64,000 nucleotides of DNA from Mizuhopecten yessoensis (lineage: Eukaryota), in assembly GCF_002113885.1 (NCBI RefSeq), contig NW_018406874.1, positions 812,713-876,712 of the forward strand, in the 5' to 3' direction. Numbering within the stretch: the first letter of the stretch is position 1; every line of letters starts with the position of its first letter. The position numbers and the translations under genes were made by a program. A model generated the notes under the pieces. It made no database searches. It had not been told where the DNA came from and saw only the letters and a list, made by a program, of their open reading frames with translations. Of the stretch, positions 1 through 64,000 are shown piece after piece.

Positions 1-190
1 CACTGTATATTGGTTACAGCATTGTTGAGCTGCTTATTACCACACACTATATTGGTTACAGCATTACTGAGCTGCTTATTACCACTCACTGTATATTGGT
101 TACAGCATTGTTGAGCTGCTTATTACCACACACTGTATATTGGTTACAGCATTACTGAGCTGCTTATTACCACACACTGTATATTGGTTA
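1..190. repeat. 44-bp minisatellite, about 4 copies, truncated by the window start
   Basis: Unit CACTGTATATTGGTTACAGCATT(GT/AC)TGAGCTGCTTATTACCACA repeated in tandem. Confidence 0.9.
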
Positions 191-479
191 TAACAACACA
201 CTGTTAGTTAGCTACAGCATTACAGAACTCAAAGTTCCTGTAAGTTTGTGATGTCATTACTGTGGCTGTCGGTACTGTTTCTGCACTCTTAAGTTTAGTA
301 CTACTTGTTGGTAATTCATATCTGTTTCTGGTTTAAGAACTATATATTTCAGTGACATGAGTAGTGTACAGTATTGTTAAACACAAGTCCTGTTGATGGC
401 AGAATTGTGAAGTTCAACACCAGTGCCAGTAGTGTTAATAACAGCGATGCTTAAGCTCAACAACGCTGGAGTTGGTTAC

Positions 480-1157
480 ACTTCTGTGAAGTAAAGCACC
501 ACCATTGCTTGCTACAGTGCTATAAAATTAAGCACCACCAGTGCTGGCTACAGTACTGTAAAGTTAAGCATCATCAGTGCTGGCTACAGTACTGTAAAGT
601 TAAGCACCACCAGTGCTGGCTACAGTGCTTTAACATTAAGCACCACCAGTGCTGGCTACAGTACTGTAAAGTTAAGCACCACCAGTGCTTGCTACAGTAC
701 TGTAAAGTTGAGTACCACAAGTGATGGACACAATACTGTAAAGTTAAGTATCACCAGTGCTGGCTACAGTGCTTTAAAATTAAGCACTATCAGTGCTTGC
801 TACAGTGCTATAAAATTAAGCACTACCAGTGATTGCTACAGTACTGTAAAGTTAAGCACCACCAGTGCTGGCTACAGTGCTTTAAAGTTAAGCACCACCA
901 GTACCAGTCACAGTACTGTGAATTAAGACCCACCAGTGATGGACACAATACTGTAAAGTTAAAGACCAACAGTGTTTGTCATTTTAATACTAAGTTAAGC
1001 ACTACCAAATGCTCGTCATAGCACAGCTATACCAGGTTAAACACAACTAGTGCTGGTCACAGTGTTGCTAAGTTAAGCACCACCAAATGCTGGTCATAGC
1101 ACAGCTATACCAGGTTAAGCACAACTAGTGCTGGTCACAGTGTTTCTAAGTTAAGCA
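480..1157. repeat. 36-bp minisatellite grading into a ~77-bp dimeric unit, immediately 3' of the FBXO22 stop codon
   Basis: Unit CAGTGCTGGCTACAGTACTGTAAAGTTAAGCACCAC. It explains the 12-aa periodic ORFs at 509-1021. Two ~77-bp copies lie at about 992-1157. Confidence 0.88.
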
Positions 1158-1170
1158 AATTGGTGTTATG

Positions 1171-4100
1171 TCATACTAGAGATACCATACATACAATGGT
1201 TGTGTATGCGTGGTAGAGTTTTGGGAGGGGCTTCGTCATCCCCCCCAGAATGGAGACATTATTGCTGGTAGAATTCCTATGTGAAGGATAAGTTGGACAA
1301 TTGTCACATGTCATATCTGAAGTCTCAGTCTGATACTTCTGTAGGAAGTTGAAACCAATTTCTCCATTGCCAAAGAAACCGAGCAATGGTGTCTTTGGAA
1401 ACATTTTCCTGAAGACTGATGATTCCACATTTTCACTGCCGTAGTGACCCTTGCCTCGTCCTAGACAGGCAAACATGAAGGCGTAACTCCTCTCCTCAGG
1501 TAAGTTACAGTCCTTGAGCTGCTTCAGTATTCTCTCCACTTCCTCAGGTCTGTGGATGTCTTCCTTGATGACTACTGAGGCCACCCTCACCTGTGGTCCA
1601 CACAGGGCCACGCACATCATGGACGCTGAGCCAGACTCGCTACAACATATGGCAATATTCCACTTTTAAATAGGTACAAAGTATGGAGACAAGTAATACT
1701 TTTATTTATAACTATTCAAAAACATGAGTATGTGTTTTTTTTTCCTTTTCACAATCACAACCAGTCATTGTCACATTGTATGTTTCGGTCAGTTCTGAAG
1801 GCAACAACTGACCTGTCACAGTCTTGTAATAGGTATTGCCCCGACTCTGGCCCTTCAATATCTGGTAAATAATGTTGGTTAATTTTATCAACTCTGACCT
1901 GTTAGCCTTTCATTTTGAGTCTAGATTAATTCTGGCCTCTCAGTATCTTTTTGTGGGTGTTGATTGATTCCGATGTCCATCTACCACACACATATTTCAT
2001 GGGATACATATCTTATGCACATTCTCAAAGAAAATTGATTGCAAATTCAGATATGTTGTGAAGATTTACTTAGTGAAGTGGTAACAAATATTACGACAAG
2101 ACTAAAACTAAAAATTACTAGCATTCGAAAAATTATGTCACACTGCATGAGGTCTCCAGAGTTTATCCTTACATACACTAGTCAGTATGTTGATAACTTT
2201 CACACATAGATCATGCAGTGTTTGTATTATGTTATAACATATCCATGTCCATGACTACACTAAAACAAACAGTATTCAACACCTTCCACATACCTGGCAG
2301 GGTCGTGTGGGTCGGGGTCAGAGGTTATGAGGTTATCTACATAGCCCCCAGCTATCACAGCTCCGTCGTACAGCTGTAACAGTGAGTAGCCAATCTCCGG
2401 GGGACAAAACGGCTCATCACAGAAGAAAAAGACGGCTTTTACTTCCTTGTCTGGCGGCACAGTGCTGAGTTCTGTCAGATATGTCAATCCAGAATGTGTT
2501 TCATCCATTTGATTTGCATAATTGTAAATGTCTACATTAAATGTAAAGAATTCCACCCCCTCGACATGTGGTAGAAAAAGACACGTGAGAGCCAGCTCGC
2601 TCTCCACCTCCGCAGTTCTCTTCAGATCTTTACTGGTACCTGGAACAGTCATAAATACCACAAGTGTGGGATACTTGGGTGAATCAAACTCACAGGATTA
2701 AATGTATTTACAAGGACTATACTTAACCCCCAGTTTTAACTACCTCAGCTTTAAAGTGGTGATTGAAAATACTCTGCTTTACGGAGTTCATTTCAAAGTA
2801 TTGAAAACAACATGAATCCTATGTAACATCAGCTCATGTCATTTTTATGAACAATTATAAGTTATTACACTAAGCTCAAATCAGTATTGGTTGCCATAGA
2901 AAGGGTAGGTTTCTATCGATTTGGGGCATGATTCATGGAAGGTGTCACTGTTACTAAAATTATCATTTTCTTCTCAGACTTGAACTTCAAAACAAAAGAT
3001 CACACAATGTCAAAGATCAGACGTGTTGTGTAAGATCCCCTGGTGAAGAACTTTTGGTATGATATGTTTTTTACATCATCTTATACCAATCTGTCCATAT
3101 AAAGTTTACAATATCTAATACATTCCGCATGTCACTCTGGAATTCAAACAAAATCACTTTGCACTCATGATCAACACCACAATCTTTTTGAAGGGACTAT
3201 TCTTTGTTTATATCTATATATATTTTTTTCAATTTGAAAGAAAATTGGCATTTTATATTTAAAACAACATTAATTAAACATTCACCAATAATCTAAAGCT
3301 ACAGTTGGCTCAATGTAAATAATATGTAAGCAATTATTTATTTTAGGAGTCAAACCTGCCTGTATCTGTAGGTTTTTAGAGCAAGTACTCTAATAATAGC
3401 CTACAACAGGTTACAAACACTACACAAGTAACACAAATAGCTGTAGCTTATCTTACACATTGATACCTACCCACAATGCCATCGGATGAAGCAGCCAGCA
3501 GTTTACAAGTCTTAGGTATCACCTTCCTCATTAGATCTCCTACACTGCTCAACATACACTTTGAAGCCCGTGGGTGTCGCATCTGGTGACGTGTGGGTAG
3601 TGGGATTTGCTGTTCAAACAACTGTGATGTACAGTACATAAAGAGAACACTGGGTTCTGTCCTTAGATCCTGTGTAAAACAAAACATTGGTATGTATCCT
3701 TGAAAAAACTCACTATAAAACTGTCACAGTAGGAAAACTATTAGTCATGTGTTGTAAAGCTTCTTTTACAAATAATATAGGGTGCTTTACAAATGTTGAA
3801 TATTATTATTGACAGTACAAATTTTGACAGATTCATCTACCCCTGTTTCACCTTTGTTTGATTTTCAGTATGGCAGTGAATTTAAATGTGGGTCAAATGT
3901 TTGAAGACCCCAAAGATTACATGCAGAATGGGCTTTACTAAATTGTTCAACGTGTAGTAGGGTCCAGATGGGGTTTGGGTGGAAAAGGAATTTGCAGGAA
4001 AAAAAAGTTTTGAACATTTTACCTGCACTGCAGACATAATCTCAGCAGCAAGTCCATCCAAACTCTCATCTTCATCATAATCAGCAAAAAAACATGACAT

Positions 4101-4775
4101 GCTCTTTCGCCTCTGTTTTAGTGATTTGGCAATAGTATTCCAGGTGCTACAGACCCTGTCAAAACAAAACAAAACTTCTGATCTCAAAGATAAGGCTTGT
4201 TAAAATAGCTGACTCCTTTTAAGATTTTTATGGCAAAGATATACTCTGGAACCTATTTTGGTAGTTAATTTCCAAAGGCCAGCATGTATAAAATAGGACA
4301 TGTTCGATTAATAAAACACAAAAAGAGCAAATAATGACTTAATTCCCGATTGTTTACCTCACAAGGAAATATGCTATGGCTTGGTGTGATATGAAGGTCA
4401 ATAATATTGATAATGGTCATTAGAGTGGTTTTCGGTTTCAACAAATTTTATTGTATTTACAAAAGGATGAGACAACAGGCAGTGTCTATATTAGTCTTCT
4501 CCTGAAACGGTACAACATATATATACATTTACAAAGAATAATAAGATATATTTACAAAATTATCGATAATTAATTACGCATTGAAATAAATTGACATTTA
4601 TATGGAAAATATGTATATATGTTTGAATAAATGATATGGCTGAATGTTTACACTACACACACTAATAACAAGGCTAACACTTCTACCAGTGGCGTAGATG
4701 ACTAGTACATTTTCGATGTTATGGTACAAGTACAAGTACTGCGTCTCTGGCAACGTACATACTTCTAAACACACA

Positions 4776-4808
<33 letters not shown>

Positions 4809-6412
4809 TCACAGAGCAGATTGATATAACGGGAAGTATTAGATAAAAATATACTAATCAAATTCGAGTTAGGTGAATCTATTAGTTAAATCAATAAATT
4901 TCTCAACTTTAGATAATATATAATTATTAGTTTCTGGTGATAGCTCATTATCTCCTGATGTAAGTAATTTCAGACTAATAAATCCTACTACATTATATAT
5001 TTCATAAAAATCCAGTCTGAATCAGAATTATTAGGACAAAAAAAGGAAAAATGATCAGCATCTTCGCGCAGTGCTCCACAAGAACAACTGCCATCTTGAA
5101 TAAGGTGATCAGTAAATTTATCGAAGTTTAAATCACTTGCTTTGTGCCTGATTTGACAGAGTATTATATTAAGATTCCTAGGATTGTACTGTTTAAAGAT
5201 CAGGGAAATATTATCTACAATGTACTTGATTATTATGATAGTTAGTAAGTCTATATTTGAACAAAGTAAGGGAATTAGCAGATGTTATAGAAGAATCTAA
5301 TAAGTTCCATAAGTTCATTTTATCAGGAAAGAAACTAGTGTTGTAGATATGAGTTCTAGCTTGAGGTACATTAAAGAATCTAGTATGCCTTAATCCATAT
5401 GGGTTATTAGCTTTATTAATAAAGGTACAATAATATTATAAAGATAGTCAGGTGTTAAGCGGTTTATTATCCTATACATTAGAATTGATTTATGTTTATG
5501 ACGTCTTAAACTTAAAGTTTCCATATTTACCTCAAGGTATAGTTTACGATGAGATGTCCCACTTCTTAATCCCGATATAATTTTCATAGCTTCAATTTGA
5601 ACAGATTCTAGCATATTAGAGTGGTTAATTGTAGTATGTTGTCATTTGTAACCCGAGTTTTTGATTTGAGAATGTGATATATATCTCCTTAGAATCTACT
5701 TAGATTTACATGCCGTTTGTCATCGATGAAGTAGAGATGCTATGTCCCTTCTGGAACACATGGTCGTATTCTCCTTGTATGTTTTGAGGGCAAATCTTTC
5801 CTTTTTCATACTCTGCCCTAGTTTTTTACAATTGATTCTTCAAGTCAAAAATATACATGTGGGTCATTCTAACAAGTAGATTCATTTATCACCTGGGTAT
5901 GATTTTACTGTGGATTACATTGTGTTGTGTAACGTTAATGTACATTCTATCACCTGGGTATGATTTTACTGTGGATTACATTGCGTTGTGTAACGTTACT
6001 GTACGTTATGGTTTATTTATTTCAAAATGTAGTTTGGTACCAGCTGCCTCTTTCTATGTTATTTTTAAAAAGAACTTAAAGACTTACCTGTACACAACTG
6101 ATCAAAAATATATTCGAGAAACAGAACTTTTCCTCAGACGTGAGGGGATACGTTAGGGTTCCTGTGCATCCCCTCAAGTAAGAGGATGTCCAACAATTCA
6201 ATCCGTTCTACTTTTGTTTCGTGTCGGGGTCTGAGAAGTTAGAACTACTGAAACTTATCCGTGGTTTCTTGCATGAAGATGTTTTTGTATATTATGAATA
6301 ACTACCTGGAACATGTGTTGAGTGATTTCGCTGATAGATTCTGCAATACCAGATTTGCTATCACTGGTATATTTAGGACGACAGCAGGCGATAGAATTGA
6401 AGCATGCTCCAT
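1171..6412 (-). CDS. FBXO22: F-box only protein 22 (F-box plus FIST domain), 5 exons, 417 aa
   Basis: Exons complement(6306-6412, 4023-4155, 3471-3669, 2294-2639, 1171-1639). All introns are GT-AG, phases are consistent, total 1254 nt. The N-terminal F-box reads LNIPVIANLVLQNLSAKSLNTCSR|VCSTWN. The C-terminal FIST-C motifs FMFACLGRG, FRKMFPKTPLLGFFGNGEIG and HAYTTIVCMV are characteristic of FBXO22. Confidence 0.93.
4431..5614 (-). mobile_element. 5'-truncated, degraded LINE (ORF2 C-terminus plus 3'UTR) in FBXO22 intron 1
   Basis: ORF2-like text LESVQIEAMKIISG...LYLEVNMETLSLRR, then SFFPDKMNLWN. The 3' end reads AATAAAATTTGTTGAAACC. A 12-bp target-site duplication ATTAGAGTGGTT lies at 4419-4430 and 5615-5626. 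Internal (CA)n at about 4770-4808. Confidence 0.85.
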
Positions 6413-6760
6413 TTTGAATGTTTACGTTTCCCAACCGATCACGTGATGTTCTAAAAATAAATACACATTAGGGGCATGTTATTTTTGTTGAAATATTTAT
6501 TTTCTACACATAGAATAAAATGTAATTTATCCTTGAATCGTAAAATCTAAATAACTAGGCCTATCCTATTCAAAAGGCATTTGGCATTTCGTGTGATATA
6601 AATAATCGACACCGTTCAAATGTTTGAAAAGCTCGAGAAAAGTTCAAGCATCTCAATGACAAAGCCAACTGGTTACAAGACGATAAAAAATGTTTACAAA
6701 TGGCTGGCTCTAATCGTGCAGTGCGTTAAATTAGACGCAGTCCCCGGTTAAAAACCAGAC
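6413..6760. promoter_or_regulatory. Probable bidirectional promoter between FBXO22 and the CCDC192-like gene
   Basis: Divergent ATGs at 6412 (-) and 6761 (+), about 350 bp apart. Palindromic E-box TCACGTGA at 6439-6446. Confidence 0.6.
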
Positions 6761-9700
6761 ATGGGGTCTGGGTATAGTAAATCTAGTCAGGTGCAGGCAG
6801 TTCATTTTGAACCAGAAGGAGACAAATCAGAGTCAAGGTATGCACGCCAGTTAATTTATTTTAGTCATGATTACAGTACCGACTATGGTCATGCCTTTTA
6901 AGTTTTGATGAGGCTGTACTGGCTTCAGAAGTATCAAGTCTCTACTTCTAGTATACAGACATCCTGGCCAATTGAATACCTGATCATTATGTATGATTTG
7001 CCTTCGAAAACAAATGTTATCAACAAACGCATGTCACTATGATCAATGGTGTTGGAAATCTGACTGTAAACTGAGATAAAAAAATCATATAAAAAAAAGA
7101 AGGGTATTACTTTAAGAAAATTACATTTTTATAGTATTTTTTTGCTATGATGGCATGTTTCCACAGTAGTCCAAAATATGAGACTGCGTACTGTAGCTAC
7201 AAATGTAGCTGGATGCGTTTTAAGGTGCTAGTGTGTATTGAAACCGTAAACTATAGACAAATGTTTCAACAACAGTTGTAGATACAACTGTACTTTCGTT
7301 TGTGAATTCAATTAATTAATTTATGGACTGATCTTATTTTAATCACAGACCATCTTCAGGCAGCGTCAAAAGGACCAAATCCAGGAGCTCCAAAGATGAG
7401 GTATAGCAATATGCCAACTTATATGTACTATAAACAATTCAAATGTCTATGTGCCGAAGAAAATAAGATAGACTAGATCAAGTCTGTAAGATGTGAATTC
7501 CCAACAGGGATTCCTTAGTCCTGTATTCCATACATGAGTAAATTTAATTCTTATTTATAGAGGAAGTGACTATATATGACATTTTACTGAAGACTTTCAG
7601 TTTGAAGCATCAATTCATTTAATTAAAATACATAATATTTAAATGCTCTTAATATTCGTAAAAGAATCATTAAATATGACTGAGGATGGGGACGGTATAG
7701 AAAGAGTGATGGCAAGCATTGTTAATATAAGGTAACAGTGATAATGAACTTGTATGCCAGTATCCAGAAATGCAAACATGTGCAAGCTAGGTTAAGATAA
7801 ATACCTGTCCAGTCTCCATATCTGTGCACGTTTACTGTGTATTCTAGGGAAGGACATTAAACACAGCCAAATTAAGGCAATGCTATGATAAACCAATAAG
7901 AGATCATTCAAAGCATTTTTACATCTGCTCAGTGCTGAACTTTCTTAAAAAATAAGTGTAACATTATTTATCAATGTCCAGATTAATTATTGTGATATCC
8001 AGTGGCCATAATGAGATATGCCACTGATATATATATTCATTTTACTTAAAAGACATAAACATAATCTCATAATACTGTGAAATAGAGTGGAAATAGACAT
8101 GTCAATATATTTTTGAGCAAGATAAATGTTCAAGTGAATATTGATTTTTTTGAAGAGTGGTGTAAATGAAGATGTGAAATTGAAAGAGGCAGAGAAGAGG
8201 ATTTTGGAGCTAGAAAAACAGGTAATGATGTTCCTGAAAAATTGTGTTCAGATTTTTATATCTTGAAAATCAGTTTATGTATACTCTTAGTCATCTTTGC
8301 TAGCCAAGGGTTAAGATCCGGTACGATCGACCTACTGTTCACTCTGGAGAGTAGGAAGACTGGATCATAACCCTTGGCTAGCGAAGATGACTCTTAGTAC
8401 ATATATATAACTTTACTTATGGCTTGTGAAAAAATATAACATACAGCAATTCTTATTATCACAGTTGTTAGTTCATATTATACACATGTTTATAAAAATT
8501 AACAATAAATAAATACTGTTTACTGGGAAATTTTCAACCAGTCAAACTTTCACCCTGCATCAGTGAAATCCATATTCACCGGCCAGTTTTAATTTTACCC
8601 TTCACATTTAATTACTGTGTTTATAATGTTGTTTACTAATGTTAGATGTAATGAAGAATTTGCCCTCATTACGGAGGATGTAAAATGCGAAAATGAAACT
8701 GCAGCAAAAATGACCTGGTATACAATTCAGCAACACCTCAGCCTTCCTTACATGTGTTTTTTCTACCCACGTACATGTTACCTTTAGTCGGCTGAGACAG
8801 AGAGTGAAAACCTTGATCTACAGGACCGTGTACAGGGGCTGGAGTGTCAGCTTGACCAGGCAGCTAGACTACAAACTGTGCAGGAACTTGAAGAGCCAGA
8901 AGATCTAACCGAGACCCTGAAAGCCAAGGACATGTCCATAGCTAATGCCGAGAAGGAAAAGAAAGCTCTCCAGACAGAATTAACAAAAATGGTAAACAAT
9001 AAACATTACACTGTTTATTAATATCAAGATTTTAATAATACTTTGTGAAATTTGTATTACTAACATAAGCAGTCTCCTTTGTTCTTTTCTCCATTTGTGT
9101 TCCTTGCATTGTCTTCATGTTATTTATGAATGGACTTGAGAGTCCACTTATTTTACTTTCATTTTAATCCCTACATGTCGCTTGTTACTAAAATTAATTA
9201 AAATCATTGCATAAAACAGCTTAAACGATTCACATTTATTATTTAATCTAGATAGGGTTATTGTAAGTATTATTTCAGACATTTTTTGTAAGATATTGCC
9301 AGGCAGTTTCTCCACCCTGAAAATATTCAAATACATTGTAGTTGGCAAATACCAAGGTATATATATACAAGTACAAGTGTTTGTTGGACGGTTAGAGCAC
9401 TTTACTATTGGTTTTGTTTCTAACAGAAAAACCGATACAGGAAGCGGATCAAGACTCTGATGAGCCAGGTGTCCGAGGCAAAACAGGAGCAGTCCATCCA
9501 AATGTTTGAGCTACGAGATGAAATCAGCCGGCTACGGGAGGAGAACAGGAAAGTTAGAGGTAATGATCATAAATAAAACAGATAGAAATGATAGGAAATC
9601 TAGGGTAACTCATCACACTAATACATTGTTTATGCTGATGATGTCACGCGCATGTATATAACTAAAATGTTTTAAAACATTTAAAAATGCACCAACACTG

Positions 9701-10687
9701 ATGATAACAGGTTAATTATATACCTCCCACACTTAATTTGACATCTTTTTGTACATTTTTTATGATGATGAACTATTACAATGGGTCTGACTAAAGATGT
9801 TGATCTTACATGTCCAGGCAATGCTGTACTATATTACCGCTTTTCTCCTTATTTCAGAAAAGAGCAATTCTGCCTCCAGTAAAACATCTGTTGAAGAGGA
9901 ACCTCCGGGTGGTAACAAAATGATGATTGTGGTGGAATTGTCCAATCAGGTTTCTGAGCAAGAAGATACAATCAACAAGCTGGAGAGAGAAAACAAAGAG
10001 AAACAGCTGATAATTGACAAACTTTTAGTTGAGTCTAAAAACGGAAGTAAATTAAAATATTTTCCCTCGCCGAGGAGAGAAGATTTAGAAAGAGAGAAAG
10101 AAACAGAGGAAAAGAATTCTTTACAGAAATTATCATCTGGACTAGGACAATATACAAAACCTCCTATGTCTGGAGGGAACAACAGAATGCCAGGAAATGA
10201 CATTGACTTTGAGGACGAACGAAATTGTTCTGGTGCTAGTCGTGACTCTGGTCTGGGATCTGCCAGCAGAAACGGCAGAAATCCTCCAAAGTTAACCTCA
10301 GGTTTATCCAAGCTGTCCACTCTGTCCGACTCGGATTGGGAATCAGATGAACCTTTGTCTGTACAGTCTAAAATCCGGAGTGCTCCAGCCGATGTCCATG
10401 CCAAAAGGACAGCCTCCAGGTGTAGTACAATTAGTTATAAAACCACAGAAGATGACTGTATATCTGTAGACGATAGTGCCTCGGTATCATCAATGACAAA
10501 GAAGTCAAAGAAAATGTCATACCTTCAGCGAAGGTTCCGACCAGAGATTGGACACGGAGACTCTACAAGATCACCACTGCCTACAATGAATGCATTTGAA
10601 AATGAGACTAGTTTACAAAGCAAACATTTTTTCCTCACACAGTCTGGTTCGCCTATCAGTGAATCTGACCCAGTACCAGCACATTGA
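6761..10687 (+). CDS. CCDC192: Coiled-coil protein, CCDC192-like, 6 exons, 453 aa
   Basis: Exons 6761-6837, 7349-7400, 8156-8221, 8788-8991, 9427-9559, 9858-10687. GT-AG introns, consistent phases, 1362 nt. Starts MGSGYSK. The segments LKEAEKRILELEKQ, KAKDMSIANAEKEKKALQTEL and KMMIVVELSNQVSEQEDTINKLERENKEKQLIIDKL match, from memory, the order and wording of vertebrate CCDC192 coiled-coil blocks. The gene model is firmer than the orthology call. Confidence 0.75.
8292..8389. mobile_element. 98-bp MITE with ~28-bp TIRs and a 9-bp TSD
   Basis: CATCTTTGCTAGCCAAGGGTTAAGATCC ... GGATCATAACCCTTGGCTAGCGAAGATG, flanked on both sides by ACTCTTAGT. Confidence 0.85.
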
Positions 10688-11811
10688 AAACAGCACCAAA
10701 CTACCCCCTTTAACACATTCCAACAACCTATTCCATTTAAAGACAGCTAGAAAACTGTTACTTTCTGCATTCCCTCAGTGTGAAGGTTTGAGGAATTATT
10801 ATTACATCATTAAATCTTCAAAAAGATTAGGAAAATGTTGAATATGTATTTGTGCTTATTGCTTATTGTAAGCCATTGTTTGATGTGACTGTATCCAGGT
10901 CACACATACTTTACAGAGAGATCATTTTAAGTTGTGTAACCTCAGTATACTTGTTGCCACATTTACATATAATAGGCATAAAGAGACAAATACATCCATG
11001 CTACCAGGCAACAGGTCCAAGCATCACTCTGGGGACTTAGTTCCTGCTTCATGTCTTTGAAATGGTTGAAATCTCTACCCTTAAACTACATATCACAATA
11101 GCTTAAATAACAAATACAACCATGCTACTAGGATCAGCCTTGGTGTCCAGCCATGCCCCTGATGTCTTAGTCTCTGGGTTATAACTTAGCATTGGTTGTA
11201 ATCATATTAACAATTGCTAGGCATGAAAAGATAAGCAATCATGCTACCGGGATGGCTACTAGGTCCAGCCAGGCCCCTGTAGGCTTAGTTCCTGGGTCAT
11301 TAAGTAAATAATTATACAGTTATAAGTACTAGGCATAAGAATAAGAAAGAGTCGTTGGGAGAAGGAAATAAAATGTTATTTAAAGTAAGGATCAAGTCCC
11401 AAAAATGGGAAATATTGAGAATTGATGATGTTTTGTTGTATGTTTCATTTACATATTAATAAAGGGTTATTTTTATCATGTGACAATCAGCTCAATGGTT
11501 TACTGTGATATGATCCATTAAGTCCAGGTGGTGCTGATACTGCTGCACATCAGCCTTACAATACCACTACATATGTTCAACCTTAGAGAGTGTGAGTTAT
11601 ATACAACAAAGGAATCGGGCGAGATGTGCTATGATGGTACATCTGCTCATAGTGTGGTTTATTTATATACACATGAATTGATTCTTCCTGTGTTAACTTA
11701 ATTATTAAACTGTTGATCATTTTTTCAATCAGAAGTGTTTGTTCTATATATCATTTTGTATTTGTGATCAACTTTTAGATATGTGCTTGAGTAGAATGAA
11801 ACAACAAAAAG

Positions 11812-12505
11812 AAACTAGAAACACTGAGCAAGCTCAAACAGACATATCCCCCGCTTGTACTTAACTTGTTTCTGGAGCAGAAGTCTCAAGGGCCACAATT
11901 CCATAAAAACAAGACAATTCGGCAAATTATAGTCCCCTACTGAATGTGAAATGCACAGATGATAAATTTGTGCAGAAACTCAATTCTATATATGAATGTT
12001 TGACAGACCCACAGCATTCAATTAGGAATAGTGTCAGCGACCTGGCCAAAAACAGAGTGACCTACTTTGATATACGACACACACCCTCACTAAGATGAAC
12101 CCATACTCCAAGTATAAAGTTCCAGTGACTAGTAGTGTAGGAGATAGAGCCTGGACAAACTTTTTCTTTGATGCAGGTCAAAGGTCAAAATCTTGGTCAG
12201 AGTGACCTACTTTTAATACACAACACACCACCTCACCAAGGTGAACCCATACCCCAAGTATGAAGTTCCAGTGACTAGTAGTGTAGGAGATAGAGCCCGG
12301 ACAAACTTTTTCTTTGATGTAGGTCAAAGGTCAAAATNNNNNNNNNNNNNNNNNNNNNNNNNNNNNNNNNNNNNNNNNNNNNNNNNNNNNNNNNNNNNNN
12401 NNNNNNNNNNNNNNNNNNNNNNNNNNNNNNNNNNNNNNNNNNNNNNNNNNNNNNNNNNNNNNNNNNNNNNNCCCCCCCCCCCGGTTCCCAGTGGGGGACT
12501 AAAAA
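11812..12505 (+). mobile_element. HINE/Helentron-like non-autonomous element with central ~146-bp tandem repeats (spans assembly gap 12338-12471)
   Basis: 5' AAACTAGA start, two ~146-bp internal repeats with GGTCAAAGGTCAA motifs, and a 3' hairpin CCCCC..GGGGG followed by an A-run. Confidence 0.65.
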
Positions 12506-12559
12506 TAAAACAACTAGTTGAATCATGAATCTCTTCCTTCATGCATGTGGTGTATTTTT

Positions 12560-12665
12560 ACTGTGTCAAGTTACGAAAAATCAACCAAGGGTTAATGAGA
12601 AGTTTAGGAGACAGACAGGCTGATTCCTATATACCCCCATAAACTGTTTGCAGGGGGTATAAAAT
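12560..12665 (+). mobile_element. 3' fragment of a HINE-like element
   Basis: GACAGACAGG microsatellite, then hairpin TATACCCCC...GGGGGTATA and an A-run. Confidence 0.55.
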
Positions 12666-13134
12666 AAATAAAAACCAAAAACAGAAATTCCTGGGGCCTT
12701 ACTCAGGACTTTTCCTCTTCACTCATACACTTAACCAATGTCTGAATAACTTGCAAAGAAAATTAGCCCAAAGCCACAAAATCTCTTTTAGGTTGCCTTG
12801 TCTTTTCCTATATACAAGGGAGAATACTCCAAGTTAAAAAAACACCTGGCAACTAATATTCTTGTAGTTAAGATATTTGACGGACGCAGACATAATTTGC
12901 CACCCTGTCCATATCTTAAATATACTATTGAGATTGATCCTTATTTGACATTTCATATTCTGATACATACGCTAGATTGGCAAGGCCTAATATGGGAAAT
13001 GTTGGGACCCGGGAGGGGGCGTGATACATTTTAAAAGGTTACATATAACTACAGATTAAGAGATTTCAATTATATTTGGCATAAAGCAAAATCTCTAAGC
13101 AAAAAGGTTCATTCATTATTTTATAAATACTGAG

Positions 13135-13258
13135 TGAGCCCCAATAGGGGAACGGGAAGGGCCTATGCCCAATAGGGGAACGGGAAGGGCCCAATAGGGG
13201 AACGGGAAGGGGAACGGGAAGGGCCCAATAGGGGAAGGGGAAGGGCCCAATAGGGGAA
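13135..13258. repeat. Purine-rich minisatellite (GGCCCAATAGGGGAACGGGAAG) inside a degenerate dispersed repeat
   Basis: About 5 imperfect tandem copies are directly visible. Confidence 0.75.
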
Positions 13259-16166
13259 AACCTTTATAATACTTCTCATAGAGTATGGCAGGAGGAATGT
13301 TAACATTACATGGAGTAAAGCATATCTCTCAAACAAAGTAGAGGCAATTCAATTTTGTATAATAAAATGTGTGGGCTCAATCAGGTCGTAGAGGAGTTGG
13401 GGCTCAATAGTAAAAGTTAGGGGTTATCATTTAACTTCTCAGTATGAGTAAAGGGATCTTAACCTTATGTAGGATATTAAAGCAATTCTCAACCAAGGGA
13501 AATAATTGTTTTATAAGAACACATGTTTTCCTCATGGGGGCAGATTGTATAGGGTTCAATAAGGGAAATGGTGGTTACTATTTAAACACTATTCCTTATA
13601 TACAGTTGAAAGAGTTTTAGTCTAATTTTGTATGAACCATATCGCTTTAAGTTCAGTTCTGTCCAGTGTGAGAGTTTTAGTCCTTTGTGGTAAATAGTAC
13701 ACAAATTGGGCTCCAGCAAATAGGTAAGACTGTTCTGTTTAGTTGATAGCTATAATGTTTTTGATTGAATAGGCTTACAAGCACATTATAGAAGTTCAGT
13801 TTTCATCTTTACACTTTGCATTGTAAAAATAGATCCCTGATTATACTTATAATATTGCTGAAATGTGATATTTTTCACCTGTAGGTTATATAAGTAGTGT
13901 ATTGTTATGAATTAGATGGATTATTTTCTACCTGTACAGGTATTTAACATAACCGATGCAGTTAACTTATCTTTCATTAATAATGTATCTATTAACATTT
14001 TCCTTTATTGTTCATCTATAATGCACGGATATCACTTGTGTTTCAGTTTTAACACTTTAAAAAAATTGCTGCATTAATTTCCCACTTTCACTGGTTTGGC
14101 AGACCTCATGCACTATGTCATCAGAAGGAAATGTAATCAATTAAACAAATAACATATGTGTATATGCTAAGTGCTTTAATTTTCCCTGATCAACTAACTA
14201 TCAATGTTGATACCTGATGGATATTTGAGAAACATTGACCTTTAAAAAAAATCAAGATAATTTTAATGCTGTGGTGTTTACAAGGCCATACATGTCAATC
14301 AAACTCAGGTTGATAATACTAGGGCAAAATATAAATAAAGGAAAGAATTATGATTAACATTGAGAGTAAGCTAGGTCAATATATTGTGTATTTCAGAATT
14401 TTGCTTTTTTTTAATAGAAGAGTTATTGTCCTTTGTTTATATCAAAAAAATGTTTGGAGCATATATACCGTCTTTGCTCTTTTAGCTGCATTCACCAAAC
14501 TTGCTATACTTATGTCTTCGGTTGATGGAGTGTCACATATACTATACTCAGGTCTCCTGTGCCACTTTATACAGTCCCACAGGGGTGGGGTTAGAGCACC
14601 ACTTTTTTTTGCTAATTCACATACATTTACCACACTTATAGCACATTTGTACCTTTGGAAAGCAGTGTTGCACACTTGTGTTTTGTGGACCCTTTCTTTC
14701 AGTTATGAAACTTCATTCATTTTAAACACGTTTTTCTTTGTGATGTTTTAAAATATAAGTAAAGGACGATAAACTCGATTCAAATTGTTTTTGAAATTGT
14801 AAAACAAAATTAGAACACCTTGTCTTTTCCCTTTGGCTAATAAAGTAAAACATGCATCACGGTTTCCCAATTTTAACACAATTTATAATTAAACACATGC
14901 AACGTTTGTAGTTACATATGTCTAAATTGTGTTGAAATTGAGAAAGCATAATTCATGAGCAATTATAAGAACCCTACATCAGTATCTATTTCATTTGATT
15001 GTTTTCATTCACTGTGGCCTATTGAGTGTTAACAACTGCATGTGATACTCATCTATGTTAACTTAAACAACTTAAAGTTTACTCTCTCTATAAAGGAATT
15101 GAAATATGTTTGATATCCGTTTTTTTGGAAATAAAGTTGCCGTGTATAGATGACCTCTGTGTGGCCAAGCTGATACTAAGATTTAGTGTGTAACAGTAGC
15201 TGATATGAGCTGAAGATAAGCTACCTTGCCACTTGTACAGATAGTTATGGCACTTTGTTTTGTTCCTTGACCTAAATTGCCATACCTAATGTGATATGTG
15301 TCAGACCCCTAGTGTTGTCTATGATGTGCAGGCTACTGTATGAGTCCATGTTTGTAAGTATTTTTAACAACACTCAGGGGGGATACAAAAAGTAAAGGAA
15401 AATAAAGATCATGGAGAAAATGTATCGTCTTCTTAACAGAAATATAGTGAAATGTAACAGATGCATGCATGTTAAATAATCTTTTCAGTGCGGAGGGGGG
15501 GNTTATACAAAAAAATAGCACATTTACCAAAACCATTTAGAAAACATTTCTAATTTGATTCTAATGTAAAAAGTATTTCATTGAATATTTTTTTCCTCCA
15601 ATGATTATATTGATATGCACAATATAAATTAAAAATATGACGTAAATAATTGAAAATGTTTTATTCAATATGTGCGATCTACAGTAAAAATTTGAATATT
15701 TTCTCATATGTATTCCCCAGAAAGATTATATATTATCCATGTTTGTTTTGCACATGCAATTGAGAAATGTGTGATATGTTTTTGAACATGTGCACATATA
15801 CAAGACAGATTTTGTCACCAGATATGTGACAGTTTTATCCTCAAATGTCTCCATGTCTGTATAGGTGTACTTCAATGGAATCCACTTATACCAAGGTGGT
15901 TTTCTCAACACTTACAAAAATTATATTTCATGCTTAAAATGTTGATATCAATAACTTCTACACAAACAGTTAAGTGGTAACACTTCCAGAAACAAAAACC
16001 TACCAGACCTTCTCTCATCCAAGTGTCCTTGCTTTCCATCTTTCTGATATTTTCTGTACGTATACAACTATAAGATTTGATTTACTATAAATGATTTCAG
16101 CCGTTGATGGAACACATCTGTGACACATTCAGGAGCACCTAACCAGAACAGCTTTGTGACGAGGCG

Positions 16167-19100
16167 ATGGAGAGTGTTTACGATGTAGTAATTATAGGAG
16201 GTGGGGTGGTAGGCTGTTCCCAGTTGTTCACACTAACGAGGCTCGGCTACAGGTGTCTACTTCTGGAGAAGGAAGCCCACCTAGTGTCCATGGCAAGCTC
16301 CGGAAACAGGTATAAAATTCTATTATGATGGTACCGCCGCATTAGTGAATCTATTCAGAACCTGATCATTTATAATCGAAAAATGTATAGTAATTGATGC
16401 AGTCTTCAAAATAAGTTTCTGAGAATGTTGTTTTTGTAATTCATGGTGTTTTTTTTTTTGTTTTTTTTTTATTTGAGGTTATTTTCAGTTTCAAGTCCAT
16501 ACCCTATTCCCATAGGATCAATTTGTTTTCAAAAGCATCTGGGTATCCAAATTATGCAGATCAAACAAGAGTCCCTGATTTGCTCACCTGGATATTTGAG
16601 CAATCATGGGAAGACATTCTTAACAAAAGTACATTTAAAAATATTACCATATATTGAGTATCCTTCACTTAAGAATGGTCAAGACTAAATAAAACTTTAT
16701 ACTTCTCTATCTCAGCATGATACTGGTCAACTAGCATCACACAGGGCCCCCTGGTATTGTGGAAGAAGCTGCTTAAAGATATTTACATATTTGACCCCTG
16801 TGACCGTGAAAGTAGGTCAAGGTAATTTATTTGGGGAAACTTTATAGCACTCCAAGTCTGTCCCAGGTACCTACTGGCCAGGAATCAGTACTCTGCGCCT
16901 CCTGGTTATTCTGAAGAAATTGTTGAAAGGTTTTTACATATTTGACCCCTGTGATCTTGAAAGTAGGTCAAAGTATATCACTCTGTCAAAGGTACCTACT
17001 GGTCAAGTATTATTATTCTGGGCCTCCTGGTCTTGACAGTTTCCACGTTAAGTTCCTAGGGATGGAGTAGACCTCAGGCATATTTTGTAGCATTTGTGTA
17101 TTCATCTCTTCATGTCTTGCAATTGAATATAAGAATATAGGGTGGATATCTTCATTGTTTCCATGTTATAACCCAGGCATCAAGTGCCAAGGGGAGTGGG
17201 GGACCAAGCCTTGCATCACGATGTTTCTTTGTACCTAGCAAGATGAGAATCTCAACTATGCTCATGTATGACCTCTCCCCCCATCTATTCCAGAGATGTC
17301 ATTTATAGCAATAATACCAAATTATCACTTTTTTGCCCTTTCCTACCTTATTTGGGGTCAGCCCCTCCATTTGTACAATTTTGAACCCCTGCCACCTAAG
17401 GATGTTTCCAGTCAAATTTGTAAAGGTGACAGATCGACCAAGAAGGGATGAATCATGATATTTAATAAACTGAACATACTTCATTGGTGACCTTTCTGCT
17501 GTTTCTGTTATAGTGGGATGTTAAATACAGGTTTTGATGCTATTTCTCTGTTATAGTGGGATGTTACATACAGGCTTTGATGCTGTTTCTGTTATAGTGG
17601 GATGTTACATACAGGTTTTGATGCTGTTTCTCTGTTTTAGTGGTATGTTACATACAGGTTTTGATGCTGTTTCTCTGTTTTAGTGGTATGTTACATACAG
17701 GTTTTGATGCTGTTTCTCTGTTGTTATAGTGGGATGTTACATCCAGGCATTGATTCTATTTCTACGTTATAGTGGGATGTTACATACAGGCTTTGATGTT
17801 ATTTCTCTGTTATAGTGGGATGTTACATCCAGGCATTGATGCTATTTCTACGTTATAGTGGGATGTTACATACAGGTTTTGATGCTGTTTCTGTTATAGT
17901 GGGATGTTACATACAGGTTTTGATGCTGTTTCTCCGTTATAGTGGGATGTCACATACAGGTTTTGATGCTGTTTCTGTTATAGTGGGATGTTACATACAG
18001 GTTTTGATGCTATTTCTCTGTTATAGTGGGATTTTACATATAGGCTTTGATGCTGTTTCTGTTATAGTGAGATGTTACATACAGGTTTTGTACTGTTTTT
18101 CTGTTATAGTGGGATGTTACATACAGGTTTTGATGCTGTTTCTGTTATAGTTGGATGTTACATACAGGTTTTGTTGCTGTTTCTCTGTTATAGTGGGATG
18201 TTACATACAGGCTTTGATGTTATTTCTCTGTTATAGTGGGATGTTACAAACAGGTTTGGATGCTGTTTCTCTGTTATAGTGGGATGTTACATACAGGTTT
18301 TGATACTGTTTCTGTTATAGTGGGATGTTACACACAGGTTTTGATGCTGTTTCTGTTATAGAGGGATGTTACATACAGGGTTTGATACTGTTTCTGTTAT
18401 AGTGGGATGTTACATGCAGGTTTTGATGCTGTTTCTGTTATAGTGGGATGTTACATACAGGTTTTGATGCTATTTCTCTGTTATAGTGGGATGTTACATA
18501 TAGGCTTTGATGCTGTTTCTGTTATAGTGGGATGTTACATACAGGTTTTGTTCTGTTTTTCTGTTATAGTGGGATGTAACATACAGGTTTTGAAGCTATT
18601 TCTCTGTTATAGTGGTATGTTACATACAGGTTTTGATGCTGTTTCTCTGTTATAGTGGGATGTTACATACAGGTTTTGATACTGTTTCTGTTATAGTGGG
18701 ATGTTACATACAGGCTTTGATGCTCCATTGGGAAGTATAGAGCATGCCAGTATACTAAGATGTCAACAGCAGATCCTACCTGTCCTCAACTCCCTTGGGC
18801 TTCCATACTCTAAGATTGGTGCAACTATGGTAGCCTGGAACAATCAACAGGTAAAATTCCATCATTTCCTTACATCTTAAACAAAAATTGATATTCAAAG
18901 ACAGAGAAAAATGTGATGTTTGTTAAAAAAAAATGTGTCATCTGGATTATTTTTAATCTTTCATTTTATGTTTGTCTCATGAAAAATCCTTGATCCACAC
19001 CTGGCCAAAATGTCTTATTCTGTCCCATTGGATTTAACAGTGGTTGTGGTTTCACTTATACAATATGTGGTTGATTAATGATGTCTTAAATTTCAATTAT

Positions 19101-22100
19101 TTAAGTGTACAAGTTCCATGTTTGACTTACTGTGTGGATTTTAAATGTACCAGATTTTAATCTTACAGAAAGAGAAACTCCCTGAAGTGCTTCAGAAAGC
19201 AAAGGATGCTACGATAGAAGACATTGTGGAGTTATCTATGTCACAGCTCTACCAGATGGAGCCACATTTAGCCCTCGGAGCAACAGGTGCTCTCTGGATA
19301 CCAACAGAGGCAGTTATTGATCCATGGCTTACACCTATTGCTTTTGCGCATCATGCAAAATCATTAGGTGCTAAGGTACAAGTTGTTCTTTAGAATGGTG
19401 ATTTGGAGAATTTACTGTTGCATTTTGAAAAGACCTCCTGAAAATAACGATAACTTTTAAATCTTTTCAAATTGTAAAGAAGCAAGGATTTTTTTAAATA
19501 GTGGACATAGATTTTAACATACAGAACTTTTATTTGCAACCCCCAACCTCAAAACTGACAAGCCCAAAGTAAAACTAAGATACATTGTGAATCTGCCGTT
19601 AGTTTCCTAAATACTGTTTATAGGGTAGTAATATTACTGTGTGCTCACTAACCATTGTATTTTGTAAAAAAAAAAATCAAATCTGAAGACTCTTGTGTAT
19701 TAGTTATTTATTCTATTTCTGGCTCATCGGACATCCCTGTACGCCATTGTAGGTGTTGACAAGTACAATGGCCCAGAGCTGCGAACTGGATGGCCAGGGG
19801 ATCTGGAAAATCTCTACAACCAGAGGTGTGTTCCAGGGTCGCGTGGTCATCAACAGTGCTGGTCTGTATGGAGATGTGGTCGACAAACTGGCAGGAGTCC
19901 AGAAGTTCAGGTCAGTCTATCTGACAGGTCAGCTTCGAAGATAACCTGGGCTAGCATAGTTTCTAATTAAGTCACTTATAATTGGCATGGCAATGTATAT
20001 GTCTTTGTATATGATGGCCTTTCATACCTTATTCTAGCTGTTGTGTTGTAGGATCAAGCCGAGAATGGGACAGTACCTTATCTACGGCTCAGAAACCCAG
20101 TCGCTCATCAACAGCAGCATTCTCCCCATCCCCACCGAGAAGACCAAGGGAGTCATTGTATTCAAGTCAGGTCTGTGTAGAACATTATTCCGATCCCCAC
20201 CAACTAAACCAAGTGTTATATACGGGAATTCAGGTTCATGTGAATACAAACATTATTCCAATCCCCACCAACTAAACTAAGAGTCATATTGAATTCTGGT
20301 TCATATAGAACTTAAATATTATTCTAATCCCGATCAACAGTGAACTAAACCAAGGGAGACTGGTACGTGTAGAAATATTAATCCAGTCCTCACTAAGTAA
20401 ACTAAAAGGATTAATATTCATGTGTATTCCAGGTCCATGTAGATACAATATTCTGAACCCCACCAACTCAACCACGAGTGTCATCCTTCAGTGCTTAATC
20501 TTAAAAACAGCTTTCAGTTTTAAGTCAATGATAAGTTTCTTAATATATTTCATAAATATTTTAGTTTCATTTGTCGTTTAATGAAATACAGCCCATAATT
20601 TTATCCTTCCAGAAACCAATCCTGACATGTAAAACTGTGTTGACTGTGGAGGTATCAATACCTTCTCATGGATCCTCCTTCAGTCACCGTCACATGGTGG
20701 AATCCCCCACATTACTGCTGCAGAGGGGCTGTTCTCAAGGTCATTTATATTGTTTACATTCTGTGTACTTTCAGTGTATGACAATGTGATAATCGGCCCG
20801 ACACAAGAGGAGACTGAGCAGCGTACCATACCAGTTAGGCTCTCACAGGGGGTGGTGAACAGTTTACTGAATCACGGAAAAGTCACGGTCCCTTCTCTCC
20901 AGTCACACCCTGTAGTGCACACGTACTCTGGTACACGCCCTGCTACAGAAACCAAGGACTACCATGTGGTCCCCCACACTGACAGGTAAATATACTCCCC
21001 TCCCCTCTATTTACACACTGTAGTACACTCCGATATGCATCCCACTACATTGTACAAAGACTCAGAACTACGATGTGATCCCCAACACGGACAGTAAATA
21101 TTGCTTCTCCTCATTGGTCACACCCTGTATTACTTACCCCACCATAGAAACTAAGGACTGCCAAAGCTGACAACAAAACTTTGTCCCTTCCGGTCCTGTG
21201 ACTCCCTGTAGTGCTCACTGGTAACAATTATGTGCCCTACTTCCGACACCCGTACCTAATACCGCTATTTTCACATCCCATAGTAAACACCCTTGCACAC
21301 CGCCCCTGCTACCGAGACAAGGTAAATATTGCACCCCCAATCTCCTGATATACCCTGTAGTATACAGACACACTCTGATACATGTCCTGAAAAAAAAACA
21401 AGAGTATCGCGGGGCGGAACAAAATACGTATAGTGTTATATTCTTTCTTACATTGAAATAAGATCTGCATCATTCTAAGAGTGGTTAGCTGATATGCTAG
21501 TAAAAAATGTAGGAGAAAATCTTCGGACAAAAAATCAAATACTGAAATGAGCAAAAGGCAATAAATTTTGCAAAAATCGTCATATCAAGATTCTTTTCAT
21601 GGAGACACAACTTCATATCATGATTATAATGTATACCAAGTTTCAAAGAGAACGGCCGAAAAATGAAGGAGGAGATCTCCGGACAAAATTCAAATACCGA
21701 AATAAACAAAGGGCAATAGCTTTTGGAAAAATTGTCGAATCAAAATTCTTTTATGGGAGACACAACTTCATATCATGATTATAATGTATACCAAGTTTCA
21801 AAGAGATCGGTCGAGAAATGTAGGAGGAGATCACCGGACAAAATTCAAATACTGAAATGAACAAAGGGCAATAACTTTTGGAAAAATTGTCGGATCCAAA
21901 TTCTTTTAAGGGAGACACAACTTCATATCATGATTATAATGTATACCAAGTTTCAAATAGATCGGTCGAAAAATGTAGGAGGAGATTGCCGGACAAAGTT
22001 TACGCTGGACAGACGGACGGACGGACAGACAACACCATACCATAATACTACTGTCAAATTTGACGGTCGTATAAAAACAAAACCGGGTCTTTATATTTTT

Positions 22101-22614
22101 ACATACCCATACCTAGTTCCTGTACTGTCACACCCTAGGGTAATACCCTGTACTGCATTCTCCACTAAAATACACTATGGTACTACCCATTTTGAAACAT
22201 GACATGTCCAGTGTGATCTTGTTTATCTGGACAATCCTTATGTTATCATCAGGCAAAAGTGCACCTTTAACTTTCAACTTATCCTTCTTAATACATGACC
22301 AACCATCATTCCAGCATACACACAACTGTCCCAGCCTCTGCAGTATCTCGTGTCCTTACAGGAAATGGTTGACCCTGGGAGGTATACGCTCCACAGGCTT
22401 GTCCTCCTGTCTGGGTGTGGCCGACATGGTGGTTGGGATCATGAAGAACAAGTTCTGTCTGGAGCCTTCTAACAGTCCTAGCATGCACATCCCAAAAATA
22501 GACATCAGCTTCACGAACCATCGTACGGCAATGCTTGGATCGGAGGAGTACACGGTCACACACCCACTTACCTACACTGCCAAGTTTGACAGGAAAGTCT
22601 GGGCCGGTTTGTGA
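16167..22614 (+). CDS. FAD-dependent oxidoreductase, DAO superfamily (glycerol-3-phosphate oxidase GlpO/GlpA- or LhgO-like), 7 exons, 414 aa
   Basis: Exons 16167-16309, 18697-18850, 19169-19375, 19753-19910, 20052-20170, 20775-20985, 22362-22614. GT-AG introns, consistent phases, 1245 nt. Motifs: YDVVIIGGGVVG (Rossmann fold), LLEKE, ASSGNSGMLHTGFD, EAVIDPW, VINSAGLYGD, IKPRMGQY, PIPTEKTKG, GPT, YSGTRPA, GGIRSTGLSS. Confidence 0.9.
16562..17450 (+). mobile_element. Degenerate HINE-like element(s) in intron 1 of the oxidoreductase gene
   Basis: AAACAAGAG...GCTCACCTG start. ~151-bp internal repeats with TTTGACCCCTGTGA..TGAAAGTAGGTCAA. The segment at 17340-17420 resembles 23450-23670. Confidence 0.55.
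17496..18724 (+). repeat. Mostly 41/43-bp tandem array (29 copies) of the exon-2 splice acceptor junction
   Basis: Unit (GC)TGTTTCT(CT)GTTATAG|TGGGATGTTACATACAGG(T/C)TTTGAT. The last copy runs directly into coding exon 2 (SGMLHTGFDAPLGS). Confidence 0.95.
20118..20486 (+). repeat. Degenerate ~65-bp tandem copies of the exon-5 3' end plus donor
   Basis: The exon end CATTCTCCCCATCCCCACCGAGAAGACCAAGGGAGTCAT..TCAG|GTCTGTGTAGAA is echoed about 5 times, e.g. CATTATTCCGATCCCCACCAACTAAACCAAG..TCAG GTTCATGTG. Confidence 0.75.
20900..21389 (+). repeat. Degenerate ~100-bp tandem copies of the exon-6 3' end plus donor
   Basis: Exon text CACCCTGTAGTGCAC...GACTACCATGTGGTCCCCCACACTGACAG|GTAAATAT is echoed as AACTACGATGTGATCCCCAACACGGACAGTAAATAT, GTCACACCCTGTA..AGAAACTAAGGACT and CCCTGCTACCGAGACAAGGTAAATAT. 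Confidence 0.7.
21396..22077 (+). mobile_element. HINE/Helentron-like element carrying about 3 x 155-bp central tandem repeats
   Basis: AACAAGAG start. Repeats at 21611/21766/21921 (period 155). (GACG)n microsatellite, 3' hairpin ACTGTCAA-AT-TTGACGGT and an A-run. Confidence 0.8.
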
Positions 22615-22950
22615 AAGGGATAATTTCATCATCACTAAGATTAAATGCATTGGTTTTTATATTTATATTCATATAGAATTGTCGGTATAACCCAATCACA
22701 AAGCAATGACAAACACAGCACCATAAATGTCATTGTCCGACTTGTCATCAGTATGAGGTCACAATGGCAGCACTGAATACCACTGGATCAGGATCAGATG
22801 TGGCTGACAAGACTTACAATTCACTATTCCAACAAATATTATTGCAAGTCAAAATGTAAATACAAGTAATAATGGTATTGATCTTCTTCCTGGTGGCAAT
22901 TTAGGGCCAACAAACAAAAAGATAGCTAATAAAGCAGCTAACTTCATTGT

Positions 22951-23787
22951 AACAAGAGGCCCAGAGGGCCTGTATCGCTCAGCTGGATATCTAAGCAATC
23001 ATGGCAAAATATTCCCCAAATGAGATCCAAGGGCAAGGGAATATGCCAGACCCCAAGGCCAATCCTTGAATTGTAGCATATCTGTATTAAATTTTTCATG
23101 CCCAGCAATTTAATGCATGGTTATGGGGTGGGGATCTCAACTGTTTCCAAGCTGCGACTCAGAAACTAGGTCCCCAGGGTTGTGGCCAGACTCCAGGATC
23201 AATTCTTATATCATAACTGCATTCGTCTCTTTTTGCCCAGCATTTGTATTTATAGTTTTGGGGTGGGGATCTCGACCGTTTCAAAGTTATGACCATGAGA
23301 CTATGTCTCATAGAGTGGGGCCAGACCCTAGGGCCGTCCTGGAAGCAAATAAACATTCTTCCCTTTATACTCAGCAATTGTATATATGGTTATACGGTGG
23401 GGATCTCAACCATTTCCAAGTAATAAACTTTTTTTGGCCCCACCCCTTAGTACGGGGGGGTCAGTCCCACCATTTGTACAATTTTGAATCTGCACTACCT
23501 AGGGATGCTTTCAGTCAAATAAGGTTGATATTCATCTTTTAGTTCCAAAGAAGAAGTTGCTTAAAGCAATATAGCCAAATTGACCCCTTTTGGCCCCGCC
23601 CCTCAGCCAAACCATTTGTACAATTTTGAATCCCCATCACCTAAGGATGCTTCCAGTCAAATTTAGTTGAATTACAATCAGTGGTTAAGAAGAAGAAGGC
23701 GTTTTAAAGAAATTGTTGACGTACGGACGACAGACGCCACAGTATGGCATAAGCTCACCTTGGTCCTTCGGACCCGGTGAGCTAATA
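22951..23787 (+). mobile_element. HINE/Helentron-like non-autonomous element
   Basis: AACAAGAGGCCCAGAGGGCC..CGCTCA start and degenerate internal repeats. GGACGACAGACG then 3' hairpin AGCTCACC..GGTCC TTC GGACC..GGTGAGCT, followed by AATAA. Confidence 0.8.
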
Positions 23788-25400
23788 AGTACATGAATGC
23801 TTTATGTAAAATGTAATTTTCTTCCAAGGATTATTCCAGATATTAATGTATAGTGGGATATATGCAGTTGGCATTCATATTGTTAATAATTGTCAAATTA
23901 AAGTAATTCAATCCTTTTTCTTTAAAACCATATGCTTTTGACAGTTCTGATCATTCAGGGATGTAATGTCATGTAAACAGTTTTAGATTTCATATAAATG
24001 TACATATTTCTCATTCATGTTAATGTTTCTGAATCATATTCATTATTTGTCATCTACATGTATTAATCAAGTTTAAGCAAAGAATTTAGTATCGGGATAC
24101 TTGTATCACAAACTCTACATAAAACCTGATATGTTCATTTTTGTAATTAGTTTGTTGCGTTTCCTCCTGCAGACATTTCTTTTACTTTATAATAGTCATT
24201 GCAATAAAGGTACGTAAAAAAAAAGGCTACACTAATTTTGTTTGTTCTGTTTTATTCATAATCTGACATGATATTGAAGTGAATTATCATAATAATGTAC
24301 AATGAGTTAGCTGTATATATAATGCATCAGGTAATGATCTAAGGAATGATTGATGGACTTCATATATTAAAATATAAAGATGAAGACTACTTTCATACCG
24401 GTGTTGTACTTTCAACACCTGGGGACCTCTGTACCTCATCGTTAAAAGCTGCCATCACAGACCCAAGAAACACCTCATTATTTAACAGGGAACATATCTA
24501 ACATAGTGAAACTTAACTTTTTACTTCTATTTCTGAATTAAAAATACTCAATCAAAAATCTTGCACCATGAGAAAAAAATATATATACATGAAATTGATC
24601 CAAACAGGACCAAGAAAGCAGAATTTTATACTTCACATTGTCCATATTTTTGATCCGACAACCAAAATAAATATTTTCTGCCAATTTTAATACCTCAAAA
24701 GCTTAATTTCTAACTTCAGCACCAGAAATTTGATGAAACCAATTAAATATGATATTGTCTTTATATTCTGCATAGATTCTATCTTTTTTCTCTACGCCTG
24801 AAAAAATGTGTATATCGGTAAACTAAAGAGTTTGTTAACCTTCTGTCTGAGAGATACATGGGACTAATAACTGTTTATGGCTTGCACAATATTCAAATTC
24901 CATGTTTATGAATTTCGAAGCTACATTATTTAACACTACACAGTAAACATCGGAACATATACTGGTAGATAAATATAATCCCCAAAAAAATGTGAACTTC
25001 ATTCGTCATACAAACATAAGGAAAGGGTGGATTTCCCTTAGACGTCTTGTCCTTTTATCACCCCTTATACCAGTAATGCTATGCTAAAATCTATCCCAAG
25101 TTAACACACAAACAGTATAGACAATCACTGCCCTGATGAGTCATGTTGAACTGATCCCCTCCTCAGGGCTGGGTTTCTGAACAGTCCTTTTACCGGGTTG
25201 TATGACATATAGACACCACATATCTGCTGCCGTGCCTTTTCCGATCCGTGAACTGTTTATCAACCTCTCCAGAGTCACTGAGGCGTGATTGTTCAGTGTC
25301 TGATAGCAATGTGCAAAGGTACTGTCTCATCTTATACACATTGTTAACACACAATTTAAAAGTTACGAAACTATTACACAAGTCCTGGAAAAGATCACCA

Positions 25401-28400
25401 TCACCGCCTCCTCCGGTTGTCTCTGCGACTTCTGTAAAGAGAGAAAATCAATTTCAAAATATAGGTCACTGGTCACTTGTAAGAATCCATTAGGGCTTTC
25501 ACTGATCTGTATATTAATTGGCAAGTGGGGCAGGGAAGCACTTACACTGGATAACAAATACCCCCTTCCCCCAACAACAATAACAATATATAGCCTGTAT
25601 GATCTATATCATATCGTCTGTGGTTATCCACCAATATAACCTTCATGCTGGAGCTTGTAGATTACACCTGAATTAAACTTGACTACAGATTATAAACCAA
25701 TGAATAAGTCATTGGATATCCTCAGTACCTAAACTCCAATAGCCTAGACAAATGATTCTCATGTTCACAAGAAGTTCACATTGGCCTCATTTGTAGATTT
25801 TATCCAGTGTTTCAGTGTTTTCTCAACTACCAATGTCCCCAATTTTATTTTCCAAACCTGCTGAAAACACTGGTGTTTGAATGTCGAAAACAACATGGAA
25901 ACTAATATCATTTATGTCCACTGCCTATTCAATGGGGTTCCACACTATAAATAGAAACAGACAGTCACTTTAATATGGAAAACTGCAAGTTAGGGTTATT
26001 CATTAAAAATCTCAACTTTACAAGTTTCAGGAGTACTAGCAAATTACAATTTGCACACAATCCAATTAAGGCCAACTAAAGCCAGCATGAAGCTGGACGG
26101 TATGTTTTAAGATTACTTACTTGCTCTTGCGTGGCCCTCTCACAAAACACCAATCCACATTGATTTTCTGACCCAGGAGGTCCGACCCATTAAGTGTATC
26201 CATAGCCCCCTGGGCCTCTTTGAATGTTTCATATTCTATCAGAGCATAACCCTACAATAAATTGGAAAGGTCAAGGTCAATTTCTGTTTATTAAAAAAGT
26301 GCTTTTTAGTTCAAAACTTTTATCTTGGTAATTACTTAGATTACCATTGAAGAAATCACTGTCTTGTAGACAAGAAAACTATGGCCAATTCATTGAAACA
26401 ATTAAAATGAAGATTCTATCTAATAAAATATCCCGACACTTTTCATAATGTTCATCCAACTCTGATGAATGCAAGTGAATCTATGGTTCATACAGATCCA
26501 ATCAAGTGTTTTATTTTGATGTATATTTTTTATTACTTTCCCAGCACTTAAGATTTTTCTTCAGAAAAGTTTCAGCACTTTCAGCCGATGCTTGAGAGTA
26601 TGGTCTCCTTAAAACTAGTTTGATTCTTTAGCTTTAAAAGACTTGTCTATTTGACATATTTTGACTTCTGAAATTAAGAGAAAATTCTATTTGACTTGTA
26701 AAATTGCTAAATGTCAATGGTAAACCACTAGTTTTACACTATCCTATCCATTATACAAAGCTTCACTGCCATGTCCCACAGTTGAAGCTGTCCACACAAG
26801 TTGGTTTAAGTCTGCCAAGTACTTCACAAAAGTCAAAAACATGAAAATCTAATTCATCAGCTCACCAAGCACCTATATATGCCAGGTTATTTTATGAACT
26901 AGTGAGACATACCTTAAGGAATCCTGTTCGTCTGTCAAGGTTGATATGGAGATTTTTTATCTGGCCGTAGTCAGCAAATTTGTCATGAAGATCATCTTCT
27001 TGTGCTTCCTCGTGGACACCAGTCACAAATAAGATCCACCCTTCCACAGCTGTGTATAGGAGAAATGTATTCAGAGTATTTCACAAGAATAACCTCAATT
27101 AATAAATAATTCAAATGCTTCACATGCAAATCTGCATGTGATGTACTTTTACCGTTACAAAAAAATCAAACATGGTTAAGGAGGAGATGTGCTTACAAGA
27201 TTCATAGAGACAAGGTGGTTCCTTTATAACCCCACAAACCTTGTTTCTGGGGGGTTATACTATTAAAGAGAAATAACGGAAAAGATAAATGCTCCCAAAT
27301 ATTACAGTGGATGCAATAGAGTAAAAATGCTCCCAAATTTTGCAGTGAGAGCAGCATATTGGTCGCTTCGTTGTCCCCCAAAAAGGGCATTCATAAGGTA
27401 AAACCACAATTGTTTTTTGATAGCGATTCAGTCCTAGGCATCATTTTTAAATTGTTGTTAAGAGATAAAACTGATTTTCAAACATTGGACAGTCCCATAG
27501 GAAAAGCATGAGCCCAAGATTTAAATATCATTATATGTGTCCCCAATAAGGCACAGGGCTCACCCTGGACCTAAAAAATCAGTAGCCAAAAAAGTAGCCA
27601 TGTTTGAATTTCAGTAGCCAATTCTTTTTTTTAAACATTGGCCATACTTTCTCGGCCTCCAACAGTTCGGATAGGCCCTCCATTAAAATCATTAAATATT
27701 TAAGTGCAATACTATTCAACATGATGTTAAATTAAAGAGTACTCTGTAAAATTAAAATTTTGTTATACATCATATTTATAATTTAATCCATAATGTCATC
27801 TTTTTTTAATTAATACTTTTAGATTATATGGCTGTAATTTTAAGAAAAAATGACTTACATTAAAATGCAGAAAATTTCCACTAGAACTTTATTTTATTTT
27901 ATTTTCAAACGATAGAAAAATCAGACTTTTTCTCATTTTCTTGACACGGAAATTGTGTAAAAATCAGGTTGAAAATTTCAAATTTTAAGATATTGTTTGC
28001 CTTAATGCCGTGCCTTCAATAAAAAAAATAAAACTAATAAAATCCAAATCAAAAGTAGCCTCAGTGATGCAATATTGAAAATTATTTTTCCTGTGTTTAC
28101 ATTCACCGTAATTCATGTTTTATGTAAATAAAAATATATATATATTAAAAAAGATCACACATTTCAAATGTAAATGGCAGTAGAACACATTTGAAAGGAA
28201 AAGTATGAATTTATAACGGTACTGACCAACCCTTCGAAATAAATCGGGAGCACATCACGTCGCGCAACTTGGCCATTCCCGTGCTCGTGTTGTCGATTGG
28301 CACCTAATGAAGTCATTCTGAATGGTTTGCTGTTCTAAAAACTGCATAACTGCGGTGCTAAATAACTTTTCTCAATCACTTCAATTCTAAAATGTCTAAC

Positions 28401-31400
28401 TACGAAAGTACACAGATACGATATAGGCCTATTGTTTTAAATGATCTGAAAGGCCGAAAATCGGCACTTCGACATGGTATTCAATGCGATACTTAACTTA
28501 CACTTTCTAATCAAGCATTTCGGACGTATTTATGCTTGCTACGGTACTGGAAAAGGTAAATGAATACCATGCACACTTATTTAAATATACTGAACCAATA
28601 AATTTGTTGGATGCGGTGTTTGAACGAGTTTATCAGATCGGCTTACGGCGTCGTCAATGTATGTGTGCGTGACCACTTATGTGTAACTCGCTTATCAGAC
28701 TGTTTTCTCACCGTCAATGGGTCATCCAATTAACTTCACCCCACTGTCCATTATTGTACAAGAATTATAACACCTTTTGCCATCTGAAGCTTGATAATTG
28801 ACTTTACAACTTAGACAAAAGCATTAATTAACTCGCAATCGTACAGCGCGCGATGATCTGTGACGGCCCTGATTATGTTTACGCAATCAGTGTCAGCCAC
28901 AATACACACGTGAGCTCGAGAAGACGGATCGTTTACTGGGACAAAGATACAGAGATTCCCCTTTTTTAAAAACTTAGTAGCCAGTTTTTAGTAGCCAATA
29001 AAAAATAAAAGTAGCCAATAGCCCTGAGACAACGTATTCTTACAGCTACATCTGATATTATCGGTAACTCATTTACCCCTGAAATTTTGCAATGAACTAT
29101 TCCAACCTTTGAATTGAAAGTGTTAAAATGTCTCTTCAGGGGTGAATTGAGTTAACTTGACTGATGTGTACTTACACCTCTGAGGACCTGGTCCACCATC
29201 TTCATCCACATCCATTGCCTCAAAATCCTCAACCCCACTTCTTGTTGGGCCATCTGAAAATTTATCACAGACTATTCACATTCTAAACAATAAATCAGAT
29301 TCTTCCATACATGTATATCTTATTCAACATATACATATGTCTGGTTAAGTTTTATAGAGTTGAGCCTCCTATTAACAGCCACTGCTATCAATGACTCCAG
29401 CAGATTTACTTTGGTCACTTGTGTGTTCCCAAGTAGAGGACACAAAAGAAAATCTCCAATTCTGTAGGAGGGGGTCAACCTCGATATCCAGGGGTTACGC
29501 TCACTTCTGTAGGGGGGTCAACCTCGATATCCAGGGGTTACGCTCAATTCTGTAGGGGGGGGGTTAACCTCGATATCCAGGGGTTACGCTCACTTCTGTA
29601 GGGGGGTCAACCTCGATATCCAGGGGTTACGCTCACTTTTGCTCTCCACACCCCTGTAATATGTCATAGCAAAATTAAAGGCTGGTGTGCGCCACCTTGT
29701 TGATGATACAGGTAGACTAGTTCAATCCTTTGATGTACATCAAAAGAATCTCGCAGTCACAGTAAAAATTGACAGGCTTTGAAGTCGGATGTCTCTCCTT
29801 TGTAATCTTCAAAGGACATTTATCAGCCTAGCAATTGGTCAGTTTTTTTAACCCGAGACCAATCAAATAGCTATCTTCGTGCCTTCAATTTTGCTATGAC
29901 ATATTCCAGGGGTGTAGAGAGCGAACGTGAGCGTAACCCCTGGTTATCGAGGATGGTAGGGGGTGTTCACATTAGTTACATCCAACAGTATGCATGGGTA
30001 GCAGCAGATACTTATAAAAATCCCAGCTTTATCAGGAGATGTGAAACATCTTTGTATAGTGAAATGGAATGGTTATTGACCATGGATATTAAAACAAACA
30101 AGTATAATACTGGTATGTCAGCTAAAGCTATGACTCACAAATGGTTTGTTTACATGTATCAATGTGATTACACATTTAAAGATGTACAAAAGTACAGATG
30201 TTATGTATATACCTGCACCAAATCCTCTTCCTTTCCGTTTCTTGGCTTTTTCTTTTAGCTTCTGTAATCCCTCTAAAAGCAAAAAAAAAATATAATAGAT
30301 TAAAAGTTAAATATGGAAAATGGTTTCAACGAAGCTACTGTATTTTTGTTCTATGAAACTGAAATTAATATGAAACCAAACACTATCTTGTTATTAATCT
30401 GTAAAAATCGGCAATGTTCCTGGTCTTAAATTTTAAAGTGGTGTACGAGTTTGAAATATACATTATTGACAATTTCTCAATTATCAGAAATTGATGATTT
30501 TATTGAATTTAATTCTTAAAATTTAAAACACAATTGAAGAAATGTTCTGCCTAAATACATTGCAAGTCCTTAATTAGGCATGTGCACTACAGGGGAGAGC
30601 ACAGGTAAATATCCTTGTCCCCAAAATGGAAGGCGGTCCTAAGCTTGAAGCCCTTCATGATCAATGTTCACTGCTTCAGGTAATGTACATACAACCTTCT
30701 CAGGTACACTGTTCCAGTCAATCACAGTTTTGGGGAAGAAGAGGTTTTAAAACTGTCTGATCAAGTTTTAATGGTTTGGGAACTTTTAGGTGTTGTTGAT
30801 TTATTGTTTTTTATTGGGATACCGTCTGTGAAATGTTGGCTCTACTTATTCTCACACCTCAGACTTGGATTTCCCACGTGATACCTGTGGTAGTGGGTTT
30901 TTTTTCTATCTCTGACAATTTGTCTGACATCTTTTTGTGACATTTTGCAGAATTTTCACACAGCAATGTATTCAATCGTCTGATAACAGTTAAAAAATGA
31001 CAATACTCATTATAAACATTATGTTTGTTGTTAGATTTTTATGTTGTAGAAAAACATACCAGGTAATCTACACTGGGAGATAGGTTGTCTTCTTTGCAAA
31101 GACAGACTATGTTTTTTACGTGGAAACATTCAAACGTAACTGTAGTAGTAAATAGGCCATATTTATTTAGGCTCAGGCTTTAGTGAAATCAAATAGTTTT
31201 TCGAAAAAAAAATCAATTACCTGTAACTGAAGGAGATCAAGTAATCTCAGTCTAGGTTTACTCAGTTTTTCAAAATACTGTAATGTGTCAGCCCCGTACA
31301 AATGGGTGTCTTGGCCCTGCAGACGATTTGTTTACATATCGCTGGGCGCCTGTGTGATGGGTTTACACTACATAAATAACACCAATGTCCATTTTATAGT

Positions 31401-33729
31401 CCAAAATGTGTTTGTACATAAGTTTTAAATGGTGATTATTCAAATTACAACTACAGAACATTGTAGAAATGATTTATAACTTCCCTGCTAATTTCGTGTT
31501 AAATCAACCTCTCGTTAGCATCTCAAACACCTCTCAGGACCGCCATTTTGAAACCGAACTGTGCGAGATGCTCGAAACTACTTGATTCTTTAACTTCCTA
31601 GGTTTGTAAGCCACGGTAGATTGATGGACATTGAGTCATTATTATGTTTAAAAGAGTATGCTAACCTTTTCGGACACTGTTTATGTCTTTTAATGATGTC
31701 TTAGATGTTTAGTCAGTCGGAGAGGCCTCTCGGACCTCTCTCAAGCGTTTCGATAACTCTTACCGGCGTCTGACGTCACTACTGCAGGAAATTCCCTAAA
31801 CTTAGTATATTTTTATTCCATAAACTTAGCGGCATTAAATAGTAGTTTTACATTTATTTTTGTACTTTGTACCATTATTTTAATGTAAAGCACTTATTGT
31901 TTGAGCGGATATTATGAGAGGCCGTGTGTGATAAGGTTTTATTACTTTTACATGCAATCCTATGAGAAAGTGTCTCCAGACCTCTCCCGTCTAATCACCA
32001 GACCTCTCCTGAGTAGTAATATTTGGAAGGTTATAAGTACAGGTCGGATCAGACCTTTTTCTAAGTTCATCACTGTCTTCGCTTGCAAACGGTCGCCTCT
32101 GAACAGGTTAGATTTAGGAATTTCTCATACTTTGGGTTTAGGCTTACTGTTTATGTTATTTATAGTTCTATTTATTGACACTGTCATCGGATACAAGGGG
32201 AAATCCAGGTAGTTGGTTATTTATAGCTGAACTGTCATATTATTACAAATTATCTGAATAGTTGAAGCTTTCTTGTATTTTTGCTGGTCTGCATATCAGA
32301 TTATAATTTAGGTGACTTTGAATATTAGGCTCTGGTGATTAGTGGGACATTAGTACAGGAAATACAGTCAATTAGTGTATAATTTGGGAATAGTTGTGTA
32401 CAATTTGTCAATTACATTTGTTATTGTCTGGTGCAAGGACCTGTGTTGAGGCCTTGTTTGTATTGTAATATTATACTGATCTGTACTCTGTAAAGATACC
32501 TTGTTATTTAACTTGTTCCTTTAATAAATTATATTTGTACCTGTCAATTGGACTCTTGGTTGATATTTTAGAGTTTTCGCATAGTAATTTAGACTGCTAG
32601 ACTATTTCTGACCATTGTTTTCAGACCTGACATAGAGGAAATATAACATTTTCGATCGTGATAATCCAGGATCCAGAAAGCACACTATTTTGGCGAAACA
32701 AGATTCCCATACTTCTTCGACAGCAGACGGTGAGACATGGACACCGGACGCGCGCTCGTTATAATACTTATTATCAATGGGGGTTTATTTTGCACTTTAA
32801 GACAACTCAGTTGTAAGGATGTTTTAATATATGCACTAAAATGCAGAAACAATACATTACATGTTCGTCCATTGTACAGTTAAGTTTGAAATCATATCTT
32901 TGAAAAGTGTTTCATTTTGGGTACAGTACCCTCACCTTAATATATTTTATTGATCTTTACTACAAATTGGTGTCAGACTTAGTAGCAAGCAACAGGATTT
33001 AATCTGTTTCCACTCCGAGTACTTCAAACCTGTTGTACCAGCAGGAGCGGATTAAAACCTGTGACTTGCGATGATGGGTGTCTGCTGTCAGGTAATTGAT
33101 GTTGCTTGGCATAGCTTCACACGCCAACAGTCGATCACACAAGTGCCTTGAACACTGTTGCATGGTGTAGTGCTTTAGGTAATCATAAAAATCCTAATGC
33201 TGACTTGGGCCTGTTGGGTTTTCTTACCTATGTATTATTGTAGAAAATTGTAAATTAATAAACGATTCTGTAGTTGAAACATGATATTTTGTATATATAA
33301 TACCCAAGATTTACTGTACCGGTGACCATGAAAATGACGGGGGGGGGTTGAGATGTCACAAAGTAAACTAAATCACTACATGTGCGTGCCGTGATGTTGG
33401 TTATGGACTATTCAGGAATTTACACAAAAAAAACTCTTAACATATACACAATGCTTTGTAGGAGTATGGGAAGCAAACGGATCGTTTGGTAATTTATCCT
33501 AAACATCGTCAAACTTTCTTTCTTGTTGTTGTTGTAGGCACCGGCGAATGGTCTGTGATCGACTTAGTATCCATCTTTCTATACAATTTTCAAACTAAAA
33601 TGACATCTAGCAGAATTATGTATTCTTTCTCCTTAATAATCACACATTAATATTGAATTTCTTACGATCGCCTTCCTCGTCAACCTCAAATTCATCTCCT
33701 CCTTCTTGCAAATCTAAAACATCCGCCAT
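25401..33729 (-). CDS. RBM8A: RNA-binding protein 8A (Y14, exon junction complex core), 6 exons, 166 aa
   Basis: Exons complement(33666-33729, 30213-30272, 29176-29253, 26913-27049, 26121-26251, 25401-25431), 501 nt. Translation: [40 protein letters not shown]...[66 protein letters not shown]...[11 protein letters not shown]...RRRR. The ORF track misses it because the exons are short. Confidence 0.98.
27554..29026. mobile_element. hAT-like non-autonomous DNA transposon remnant in RBM8A intron 3
   Basis: Termini CAGGGCT...AGCCCTG with clustered subterminal AGTAGCCA motifs at both ends. No clean 8-bp TSD. Confidence 0.55.
29065..29155. mobile_element. ~90-bp MITE (TTAA-type ends)
   Basis: Imperfect TIRs TAACTCATTTACCCCTGAA / TTCAGGGGTGAATTGAGTTAA. 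Confidence 0.65.
29460..29637. repeat. 4 x ~44-bp tandem repeat of a flank/MITE-terminus junction
   Basis: Unit TTCTGTAGGGGGGT|CAACCTCGATATCCAGGGGTTACGCTCAC. Confidence 0.88.
29608..29955. mobile_element. MITE with ~75-bp TIRs and a ~9-bp TSD in RBM8A intron 2
   Basis: CAACCTCGATATCCAGGGGTTACGCTCAC..TATGTCATAGCAAAATTAAAGGC versus GCCTTCAATTTTGCTATGACATA..GTGAGCGTAACCCCTGGTTATCGAGGATG. Flanks GTAGGGGGGT / GTAGGGGGT. Confidence 0.85.
30640..30830 (-). mobile_element. Small decayed LINE 3' fragment
   Basis: The minus strand reads [18 protein letters not shown], matching the FFPRT..WN.LP C-terminal motif of LINE ORF2. Confidence 0.6.
31605..32648 (+). mobile_element. Possible solo LTR (~1.04 kb) in RBM8A intron 1
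   Basis: TGTAA...TAACA termini and AATAAA about 125 bp before the 3' end. No matching TSD was found. Confidence 0.4.
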
Positions 33730-33864
33730 CTTTATTTGAGCCGCGTGTGTAACTAGTGTGGCGCCACAGGGGGAATAACTCCGTTATATTTCTTCTGTCG
33801 TCGGAAAAAAATCCCTACCTTTGATGCTGACCATTTATTTCAATCATAATTAAAAAAAAAAGAC

Positions 33865-33929
33865 AATTCTTAACTTCTTTTTCAAACAATAGACATTCAG
33901 TCTATTGTTTGAAAAATAAGTTAAGAATT
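33865..33929. repeat. Near-perfect palindrome (30-bp arms, 5-nt loop) upstream of RBM8A
   Basis: AATTCTTAACTTCTTTTTCAAACAATAGAC-ATTCA-GTCTATTGTTTGAAAAATAAGTTAAGAATT, with one mismatch. Confidence 0.9.
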
Positions 33930-33959
33930 TACTATTTTACAAAGAAAACTTTGAAAATA

Positions 33960-34560
33960 AACACGGGTAGTGTAATGAAATTGTATGTGGCAGAAAATAG
34001 AAAGTTTATACAGTGTACTTTATCCGAGGATACGGTTTGTGATGAAAGTGTAAGGCAGTGAGTGCAGAGACGTATATATTAATATATATATGTCTCTGGG
34101 TAGTGTAATAAACGTGTATATCACGAGCAGTGTAATAATTAATCTGTATATATCAGTGTACTAAAAGTATAGAAAGTACATGTACATACATTATGTATAT
34201 TTTGTAATGACAGTCTATACACGTGTATGTGGCGGTGGTGTATATGGAATATAATGGAATGCTACATGGTAGTCAGTGTAATGAACGTGTATATTGCAGT
34301 GTAATAAACATGTATATAGCAGTGTAATAATTGTGTATATAGCAGTGTATTAAAGTGATATTAATTCAGTCTAGGGTTTCGCGTTCTTGCGTTTTTGTAA
34401 GGTCATAAATATATATGAAAACGGCAGAGCAGCAGTTTTAGTGTATGCGTCAGTATAATAACGTATATAAATGGGAGTGTAATGAAAGTGTACACAGTAG
34501 TGTAATGAAAGTGTACACAGTAGTGTAATGAAAGTGTATGCGGCAGTGTAATTGAAATGT
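33960..34560. repeat. Degenerate ~23-bp minisatellite (AGTGTAATGAAAGTGTA...)
   Basis: A recurrent AGTGTAAT core, best preserved at 34477-34555. Confidence 0.65.
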
Positions 34561-34611
34561 CATAAATCGTGTACACGATTATTTTAATTTGCAAAGGAAG
34601 ACGAAGGGCTT

Positions 34612-36303
34612 TCATAGGTAACGTCTAAAATAGTTTCACACCTAGGTCCAAGAGTTATGCTGCATCGCTAAAATACATTGCCCCCATATTCCTTGGCTGT
34701 TACAGAATGGAAATCTGTGAAACTATTTTAGATTTCAGATTTCAGATTTTTATTTCTCTCAGACATACAAAGTATGTAACAATAGGTCAATATGTATCAT
34801 ATTCATATAGACATGGCGGATAACAAAGCCATAAAGGCTACAAACTAATTACATACATTCAATAGCTTTTCAAGTTTTTCTAGAAATTTGCAAACATTTT
34901 TTAAAACTTTTACATTGTATATAGTAAATAGTCCACGCATTTTAATAAGGCTAGGTAAAGTATAGTAGTAATTTGGAATAAATAGTTGTCTTATTTGTTT
35001 AACAGATACATGTTCGCACTTAAATAGATAATGATATTCATCACCAATTTCATTAAAACAAAGATTACAAGTTCTGTTTTTTTGGGGTATTCCAATCCAT
35101 CTTCCAGTTTCTATAGGTAAGTGCATATTTGAAGTTCTAAACTTAACAACAATTTGGCTTTCTTTTGGCTAGTTTCACAAAGAATTTTTTAAGTTCAAAA
35201 TTTGTTTTAAAATTGGAATAGGTAGATCCTCCTGAAGAGCTCTCGATATCGTTAAACCATTTTTGGATAAACTGATCTTGTAATCTTTGTTTCACAACAA
35301 GTTTCAAATAATCTGTATTGAACGTACATGCTTTCTGATATACCCAGATAAAATTTAAACCTGTTTCTATACATATATCATGAACATTCTTTAACCATTT
35401 GAACTCCATGATTCCATTTGTTTGTAAGTTAAATATTAAGTTATACACAGTGCTTGACAGACTATTGCTAGTTATCAAAAAACATAATTATACCCAAAAC
35501 ATAATTACTCTGGTTTTAACTTCAACATATAAAGGGAATCTCCCGATCTCTCCATAAACCATGTAGTTTGGCGTGCTTCTTTTAATACCCAATATACGCT
35601 TGCAGAATTGTAAATGTAGTTTTTCCAATAGCGCTTAAATTTTCAAAACTTCAAGAACCTCTATCTCTTCATTACATATTGTAAAATGAAACTGTGTTCG
35701 ACATTTTCTCTTAGAAAATATAACAATTTTGGTTTTGTTGATATATACATCAAGCTTCCAGCTGTTACAATATAATTCAAAAGTATTAAGAGCTGATTGG
35801 AGTCCTTCCGCCGATTCAGACATGATAACAGTATCATCTGCATAGAGAATTATAAACAGTTTAATGTATATTCCAATATTTTCACTTAAAGTTTCTGTTG
35901 TTTGTGAACAATTAACGCTGTTTTCTTCAAGAAAATCTCCTAGATCATTAAGATAAATGGCAAATAAAAATGGCGATAAATTTTCTCTTGTTTTACCCCG
36001 ACGTTACAGTTGAACATTTCAGATATATCATTTCCATTTTTAACACAGGATTTAGTTTTTGCATATAAATTAAAAATGACTTTGAACATTTTCCCAGTTA
36101 TTTACTTTTTTGAACTTTTTTCCATAGCCCAAGTCTCCAAACCGAATCAAATGCCTTTTTGAAATCTATATAGGAACAGAACAACTTTTTTCCGAGTGAA
36201 AAATAAATTGAGGTTAAGGTATGTAGAATGAAAATATTGTCCGTGGTGGAGTGATTTTTCCTGAATCCAGCCTGAGCCCAAGATGATAAGACGTTACCTA
36301 TGA
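34612..36303. mobile_element. ~135-bp MITE with 29-bp TIRs; right TIR interrupted by a LINE
   Basis: Left TIR TCATAGGTAACGTCTAAAATAGTTTCACA (34612-34640). Right TIR is TGTGAAACTATTTTAGA (34716-34732) plus CGTTACCTATGA (36292-36303). Confidence 0.8.
34733..36288 (-). mobile_element. 5'-truncated, frameshifted non-LTR retrotransposon (RTE-X/CR1-like reverse transcriptase)
   Basis: RT motifs QAGFRKNHSTTDNIF, IDFKKAFDSVWR, LSPFLFAIYLNDL, YADDTVI and KTKIVIF. C-terminal HLPIETGRW..C..C..IGDEYHYLFKC. 3' AATAAA plus a (TCTGAAA)n tail. Multiple frameshifts and an internal deletion. Confidence 0.92.
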
Positions 36304-37539
36304 CACCAGAGATAAGCTGGGCTGTGGCTGAATGAGTGACCGCCAGCTTACAGATTCTTTTTATCTCTGGTGTCACCGGAGACAAATATATTATAATACA
36401 TATTGGAATATCTATATGTCTCTGTTGTCATTGATGGGTCTTAAATGACGAAACGGGGACGCAACTGTATTGAGTGTAATCAACATTTACTTTGTCTGGT
36501 TTTCTGAATCGACGTGTAGTAAATAGTTTATTAGGTCATTTTGTTTGTGCTTTCTTTATGGGTATTTGTATGGATTTTCTTTCAGCATTGTTGACGTGAT
36601 GTTAATGTACATAAACGATGAATAACGACCATTTTCTTTAATCTTAATAAAATGAATCATTGGTTTGGAAATCATCTGTGTTTTATTTATGTTTATATTC
36701 ATGGCGCCACATTTGCCGTCTGTTTCAATCATAACTTGGCCGAGAGTGTTGCATTCCATTGCGTCAGTCTTGAGGTAACTGGTCCGTGCTATTACTATTC
36801 AGTATTATTGATATTAATACATTTATAATATTTTGTATGATGTTTTCGGCCATCAGATCTATGACATCCAGCCTATTAAAACCTTGCGATTCATTTACTT
36901 TGGTTGAGGCACTTACTTAGATAGCAATCGTGGTTGAGGTCGCCAAAAAGTATACTGTACGTATATCTCCACTTATCGACATATTCGCTAACTTGTAGGT
37001 AATCTCTAAATAAAGACGTGGGACATTTCGTGTCGCTTCAATTCATACTGTCTATAGTACGCCTGTACTATTTCATACATTCAAAAGGCACTATAAGATA
37101 TACACTAAACTGACTTATAATAGGTGTATACGAAGACATCACTAAGGTACACCCTTAAATATGAAGACTTCACTACGATAGATTAGGAGATACACTCCTC
37201 TTCGACAATAATAACAATAAAAGTACGAACATGTCATAGCGACATATATACAATAACTAAGTGGGGTGCTTACAGTACAGTAACAGTTTGATTGACGTAA
37301 GCAGGGTTTTTTAATCATAAATTACCTCTCCTCAAGTCCTAACCTGTGTGCGATTACGTAGAACGGATAGCGGTAAATTCACCTTCTTCAAACGTGTGGC
37401 GTATTTAAAAAAAACATTTTCGTATTGAATAACACATTGCAGCATACCATACAAATGTTAAAGCACCAAATAAACTAGAACGTTAAGAGTGAGCGGTTAA
37501 AAATATTTATAGTTATTTCTCTTACGAGTATTCCACAGA

Positions 37540-38562
37540 CACCGGACATAACTTACCAGTATACCACAGGTACCAGACATAACTTACCAGTATACAACAG
37601 GCACCAGACATAATTTATCAGTATACTACAGGCACCAGACATAACTTACCAGTATATCACAGGCACCAAACATAACTTACCAGTATACAACAGGCACCAG
37701 ACATAATTTACCAGTATACTACAGGCACCAGACATAATTTATCAGTATACTACAGGCACCAGACATAACTTACCAGTATACCACATACACCAGACATAAC
37801 TTACCAGTATACCTGAGGCACCAGACATAACTTACCAGTATATCACAGGCACCAAACATAACTTCCCAGTATACAACAGGCACCAGACATAACTTACCAG
37901 TATACTACAGGCACCAGACATAACTTACCAGTATACAGCAGGCACCAGACATAATTTACCAGTATACTACAGGCACCAGACATAATTTATCTGTATACTA
38001 CAGGCACCAGACATAACTTACCAGTATACCACAAGCGCCAGACATAATTTCCCAGTACACCACAGGCACCAGACATAACTTACCAGTATAATACAGACAC
38101 CAGACATAACTTACCAGTATACCTAAGGCACCAGACATAACTTACCAGTATACCTGAGGCACCAGACATAACTTACCAGTATATCACAGGCACCAAACAA
38201 AACTTACCAGTATACAACAGGCACCAGACATAACTTACCAGTATATCACAGGCACCAAACAAAACTTACCAGTATACAACAGGCACCAGACATAATTTAC
38301 CAGTATACCACAGGCACCAGACATAATTTACCAGTTTACCACAGACACCAGACATAACTTACCAGTATACAACAGGCACCAAACATAACTTACCAGTATA
38401 CCACAGGCACCAGACATAATTTACCAGTATACCACAGGCACCAGACATAACTTACCAGTATACCACAGACACCAGACATAACTTACCAGTATACTACAGG
38501 CACCAGACATAATTTATCAGTATACTACAGGCACCAGACATAACTTACCAGTATACTACAGG
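37540..38562. repeat. 31-bp minisatellite, about 33 copies
   Basis: Unit GGCACCAGACATAACTTACCAGTATAC(C/T/A)ACA. Confidence 0.95.
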
Positions 38563-39294
38563 TTATGTGCAGATCCAGGGAAGGGAGCTTCTTTTAGGCA
38601 GGCGCCTCCACCATTCTTACTGAAATAAACAGTAGTTCTATAGTTCTGAGGTAGACCTGTCCCCTACTCCCTTCACAACAATTGTGAGGGAAGAATGGCA
38701 GATCTAACACTTTTATTTTATTTTTATTTCCACACATTTTCAATGGATGGAGATGTTAACAGTAAACGTCATCAACTTAGCGCCCTCTCCCAAAATCGTA
38801 TGATTCGCCACTCAATGTATTTGGGAATTCCCGGAAAACTTTGAAGATTTACGATTGACCCCAAGTTCAACTCATTATTCATCTTCCTTTCCGAATATCG
38901 ACTTTCTGAGGCACCTAATTCGGATCCGATGTTTCTAGGATAACGGATCAATAAATGGATCTCTGTTTGTCGTGACAATATCTCTCATTTAATTTCCCTT
39001 TTTTTTCAATTAAAAAAAATCTGTCATTTCTTTCTTATAATGAAAATTTCAATTTTAATTGAAAATTACCACGCCCCTCTCTTCCAGATGTCAGTATATT
39101 ATAAGGAGGTATATAATTAGTGTAACTTTGATTACATCGAGTGAACGTCATCCTTTGAAATATTATATTATAATTATTATACCGAGGGAAATTGCGACAA
39201 TTATTCAAAATTCATCATAACAATTTAATCGGATTAAAGTACATATTAGAATGCAGACATGCAGAAAATGCTAGACATTTTATTATTCTTAATT

Positions 39295-39501
39295 GCGCGG
39301 TGGCCAAGTCTGGCATTCTGCTACCACCAGCCCTCCACCATTGGGTTGCGGGTTCGAGACCTACGTTGGGCAGTCGCCAGGTACTGGCCGTAGGTCAGTG
39401 GTTTTCTCTCCGGGAACTCTGGTTTTCCTTCACCACCAAAACCTGGCACGTCCTTAAATGACCAAAACTGTTAATAGGACGTAAAACACAAACAAACCAA
39501 A
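39295..39501 (+). mobile_element. tRNA-derived SINE (V-domain-like)
   Basis: A-box-like GTGGCCAAGT and B-box GGTTCGAGACC. Core GTGGTTTTCTCTCCGGGAACTCTGGTTTTCCTTCACCA, (CAAA)n tail and a 7-bp TSD CTTAATT. Confidence 0.85.
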
Positions 39502-41189
39502 CTTAATTCTGCTGTCAATTGGGATGTTGTTCAGGATATAATGGTGGAACAGAACAAGGCAATCACATGTAATGCTAATCCGAACCCTAAATTTTTACTT
39601 TGGAGGATCCTCAGAGTTTGTATATTTATAAGGTTTTCTAACTCAAATAGAATTCATAATTGAATTATTTTACTAAACGTAATTAACATACCTCACGTTA
39701 CGCATTGTCGTGTGTCTGAGAGTTAAATGAAAACTAAATCTGAAATCTATATTGGTATAATTTCAGCTACTGTATATTATTTACAAATCGTTTGTTCCTT
39801 ACGTATTTTTATTTGACAAAACAAAAGTGAACATTTTACAGAGGTTGTAACAATTTATGAGATGTCCTTTTCCAAATAACAAAATTCTGATGGAAGTTAA
39901 TGTACAACAGATAAAAGTGGTCATGTCATAATTATTTTGATTTAGTAGATCACAGCAAAATAAACCCAGTATTAAAATGGTTTGTTGAAAACATTTGTAG
40001 GCGGATGGCTTCAGAAAAATTATACTTTGAATTAACTGCAAATTTAAAATACCTATTACAACAATATTAATGCATTAAAGAACAATGTTAATGTAGAAAT
40101 TATTTTTATTTATTGTGAAGAAATTTTTATTAAGTTATTTTTAAATGATGAAATCAACCTTACCGGATCTTACCACGGACTTAGATAACTAATATAATTC
40201 CGTGATCTAACCAACTGCGCGTGTACGTCATCCTTCGCCTAGTAACTCTGAATGTCCTTTCCTGGTGCCCGCCAGGAAAGATCCGAGTTTCTCTGTAAAT
40301 ATTTAACTTTGTCTCACCATAATTAGGTTGAATTCTTAGAGATCATCTATCTCATCACGTTTGTAAACAGGACTGACTGTATATATATATATACATTACT
40401 GAGCTTATGCAAGGCCGACTAGTATTCCTGTATCATACATTCCTGGAATGTCCTTTAATTTCCGCGAGTCCGGTCGTTAATTCAAGCTCATGTTCACATA
40501 TTCTATATATTTTATTTTGTGCAAAAAAAGATGTTTCCAACCGATACTCTGGTTTCAATATATGTGTACATTTATATAGTGCATGTATAATAAAATCGAA
40601 ATGTGTTTTATCAAAAAGTACAATTAAACAGGATGAAAGTGAATAAACACATGTGCAATATTTTTCATGGTTTTGCATTGCTCTGATTTGAAACAATGTA
40701 CGGCTTAAATTGTATAAAAATGTTGATAATTAACGTTACAAAATCGACCGTTACTTGATGCAATTTGATACTTTGTAACACATTTTTCCCACCAGTTTTA
40801 ATTGACAGGATTTCCATATATAGATGTGGATATGATTTAAGCAATTTTATTGTTGATAGTCAATTTCATTTCTATAAAGCCGAGTAATTGCATGTCTCAC
40901 GCTACGCTGACCAACAATCTAGAAGCCACCTTATAGGCACCTGTCTTTATATGCGGACGAGCAAGTGTACACAAGCTCCTCTCCGGGCTACACAATGCTA
41001 ATTGTTTACAAATAGCGTACGTCACAGCGGTTAACCTGTTGTACACCAGTGGCTAGGGTTTTACAATTTGATCCCTTATGACAATATATTTGGTTTACAG
41101 TATACGAAATATATACGGCCACATTGTTGGAACGTTGCCTAGATACATGACGCTAGAGTAGGGCGATTTACTACCGGGGTAGATCAACT

Positions 41190-41225
41190 GTGACTGGGCG
41201 ACCAATCAGAAAGCGCGTATCAAAG
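41190..41225 (+). promoter_or_regulatory. Candidate CCAAT-box promoter element of the Cys-rich protein gene
   Basis: GACCAATCAGAA (NF-Y-like) in a locally CpG-rich stretch about 290 bp upstream of the ATG at 41491. Confidence 0.4.
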
Positions 41226-41490
41226 CTCCATTTTCGTGAACTGAACGGGGGCACGTTGGATATAACAGCAGAAAGCTTCATTGATATTACCCCCAGAAAA
41301 CTGTCCTCAGGAAGTTTCGACATTACATTTCGTACAGGAGGAGGACTAGAGATACTTGAGATTCATTCCGGGGGACAATCATACACTATGTGAAAGGACG
41401 CAAGCTTCCGTGATTCCCAAGCGCTGGCCCGCTTGTAGTTAGTGTCGAGGCCCCATAGCTCTCTATGTGAGGTTGTAGAAAAAGTGCCTT

Positions 41491-44327
41491 ATGAAAAGAA
41501 AGTTTCGAAATATGAAGGAAAAGTACAAAATTCCAAACATTTTAATATCAACATTATGTATTCTATGGCTGGCCATAGGTGAGTTTTAGAAAGTCATTCA
41601 AGTAAGCTTTGATGTTGTCAAGTTGTACATGCTGTGAATCTGGTGCAGCTGTGATGGAGTGAAACTTTATATTACTTTAGAGCATTATCAGAAATCACAA
41701 GTAGAATTCAAATAACACAGTTTAACATGGAAGTATTATTGTTTAACCGGTGATTTAAATAATTTTGAGTAATATTGATTAGTTAGATATTTCAGTTACA
41801 AAAATAATGTTATCCAAGTTTCAACTGTTTGTTTTATTTGTGTGATATACAACAAGTGGAAAAATTGGGAAGAAGTGATCCTCTTTCATAAAATATATAA
41901 TCAAAGGTATAATATACGTAATCGACATTTTTTATGCTAAAATCTGTTCTCTTACAATTAAAAACGAAATGTAAAGATATCAACTTATCTCACATTGTTT
42001 ATTTCCTTTAAAAAATGAAAAGTTGAAAACGATTTTCAAAACAAACCGATATCAGGCTTTGTTTATATTAATAGTAGTAACCCACTGATTACAATGATGG
42101 AATATTGTGTTATACAAGACTAGGATCACAGGATTAGTTGACATGACTTAAATATTTGTTTCGTCGCCTTAGAATGGAAGTCGAATATAAAAAACAACGT
42201 AAGTTGTTACAGACTCTGAAAATGTATGTCAAATTTGATAATAATTTTTTTTTTAATGTACACAATAAAAAAAAAAAAAAAATCTTAATTGTTATTGATA
42301 TGACAAGGAAATAACATAGGCAGGACATGTACAGTTAACAATAAGAAAACACTAAAACTGATTAAAGGTCTATTTAATGATATTCGAAACTACCGGTAAT
42401 ATTAAAAAGAAATGTTTTCAATAAATTTTATTAAGTTAAAAAGAATAGTAAGGATTGCTTCGATAATGAAATACATGTGGATTTACCCCATGTTTTGCCA
42501 TTGGCATATAGCTTTGTGAAATACACCATTTGGTCAGGCTATGGGTTTCCAACAGACCTCACACATTGGTACTGGGTATATCAAACTTGAACCTCAAAAC
42601 ACATTTAGTATTCTAATTACTGCTCAACTAGAGAAATAAAAGTTTTAAGTAAAACTAAGTGCTAGTAATTATATAAGGTTACTACACAAGTTATTGCAAT
42701 GTGATAACGAAGCATAACATTGTCTGTATTTAGAAACACCTAGCTATTATGATTTTTGAAATAGGAACATATTTCAATCAGTTGTGTAGGTGGACTGTAA
42801 ATGATGTGCATGCAGTTTATCATCAAGCTATCTGCTCTCCACCCCAACATCCCTGCTCTGGTATAATATTTATCGCAAGTACAAATTTGAGGTGCATGCA
42901 ATTGCTTATTTACTTTGCTTACATGTCAGTTATGTGTTCTGCCTGACATTGTAAAGATTTAAGATCGTGTATTGCAGTGTCTTTTGATTTTGGTACAAGT
43001 TATAAAATATATCTGAGCAAATTTTTATTTTCGTGAATTTTATGGTAGAATTTTAAAATAAAGGGCAGACTGGGCACAGCTGAAGGCCGACATGGTTGAA
43101 CACCTGGAGACTTGACTATAATGGAAACTTGAGAAAATGCTATTTGAATTTGTGCCAGCTATATTGGTAAAGTGAGCAAACTTAAAATTATATGTACATA
43201 ACCTGTATATGTATATAGGACATTTATGTACACTGTACAATACTAGTTTGGGTGGTAAGCACTGCCCATTTGTCAAATAAGCTGTAACAACTTTCATAAA
43301 ATTATGCTTACCTGGCTTTTTTCCAGCTTTATTAAAATGTCCTTTGATAATGCTAGCAGGATATACATATATTGTCAAAAAACAGAATCCAAATGTCACA
43401 TAAAAACGCTCATAAAACATAAATTTGACATTACAAACAAAATTTGCAGAATGCTGTGGTGTGGAATTTGTGTCTTGACAATTTTTTTAAAAGGACCTTC
43501 CGGCAGTGCTAGGTGATAAAAATCTAATACTAGGGAATGTTCAGTTCATACAGGGTTCTTAAGTTCGTTTTTGTTAAAAAATTTGAAATAAAAATTTAAC
43601 TCATGAGAACTCTTTATTCTAGCCTGTTTAGAGTTAAAAAATATAGGCTTATAAAGATCTGTTATATTGTGTGATTTGTCAACCAAGGTTTCTAAAATCA
43701 ATGAATATACCAATATCCACTTTATAGAAGAGATATTTTAATCATATTGAATCTGTTAGCAGATAATCATAAGTTTAATAAGATTAATTAAATCAATCTC
43801 TCCTTAATGATGTAGACAGAAAAAGGTCAACAAGAGGGTCAGATTTGTTTTAAGTTTAGCATAAGATTTTAGTTTAATATATTAAACAGGTATGTAGTGA
43901 CGTTGTATGATAGGTATATATTTAGTTCACAAATTATGTAATTATACTGTATAACATATATGTAATAACATTGCATAATAGGTATGTAATTACATTGTAT
44001 CATATTTATGTAATTAAGTTGTATAAATGATATAAAATTATATTGTATAACAGGTTTGTAATTACATTGTATGAATGGAATGTAATTCAAAAATTACTTA
44101 CGCTGTATAAAAGGTATGTAATTATAACAGGTATGTAATAGCATTGTATAACAGATATGTGATTACTTTGTATCACAGTTATGTAATTAAGTTATATAAC
44201 CGGTATATATTTATGTTGTATAACGGGTATGTTATTATGTTGCAGATTCTGTGTCTGGATCATGTTCTGCGGGTCAGTTCTTTGATTCTGTAAACGGCAC
44301 ATGCTACGACTGCAATTCTGGATTTTA
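41491..44327 (+). CDS. 5' part (exons 1-2) of a secreted or membrane Cys-rich protein with a GCC2/GCC3 (ephrin-receptor-like) repeat; incomplete
   Basis: Exon 41491-41578 reads MKRKFRNMKEKYKIPNILISTLCILWLAI (signal-peptide-like) with donor G|GTGAGT. Exon 44246-44327 (TTGCAG| ... TA|GTAAGT) is in matching phase and reads DSVSGSCSAGQFFDSVNGTCYDCNSGF(Y). The next exon was not found in the window. Confidence 0.7.
43880..44240. repeat. Degenerate ~24-bp minisatellite ending at the exon-2 acceptor of the Cys-rich gene
   Basis: Unit approximately TGTATAACAGGTATGTAATTACAT. Confidence 0.8.
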
Positions 44328-45589
44328 GTAAGTACATGTTCATGTAAAAACAAAAGGCTTAAAAAAAAAGCATTTCAAAAAATAAACAAAAAGTTTATGT
44401 TTCATTATTTACAGATAGCAAGGTAGTAATTTTAAATAAAACACAATCTATTAAATTTTTAATTTATTCATTTTAAAAATTTAAAAAAGAAAGAAATACT
44501 ATATATCTGAACTATGTTTCCTACATTATTTTCACCCTTTGCCTAACTATTGTACCTCAATCCAAGGGTTATGGCACTGGGGATATTGACACTTTCTGTT
44601 TAAAACAAAATTTCCGAGTATTTTGGCATTTATAAATAGAAGAATAACTATAAAAACACATGTTTACCGCTCGATACACTTGATTAGAAAGGGTGGCTTT
44701 ATTCAGAAAGCTAGACTTGTAGCCTGGTCGATAACCTTAGAAATCAGCAGTTTTTACATGTCGGGTGTTATCACCATAACCTGGACTGGATTACATGTGT
44801 CATTGTAACAACGGTCGTTCTAATCGTGTTACCTCTTGTTTATTTTGCCATTGCTGAGTACATGTAAAGATTGTGGAATTGTACATTTGAAACATTAACA
44901 CTAAATGTGTTCAAATATTTGTTTTGTAGAGCTGGTTTCTCACTCTAGGATCTTTAATTTAGAGAGAAAAAACGAAACTTTTGTAATTTCAATCTCTCAG
45001 ATATCAGATCCGAAGTCTAAACCTAGCAAGCAAGCAAAATGTAGTTCAGGACACTTTCTTTGCAAAAACTTAGTAGGTGATAGCCAGTCTTATGTGCTTG
45101 TAGCATTTACTGATCAAATCTACACACACATAACAGAACATGCCTATGAATGGCTGGGGATATTGTGATTTACATATTGATTATTATCTATGTGCTCTTG
45201 TTTTCATTGAAAACATTATAACTACATAATTGCTATATTACAACATACATATATATACAAAGATTTATATTCCCTAACAACATTTACTTTACATGGAAAG
45301 AAACTTCGTTCTCTATTTGTTTGAAAACATGCATGTTCATAACTTCTACCTCCAGCCTAGTAGCGTCTTCTTTGAAAAGATTTGATAATTGTATTGACAG
45401 TTGTATACTAATACCATAATTTACCTGTCTATAAAAACTACTATTTGCCTGTCCATAGTGACCATGTTTTAACCTTACAGGATTACCATTTAATATTTAT
45501 CTGATTTTAGAATAACTGTTACCTATATATAGTGCCTGCTTTTTTTTTTACAATAAGAGTGATAACACATTGATACCTTTCCATAATAA

Positions 45590-46205
45590 CTGGGATTTAC
45601 CTGCCTACAATGTAAATTTACCTGAGTATAGTGACCACTATATACAGGAAAAATATTACTTATTACCTTCATATAGTGACCTGTATTTACCTGCCTGTAA
45701 TGTAAATTTACCTGGCTATAGTGACCACTATATACAGGAAAAATATTACTTATTACCTTCATATAGTGACCAGTATTTACCTGTCTGTTATGTAAATTTA
45801 TCTGGCTATAGTGACCACTATATAGAGGAATAATATTACTTATTACCTTCATATAGTGACCTGTATTTATCTGCCAACTCCTATTTCTACCTGTATATTA
45901 TGACCACTAGTTACCTGTCAATAATGACTGTAAAGTCATTTTCACCTGTGTATAGTGACTGCTAGTTACCTGTCAATAACAACTGTGAACTCATATTTCT
46001 ACCTACGTTTAAAGACCACTAGTTACCTGTCAATAACGACTGTTGTGTTTAATAATGACTGTAAACTCATATTTCTACCTGTGTATAACGACCACCAGTT
46101 ACCTGTCAACAATGACTGTAAACTCATATTTCTACCTGTGTATAACGACCACTAGTTACCTGTCTAAATGACCAGTATTTACCTGTCTAAATGACCAGTA
46201 TTTAC
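45590..46205. repeat. Composite minisatellites (~90-bp unit x3; ~60-bp and 22-bp units) built on a TTACCTG core
   Basis: Periodic ORF text at 45523-45852 and direct repeats of GACCACTAGTTACCTGTCAA and GTATTTACCTGTCTAAATGACCA. Confidence 0.85.
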
Positions 46206-46779
46206 GGAGACAGGATGAACACATACGCTGTCCTGTATTTGTTTACTGTAGTTAGGATCGGTAAGCTTGTGCCTATTTTGTTTGTGAATTCCTTGGACGA
46301 TATGTTTATTGTGGGTATAACTTGATGCTGATTGGACTGTCAGAGATAATGGTTTTCTATGTATATAGATAGAACTGATGGATTTGTTGGGTGAATGATG
46401 TAGCACTAGACAAGGAATATTATACAAATCCCCCGTCACATATTGATTTCTCTCCTTAGGGTAATACCTGTTAAATACTTATTAGTTCATGCAAGACTAG
46501 CAAAATATAACTTACGTGTGACTCAGCTCAATTAATGTAATTGATATATATTTTTGTTCATATTGATTTTTTGTTTATTACGAAATCTGTTTATCAATTT
46601 TGTGTTCCATCAACTTGATCCAGGAACTGAAGTGTAGTGTGTAAGGATTAACATCAATTATTGAATGCCAATTAACTATCTTCTATCATTTTTAAGCCTG
46701 CTTGGTTTTCTGATATAATAGGATATTGGGTAAAACAGTTTTTTACAAGTCTGGTCTGTTCAGGTATATTATTTCCTAA

Positions 46780-47030
46780 CCCATGACCAGGTGTGTGTAC
46801 GGGTTTAATATAGGTAAAAACTAGGTTACACAACAGGTAAAGGTGTGTGTGTGTGTGTGTGTGTGTTACACAACAGGTAAAAAATAGTGATCACACAGAA
46901 AGGAAGTAAAATATGGGTTCTTACATAACAGGTTAAAAATAAGGTAACTTACACAACAGGAAAACAAACTAGGCTTTGCTCAGAACAGGTAAAACACCGG
47001 GTTAACATAGCAGGTAAAACAGTGTTAGGT
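46780..47030. repeat. Degenerate ACACAACAGGTAAAA repeat with an embedded (GT)n
   Basis: About 8 decayed copies; (GT)n at 46843-46866. Confidence 0.7.
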
Positions 47031-47976
47031 TTGTGAAAAATAGCATTTGTTATAAACTGATATGATTCTAACATAGGTACAATGATTAATTTATAAAAAA
47101 TGTTCGTAGGTATTATAATTTATTCATATGCAGGTTTTCCCATATTATTTGAAATGCTAGCAAGATATAGGATTCTTAAGACTTAATCATGCATAAAACA
47201 TTGAAAAATCAATATTTCCTCTTTCACATTAGGTATTCTGTACTAAAGTTGTGAGCTTGTGTCGGACATCGTTGTGAATTGCAATTAACCGAAGTTGACG
47301 ACGGAGAGTTTTCTGATCAAAGCTTCCGCTGCTATTGACATGCTGATCTCCGACACATTAGGGATTATACCGTGGTGAATTGGCACATAAATTTATGTCC
47401 GATTACTAAACCATGTCACCGAGTCAATTTAGGTGCCACATAAAGGAGTTAAATGAAGCAACACAATTGACTAAATATTTTTGGAATTTATCCATACGTT
47501 GTGGATGATGTTAAAAGGTCAGAATTGTCCAGTAGAGAAGGTGTATACCAATAAATGATCAACTGATAGCTATGAAACATTATTAGATTGTTGATATTGA
47601 GTAACTTGAAAGCCATCGCTACCACAATTCATGTAGATTTTCCAGATGAATTTACTTCAAACATTTATATATGGTTTTTAGGCCATTAATTCTCCCCAGA
47701 TATCACAATATTACTTTCTCATTTTCATTAATGTTGGATTAAGATAGATATCTGGTGGTGCTATTTGAAAATTGGAAATGCTTTTGACACAACATGATGA
47801 GGTTACATTGTTGACTCTCAGAAAGCTGATAATTTGTATTATGTATATAGTAGTGTAATAGTAGGGATTAAGGAACCCTGTCCCACAACAGGCAAAACAT
47901 TAGAGAGTTCCAGTGTGGTTTTCATACACTCAGTAACCTCCCCTTATTTTTGTGTTGAATATAAATATAACTGTAA

Positions 47977-49200
47977 TAGGACTAGGCCATCAAACGACCC
48001 CTGACCAGGCCCAATGTATAGGACTAGGCCATCAAACGACCCCTGAGCAGACCCAATGTATAGGACTAGGCCATCAAACGACCCCTGACCAGGCCCAATG
48101 TATAGGACTAGGCCATCAAACGACCCCTGACCAGGCCCAATGTATAGGACTAGGCCATCAAACGACCCCTGACCAGGCCCAATGTATAGGACTAGGCCAT
48201 CAAACGACCCCTGACCAGGCCCAATGTATAGGACTAGGCCATCAAACGACCCCTGACCAGGCCCAATGTATAGGACTAGGCCATCAAACGACCCCTGACC
48301 AGGCCCAATGTATAGGACTAGGCCATCAAACGACCCCTGACCAGGCCCAATGTATAGGACTAGGCCATCAAACGACCCCTGACCAGGCCCAATGTATAGG
48401 ACTAGGCCATCAAACGACCCCTGACCAGGCCCAATGTATAGGACTAGGCCATCAAACGACCCCTGACCAGGCCCAATGTATAGGACTAGGCCATCAAACG
48501 ACCCCTGACCAGGCCCAATGTATAGGACTAGGCCATCAAACGACCCCTGACCAGGCCCAATGTATAGGACTAGGCCATCAAACGACCCCTGACCAGGCCC
48601 AATGTATAGGACTAGGCCATCAAACGACCCCTGACCAGGCCCAATGTATAGGACTAGGCCATCAAACGACCCCTGACCAGGCCCAATGTATAGGACTAGG
48701 CCATCAAACGACCCCTGACCAGGCCCAATGTATAGGACTAGGCCATCAAACGACCCCTGACCAGGCCCAATGTATAGGACTAGGCCATCAAACGACCCCT
48801 GACCAGGCCCAATGTATAGGACTAGGCCATCAAACGACCCCTGACCAGGCCCAATGTATAGGACTAGGCCATCAAACGACCCCTGACCAGGCCCAATGTA
48901 TAGGACTAGGCCATCAAACGACCCCTGACCAGGCCCAATGTATAGGACTAGGCCATCAAACGACCCCTGACCAGGCCCAATGTATAGGACTAGGCCATCA
49001 AACGACCCCTGACCAGGCCCAATGTATAGGACTAGGCCATCAAACGACCCCTGACCAGGCCCAATGTATAGGACTAGGCCATCAAACGACCCCTGACCAG
49101 GCCCAATGTATAGGACTAGGCCATCAAACGACCCCTGACCAGGCCCAATGTATAGGACTAGGCCATCAAACGACCCCTGACCAGGCCCAATGTATAGGAC
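47977..49200. repeat. 42-bp minisatellite, about 29 almost identical copies
   Basis: Unit ATAGGACTAGGCCATCAAACGACCCCTGACCAGGCCCAATGT. Among internal copies, only copy 2 differs (2 substitutions). Confidence 0.98.
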
Positions 49201-49219
49201 TCTCAAACTTTTTGCCTTC

Positions 49220-49375
49220 ATTTTTATGCCCCGGGGTGGGGGGTGGGGGCATATAGTGTTGGCCATGTCCCTCTGTAATCAAAGTGGTTGTTACTATTTA
49301 TAGAACATCAAACACTGAAAGTAATGTCACATGGTGATGGGGGCATTCATGTCTTACAAACATTTTAAAGTTTTC
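49220..49375 (-). mobile_element. Short HINE-like element next to the 42-bp array
   Basis: T-run plus hairpin ATGCCCC...GGGGCAT, then TGTCCCTCTGT, and a GGGGGCATTCATGT terminus. Confidence 0.5.
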
Positions 49376-50437
49376 ATAAAAGTTTGGCAATGGTATGGGT
49401 TTCTTTTCAGAAATGATTATTAGTTATATAGATGCTATTTTCATGCAGATTAAAAAGTTTCCAATTCAAAGTTTTCTTTATTGGTACACTAAGGAATCCT
49501 TAAGTTAGGTCATCAACATGCATGGACACCTGTACTGTCTCATCATGTTCCTACTTTTCACCAAGCTAGGATTCTAATAAGCTTACTGACTACACCCGCA
49601 TGTAGTACAGTAATGTGACATATTACTGACATTGCTTGTACAATGTAGTACATAAATGATGTAAAATGAGGGAAGTCGCCCCAGCAATATAAAGTTCTGT
49701 CAACTGATTTGCTCTTGTTTGGCCAAATGGAAGGGTCAAGTGGCTAATCTTAAGCAGGTATTAATTTCTTTAAAGAAATAAAAAATCCTACTCATTTAAT
49801 TAGATATCTCAACAAGGATCCTTGGAAACTAATTTCCTCTCAGAAATTAAATAGGTTTGTGACACCAGTAATGGACTAATTAGTTTTACATAAGTACCTG
49901 TGACCAGATCTACCTTTATGTACTGACCTGTACATGTACTTTTACTGCAGTATCACATTGTGATGTTTTCTGTCCATTCCTATAGATCTGGGGAGATAAG
50001 GACAGGAAATTGGCTACAAAAACATGACTTCAAGACCTAACTTGTAAACTGACTTTTCATTAAATTGCTGAAGTTACATAACAGACAACACAGTCTGTTA
50101 GCAGTGGGTCCGTTTATGTCGGGGCTAGCCTGGCCACCATTTTAAAAGACCTAAAATTTCCATCTTAATTAAGGCGTCTATGATAATATCTCTGAAGACA
50201 TTGTAGGTTTATATAGAAACAAAGGAATTGTTCTGGAATGGGGAACCTATTTCTGTGCTGTCTGAACAATGTGGAAATAATTGACCCTTAAAGGAATGTC
50301 CTAATTATAGAACAGCATATATAAACCATATATTTCATTGACCAAACTGACAATTGTTTTGTCATGTGGCTATGAATAGACTTTTTTTTACATGGACAAG
50401 TGAATGCTAAGTAGAAAAATATAAGTCGACTTATCAG

Positions 50438-51180
50438 ACATTGTCCTGTACAAAGGTCTGGGTTACACAATGCCCTGTACAATAACACAATGCCCTGTAC
50501 AAAGGTCTGGGTAACACAATGTCCTGTACAAATGTACAAAGGGCTGGGTTACACAATGTCCTGTACAAAGGTCTTGGTTACACAATGTCCTGTACAAAGA
50601 TCTGGGTTACATAATGTCCTGTACAAAGGTCTGGGTTATACAATGTCCTGTACAAAGGTCTGGGTTACATGATGTCCTGTACAAAGGTCTGGGTTACACA
50701 CTGTCTTGTGCAAAGGTCTGGGTTACACAATGTCCTGTACAAATGTACAAAAGTCTGGGTTACACAATGTCCTGTACAAATGTACAAAAGTCTGGGTTAC
50801 ACAATGTCCTGTACAAATGTACAAAAGTCTGGGTTACACAATGTCCTGTACAAATGTACAAAGGGCTGGGTTACACAATGTCCTGTACAAATGTACAAAG
50901 GGCTGGGTTACACAATGTCCTGTACAAAGGTCTGGGTTACACAATGTCCTGTACAAAGGTCTGTGTTACACACTGTCTTGTGCAAAGGTCTGGGTTACAC
51001 AATGTCCTGTACAAAGGTCTGGGTTACACAATGTCCTGTACAAAGATCTGGGTAACATAATGTCCTGTACAAAGGTCTGGGTTACACAATGTCCTGTACA
51101 AATGTACAAAGGTCTGGGTTACACAATGTCCTGTACAAGTGTCTGGGTTACACAATGTCCTGTACAAAGGTCTCTGGGTT
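50438..51180. repeat. 29-bp minisatellite with 37-bp variants
   Basis: Unit ACACAATGTCCTGTACAAAGGTCTGGGTT, with or without an extra TGTACAAA. Confidence 0.95.
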
Positions 51181-52499
51181 CCCCCAGCATAATACTTTAA
51201 ATAAGATAACTGAGGGGTGTACATATTGTACGACTGCCTTTGGTCTGTGTATCTATACAGTCTCAAAGTTTACAGACAGTATTTAGGATTTCTAATGAAT
51301 AATCCTATTGATACATAAAACCCTCAGAATAATGTATTTTAACTCATCAAAAGTTTCTCATCTTCATTGATTTAACATTAAATTTGTAATTGAATATTAA
51401 AACTTACTACAAACTAAAAAATAAATCGTAAGATTTAATGCATATAACTAGCAATTTACTAGATTTTTTTTTCTTCCAATGGTATCTTTTAAATTAAGCA
51501 TATATATCCTAATTTCAAATTTGACTTAAGTCATATCTGATTTGAGTAAATATCAGTATAAAAGCTTTTTCTTTCATTCCATTAAATGGTTATCTAGTCA
51601 ATCTAGGGGTAATGTTGGTATAATATACTGCTAAAAGTGTGTAGAGTGAAACGTGGGAAGATATTAAATGTATATATATATAGAGACACAGGCTTTTAAA
51701 TGATTGTGAAATAAGGTAGCCATAGGCAATGTTGTCTTATAGTATTTATTTCTTTTAAGTATCGCATACAACGCATTGCAAAACATTTCCAGTTTATAGA
51801 AGTAACACATTTCAATACTACTTATGTTGTACATAATATATACCTCAAATTATTTCTTACAAAACCAGATTTTAATTTTTGTATTGTTGCATGACAAGGC
51901 TTAATTTGGTCTCACATTTGGTCTCTGATAGTGCCTCCTATTTAAAGCCCAGTGTCTCTGACATTGACTGAATAACCAGGTTTTTGTTGATTTTGGACCA
52001 TGGTTTTTGAAGAAATTAAAGGTGGCATGGAGTTACAATATTCAGGATTGTGAAATCGGGGTATTCTCTATAAGTGTAATTGGGTTGTAATTAGTTTACT
52101 TCTGTGACAGGAATTTAATCAGTAACTGGACAGAAGATTCTAGACTCTATCCAGGCACTGTTAAACCTGATCAACATACTTATGTATAGTTGTTTCATCT
52201 TGTGACTGTTAAATTGTACAGATCAGAAAAGATAATTATATAATTCAAGGCTATATATTCAAGGAAAGGAAATCGTTGGGAAGCTTTCTGACTTGTTTAC
52301 AGCTGAGGCACTAACATAAATGACAATTACTTCTGACATGTAAAGTATAGATTTATGCTTTTCAGATCAAAGGACTGTGAATTTTATTTATTTATATTTA
52401 TTATATGCTGTAAATAATAAAATATTTCTTTGTCATGTAAAGTTTTTCCTAATGCAGGTGTTGTTTCCATATTCATGGTCCATCTGCATGAACTCTAGG

Positions 52500-54560
52500 T
52501 AATTTCTGATTCATACAGGGATTGTCCCAGTGTGATTTCTGATTCATACAGGAGTTGTCCCAGTGTGATTCCTGATTCATAAGGGAGTTGTCCCAGCGTG
52601 ATTCCTAATTCATACAGGAGTTGTCCCAGCGTGATTCCTAATTCATACAGGAGTTGTCCCAGCGTGATTCCTAATTCATACAGGAGTTGTCCCAGTGTGA
52701 TTTCTGATTCATACAGGAGTTGTCCCAGTGTGATGCCTGAATCATACAGGGGTTGTCCCAGTGTGCTTCCTGATTCATACAGGGAATGTTACATGGTGAT
52801 TCCTGATTCATACAGGGGTTGTCCCAGTGTGATTCCTGATTCATACAGGGATTGTCCCAGTGTGATTCCTTATTCATACAGGGGTTGTCTTAGTGTGATG
52901 CCTGATTCATACAGGGGTTGTCCCAGGGTGATGCCTGATTCAAACAGGGATTGTCCCAGTGTGATTCCTGATTCATACAGGGGTTGTCCCAGGGGGAAGC
53001 CTGATTCATACAGGGAATGTTACATGGTGATTCCTGATTCAAACAGGGGTTGTCCCAGTGTGATTCCTGATTCATACAGGGATTGTCCCAGGGTGATTCC
53101 TGATTCATACAGGGGTTGTCCCAGTGTGATGCCTGATTCATACATGGGTTTTCCCAGGGTGATTCCTGATTCATACAGGGGTTGTCCAAGGGTGCTTCCT
53201 GATTCAAACAGGGGTTGTCTTAGTGTGATGCCTGATTCATACAGGGGTTGTCCCAGGGTGATGCCTGATTCATACAGGGATTGTCCCAGTGTGATTCCTG
53301 ATTCATACAGGGATTGTCCCAGGGTGATTCCTGATTCATACAGGGATTGTCCCAGTGTGATGCCTGAATCATACATGGGTTGTCCCAGTATGCTTCCTGA
53401 TTCATACAGGGAATGTTACATGGTGATTCCTAGTTCATACAGGGTTTGTCCCAGTGTGATTCTTTATTCAAATAGGGGTTGTCCCAGTTGTCCCAGTGTG
53501 ATGCCTTATTCAAACAGGGGTTGCCCAGGGTGCTTCCTGATTCATACAGGAGTTGTCCCAGTGTGATTCTTGATTCATACAGGAGTTGTCCCAGTGTGAT
53601 TCCTGCTTCATGCAGGATTTGTCCCAGTGTGATTCCTAATCCCTGCAGAGTTGTCCCAGTGTGATTCCTGATTCCTACAGGAGTTGTCCCAGTGTGATTA
53701 CTGATTCATACAGGAGTTGTCCCATCGTGATTCCTAATTCATACAGGAGTTGTCCCAGCGTGATTCCTGCTTCATGCAGGAGTTGTCCCAGTGTGATTAC
53801 TGCTTCATGCAGGAGTTGTCCCAGTGTGATTACTGATTCATACAGGAGTTGTCCCATCGTGATTCCTAATTCATACAGGAGTTGTCCCAGCGTGATTCCT
53901 AATTCATACAGGAGTTGTCCCAGTGTGATTTCTGATTCATACAGGAGTTGTCCCAGTGTGATTCCTAATTCCTGCAGAGTTGTCCCAGTGTGATTCCTGA
54001 TTCATACAGGAGTTGTCCCAGTATGATTCCTTATTCATACAGTAGTTGTCCCAGTGTGATTCCTAATTAATACAGGAGTTGTCCCAGCGTGATTCCTAAT
54101 TCATACAGGAGTTGCCCCAGAGAGATTCCTAATTCATACAGGAGTGGTCCCAGGGTGATTCCTAATTCATACAGGAGTTGTCCCAGGGTGATTCCTAATT
54201 CATACAGGAGTTGGCCCAGTGTGATTTCTGATTCATACAGGGGTTGTCCCAGTGTGATTCCTAATACATACATGAGTTGTCCCAGTGTGATTCCTGATTC
54301 ATGCAGGAGTTGTCCCAGTGTGATTCCTTATTCATACAGGAGTTGTCCCAGTGTGATTCCTAATTCATACAGGAGTTGTCCCAGTATGATTCCTTATTCA
54401 TACAGGAGTTGTCCCAGTGTGATTCCTAATTCATACAGGAGTTGTCCCAGCGTGATTCCTGATTCATACAGGGGTTGTCCCAGTGTGATTTCTGATTCAT
54501 ACAGGAGTTGTCCCAGCGTGATTCCTAATTCATACAGGAGTTGTCCCAGTGTGATTCCTT
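52500..54560. repeat. 33-bp minisatellite, about 62 diverged copies
   Basis: Unit GATTCCTGATTCATACAGG(G/A)GTTGTCCCAGTGT. It produces the 11-aa periodic ORFs. Confidence 0.95.
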
Positions 54561-54851
54561 GTACTTTATTTGTGACCACCTTTCTGTGTATGAAAGGACA
54601 TTTTAGAAAAGCTGCAACATAACTACCATATGGCAATACTCATGATCAAACAATATGTTGGATAGGACAAGTAATCTGATTGTCCCAAAGCATGGCCCCT
54701 TAGGCTAACTAAGGAACAATCACGATATTAAAAGTGATTATAAAAAATAAAAGCATTTTTTTTATTATAATGAATCTTTGTTATTATCCGTTTGCTTGGA
54801 GCTCTATATCAGGATATTGATATTGCACTGGGGAATCATGCTGTTTTGATA

Positions 54852-54995
54852 AACTACTGACATGGATAGACCAGAGGATGTAGGGTAACACACCTGGATA
54901 CACAATATCCTCAAACTACTGACATGGATAGACTAGAGGATGTAGGGTAATACACCTGGATACACAATATCCTCAAACTACTGACATGGATAGAC
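54852..54995. repeat. 62-bp tandem repeat running into assembly gap 54996-55595
   Basis: Unit AAACTACTGACATGGATAGAC.AGAGGATGTAGGGTAA.ACACCTGGATACACAATATCCTC. Confidence 0.9.
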
Positions 54996-55595
54996 NNNNN
55001 NNNNNNNNNNNNNNNNNNNNNNNNNNNNNNNNNNNNNNNNNNNNNNNNNNNNNNNNNNNNNNNNNNNNNNNNNNNNNNNNNNNNNNNNNNNNNNNNNNNN
55101 NNNNNNNNNNNNNNNNNNNNNNNNNNNNNNNNNNNNNNNNNNNNNNNNNNNNNNNNNNNNNNNNNNNNNNNNNNNNNNNNNNNNNNNNNNNNNNNNNNNN
55201 NNNNNNNNNNNNNNNNNNNNNNNNNNNNNNNNNNNNNNNNNNNNNNNNNNNNNNNNNNNNNNNNNNNNNNNNNNNNNNNNNNNNNNNNNNNNNNNNNNNN
55301 NNNNNNNNNNNNNNNNNNNNNNNNNNNNNNNNNNNNNNNNNNNNNNNNNNNNNNNNNNNNNNNNNNNNNNNNNNNNNNNNNNNNNNNNNNNNNNNNNNNN
55401 NNNNNNNNNNNNNNNNNNNNNNNNNNNNNNNNNNNNNNNNNNNNNNNNNNNNNNNNNNNNNNNNNNNNNNNNNNNNNNNNNNNNNNNNNNNNNNNNNNNN
55501 NNNNNNNNNNNNNNNNNNNNNNNNNNNNNNNNNNNNNNNNNNNNNNNNNNNNNNNNNNNNNNNNNNNNNNNNNNNNNNNNNNNNNNNNNNNNNNN

Positions 55596-55935
55596 GGCAG
55601 GATTCTAAAATCCTCAATCTGCCGTGGTAGTACTTTGATAAGACTGCAGGCAGGATTCTAAAATCCTCAATCTGCCGTGGTAGTACTTTGATAAGACTGC
55701 AGGCAGGATTCTAAAATCCTCAATCTGCCGTGGTAGTACTTTGATAAGACTGCAGGCAGGATTCTAAAATCCTCAATCTGCCGTGGTAGTACTTTGATAA
55801 GACTGCAGGCAGGATTCTAAAATCCTCAATCTGCCGTGGTAGTACTTTGATAAGACTGCAGGCAGGATTCTAAAATCCTCAATCTGCCGTGGTAGTACTT
55901 TGATAAGACTGCAGGCAGGATTCTAAAATCCTCAA
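55596..55935. repeat. 53-bp perfect tandem repeat, more than 6 copies, emerging from the gap
   Basis: Unit GGCAGGATTCTAAAATCCTCAATCTGCCGTGGTAGTACTTTGATAAGACTGCA. Confidence 0.95.
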
Positions 55936-56766
55936 CAATTATTTGATATTAGATATATTAACATCAATATTCTGTTGCTTGTTTTATTCCTGTGCAAAAT
56001 TAAAGTACACAATATACTATCAGTAATTACAAACAATTTATTAGTCTGCACCATATGTTGATAATGCTACCTGACGTCTGTTTACTGGATTTGAAGGGTC
56101 CTCTGTATCTGTAATTATCATGCACCTAACAGACATGATGCTGGAAGCACATTGTACAGATATGTCAGTTGATAAATCACAGAAATTAGACTATATTTTC
56201 AATAATATCAATGGAAGCTCATATGAATGATAACAGTAAGATTGAATATGTTTTCAACAAGTCATCACACAATGTTTGACCCAGAATGTACAGGAACCAC
56301 TGCCTGCATTCTGCTTTGTTTTTGTTGAAATAGACTTAACTTAAGGTAGTTGTTGTTATTTGGTTGAGGATGGTTGTGGATGTTTAACATAGCCAGGTAA
56401 CTGACCCAGGTATCATATATACAACTTAAAGTAGTTGTTATTTGGTTGGGGATGGTAGTGGATGATTTAACATAGCCAGGTATCTGACCCAGGTATCATA
56501 TATACAACTTAAGGTTCTCGTTGTTATTTGGTTGGGGATGGTAGTGGATGATTTAACATAGTCGGGTAACTGGTCCAGGTATCATATATACAACTTAAGG
56601 TAGTTGTTGTTATTTGGTTGGGGATGGTAGTGGATGATTTAACATAGCCAGGTAACTGACCCAGGTATCATATATACAACTTAAGGTTCTTGTTGTTATT
56701 TGGTTGGGGATGGTAGTGGATGATTTAACATAGCCAGGTATCTGACCCAGGTATCATAAAAACAAT

Positions 56767-58773
56767 TCAACTCTTTCCGTACCACAAATCTGGTCCGGAT
56801 TCTGTACCGGATGTCCTTACCAGACTCACCGCCGCGCAAATAACAAAATGGCAGATTATTAATGTTCTTTTTAGACGAGGTCTAATTGCTGCAAGAATTA
56901 AATAGGTAACCGTGAACAAATATTGTTATAAGGGCCCTGTATCAGAGATACGGGTGCCCTATAGTAATCACTGTCTGTCTGTCTGACTGTCTGTCTGTCC
57001 ACAAATTTTGTTCTTGGCTGATAACTTTGGTATTTATTGACCGATGTACATAAAACTTGGTCAAGATGTTCAGTTCACAAAAATACACATTGAGATAAAA
57101 AGTCAAGGTCAAAGGTCAAGGTCATCAGGTTCTAAGGTCAAGGTCAAATTTTACATATTTTCACTGATAAACATTTGCTTATGATGTTATGGAGCAAAGT
57201 TGATCAGAATTGAACAAGAAGTCAACCGACTAAAGGTCAATGTCATCGGGTCAGGGGTCAAGGTCAAATTTTGTAGCTTTTCACTGGTGAACATTTCGCT
57301 ATGACATTATGAAGCAAAGTTGTTCGGAATTAAACAAAGAGACACACTGAGTTAAAAAGTGGAGGTCAAAGGTCAAGGTTATTAGATTCAAAAGTCAAGG
57401 TCAAATTTTGCATCTTTTCACTGATGAACATTTTGTTATGACACGATGAAGCAAAGTTGATCAGAATTAAACAAGGAGTCAACTGACCAAAGGTCTGGGT
57501 CAAAGGTCAAAGTTAAATTTTGTATCTTTTCACTGGTGAACATTTGGCTATGTTACTTTGAAGCAATGTTGCTTAGAATTAAACAAGGAGTCAATAGACC
57601 AAAGGTCAAGGTCACTGGGTCAATGGTGAAGGTTAAATTTTGTACGTTTTCCCTGATGAACATTTTGTTATGACATTATGAAGCAATGTTGTTCAGAACT
57701 TAACACAGAGTCAACTGACCTTAGGTCCAGGTTATGGGGTCCAAAGGGTCAAGGTCAATTTTTGTATTTTTCACTGATAAACATTTTGTTATGATATTAA
57801 GAAGCAAAGTTGGTCAGAATTAAAGAATAAGTCATCTGATCAAAGATCAGGGTCACTGGGTTAATGGTCAAGTTCATTTGGGTCCAAAGGTCAAAGACAA
57901 AGTGGATCTCTGGCTTTGACCCTGGCTCTTGATGGAGGAGGTATATAAGGTGAAATAAAACAAATCAAAGCTAACAAATGAGTATTGTACCGGTATTTAC
58001 ATTTCTGTTAGTCCAGCAAATATGGAGGTGGAAGGAAACAAGACTCACATCATAGTACATGAAGTCCAAATGTCAAATGTCAAGCTCAGCTATATGGGCA
58101 GATTGCTTCTTGATGACTATGGGGGATATATTGCCACAAGACGGGGCCCTTACTGACCTGTCAGTGTTCTAGTTGTTTAAGTTATTGTTTTTAGACACAC
58201 ACATCTTCATTTTCGCAGCATAATGACTTACTGGCAGCTAATTATGACTGAGAAATTGACATCTGTTTGGCAACAAAAGATATGAAACTTTGTTTTCAAT
58301 ACAGCGTTGTAGTGCAGGGTCCTAATATAGATTGATTATTGTTTACGAATGTGAAAGTTGTTAGGTTTTCTTTCTAATTACAAGTAGATTTCATTAAGAC
58401 TTATATTAATATTCATATTTACTTCCATAAATCTAAATAAATATTTGGTGATGAATTTACGAGTGTTCATATCAAATTAAGTTGCCGCCATATTGTTTAT
58501 ATTTGAATCACCAAACGCAAACATCTGGGGCAGATTCGAAAACAGTAGGTCACAAAATATAAATTGTGTACTCTGCATCTATAAAACTATTTCTTTTCAA
58601 CTGATGGGTGCTGATTTTAGCGACACATAATTGTATTACGCAATTGTCGTGTGGGATAACCAGCTAAACATAATACAAGTTACACCAAAGTCTGTTGTCG
58701 TCTGTACACAACAACGGGGACCAGGATGACATCTTGTTGTCGTGTGTACACAACAACGGTACAAAAGAGTTAA
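56767..58773. mobile_element. TTAA-targeting (piggyBac-like) non-autonomous DNA transposon
   Basis: TIRs (TCAA)CTCTTTCCGTACC / GGTACAAAAGAG(TTAA), inserted at the TTAA of the 86-bp repeat unit. Subterminal inverted repeats TGTTGTCGT..GTACACAACAACGG. Confidence 0.7.
56922..58174 (-). mobile_element. HINE/Helentron-like element with ~120-bp central tandem repeats, nested in the TTAA element
   Basis: Hairpin TATAAGGGCCCTGTATC..GATACGGGTGCCCTATA, (CTGT)n microsatellite, about 6-7 GGTCAAGGTCAAATTTT-containing repeats and a TTCTAGTT terminus. Confidence 0.8.
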
Positions 58774-61700
58774 GTTTCTTGTTGTTATTTGGTTGGGGAT
58801 NATAACGGTACAAAAGAGTTAAGTTTCTTGTTGTTATTTGGTTGGGGATGGTAGTGGATGATTTAACATAGCCAGGTTACTGACCCAGGTATCATATATA
58901 CAACTTAAGGTAGTTGTTGTTATTTGGTTGGGGATATGGTAGTGGATGATTTAACATAGCCAGGTATCTGACCAAGGTATGGGCCTGATCAATAGATCAC
59001 CTGTGGTATGTACATATACCTGCTGCACACTACATAGACGGCACATGGTAACACATAAGAGGGTGTTGTATAACACTATTTATTGCTGACTAGATCGAAC
59101 AGTATCAAGGACATGCTTGACCTCAAAATCTGTCCGTGAGTTATAAGGATATCATACAAGCTGAATATCATTTTGGACAGATTTAACTTGGTGATATTTG
59201 TCATTGTTAATCTATTAAATCTCACCATTTCTTATGTTTGGGTTATTTCCATTATCCCATGTAATGATGAATCTTTAGAACCAACGTTCAGGACTGGTTA
59301 TATATATAATTAAGGGGGTAAGAGGATCACATATATAATTTTGTACAATGAAACCTCTAATCTAGATATAACTACATGTCAGATTCAACTCACAAATAAA
59401 AACAGAATTGATATATCTTTAATTTTAATAACAGCTAAAGGCTTAAAGATGTCTGTGTTTCTAGTATCACTTTGTTTTAATGTCTACCCTGCTTGCTCCA
59501 ACAAGTACTGCTTAACAAAGTCAGTTTATATAATGTAAAAAGAAAAGTATGAAAGAAATAACCTTTACCTTATTTCCATGGTTTTTTTCAAAACTGTTAC
59601 CTGAAACATTAATATATATCTAGTTTTTGGTCTATAAGGAAGGCAATTGTTTCTGGATTTTTTTTTGTATTTCAAGTGATAATAGGCGCAGGGAAAAGAA
59701 AATAAGTTAGGAATTTAAAGATGGATACATTTTATCTGTCTGATTCATTGAAGACAATCAATTGATATGTGTTATCGTACATCTGTTCAGTGAGAGACCT
59801 TGATCTGGGTGGTAGAGAAAGGTGTGATGGCATACATAATTATAAATCAAATGTTACGTCTAATGTTGACATTGTAACCGTGCTGAATGTTAGATGTCAT
59901 ATAATATTTCTGCTGTGTCTTGAAGAAAAAAATCCAGCAAAGGAATTAATGTTTTTGTTAAAGACTTCTAAGTTGTCTACTTATTCTGCTATTTGTTGTC
60001 TTGCCAATGTGAAGTGAAGTCAGCATACAGGGATCATTCTGTTGTTGTCAGCATCCAATCAAAAGTTTTTAGAGAAGTCTTGAATGAATGCTTTGATTTT
60101 TATAAAACTTGAAGTTTCCATCCAATACTTAAAAGTATCAATTCATTACCCGGTACTCAGGTTTGATTTTGAGCTGAATTTGAAATTCAGTGTGGCTGCG
60201 AGTGGCCATCTTGGATATTTTTTGTGATATACATCAAAATAAAATGCCCTGTTTTTACAGTTTCAATTCCCACAGCAAGCTTGATATCAATTCAAATCAA
60301 AAATTCAATATGGCTGCTAGTTGCAATCTTGAATTTTGTACAGATGTATGTTCCCAAACATTTTTTTCTAAAATAAGTTATTGGATTTTAATGAAACTTG
60401 TCTGGTATACTGTCCACCCAAGTCAATCACACAAGCTGTATTCCTGGCTCTATTTGTGAATAGTTAAGCGGTTTCTGTAATCTGATTGGCTGATCGTTTT
60501 TGGATGACATCTTCTAAAGGAATAATCAGATTTTCATAAAACTTGCCTGTCGTACTTTTCATTCATGTTTGTTACTCAAGGTTGATTCTCAGGCAAATTC
60601 ACTCAGATTTTATGATACTGCTGTGATCTGATTGGCTGATGGATTCTAGATGAATTTGATATTGTTTAAATAGTTTACTGTAATTGGTTTAGAAGGTTAA
60701 ACAGGTCTTACACCACTGTTAAATAGGTTTTGAAGCCAACTCAGACTCAACTGTTATACGAAGCAAACACTTGGCTAGCGAAGATGATTTCAAACTGGAC
60801 CACAATCTATATCAGGAAAAATGTATAGGTTAAATATATCTGCTGTGGATTAAAACAAAAAATCACCTACGTGTTGACTTGCTGGGTGTCAATGAAAACC
60901 AACATGTAACACTTTTCATATTTTCAAATTAAAATAGCAAAGACTAAAACATCCTTATTTATCAATTTTCATTTTGTTTTAGATGTTGTATTGTAGAAGA
61001 TGCAAGATGAAAATTTGGTGACTTTTTTTAAAAAAATATGAAAATTTCAAAAACATTTTGGGGAAAAAATACCACTATAATCCATTGAAAAGAGTGCCAC
61101 ATTTTAGTCCCAAAATGTCTAGTCACTGTACATTTTTATGCAATTCATGATTTGAAGTCTTTCAACAGAAACAAAACTTAATTTACATTATTATGATAAA
61201 GTACAAAAACCAATATTGGGCCTTTTACATTTGATTGTTGAGCAGCAATTGTATAACCATGATAATCATAATTGCCAATTCAAAGTTATGTACCTAAAAT
61301 ACACATATTTGCTAAGTTGACAGTGTGCAGGTAAACTAATTGTACGTTTAGTAAATTGATAGTCTCCCTTACAATAACCACACACAATTTACATAACATC
61401 TACATAATGTTACCGTGCACGACTAATTATAAACACAAGTAAAATGTAGTTTGCAAGTATGACAACAATTGACTCGAATATCTGCAGTTCTTCAGGAATA
61501 ACCATTCGCTGACGTGAGTACAATTGACAATGAAAAATTAAACACAACAGCCTATAACAAGACTCCACTCCACTCCAGCCAATAATGCTACTGCAGGGAC
61601 AAGGGAGGGAGGGTTTGCAAAAAAGGCGAGACTGCATGGCCTACAAATTAAAACTGCTTGCACAGAAGCTTTCCATGTGCGACGTACATGTGCATCGGAA

Positions 61701-62512
61701 CTGATGACGTCATGGAAATTGCGATTAAAGCTGGGAAATGCTGAGTTTCGTAAAAATAAATTTATACTGAATTAACTCATTATTGTGTACATGGCAGTCT
61801 ATTTTAAGTATTTCTACAAAGTTTGGATTTACTATAAATATTGATTTTTCAGTTGAATTAAAAATTGTTGTTTCTGAATATTGTGATGGAAAGGTTTTCA
61901 TATTCATTGTACACACTGTTACACCTGAGCTGGCATTAAATTATAAACGCCACTACACCTCAGAGCACTGACCATTTGTACTTACAAGAATTTGTCAGGT
62001 GGCCAGCTGGCCTTTCAGACAGGGAATGAGATTTAATTGTAACCAGTGGGCCAGATTTACTTTTAGAACGGGTTTGTGACGTCTTTTAAATATTGTCCAA
62101 TTGGTATTCTCAAATACACTAAAAAAACATCATAACCAGACAATTAGACTCATTATAAAATATTTGTCCTAAGTGTAAGTCAATTCATTTCACTCATTCA
62201 ATTGGATAAATTAAATAGAAAATAGTGACAGAAGGTGTTAACCCATGAAAGGTCAGGTTTATCATGTTTACAAAACTGATCCCTGCCTAAATTTCAAAGA
62301 AATATTTGCTAGATTTATGAAGGTTACTTTTTGCCTTGAAATCCTTTTTTAATGGACGGCTTATGTATAGAAATATGTTAATATAGAGGTGTCTTTTTAT
62401 ACTTTATAGTCTGCCTAGGGTTTGAGCTTCTGTGTCGCCTAATCTTCATTAATTGCCTGGGTAATGCTACCTTGTTGGTGTATTGAAGGTCTAAAACACA
62501 GGCTTCTTTGCA

Positions 62513-62717
62513 GGAACATTGCCAATGATTCCTAGCCATTATAAAGGGGTGGTTTACTGTAGAGGAACATTGCCAATGATTCCTAGCCATTATGTAGGGG
62601 TGTTTTACTGTAGAGGAACATTGCCAATGATTCCTAGCCATTATATAGGGGTGGTTTTACTGTAGAGGAACATTGCCAATGATTCCTAGCCATTATATAG
62701 GGGTGGTTTACTGTAGA
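62513..62717. repeat. 51-bp tandem repeat, about 4 copies
   Basis: Unit GGAACATTGCCAATGATTCCTAGCCATTATA.AGGGGTGGTTTACTGTAGA. Confidence 0.92.
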
Positions 62718-64000
62718 CGAAGGTTCAAAACCTTTGACCATAAATATTTGTAGAGATATAGATAGAAAAAAATATCCAAAATAATTGCACTTTAAAGAAG
62801 TTATTATGTTGTTATCAGACCTAAAGTGACAGCGGGATTACTCATGCTTAATGTAATGCACTTATTAGCCTTGGGATTATATTTATCAGCTATTTTCAGA
62901 AAGTATTGATTTCATTGAAGAGCCGTTTTCAGAAAGTACTACTTTCAAATGTGAAAAAAAATAAAATTTGTTGATCGTTTTGCTACAATACAGATAAAGG
63001 ATGTGAACGGGACATTTTGTGGTTGTCAAAGAACTTCTATTTAGTTATCAGAAAAATGTGAAACTTTGACTGGTGTCAGTGGTTTAAAGTTACACCATTG
63101 TATGGTACGGTGTAAGGCCATTAGTGGTGAAGGATTAATGGGAATTATTACATCATCAGATAAAACCTATCTAATAGAAATCAATTATAGCACTCGGCCT
63201 GATAAGTAAGTTTTTAGTGACCCTCTTTGTGATGTAATATCAGATGTATTTTACAAAACTCTAGTCAAATCACCCTTTTAAAGCCAGAGATATAGGCAAC
63301 AATATTCTGGGCAGGAAAATAGTCTGTTTAAAAACCTGTACCAAGACTCACAAAAACACACAAGGACACATGGGAACTTCACTTGTTTTCCAGAGCCCAT
63401 ATTCATGGAACAGTTTTTATGCCTGAAGTCAGATTCTGTGCTCAAGCCCAGTTTATATTCAGATTTTGTCAATGATATTGAAGTATTGAAGAGAGCCTTC
63501 AAGCTAAATACCATTTTAGAGGTTTACATCTGACATTTTGATTGCGTCATAAGAAAGTTGGTTTGAGCACAGAATCCATACTTGAGCATGAGAATGGTTT
63601 CATGAATACAGGCTGTTAAGGTGAACACAACACAGGTTTACTTTTTTGAAAATCTTCTTTTTTTTTTTTTTTACAGAAAGATAAAATAGAATGACATAGA
63701 ACCTTTGGTATTGGTGGCTGAATAAACTCGGGGATAAATAAGGTTTTGTTTGAAACAAATATCGGATCATTGTGTTATCACTATGTAGATTTATGAATGA
63801 AACTGGATGAGGTGTAATTTTATCTCTGTTGATTAAAATGGACATTTTTAGTACAAATTGAAGAAGTTCAAGACATTATTTCACGACTTTAGGAGTGTTT
63901 TGTCCACACATCAGTGTCATCTTTGATTGGTAACAAACATTTACATGATATAAATCATGGTTAGAAACATCTTGCATGATATAAATCATGGTAAGATTTG

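What the first reader, a model, noticed from the sequence alone, without database searches (positions are those of the whole stretch)
17496..18850. A splice acceptor amplified 29 times, with only the last copy productive
Seen: the array unit is the true intron-1/exon-2 junction of the oxidoreductase (pyrimidine tract + TAG + the first ~27 nt of exon 2, encoding GMLHTGFDA). I count 29 acceptors from 17514 to 18697. In 43-nt units the next unit's TAG is an in-frame stop, and 41-nt units shift the frame. Any upstream acceptor in frame with the real exon must meet TAG at 18653-18655 or earlier, and copy 28 is frameshifted. Simple splicing therefore yields protein only from copy 29. Inference: the spliceosome must bypass 28 near-identical decoys, probably through exon definition of the 154-nt exon. 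Otherwise the array diverts transcripts into NMD, so copy number would act as a heritable expression rheostat.
Basis: partly seen in the sequence, partly recalled or inferred. Interest (0 to 1): 0.88.

Follow-up and report, generated by a model that had tools for sequence, protein, structure and literature searches.

The report
Splice-acceptor "mirage" minisatellite in scallop oxidoreductase
One intron of a Yesso scallop oxidoreductase gene ends in 29 tandem copies of its own splice acceptor and exon start; the few RNA reads available splice only at the last copy, so this is most likely an ordinary, tolerated example of a known repeat type ("mirage" minisatellites) and not a shown expression control.

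Summary
The array is real: 29 tandem 41-46-nt copies of the intron-1/exon-2 junction (17497-18724) in a 7-exon FAD oxidoreductase gene of Mizuhopecten yessoensis. In single-step splicing only copy 29 (18697) keeps the frame. Three RNA reads from one run join exon 1 to 18697 and none lie on copies 26-28; that depth cannot exclude NMD-hidden use of the decoys. Copy 29 is among the weakest acceptors by a site matrix, so position (nearest the exon-2 donor) probably decides. The decoys show no coding constraint. Pecten maximus and four other molluscs have no array at this acceptor; Ylistrum balloti has an independent 59-nt array there; other junction-copy arrays sit at different boundaries of this gene in Mizuhopecten, Pecten, Ylistrum and abalone. 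This fits fast, lineage-specific turnover, not a conserved device. The kind is described (amphioxus "mirages", including an acceptor/exon-2 case; human F7 IVS7), and this scan has found many such arrays elsewhere in this genome. The NMD rheostat is unsupported but not refuted (about 8%). Verdict: new member of a known kind, low interest.

The parts
16167..16309 (+). Exon 1 of the FAD-dependent oxidoreductase gene (DAO family PF01266, glycerol-3-phosphate-dehydrogenase-like, LOC110453104); donor after 16309
   Evidence: exon-1 end seen as the loose end of reads at 18695
17487..17513 (+). Native intron-1 3' end in front of copy 1: branch-point-like TGAC at -24, pyrimidine tract, TAG. Only copy 1 keeps the unduplicated upstream context
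   Evidence: motif match; branch point inferred, not mapped
17497..18724 (+). 29-copy minisatellite. Unit = about 16 nt of intron end + TAG + about 25 nt of exon 2; both edges fall in a shared 4-nt TGCT; weak 84-nt (41+43) higher-order period
17514..18696 (+). Decoy copies 1-28; each gives a premature stop if used in one step; 9 carry an exact 17-nt exon start followed by GT (formal micro-exon)
18697..18850 (+). True exon 2 (154 nt); acceptor is copy 29, and its nearest branch-point-like TTGAT (-18) comes from the exon-derived part of copy 28
19169..19375 (+). Exon 3
19753..19910 (+). Exon 4
20052..20170 (+). Exon 5
20171..20460 (+). Decayed copies of the exon-5 end plus donor in intron 5
   Evidence: score 32, above the null maximum of 26
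20775..20985 (+). Exon 6
20986..21400 (+). Decayed copies of the exon-6 end plus donor in intron 6
   Evidence: score 34, above the null maximum of 26
22362..22614 (+). Exon 7 up to the stop codon

Best explanation
A 'mirage'-type exon-boundary minisatellite, tolerated and largely neutral. Origin (inferred): a 41-nt duplication across the intron-1/exon-2 junction between two TGCT microhomologies, followed by expansion through unequal exchange and small slippage in the CT/T tract (41 to 43-46 nt). Because the duplication leaves one intact exon at the 3' end, the protein is unchanged. Splicing (shown at low depth): exon 1 joins the last acceptor. Why (inferred from exon-definition work in human cells): only copy 29 is followed by the whole exon and is the acceptor nearest the strong exon-2 donor, in a long-upstream-intron layout where the site nearest across the exon is favoured. 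Rare decoy use would give premature stops far upstream of later junctions and be cleared by NMD; this makes the array cheap to carry, and does not make it a regulator.
For: 3 reads join the exon-1 end at 18695-18697, and depth in that bin (1.06 x 82 = 87 = 3 x 29 bases) leaves no read upstream; zero depth on 18560-18641. The annotated 414-aa protein uses copy 29. Copy 29 scores 6.2 as an acceptor against 5.5-11.3 for the decoys, so strength does not explain the choice. Decoy exon parts carry 4 synonymous and 14 non-synonymous distinct variants against 14:58 possible, i.e. no coding constraint. No array at this acceptor in Pecten, Mytilus, Pinctada, Mercenaria or Haliotis; junction copies sit at different boundaries in each lineage. 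Same architecture in amphioxus BflGb6, reported not to interfere with splicing (PMC3087553, PMC3902484); human F7 uses only the exon-proximal site (PMC1557585); proximity across the exon (PMC9225289). TRF arrays cover 18% of the window.
Against: Only 3 junction reads, one run, possibly 2-3 molecules; upper 95% bound on upstream use in steady-state RNA is about 63%, and NMD targets are depleted. Copies 26-28 would give exons of 195-281 nt, within the usual exon-definition range, so some leak is plausible. In human data the exon-definition mode reduces, and does not always reverse, the preference for the upstream 3' site. An independent array at the same acceptor in Ylistrum is not explained by pure chance placement, though one recurrence is weak. 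Neutrality itself was not tested.
Confidence: 0.8

Rival explanations
1. Expression rheostat: decoy acceptors divert a share of transcripts into NMD in proportion to copy number, so array length tunes enzyme level.
For: All 28 decoys keep TAG and give premature stops; several score higher than the real site; the same acceptor was amplified independently in Ylistrum; gene expression was very low in the runs laid (15 reads in 4 runs).
Against: 0 of 3 reads use a decoy and none lie on copies 26-28. Keeping AG is not surprising, since 10 of 26 exon-side columns are also invariant. In Ylistrum 3 of 6 decoys have lost the AG, including the nearest. Absent in five other molluscs. Published mirages give no aberrant mRNA (PMC3902484).
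Confidence: 0.08
2. Intron birth by tandem duplication (Rogers model): exon 1 joins an upstream copy, a 17-nt micro-exon ends at the in-unit CAG|GT, and that donor joins the internal CAG at 18713, rebuilding the same mRNA.
For: An exact spliced aligner found such a path with the identical protein; 9 copies carry the exact 17-mer plus GT and 3 plus GC; the mechanism is demonstrated elsewhere (PMC3265369). Mature reads cannot tell this route from direct splicing.
Against: The internal CAG scores 0.8, below 41 of 42 real acceptors, and lies 17 nt behind an intact TAG; the donor CAG|GTTTTG scores 4.5, above only 3 of 42 real donors. No read shows a micro-exon joined to 18697.
Confidence: 0.04
3. 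Assembly artefact: the array was created or inflated by the assembler.
For: Only one assembly was seen (L001 is the same assembly); no DNA reads were laid across the array.
Against: 24 of 28 units differ, with shared and private variants and four unit lengths; no N inside; similar arrays occur in the orthologs from three other assemblies. The exact count of 29 may still be off.
Confidence: 0.03
4. Origin-side rival, compatible with the best explanation: exon-intron boundaries are preferred seeds for such duplications (a splicing-, transcription- or chromatin-linked mutational bias), so the same sites are hit again in different lineages.
For: 6 of 36 boundaries of this gene in three scallops and 1 of 48 in four other molluscs have a local junction copy above the null maximum (Fisher p = 0.04); independent amplification of the same acceptor in Mizuhopecten and Ylistrum.
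Against: One gene, chosen because of the array; without the focal boundary p = 0.16, and at the looser threshold p = 0.19. No TRF array overlaps the approximate exon blocks of the neighbours CCDC192 and RBM8A. Repeat-rich genomes (14-27% in these loci) and purging of exon-internal duplications could give the pattern without targeting.
Confidence: 0.25

Closest known systems
Amphioxus 'mirage' minisatellites (Adh3; globin BflGb6 and BflGb9; PGBD5) - PMC3087553, PMC3902484
   Same: Tandem copies spanning an exon-intron boundary; BflGb6 copies the 3' end of an intron plus the 5' part of exon 2, exactly this layout; unit within the reported 10-160-nt range; most copies keep AG; regular splicing is kept.
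   Different: Here in a scallop, 29 copies against 3-6 in BflGb6; haplotype and somatic length variation, shown in amphioxus, was not tested here.
Human F7 intron-7 37-bp VNTR - PMC1557585
   Same: Minisatellite whose edge unit holds the real splice site, followed by identical pseudo-sites that stay silent; the exon-proximal site wins by position.
   Different: F7 is donor-side with 5-9 copies, and selection was dissected by mutagenesis; this is acceptor-side with 29 copies and only 3 reads of evidence.
Intron gain by tandem genomic duplication (Rogers model; ATP2A1) - PMC3265369
   Same: The duplicated unit contains an AG|GT that could serve as a new donor and acceptor.
   Different: Here the duplication includes the old acceptor, which outcompetes the internal AG; no new intron is evident.
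Poison-exon / AS-NMD regulation (own knowledge)
   Same: Alternative acceptors that would introduce premature stops upstream of later junctions.
   Different: Regulatory poison events are observed in RNA and usually conserved; neither holds here.

Membership tests
Mirage (exon-intron-boundary minisatellite) | Head-to-tail repeats whose unit spans the gene's own exon-intron junction | tested here: met
Mirage (exon-intron-boundary minisatellite) | Minisatellite-sized unit (10-160 nt reported) with most copies keeping the splice dinucleotide | tested here: met
   41-46 nt; AG in 29 of 29; range from PMC3087553
Mirage (exon-intron-boundary minisatellite) | One intact exon remains at the array edge and regular splicing uses it | tested here: met
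   3 of 3 junction reads at 18697; annotated protein identical. Low depth.
Mirage (exon-intron-boundary minisatellite) | No aberrant transcripts from the pseudo-sites | tested here: inconclusive
   none seen, but only 3 informative reads and no NMD block
Mirage (exon-intron-boundary minisatellite) | Length polymorphism between haplotypes or somatic instability | not tested
   only one assembly available; the single read-laying run went to RNA
Intron gain by tandem duplication | Duplicated AG|GT available as new donor and acceptor | tested here: met
   CAG|GT in most units; formal path found
Intron gain by tandem duplication | The new intron is actually spliced | tested here: inconclusive
   mature mRNA would be identical; both sites score poorly
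AS-NMD regulatory (poison) element | Premature-stop isoform seen in RNA | tested here: inconclusive
   0 of 3 reads
AS-NMD regulatory (poison) element | Element conserved in orthologs | tested here: not met
   absent in Pecten, Mytilus, Pinctada, Mercenaria, Haliotis; Ylistrum array has a different unit and half its AGs are lost
AS-NMD regulatory (poison) element | Isoform rises when NMD is blocked | not testable with these tools
   needs a knockdown or inhibitor experiment

The most novel reading that the evidence does not exclude
The decoys are used at an appreciable rate hidden by NMD, so array length is a heritable dial on this enzyme's level, and the independent amplification of the same acceptor in Ylistrum reflects repeated recruitment of such a dial in scallops.
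Probability: 0.08. Interest if true: 0.65.

Novelty: new member of a known kind. Interest (0 to 1): 0.17.

Why it matters
As it stands it matters little: one more large mirage array in a genome that has many. Its use is as a natural test of 3' splice-site choice. There are 28 near-identical decoys, several scoring higher than the real site, which lets position be separated from strength, much as F7 did for donors. If copy number were shown to tune mRNA through NMD, such arrays would be a common, fast-mutating source of expression variation in a farmed species.

Tried and rejected
Selection to keep decoy AGs: rejected as unshown, since 10 of 26 exon-side and 5 of 10 intron-side columns (two of them the AG itself) are also invariant. 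Coding use of decoy exon parts: rejected, variants are random with respect to codons and include a stop. RNA structure hiding the decoys or exposing copy 29: none, z = +0.8 for 18560-18860. Copy 29 winning by strength: rejected (rough matrix from 42 junctions of this gene in 7 molluscs). Scallop-specific enrichment: not established (p = 0.04 to 0.19 depending on threshold and on whether the focal site is counted; abalone has one too). Shared ancestry of the Mizuhopecten and Ylistrum arrays: rejected, units are 41 against 59 nt with different breakpoints, and their intron parts align no better than chance (score 17). No second M. yessoensis haplotype or further scallop genome was on record; look-ups for Ostrea and Branchiostoma failed. 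The original amphioxus Adh3 paper was not held, so it is cited only through PMC3087553 and PMC3902484. Host exons for other arrays in 34-64 kb could not be identified.

Full report
Observation. Tandem Repeats Finder gives 29.1 copies at 17497-18724. Each unit holds a short pyrimidine tract, TAG and the first 25 or so bases of exon 2; there are 29 acceptors with first exon-like bases from 17514 to 18697. Unit lengths are 41, 42, 43 and 46 nt and 24 of 28 units are distinct. Joining exon 1 (16167-16309, phase 2) to each acceptor in a local script gave a premature stop for copies 1-28 and an open frame only for copy 29.

The gene and organism. Exons were searched one by one by reference; I left the joined-model search out. 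Exon 1 hits the DAO family PF01266. A 414-aa protein annotated from Mizuhopecten yessoensis (P0153, LOC110453104) matches the exons at 100%, and the gene region of its contig is identical to window 16167-22614, so the window is from that assembly. I compared only that N-free gene region and did not look up any letters at N positions. The gene has seven exons with the same intron positions in six other molluscs.

RNA. I laid four raw RNA runs from four studies on 18560-21000, which holds copies 26-29 and exons 2-6; I left the bulk of the array out because the tool turns away long repeats. Expression was very low: 7, 4, 0 and 4 reads. In run X19 three reads have a loose end before 18695 whose consensus is the end of exon 1, which with the shared AG is the junction 16309 to 18697. 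Depth in bin 18642-18723 equals exactly three reads over 18695-18723, and 18560-18641 has none, so no read lies on decoys 26-28, where reads from any upstream acceptor should collect. Three reads make random choice among 29 sites very unlikely, but allow up to about 63% upstream use at 95%, and say nothing about transcripts removed by NMD.

Anatomy and origin. Both edges of the array fall in the same four bases, TGCT, found 41 nt apart in the native intron end and in the exon. This fits a first duplication between microhomologies followed by unequal exchange; this step is inferred. Copy 1 keeps the native upstream context with a branch-point-like TGAC at -24. The working acceptor, copy 29, keeps only about 16 nt of native intron, and its nearest branch-point-like motif, TTGAT at -18, derives from exon sequence in copy 28 (motif match only). 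In the exon-derived parts of the decoys 4 distinct variants are synonymous and 14 are not, against 14 and 58 possible, so there is no coding constraint. A site matrix from the 42 junctions of this gene in seven molluscs scores copy 29 at 6.2, and the decoys at 5.5-11.3, with copies 27 and 28 at 9.5 and 8.4. No unusual RNA fold was found. Position, not strength or structure, is therefore the likely reason for the choice. In human transcripts, exons behind long introns favour the 3' site nearest across the exon more than intron-defined ones do (PMC9225289); carrying that over to a scallop is inference.

A formal loophole. An exact spliced aligner rebuilt the same protein through a 17-nt micro-exon in an upstream copy and the internal CAG at 18713. 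Nine copies have the exact 17-mer followed by GT. This is the tandem-duplication route to intron gain (PMC3265369), also noted by a first-stage reader (s1-528265). It is unlikely: the internal CAG scores below 41 of 42 real acceptors and sits behind an intact TAG, and the donor scores above only 3 of 42. Mature reads cannot exclude it.

Relatives. Pecten maximus has no array at this acceptor but a 54-nt repeat across the exon-3 donor. Ylistrum balloti has seven 59-nt copies across the same acceptor with only about 7-10 exon bases, different breakpoints and AG lost in 3 of 6 decoys, plus junction copies at the exon-5 and exon-6 donors and a 92-nt array ending 14 nt before the exon-6 acceptor. 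Mytilus, Pinctada and Mercenaria have none above the null maximum; Haliotis rufescens has 40 copies of its exon-2 donor junction, set off from the exon by about 300 nt. In the window the same gene has decayed donor-side copies after exons 5 and 6. So junction arrays come and go at different boundaries in each lineage. The counts (6 of 36 in scallops, 1 of 48 in others) give p = 0.04, but 0.16 without the focal site and 0.19 at a looser threshold, and approximate exon blocks of the neighbouring CCDC192 and RBM8A genes overlap no TRF array. I do not claim enrichment from this.

Known kind. [quoted passage not shown] Human F7 intron 7 is the donor-side case, where only the exon-proximal site is used (PMC1557585). 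I reached this reading from the paper search before consulting the scan's notes. Those notes list many similar acceptor and donor arrays elsewhere in this genome, several followed up to the same verdict; they are unchecked AI notes and I use them only as context. My paper searches found no description of mirages in scallops, within a library that lacks most subscription journals.

Verdict. Observation confirmed; interpretation partly supported. Best reading (0.8): a tolerated mirage minisatellite with positional choice of the last acceptor and NMD as a safety net. The rheostat is possible but without support (0.08). New member of a known kind; interest 0.17.

Noticed in passing
L003:10481-10894 (Ylistrum balloti ortholog): Independent 59-nt x 7 array across the same intron-1/exon-2 acceptor; 3 of 6 decoys, including the nearest, have lost AG.
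   Followed up: yes
L007:3899-5207 (Haliotis rufescens ortholog): 33-nt x 40 array copied from the exon-2 end plus donor, separated from the exon by about 300 nt of other sequence.
   Followed up: partly
L002:12330-12461 (Pecten maximus ortholog): 54-nt repeat across the exon-3 donor, absent in Mizuhopecten and Ylistrum.
   Followed up: partly
L003:13313-13776 and 14000-14255: 92-nt x 5 array ending 14 nt before the exon-6 acceptor, and a decayed array across the exon-6 donor in Ylistrum; Mizuhopecten has decayed copies at the same donor.
   Followed up: partly
window:20171-20460 and 20986-21400: Decayed copies of the exon-5 and exon-6 ends plus donors in the same gene.
   Followed up: yes
window:18715: The third base of the Gly codon is C in the real exon and in 7 decoys but T in 20 decoys and in Pecten; the working exon start may exchange sequence with the array, which could move unselected variants into a conserved motif.
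   Followed up: partly
window:37521-38562: 31-nt x 34 array whose minus strand carries a strong donor-like motif in most units; host exon not identified.
   Followed up: no
window:52502-54559: 33-nt x 62 array with an acceptor-like CAG|G in each unit; host exon not identified.
   Followed up: no
window:43885-44242 and 45595-46205: Decayed arrays rich in donor-like motifs; the first ends right at the acceptor of a Cys-rich exon-like stretch at about 44247-44320.
   Followed up: no
window:25400-33790 (minus strand): An RRM gene that reads as RBM8A/Y14, a core exon-junction-complex protein, lies tail to tail with the oxidoreductase in all three scallops; probably only conserved synteny.
   Followed up: no
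window:20139: G>C in RNA reads of two studies, a Glu-to-Asp change in exon 5; most likely an allele (Ylistrum has Asp).
   Followed up: no
window:20610-20900: Two read pairs in run X22 run unspliced from intron 5 into exon 6 (pre-mRNA or retention).
   Followed up: no
window:56338-56765 and 58755-58960: The same 86-nt unit occurs in two separate places; the second contains an N, left as it is.
   Followed up: no
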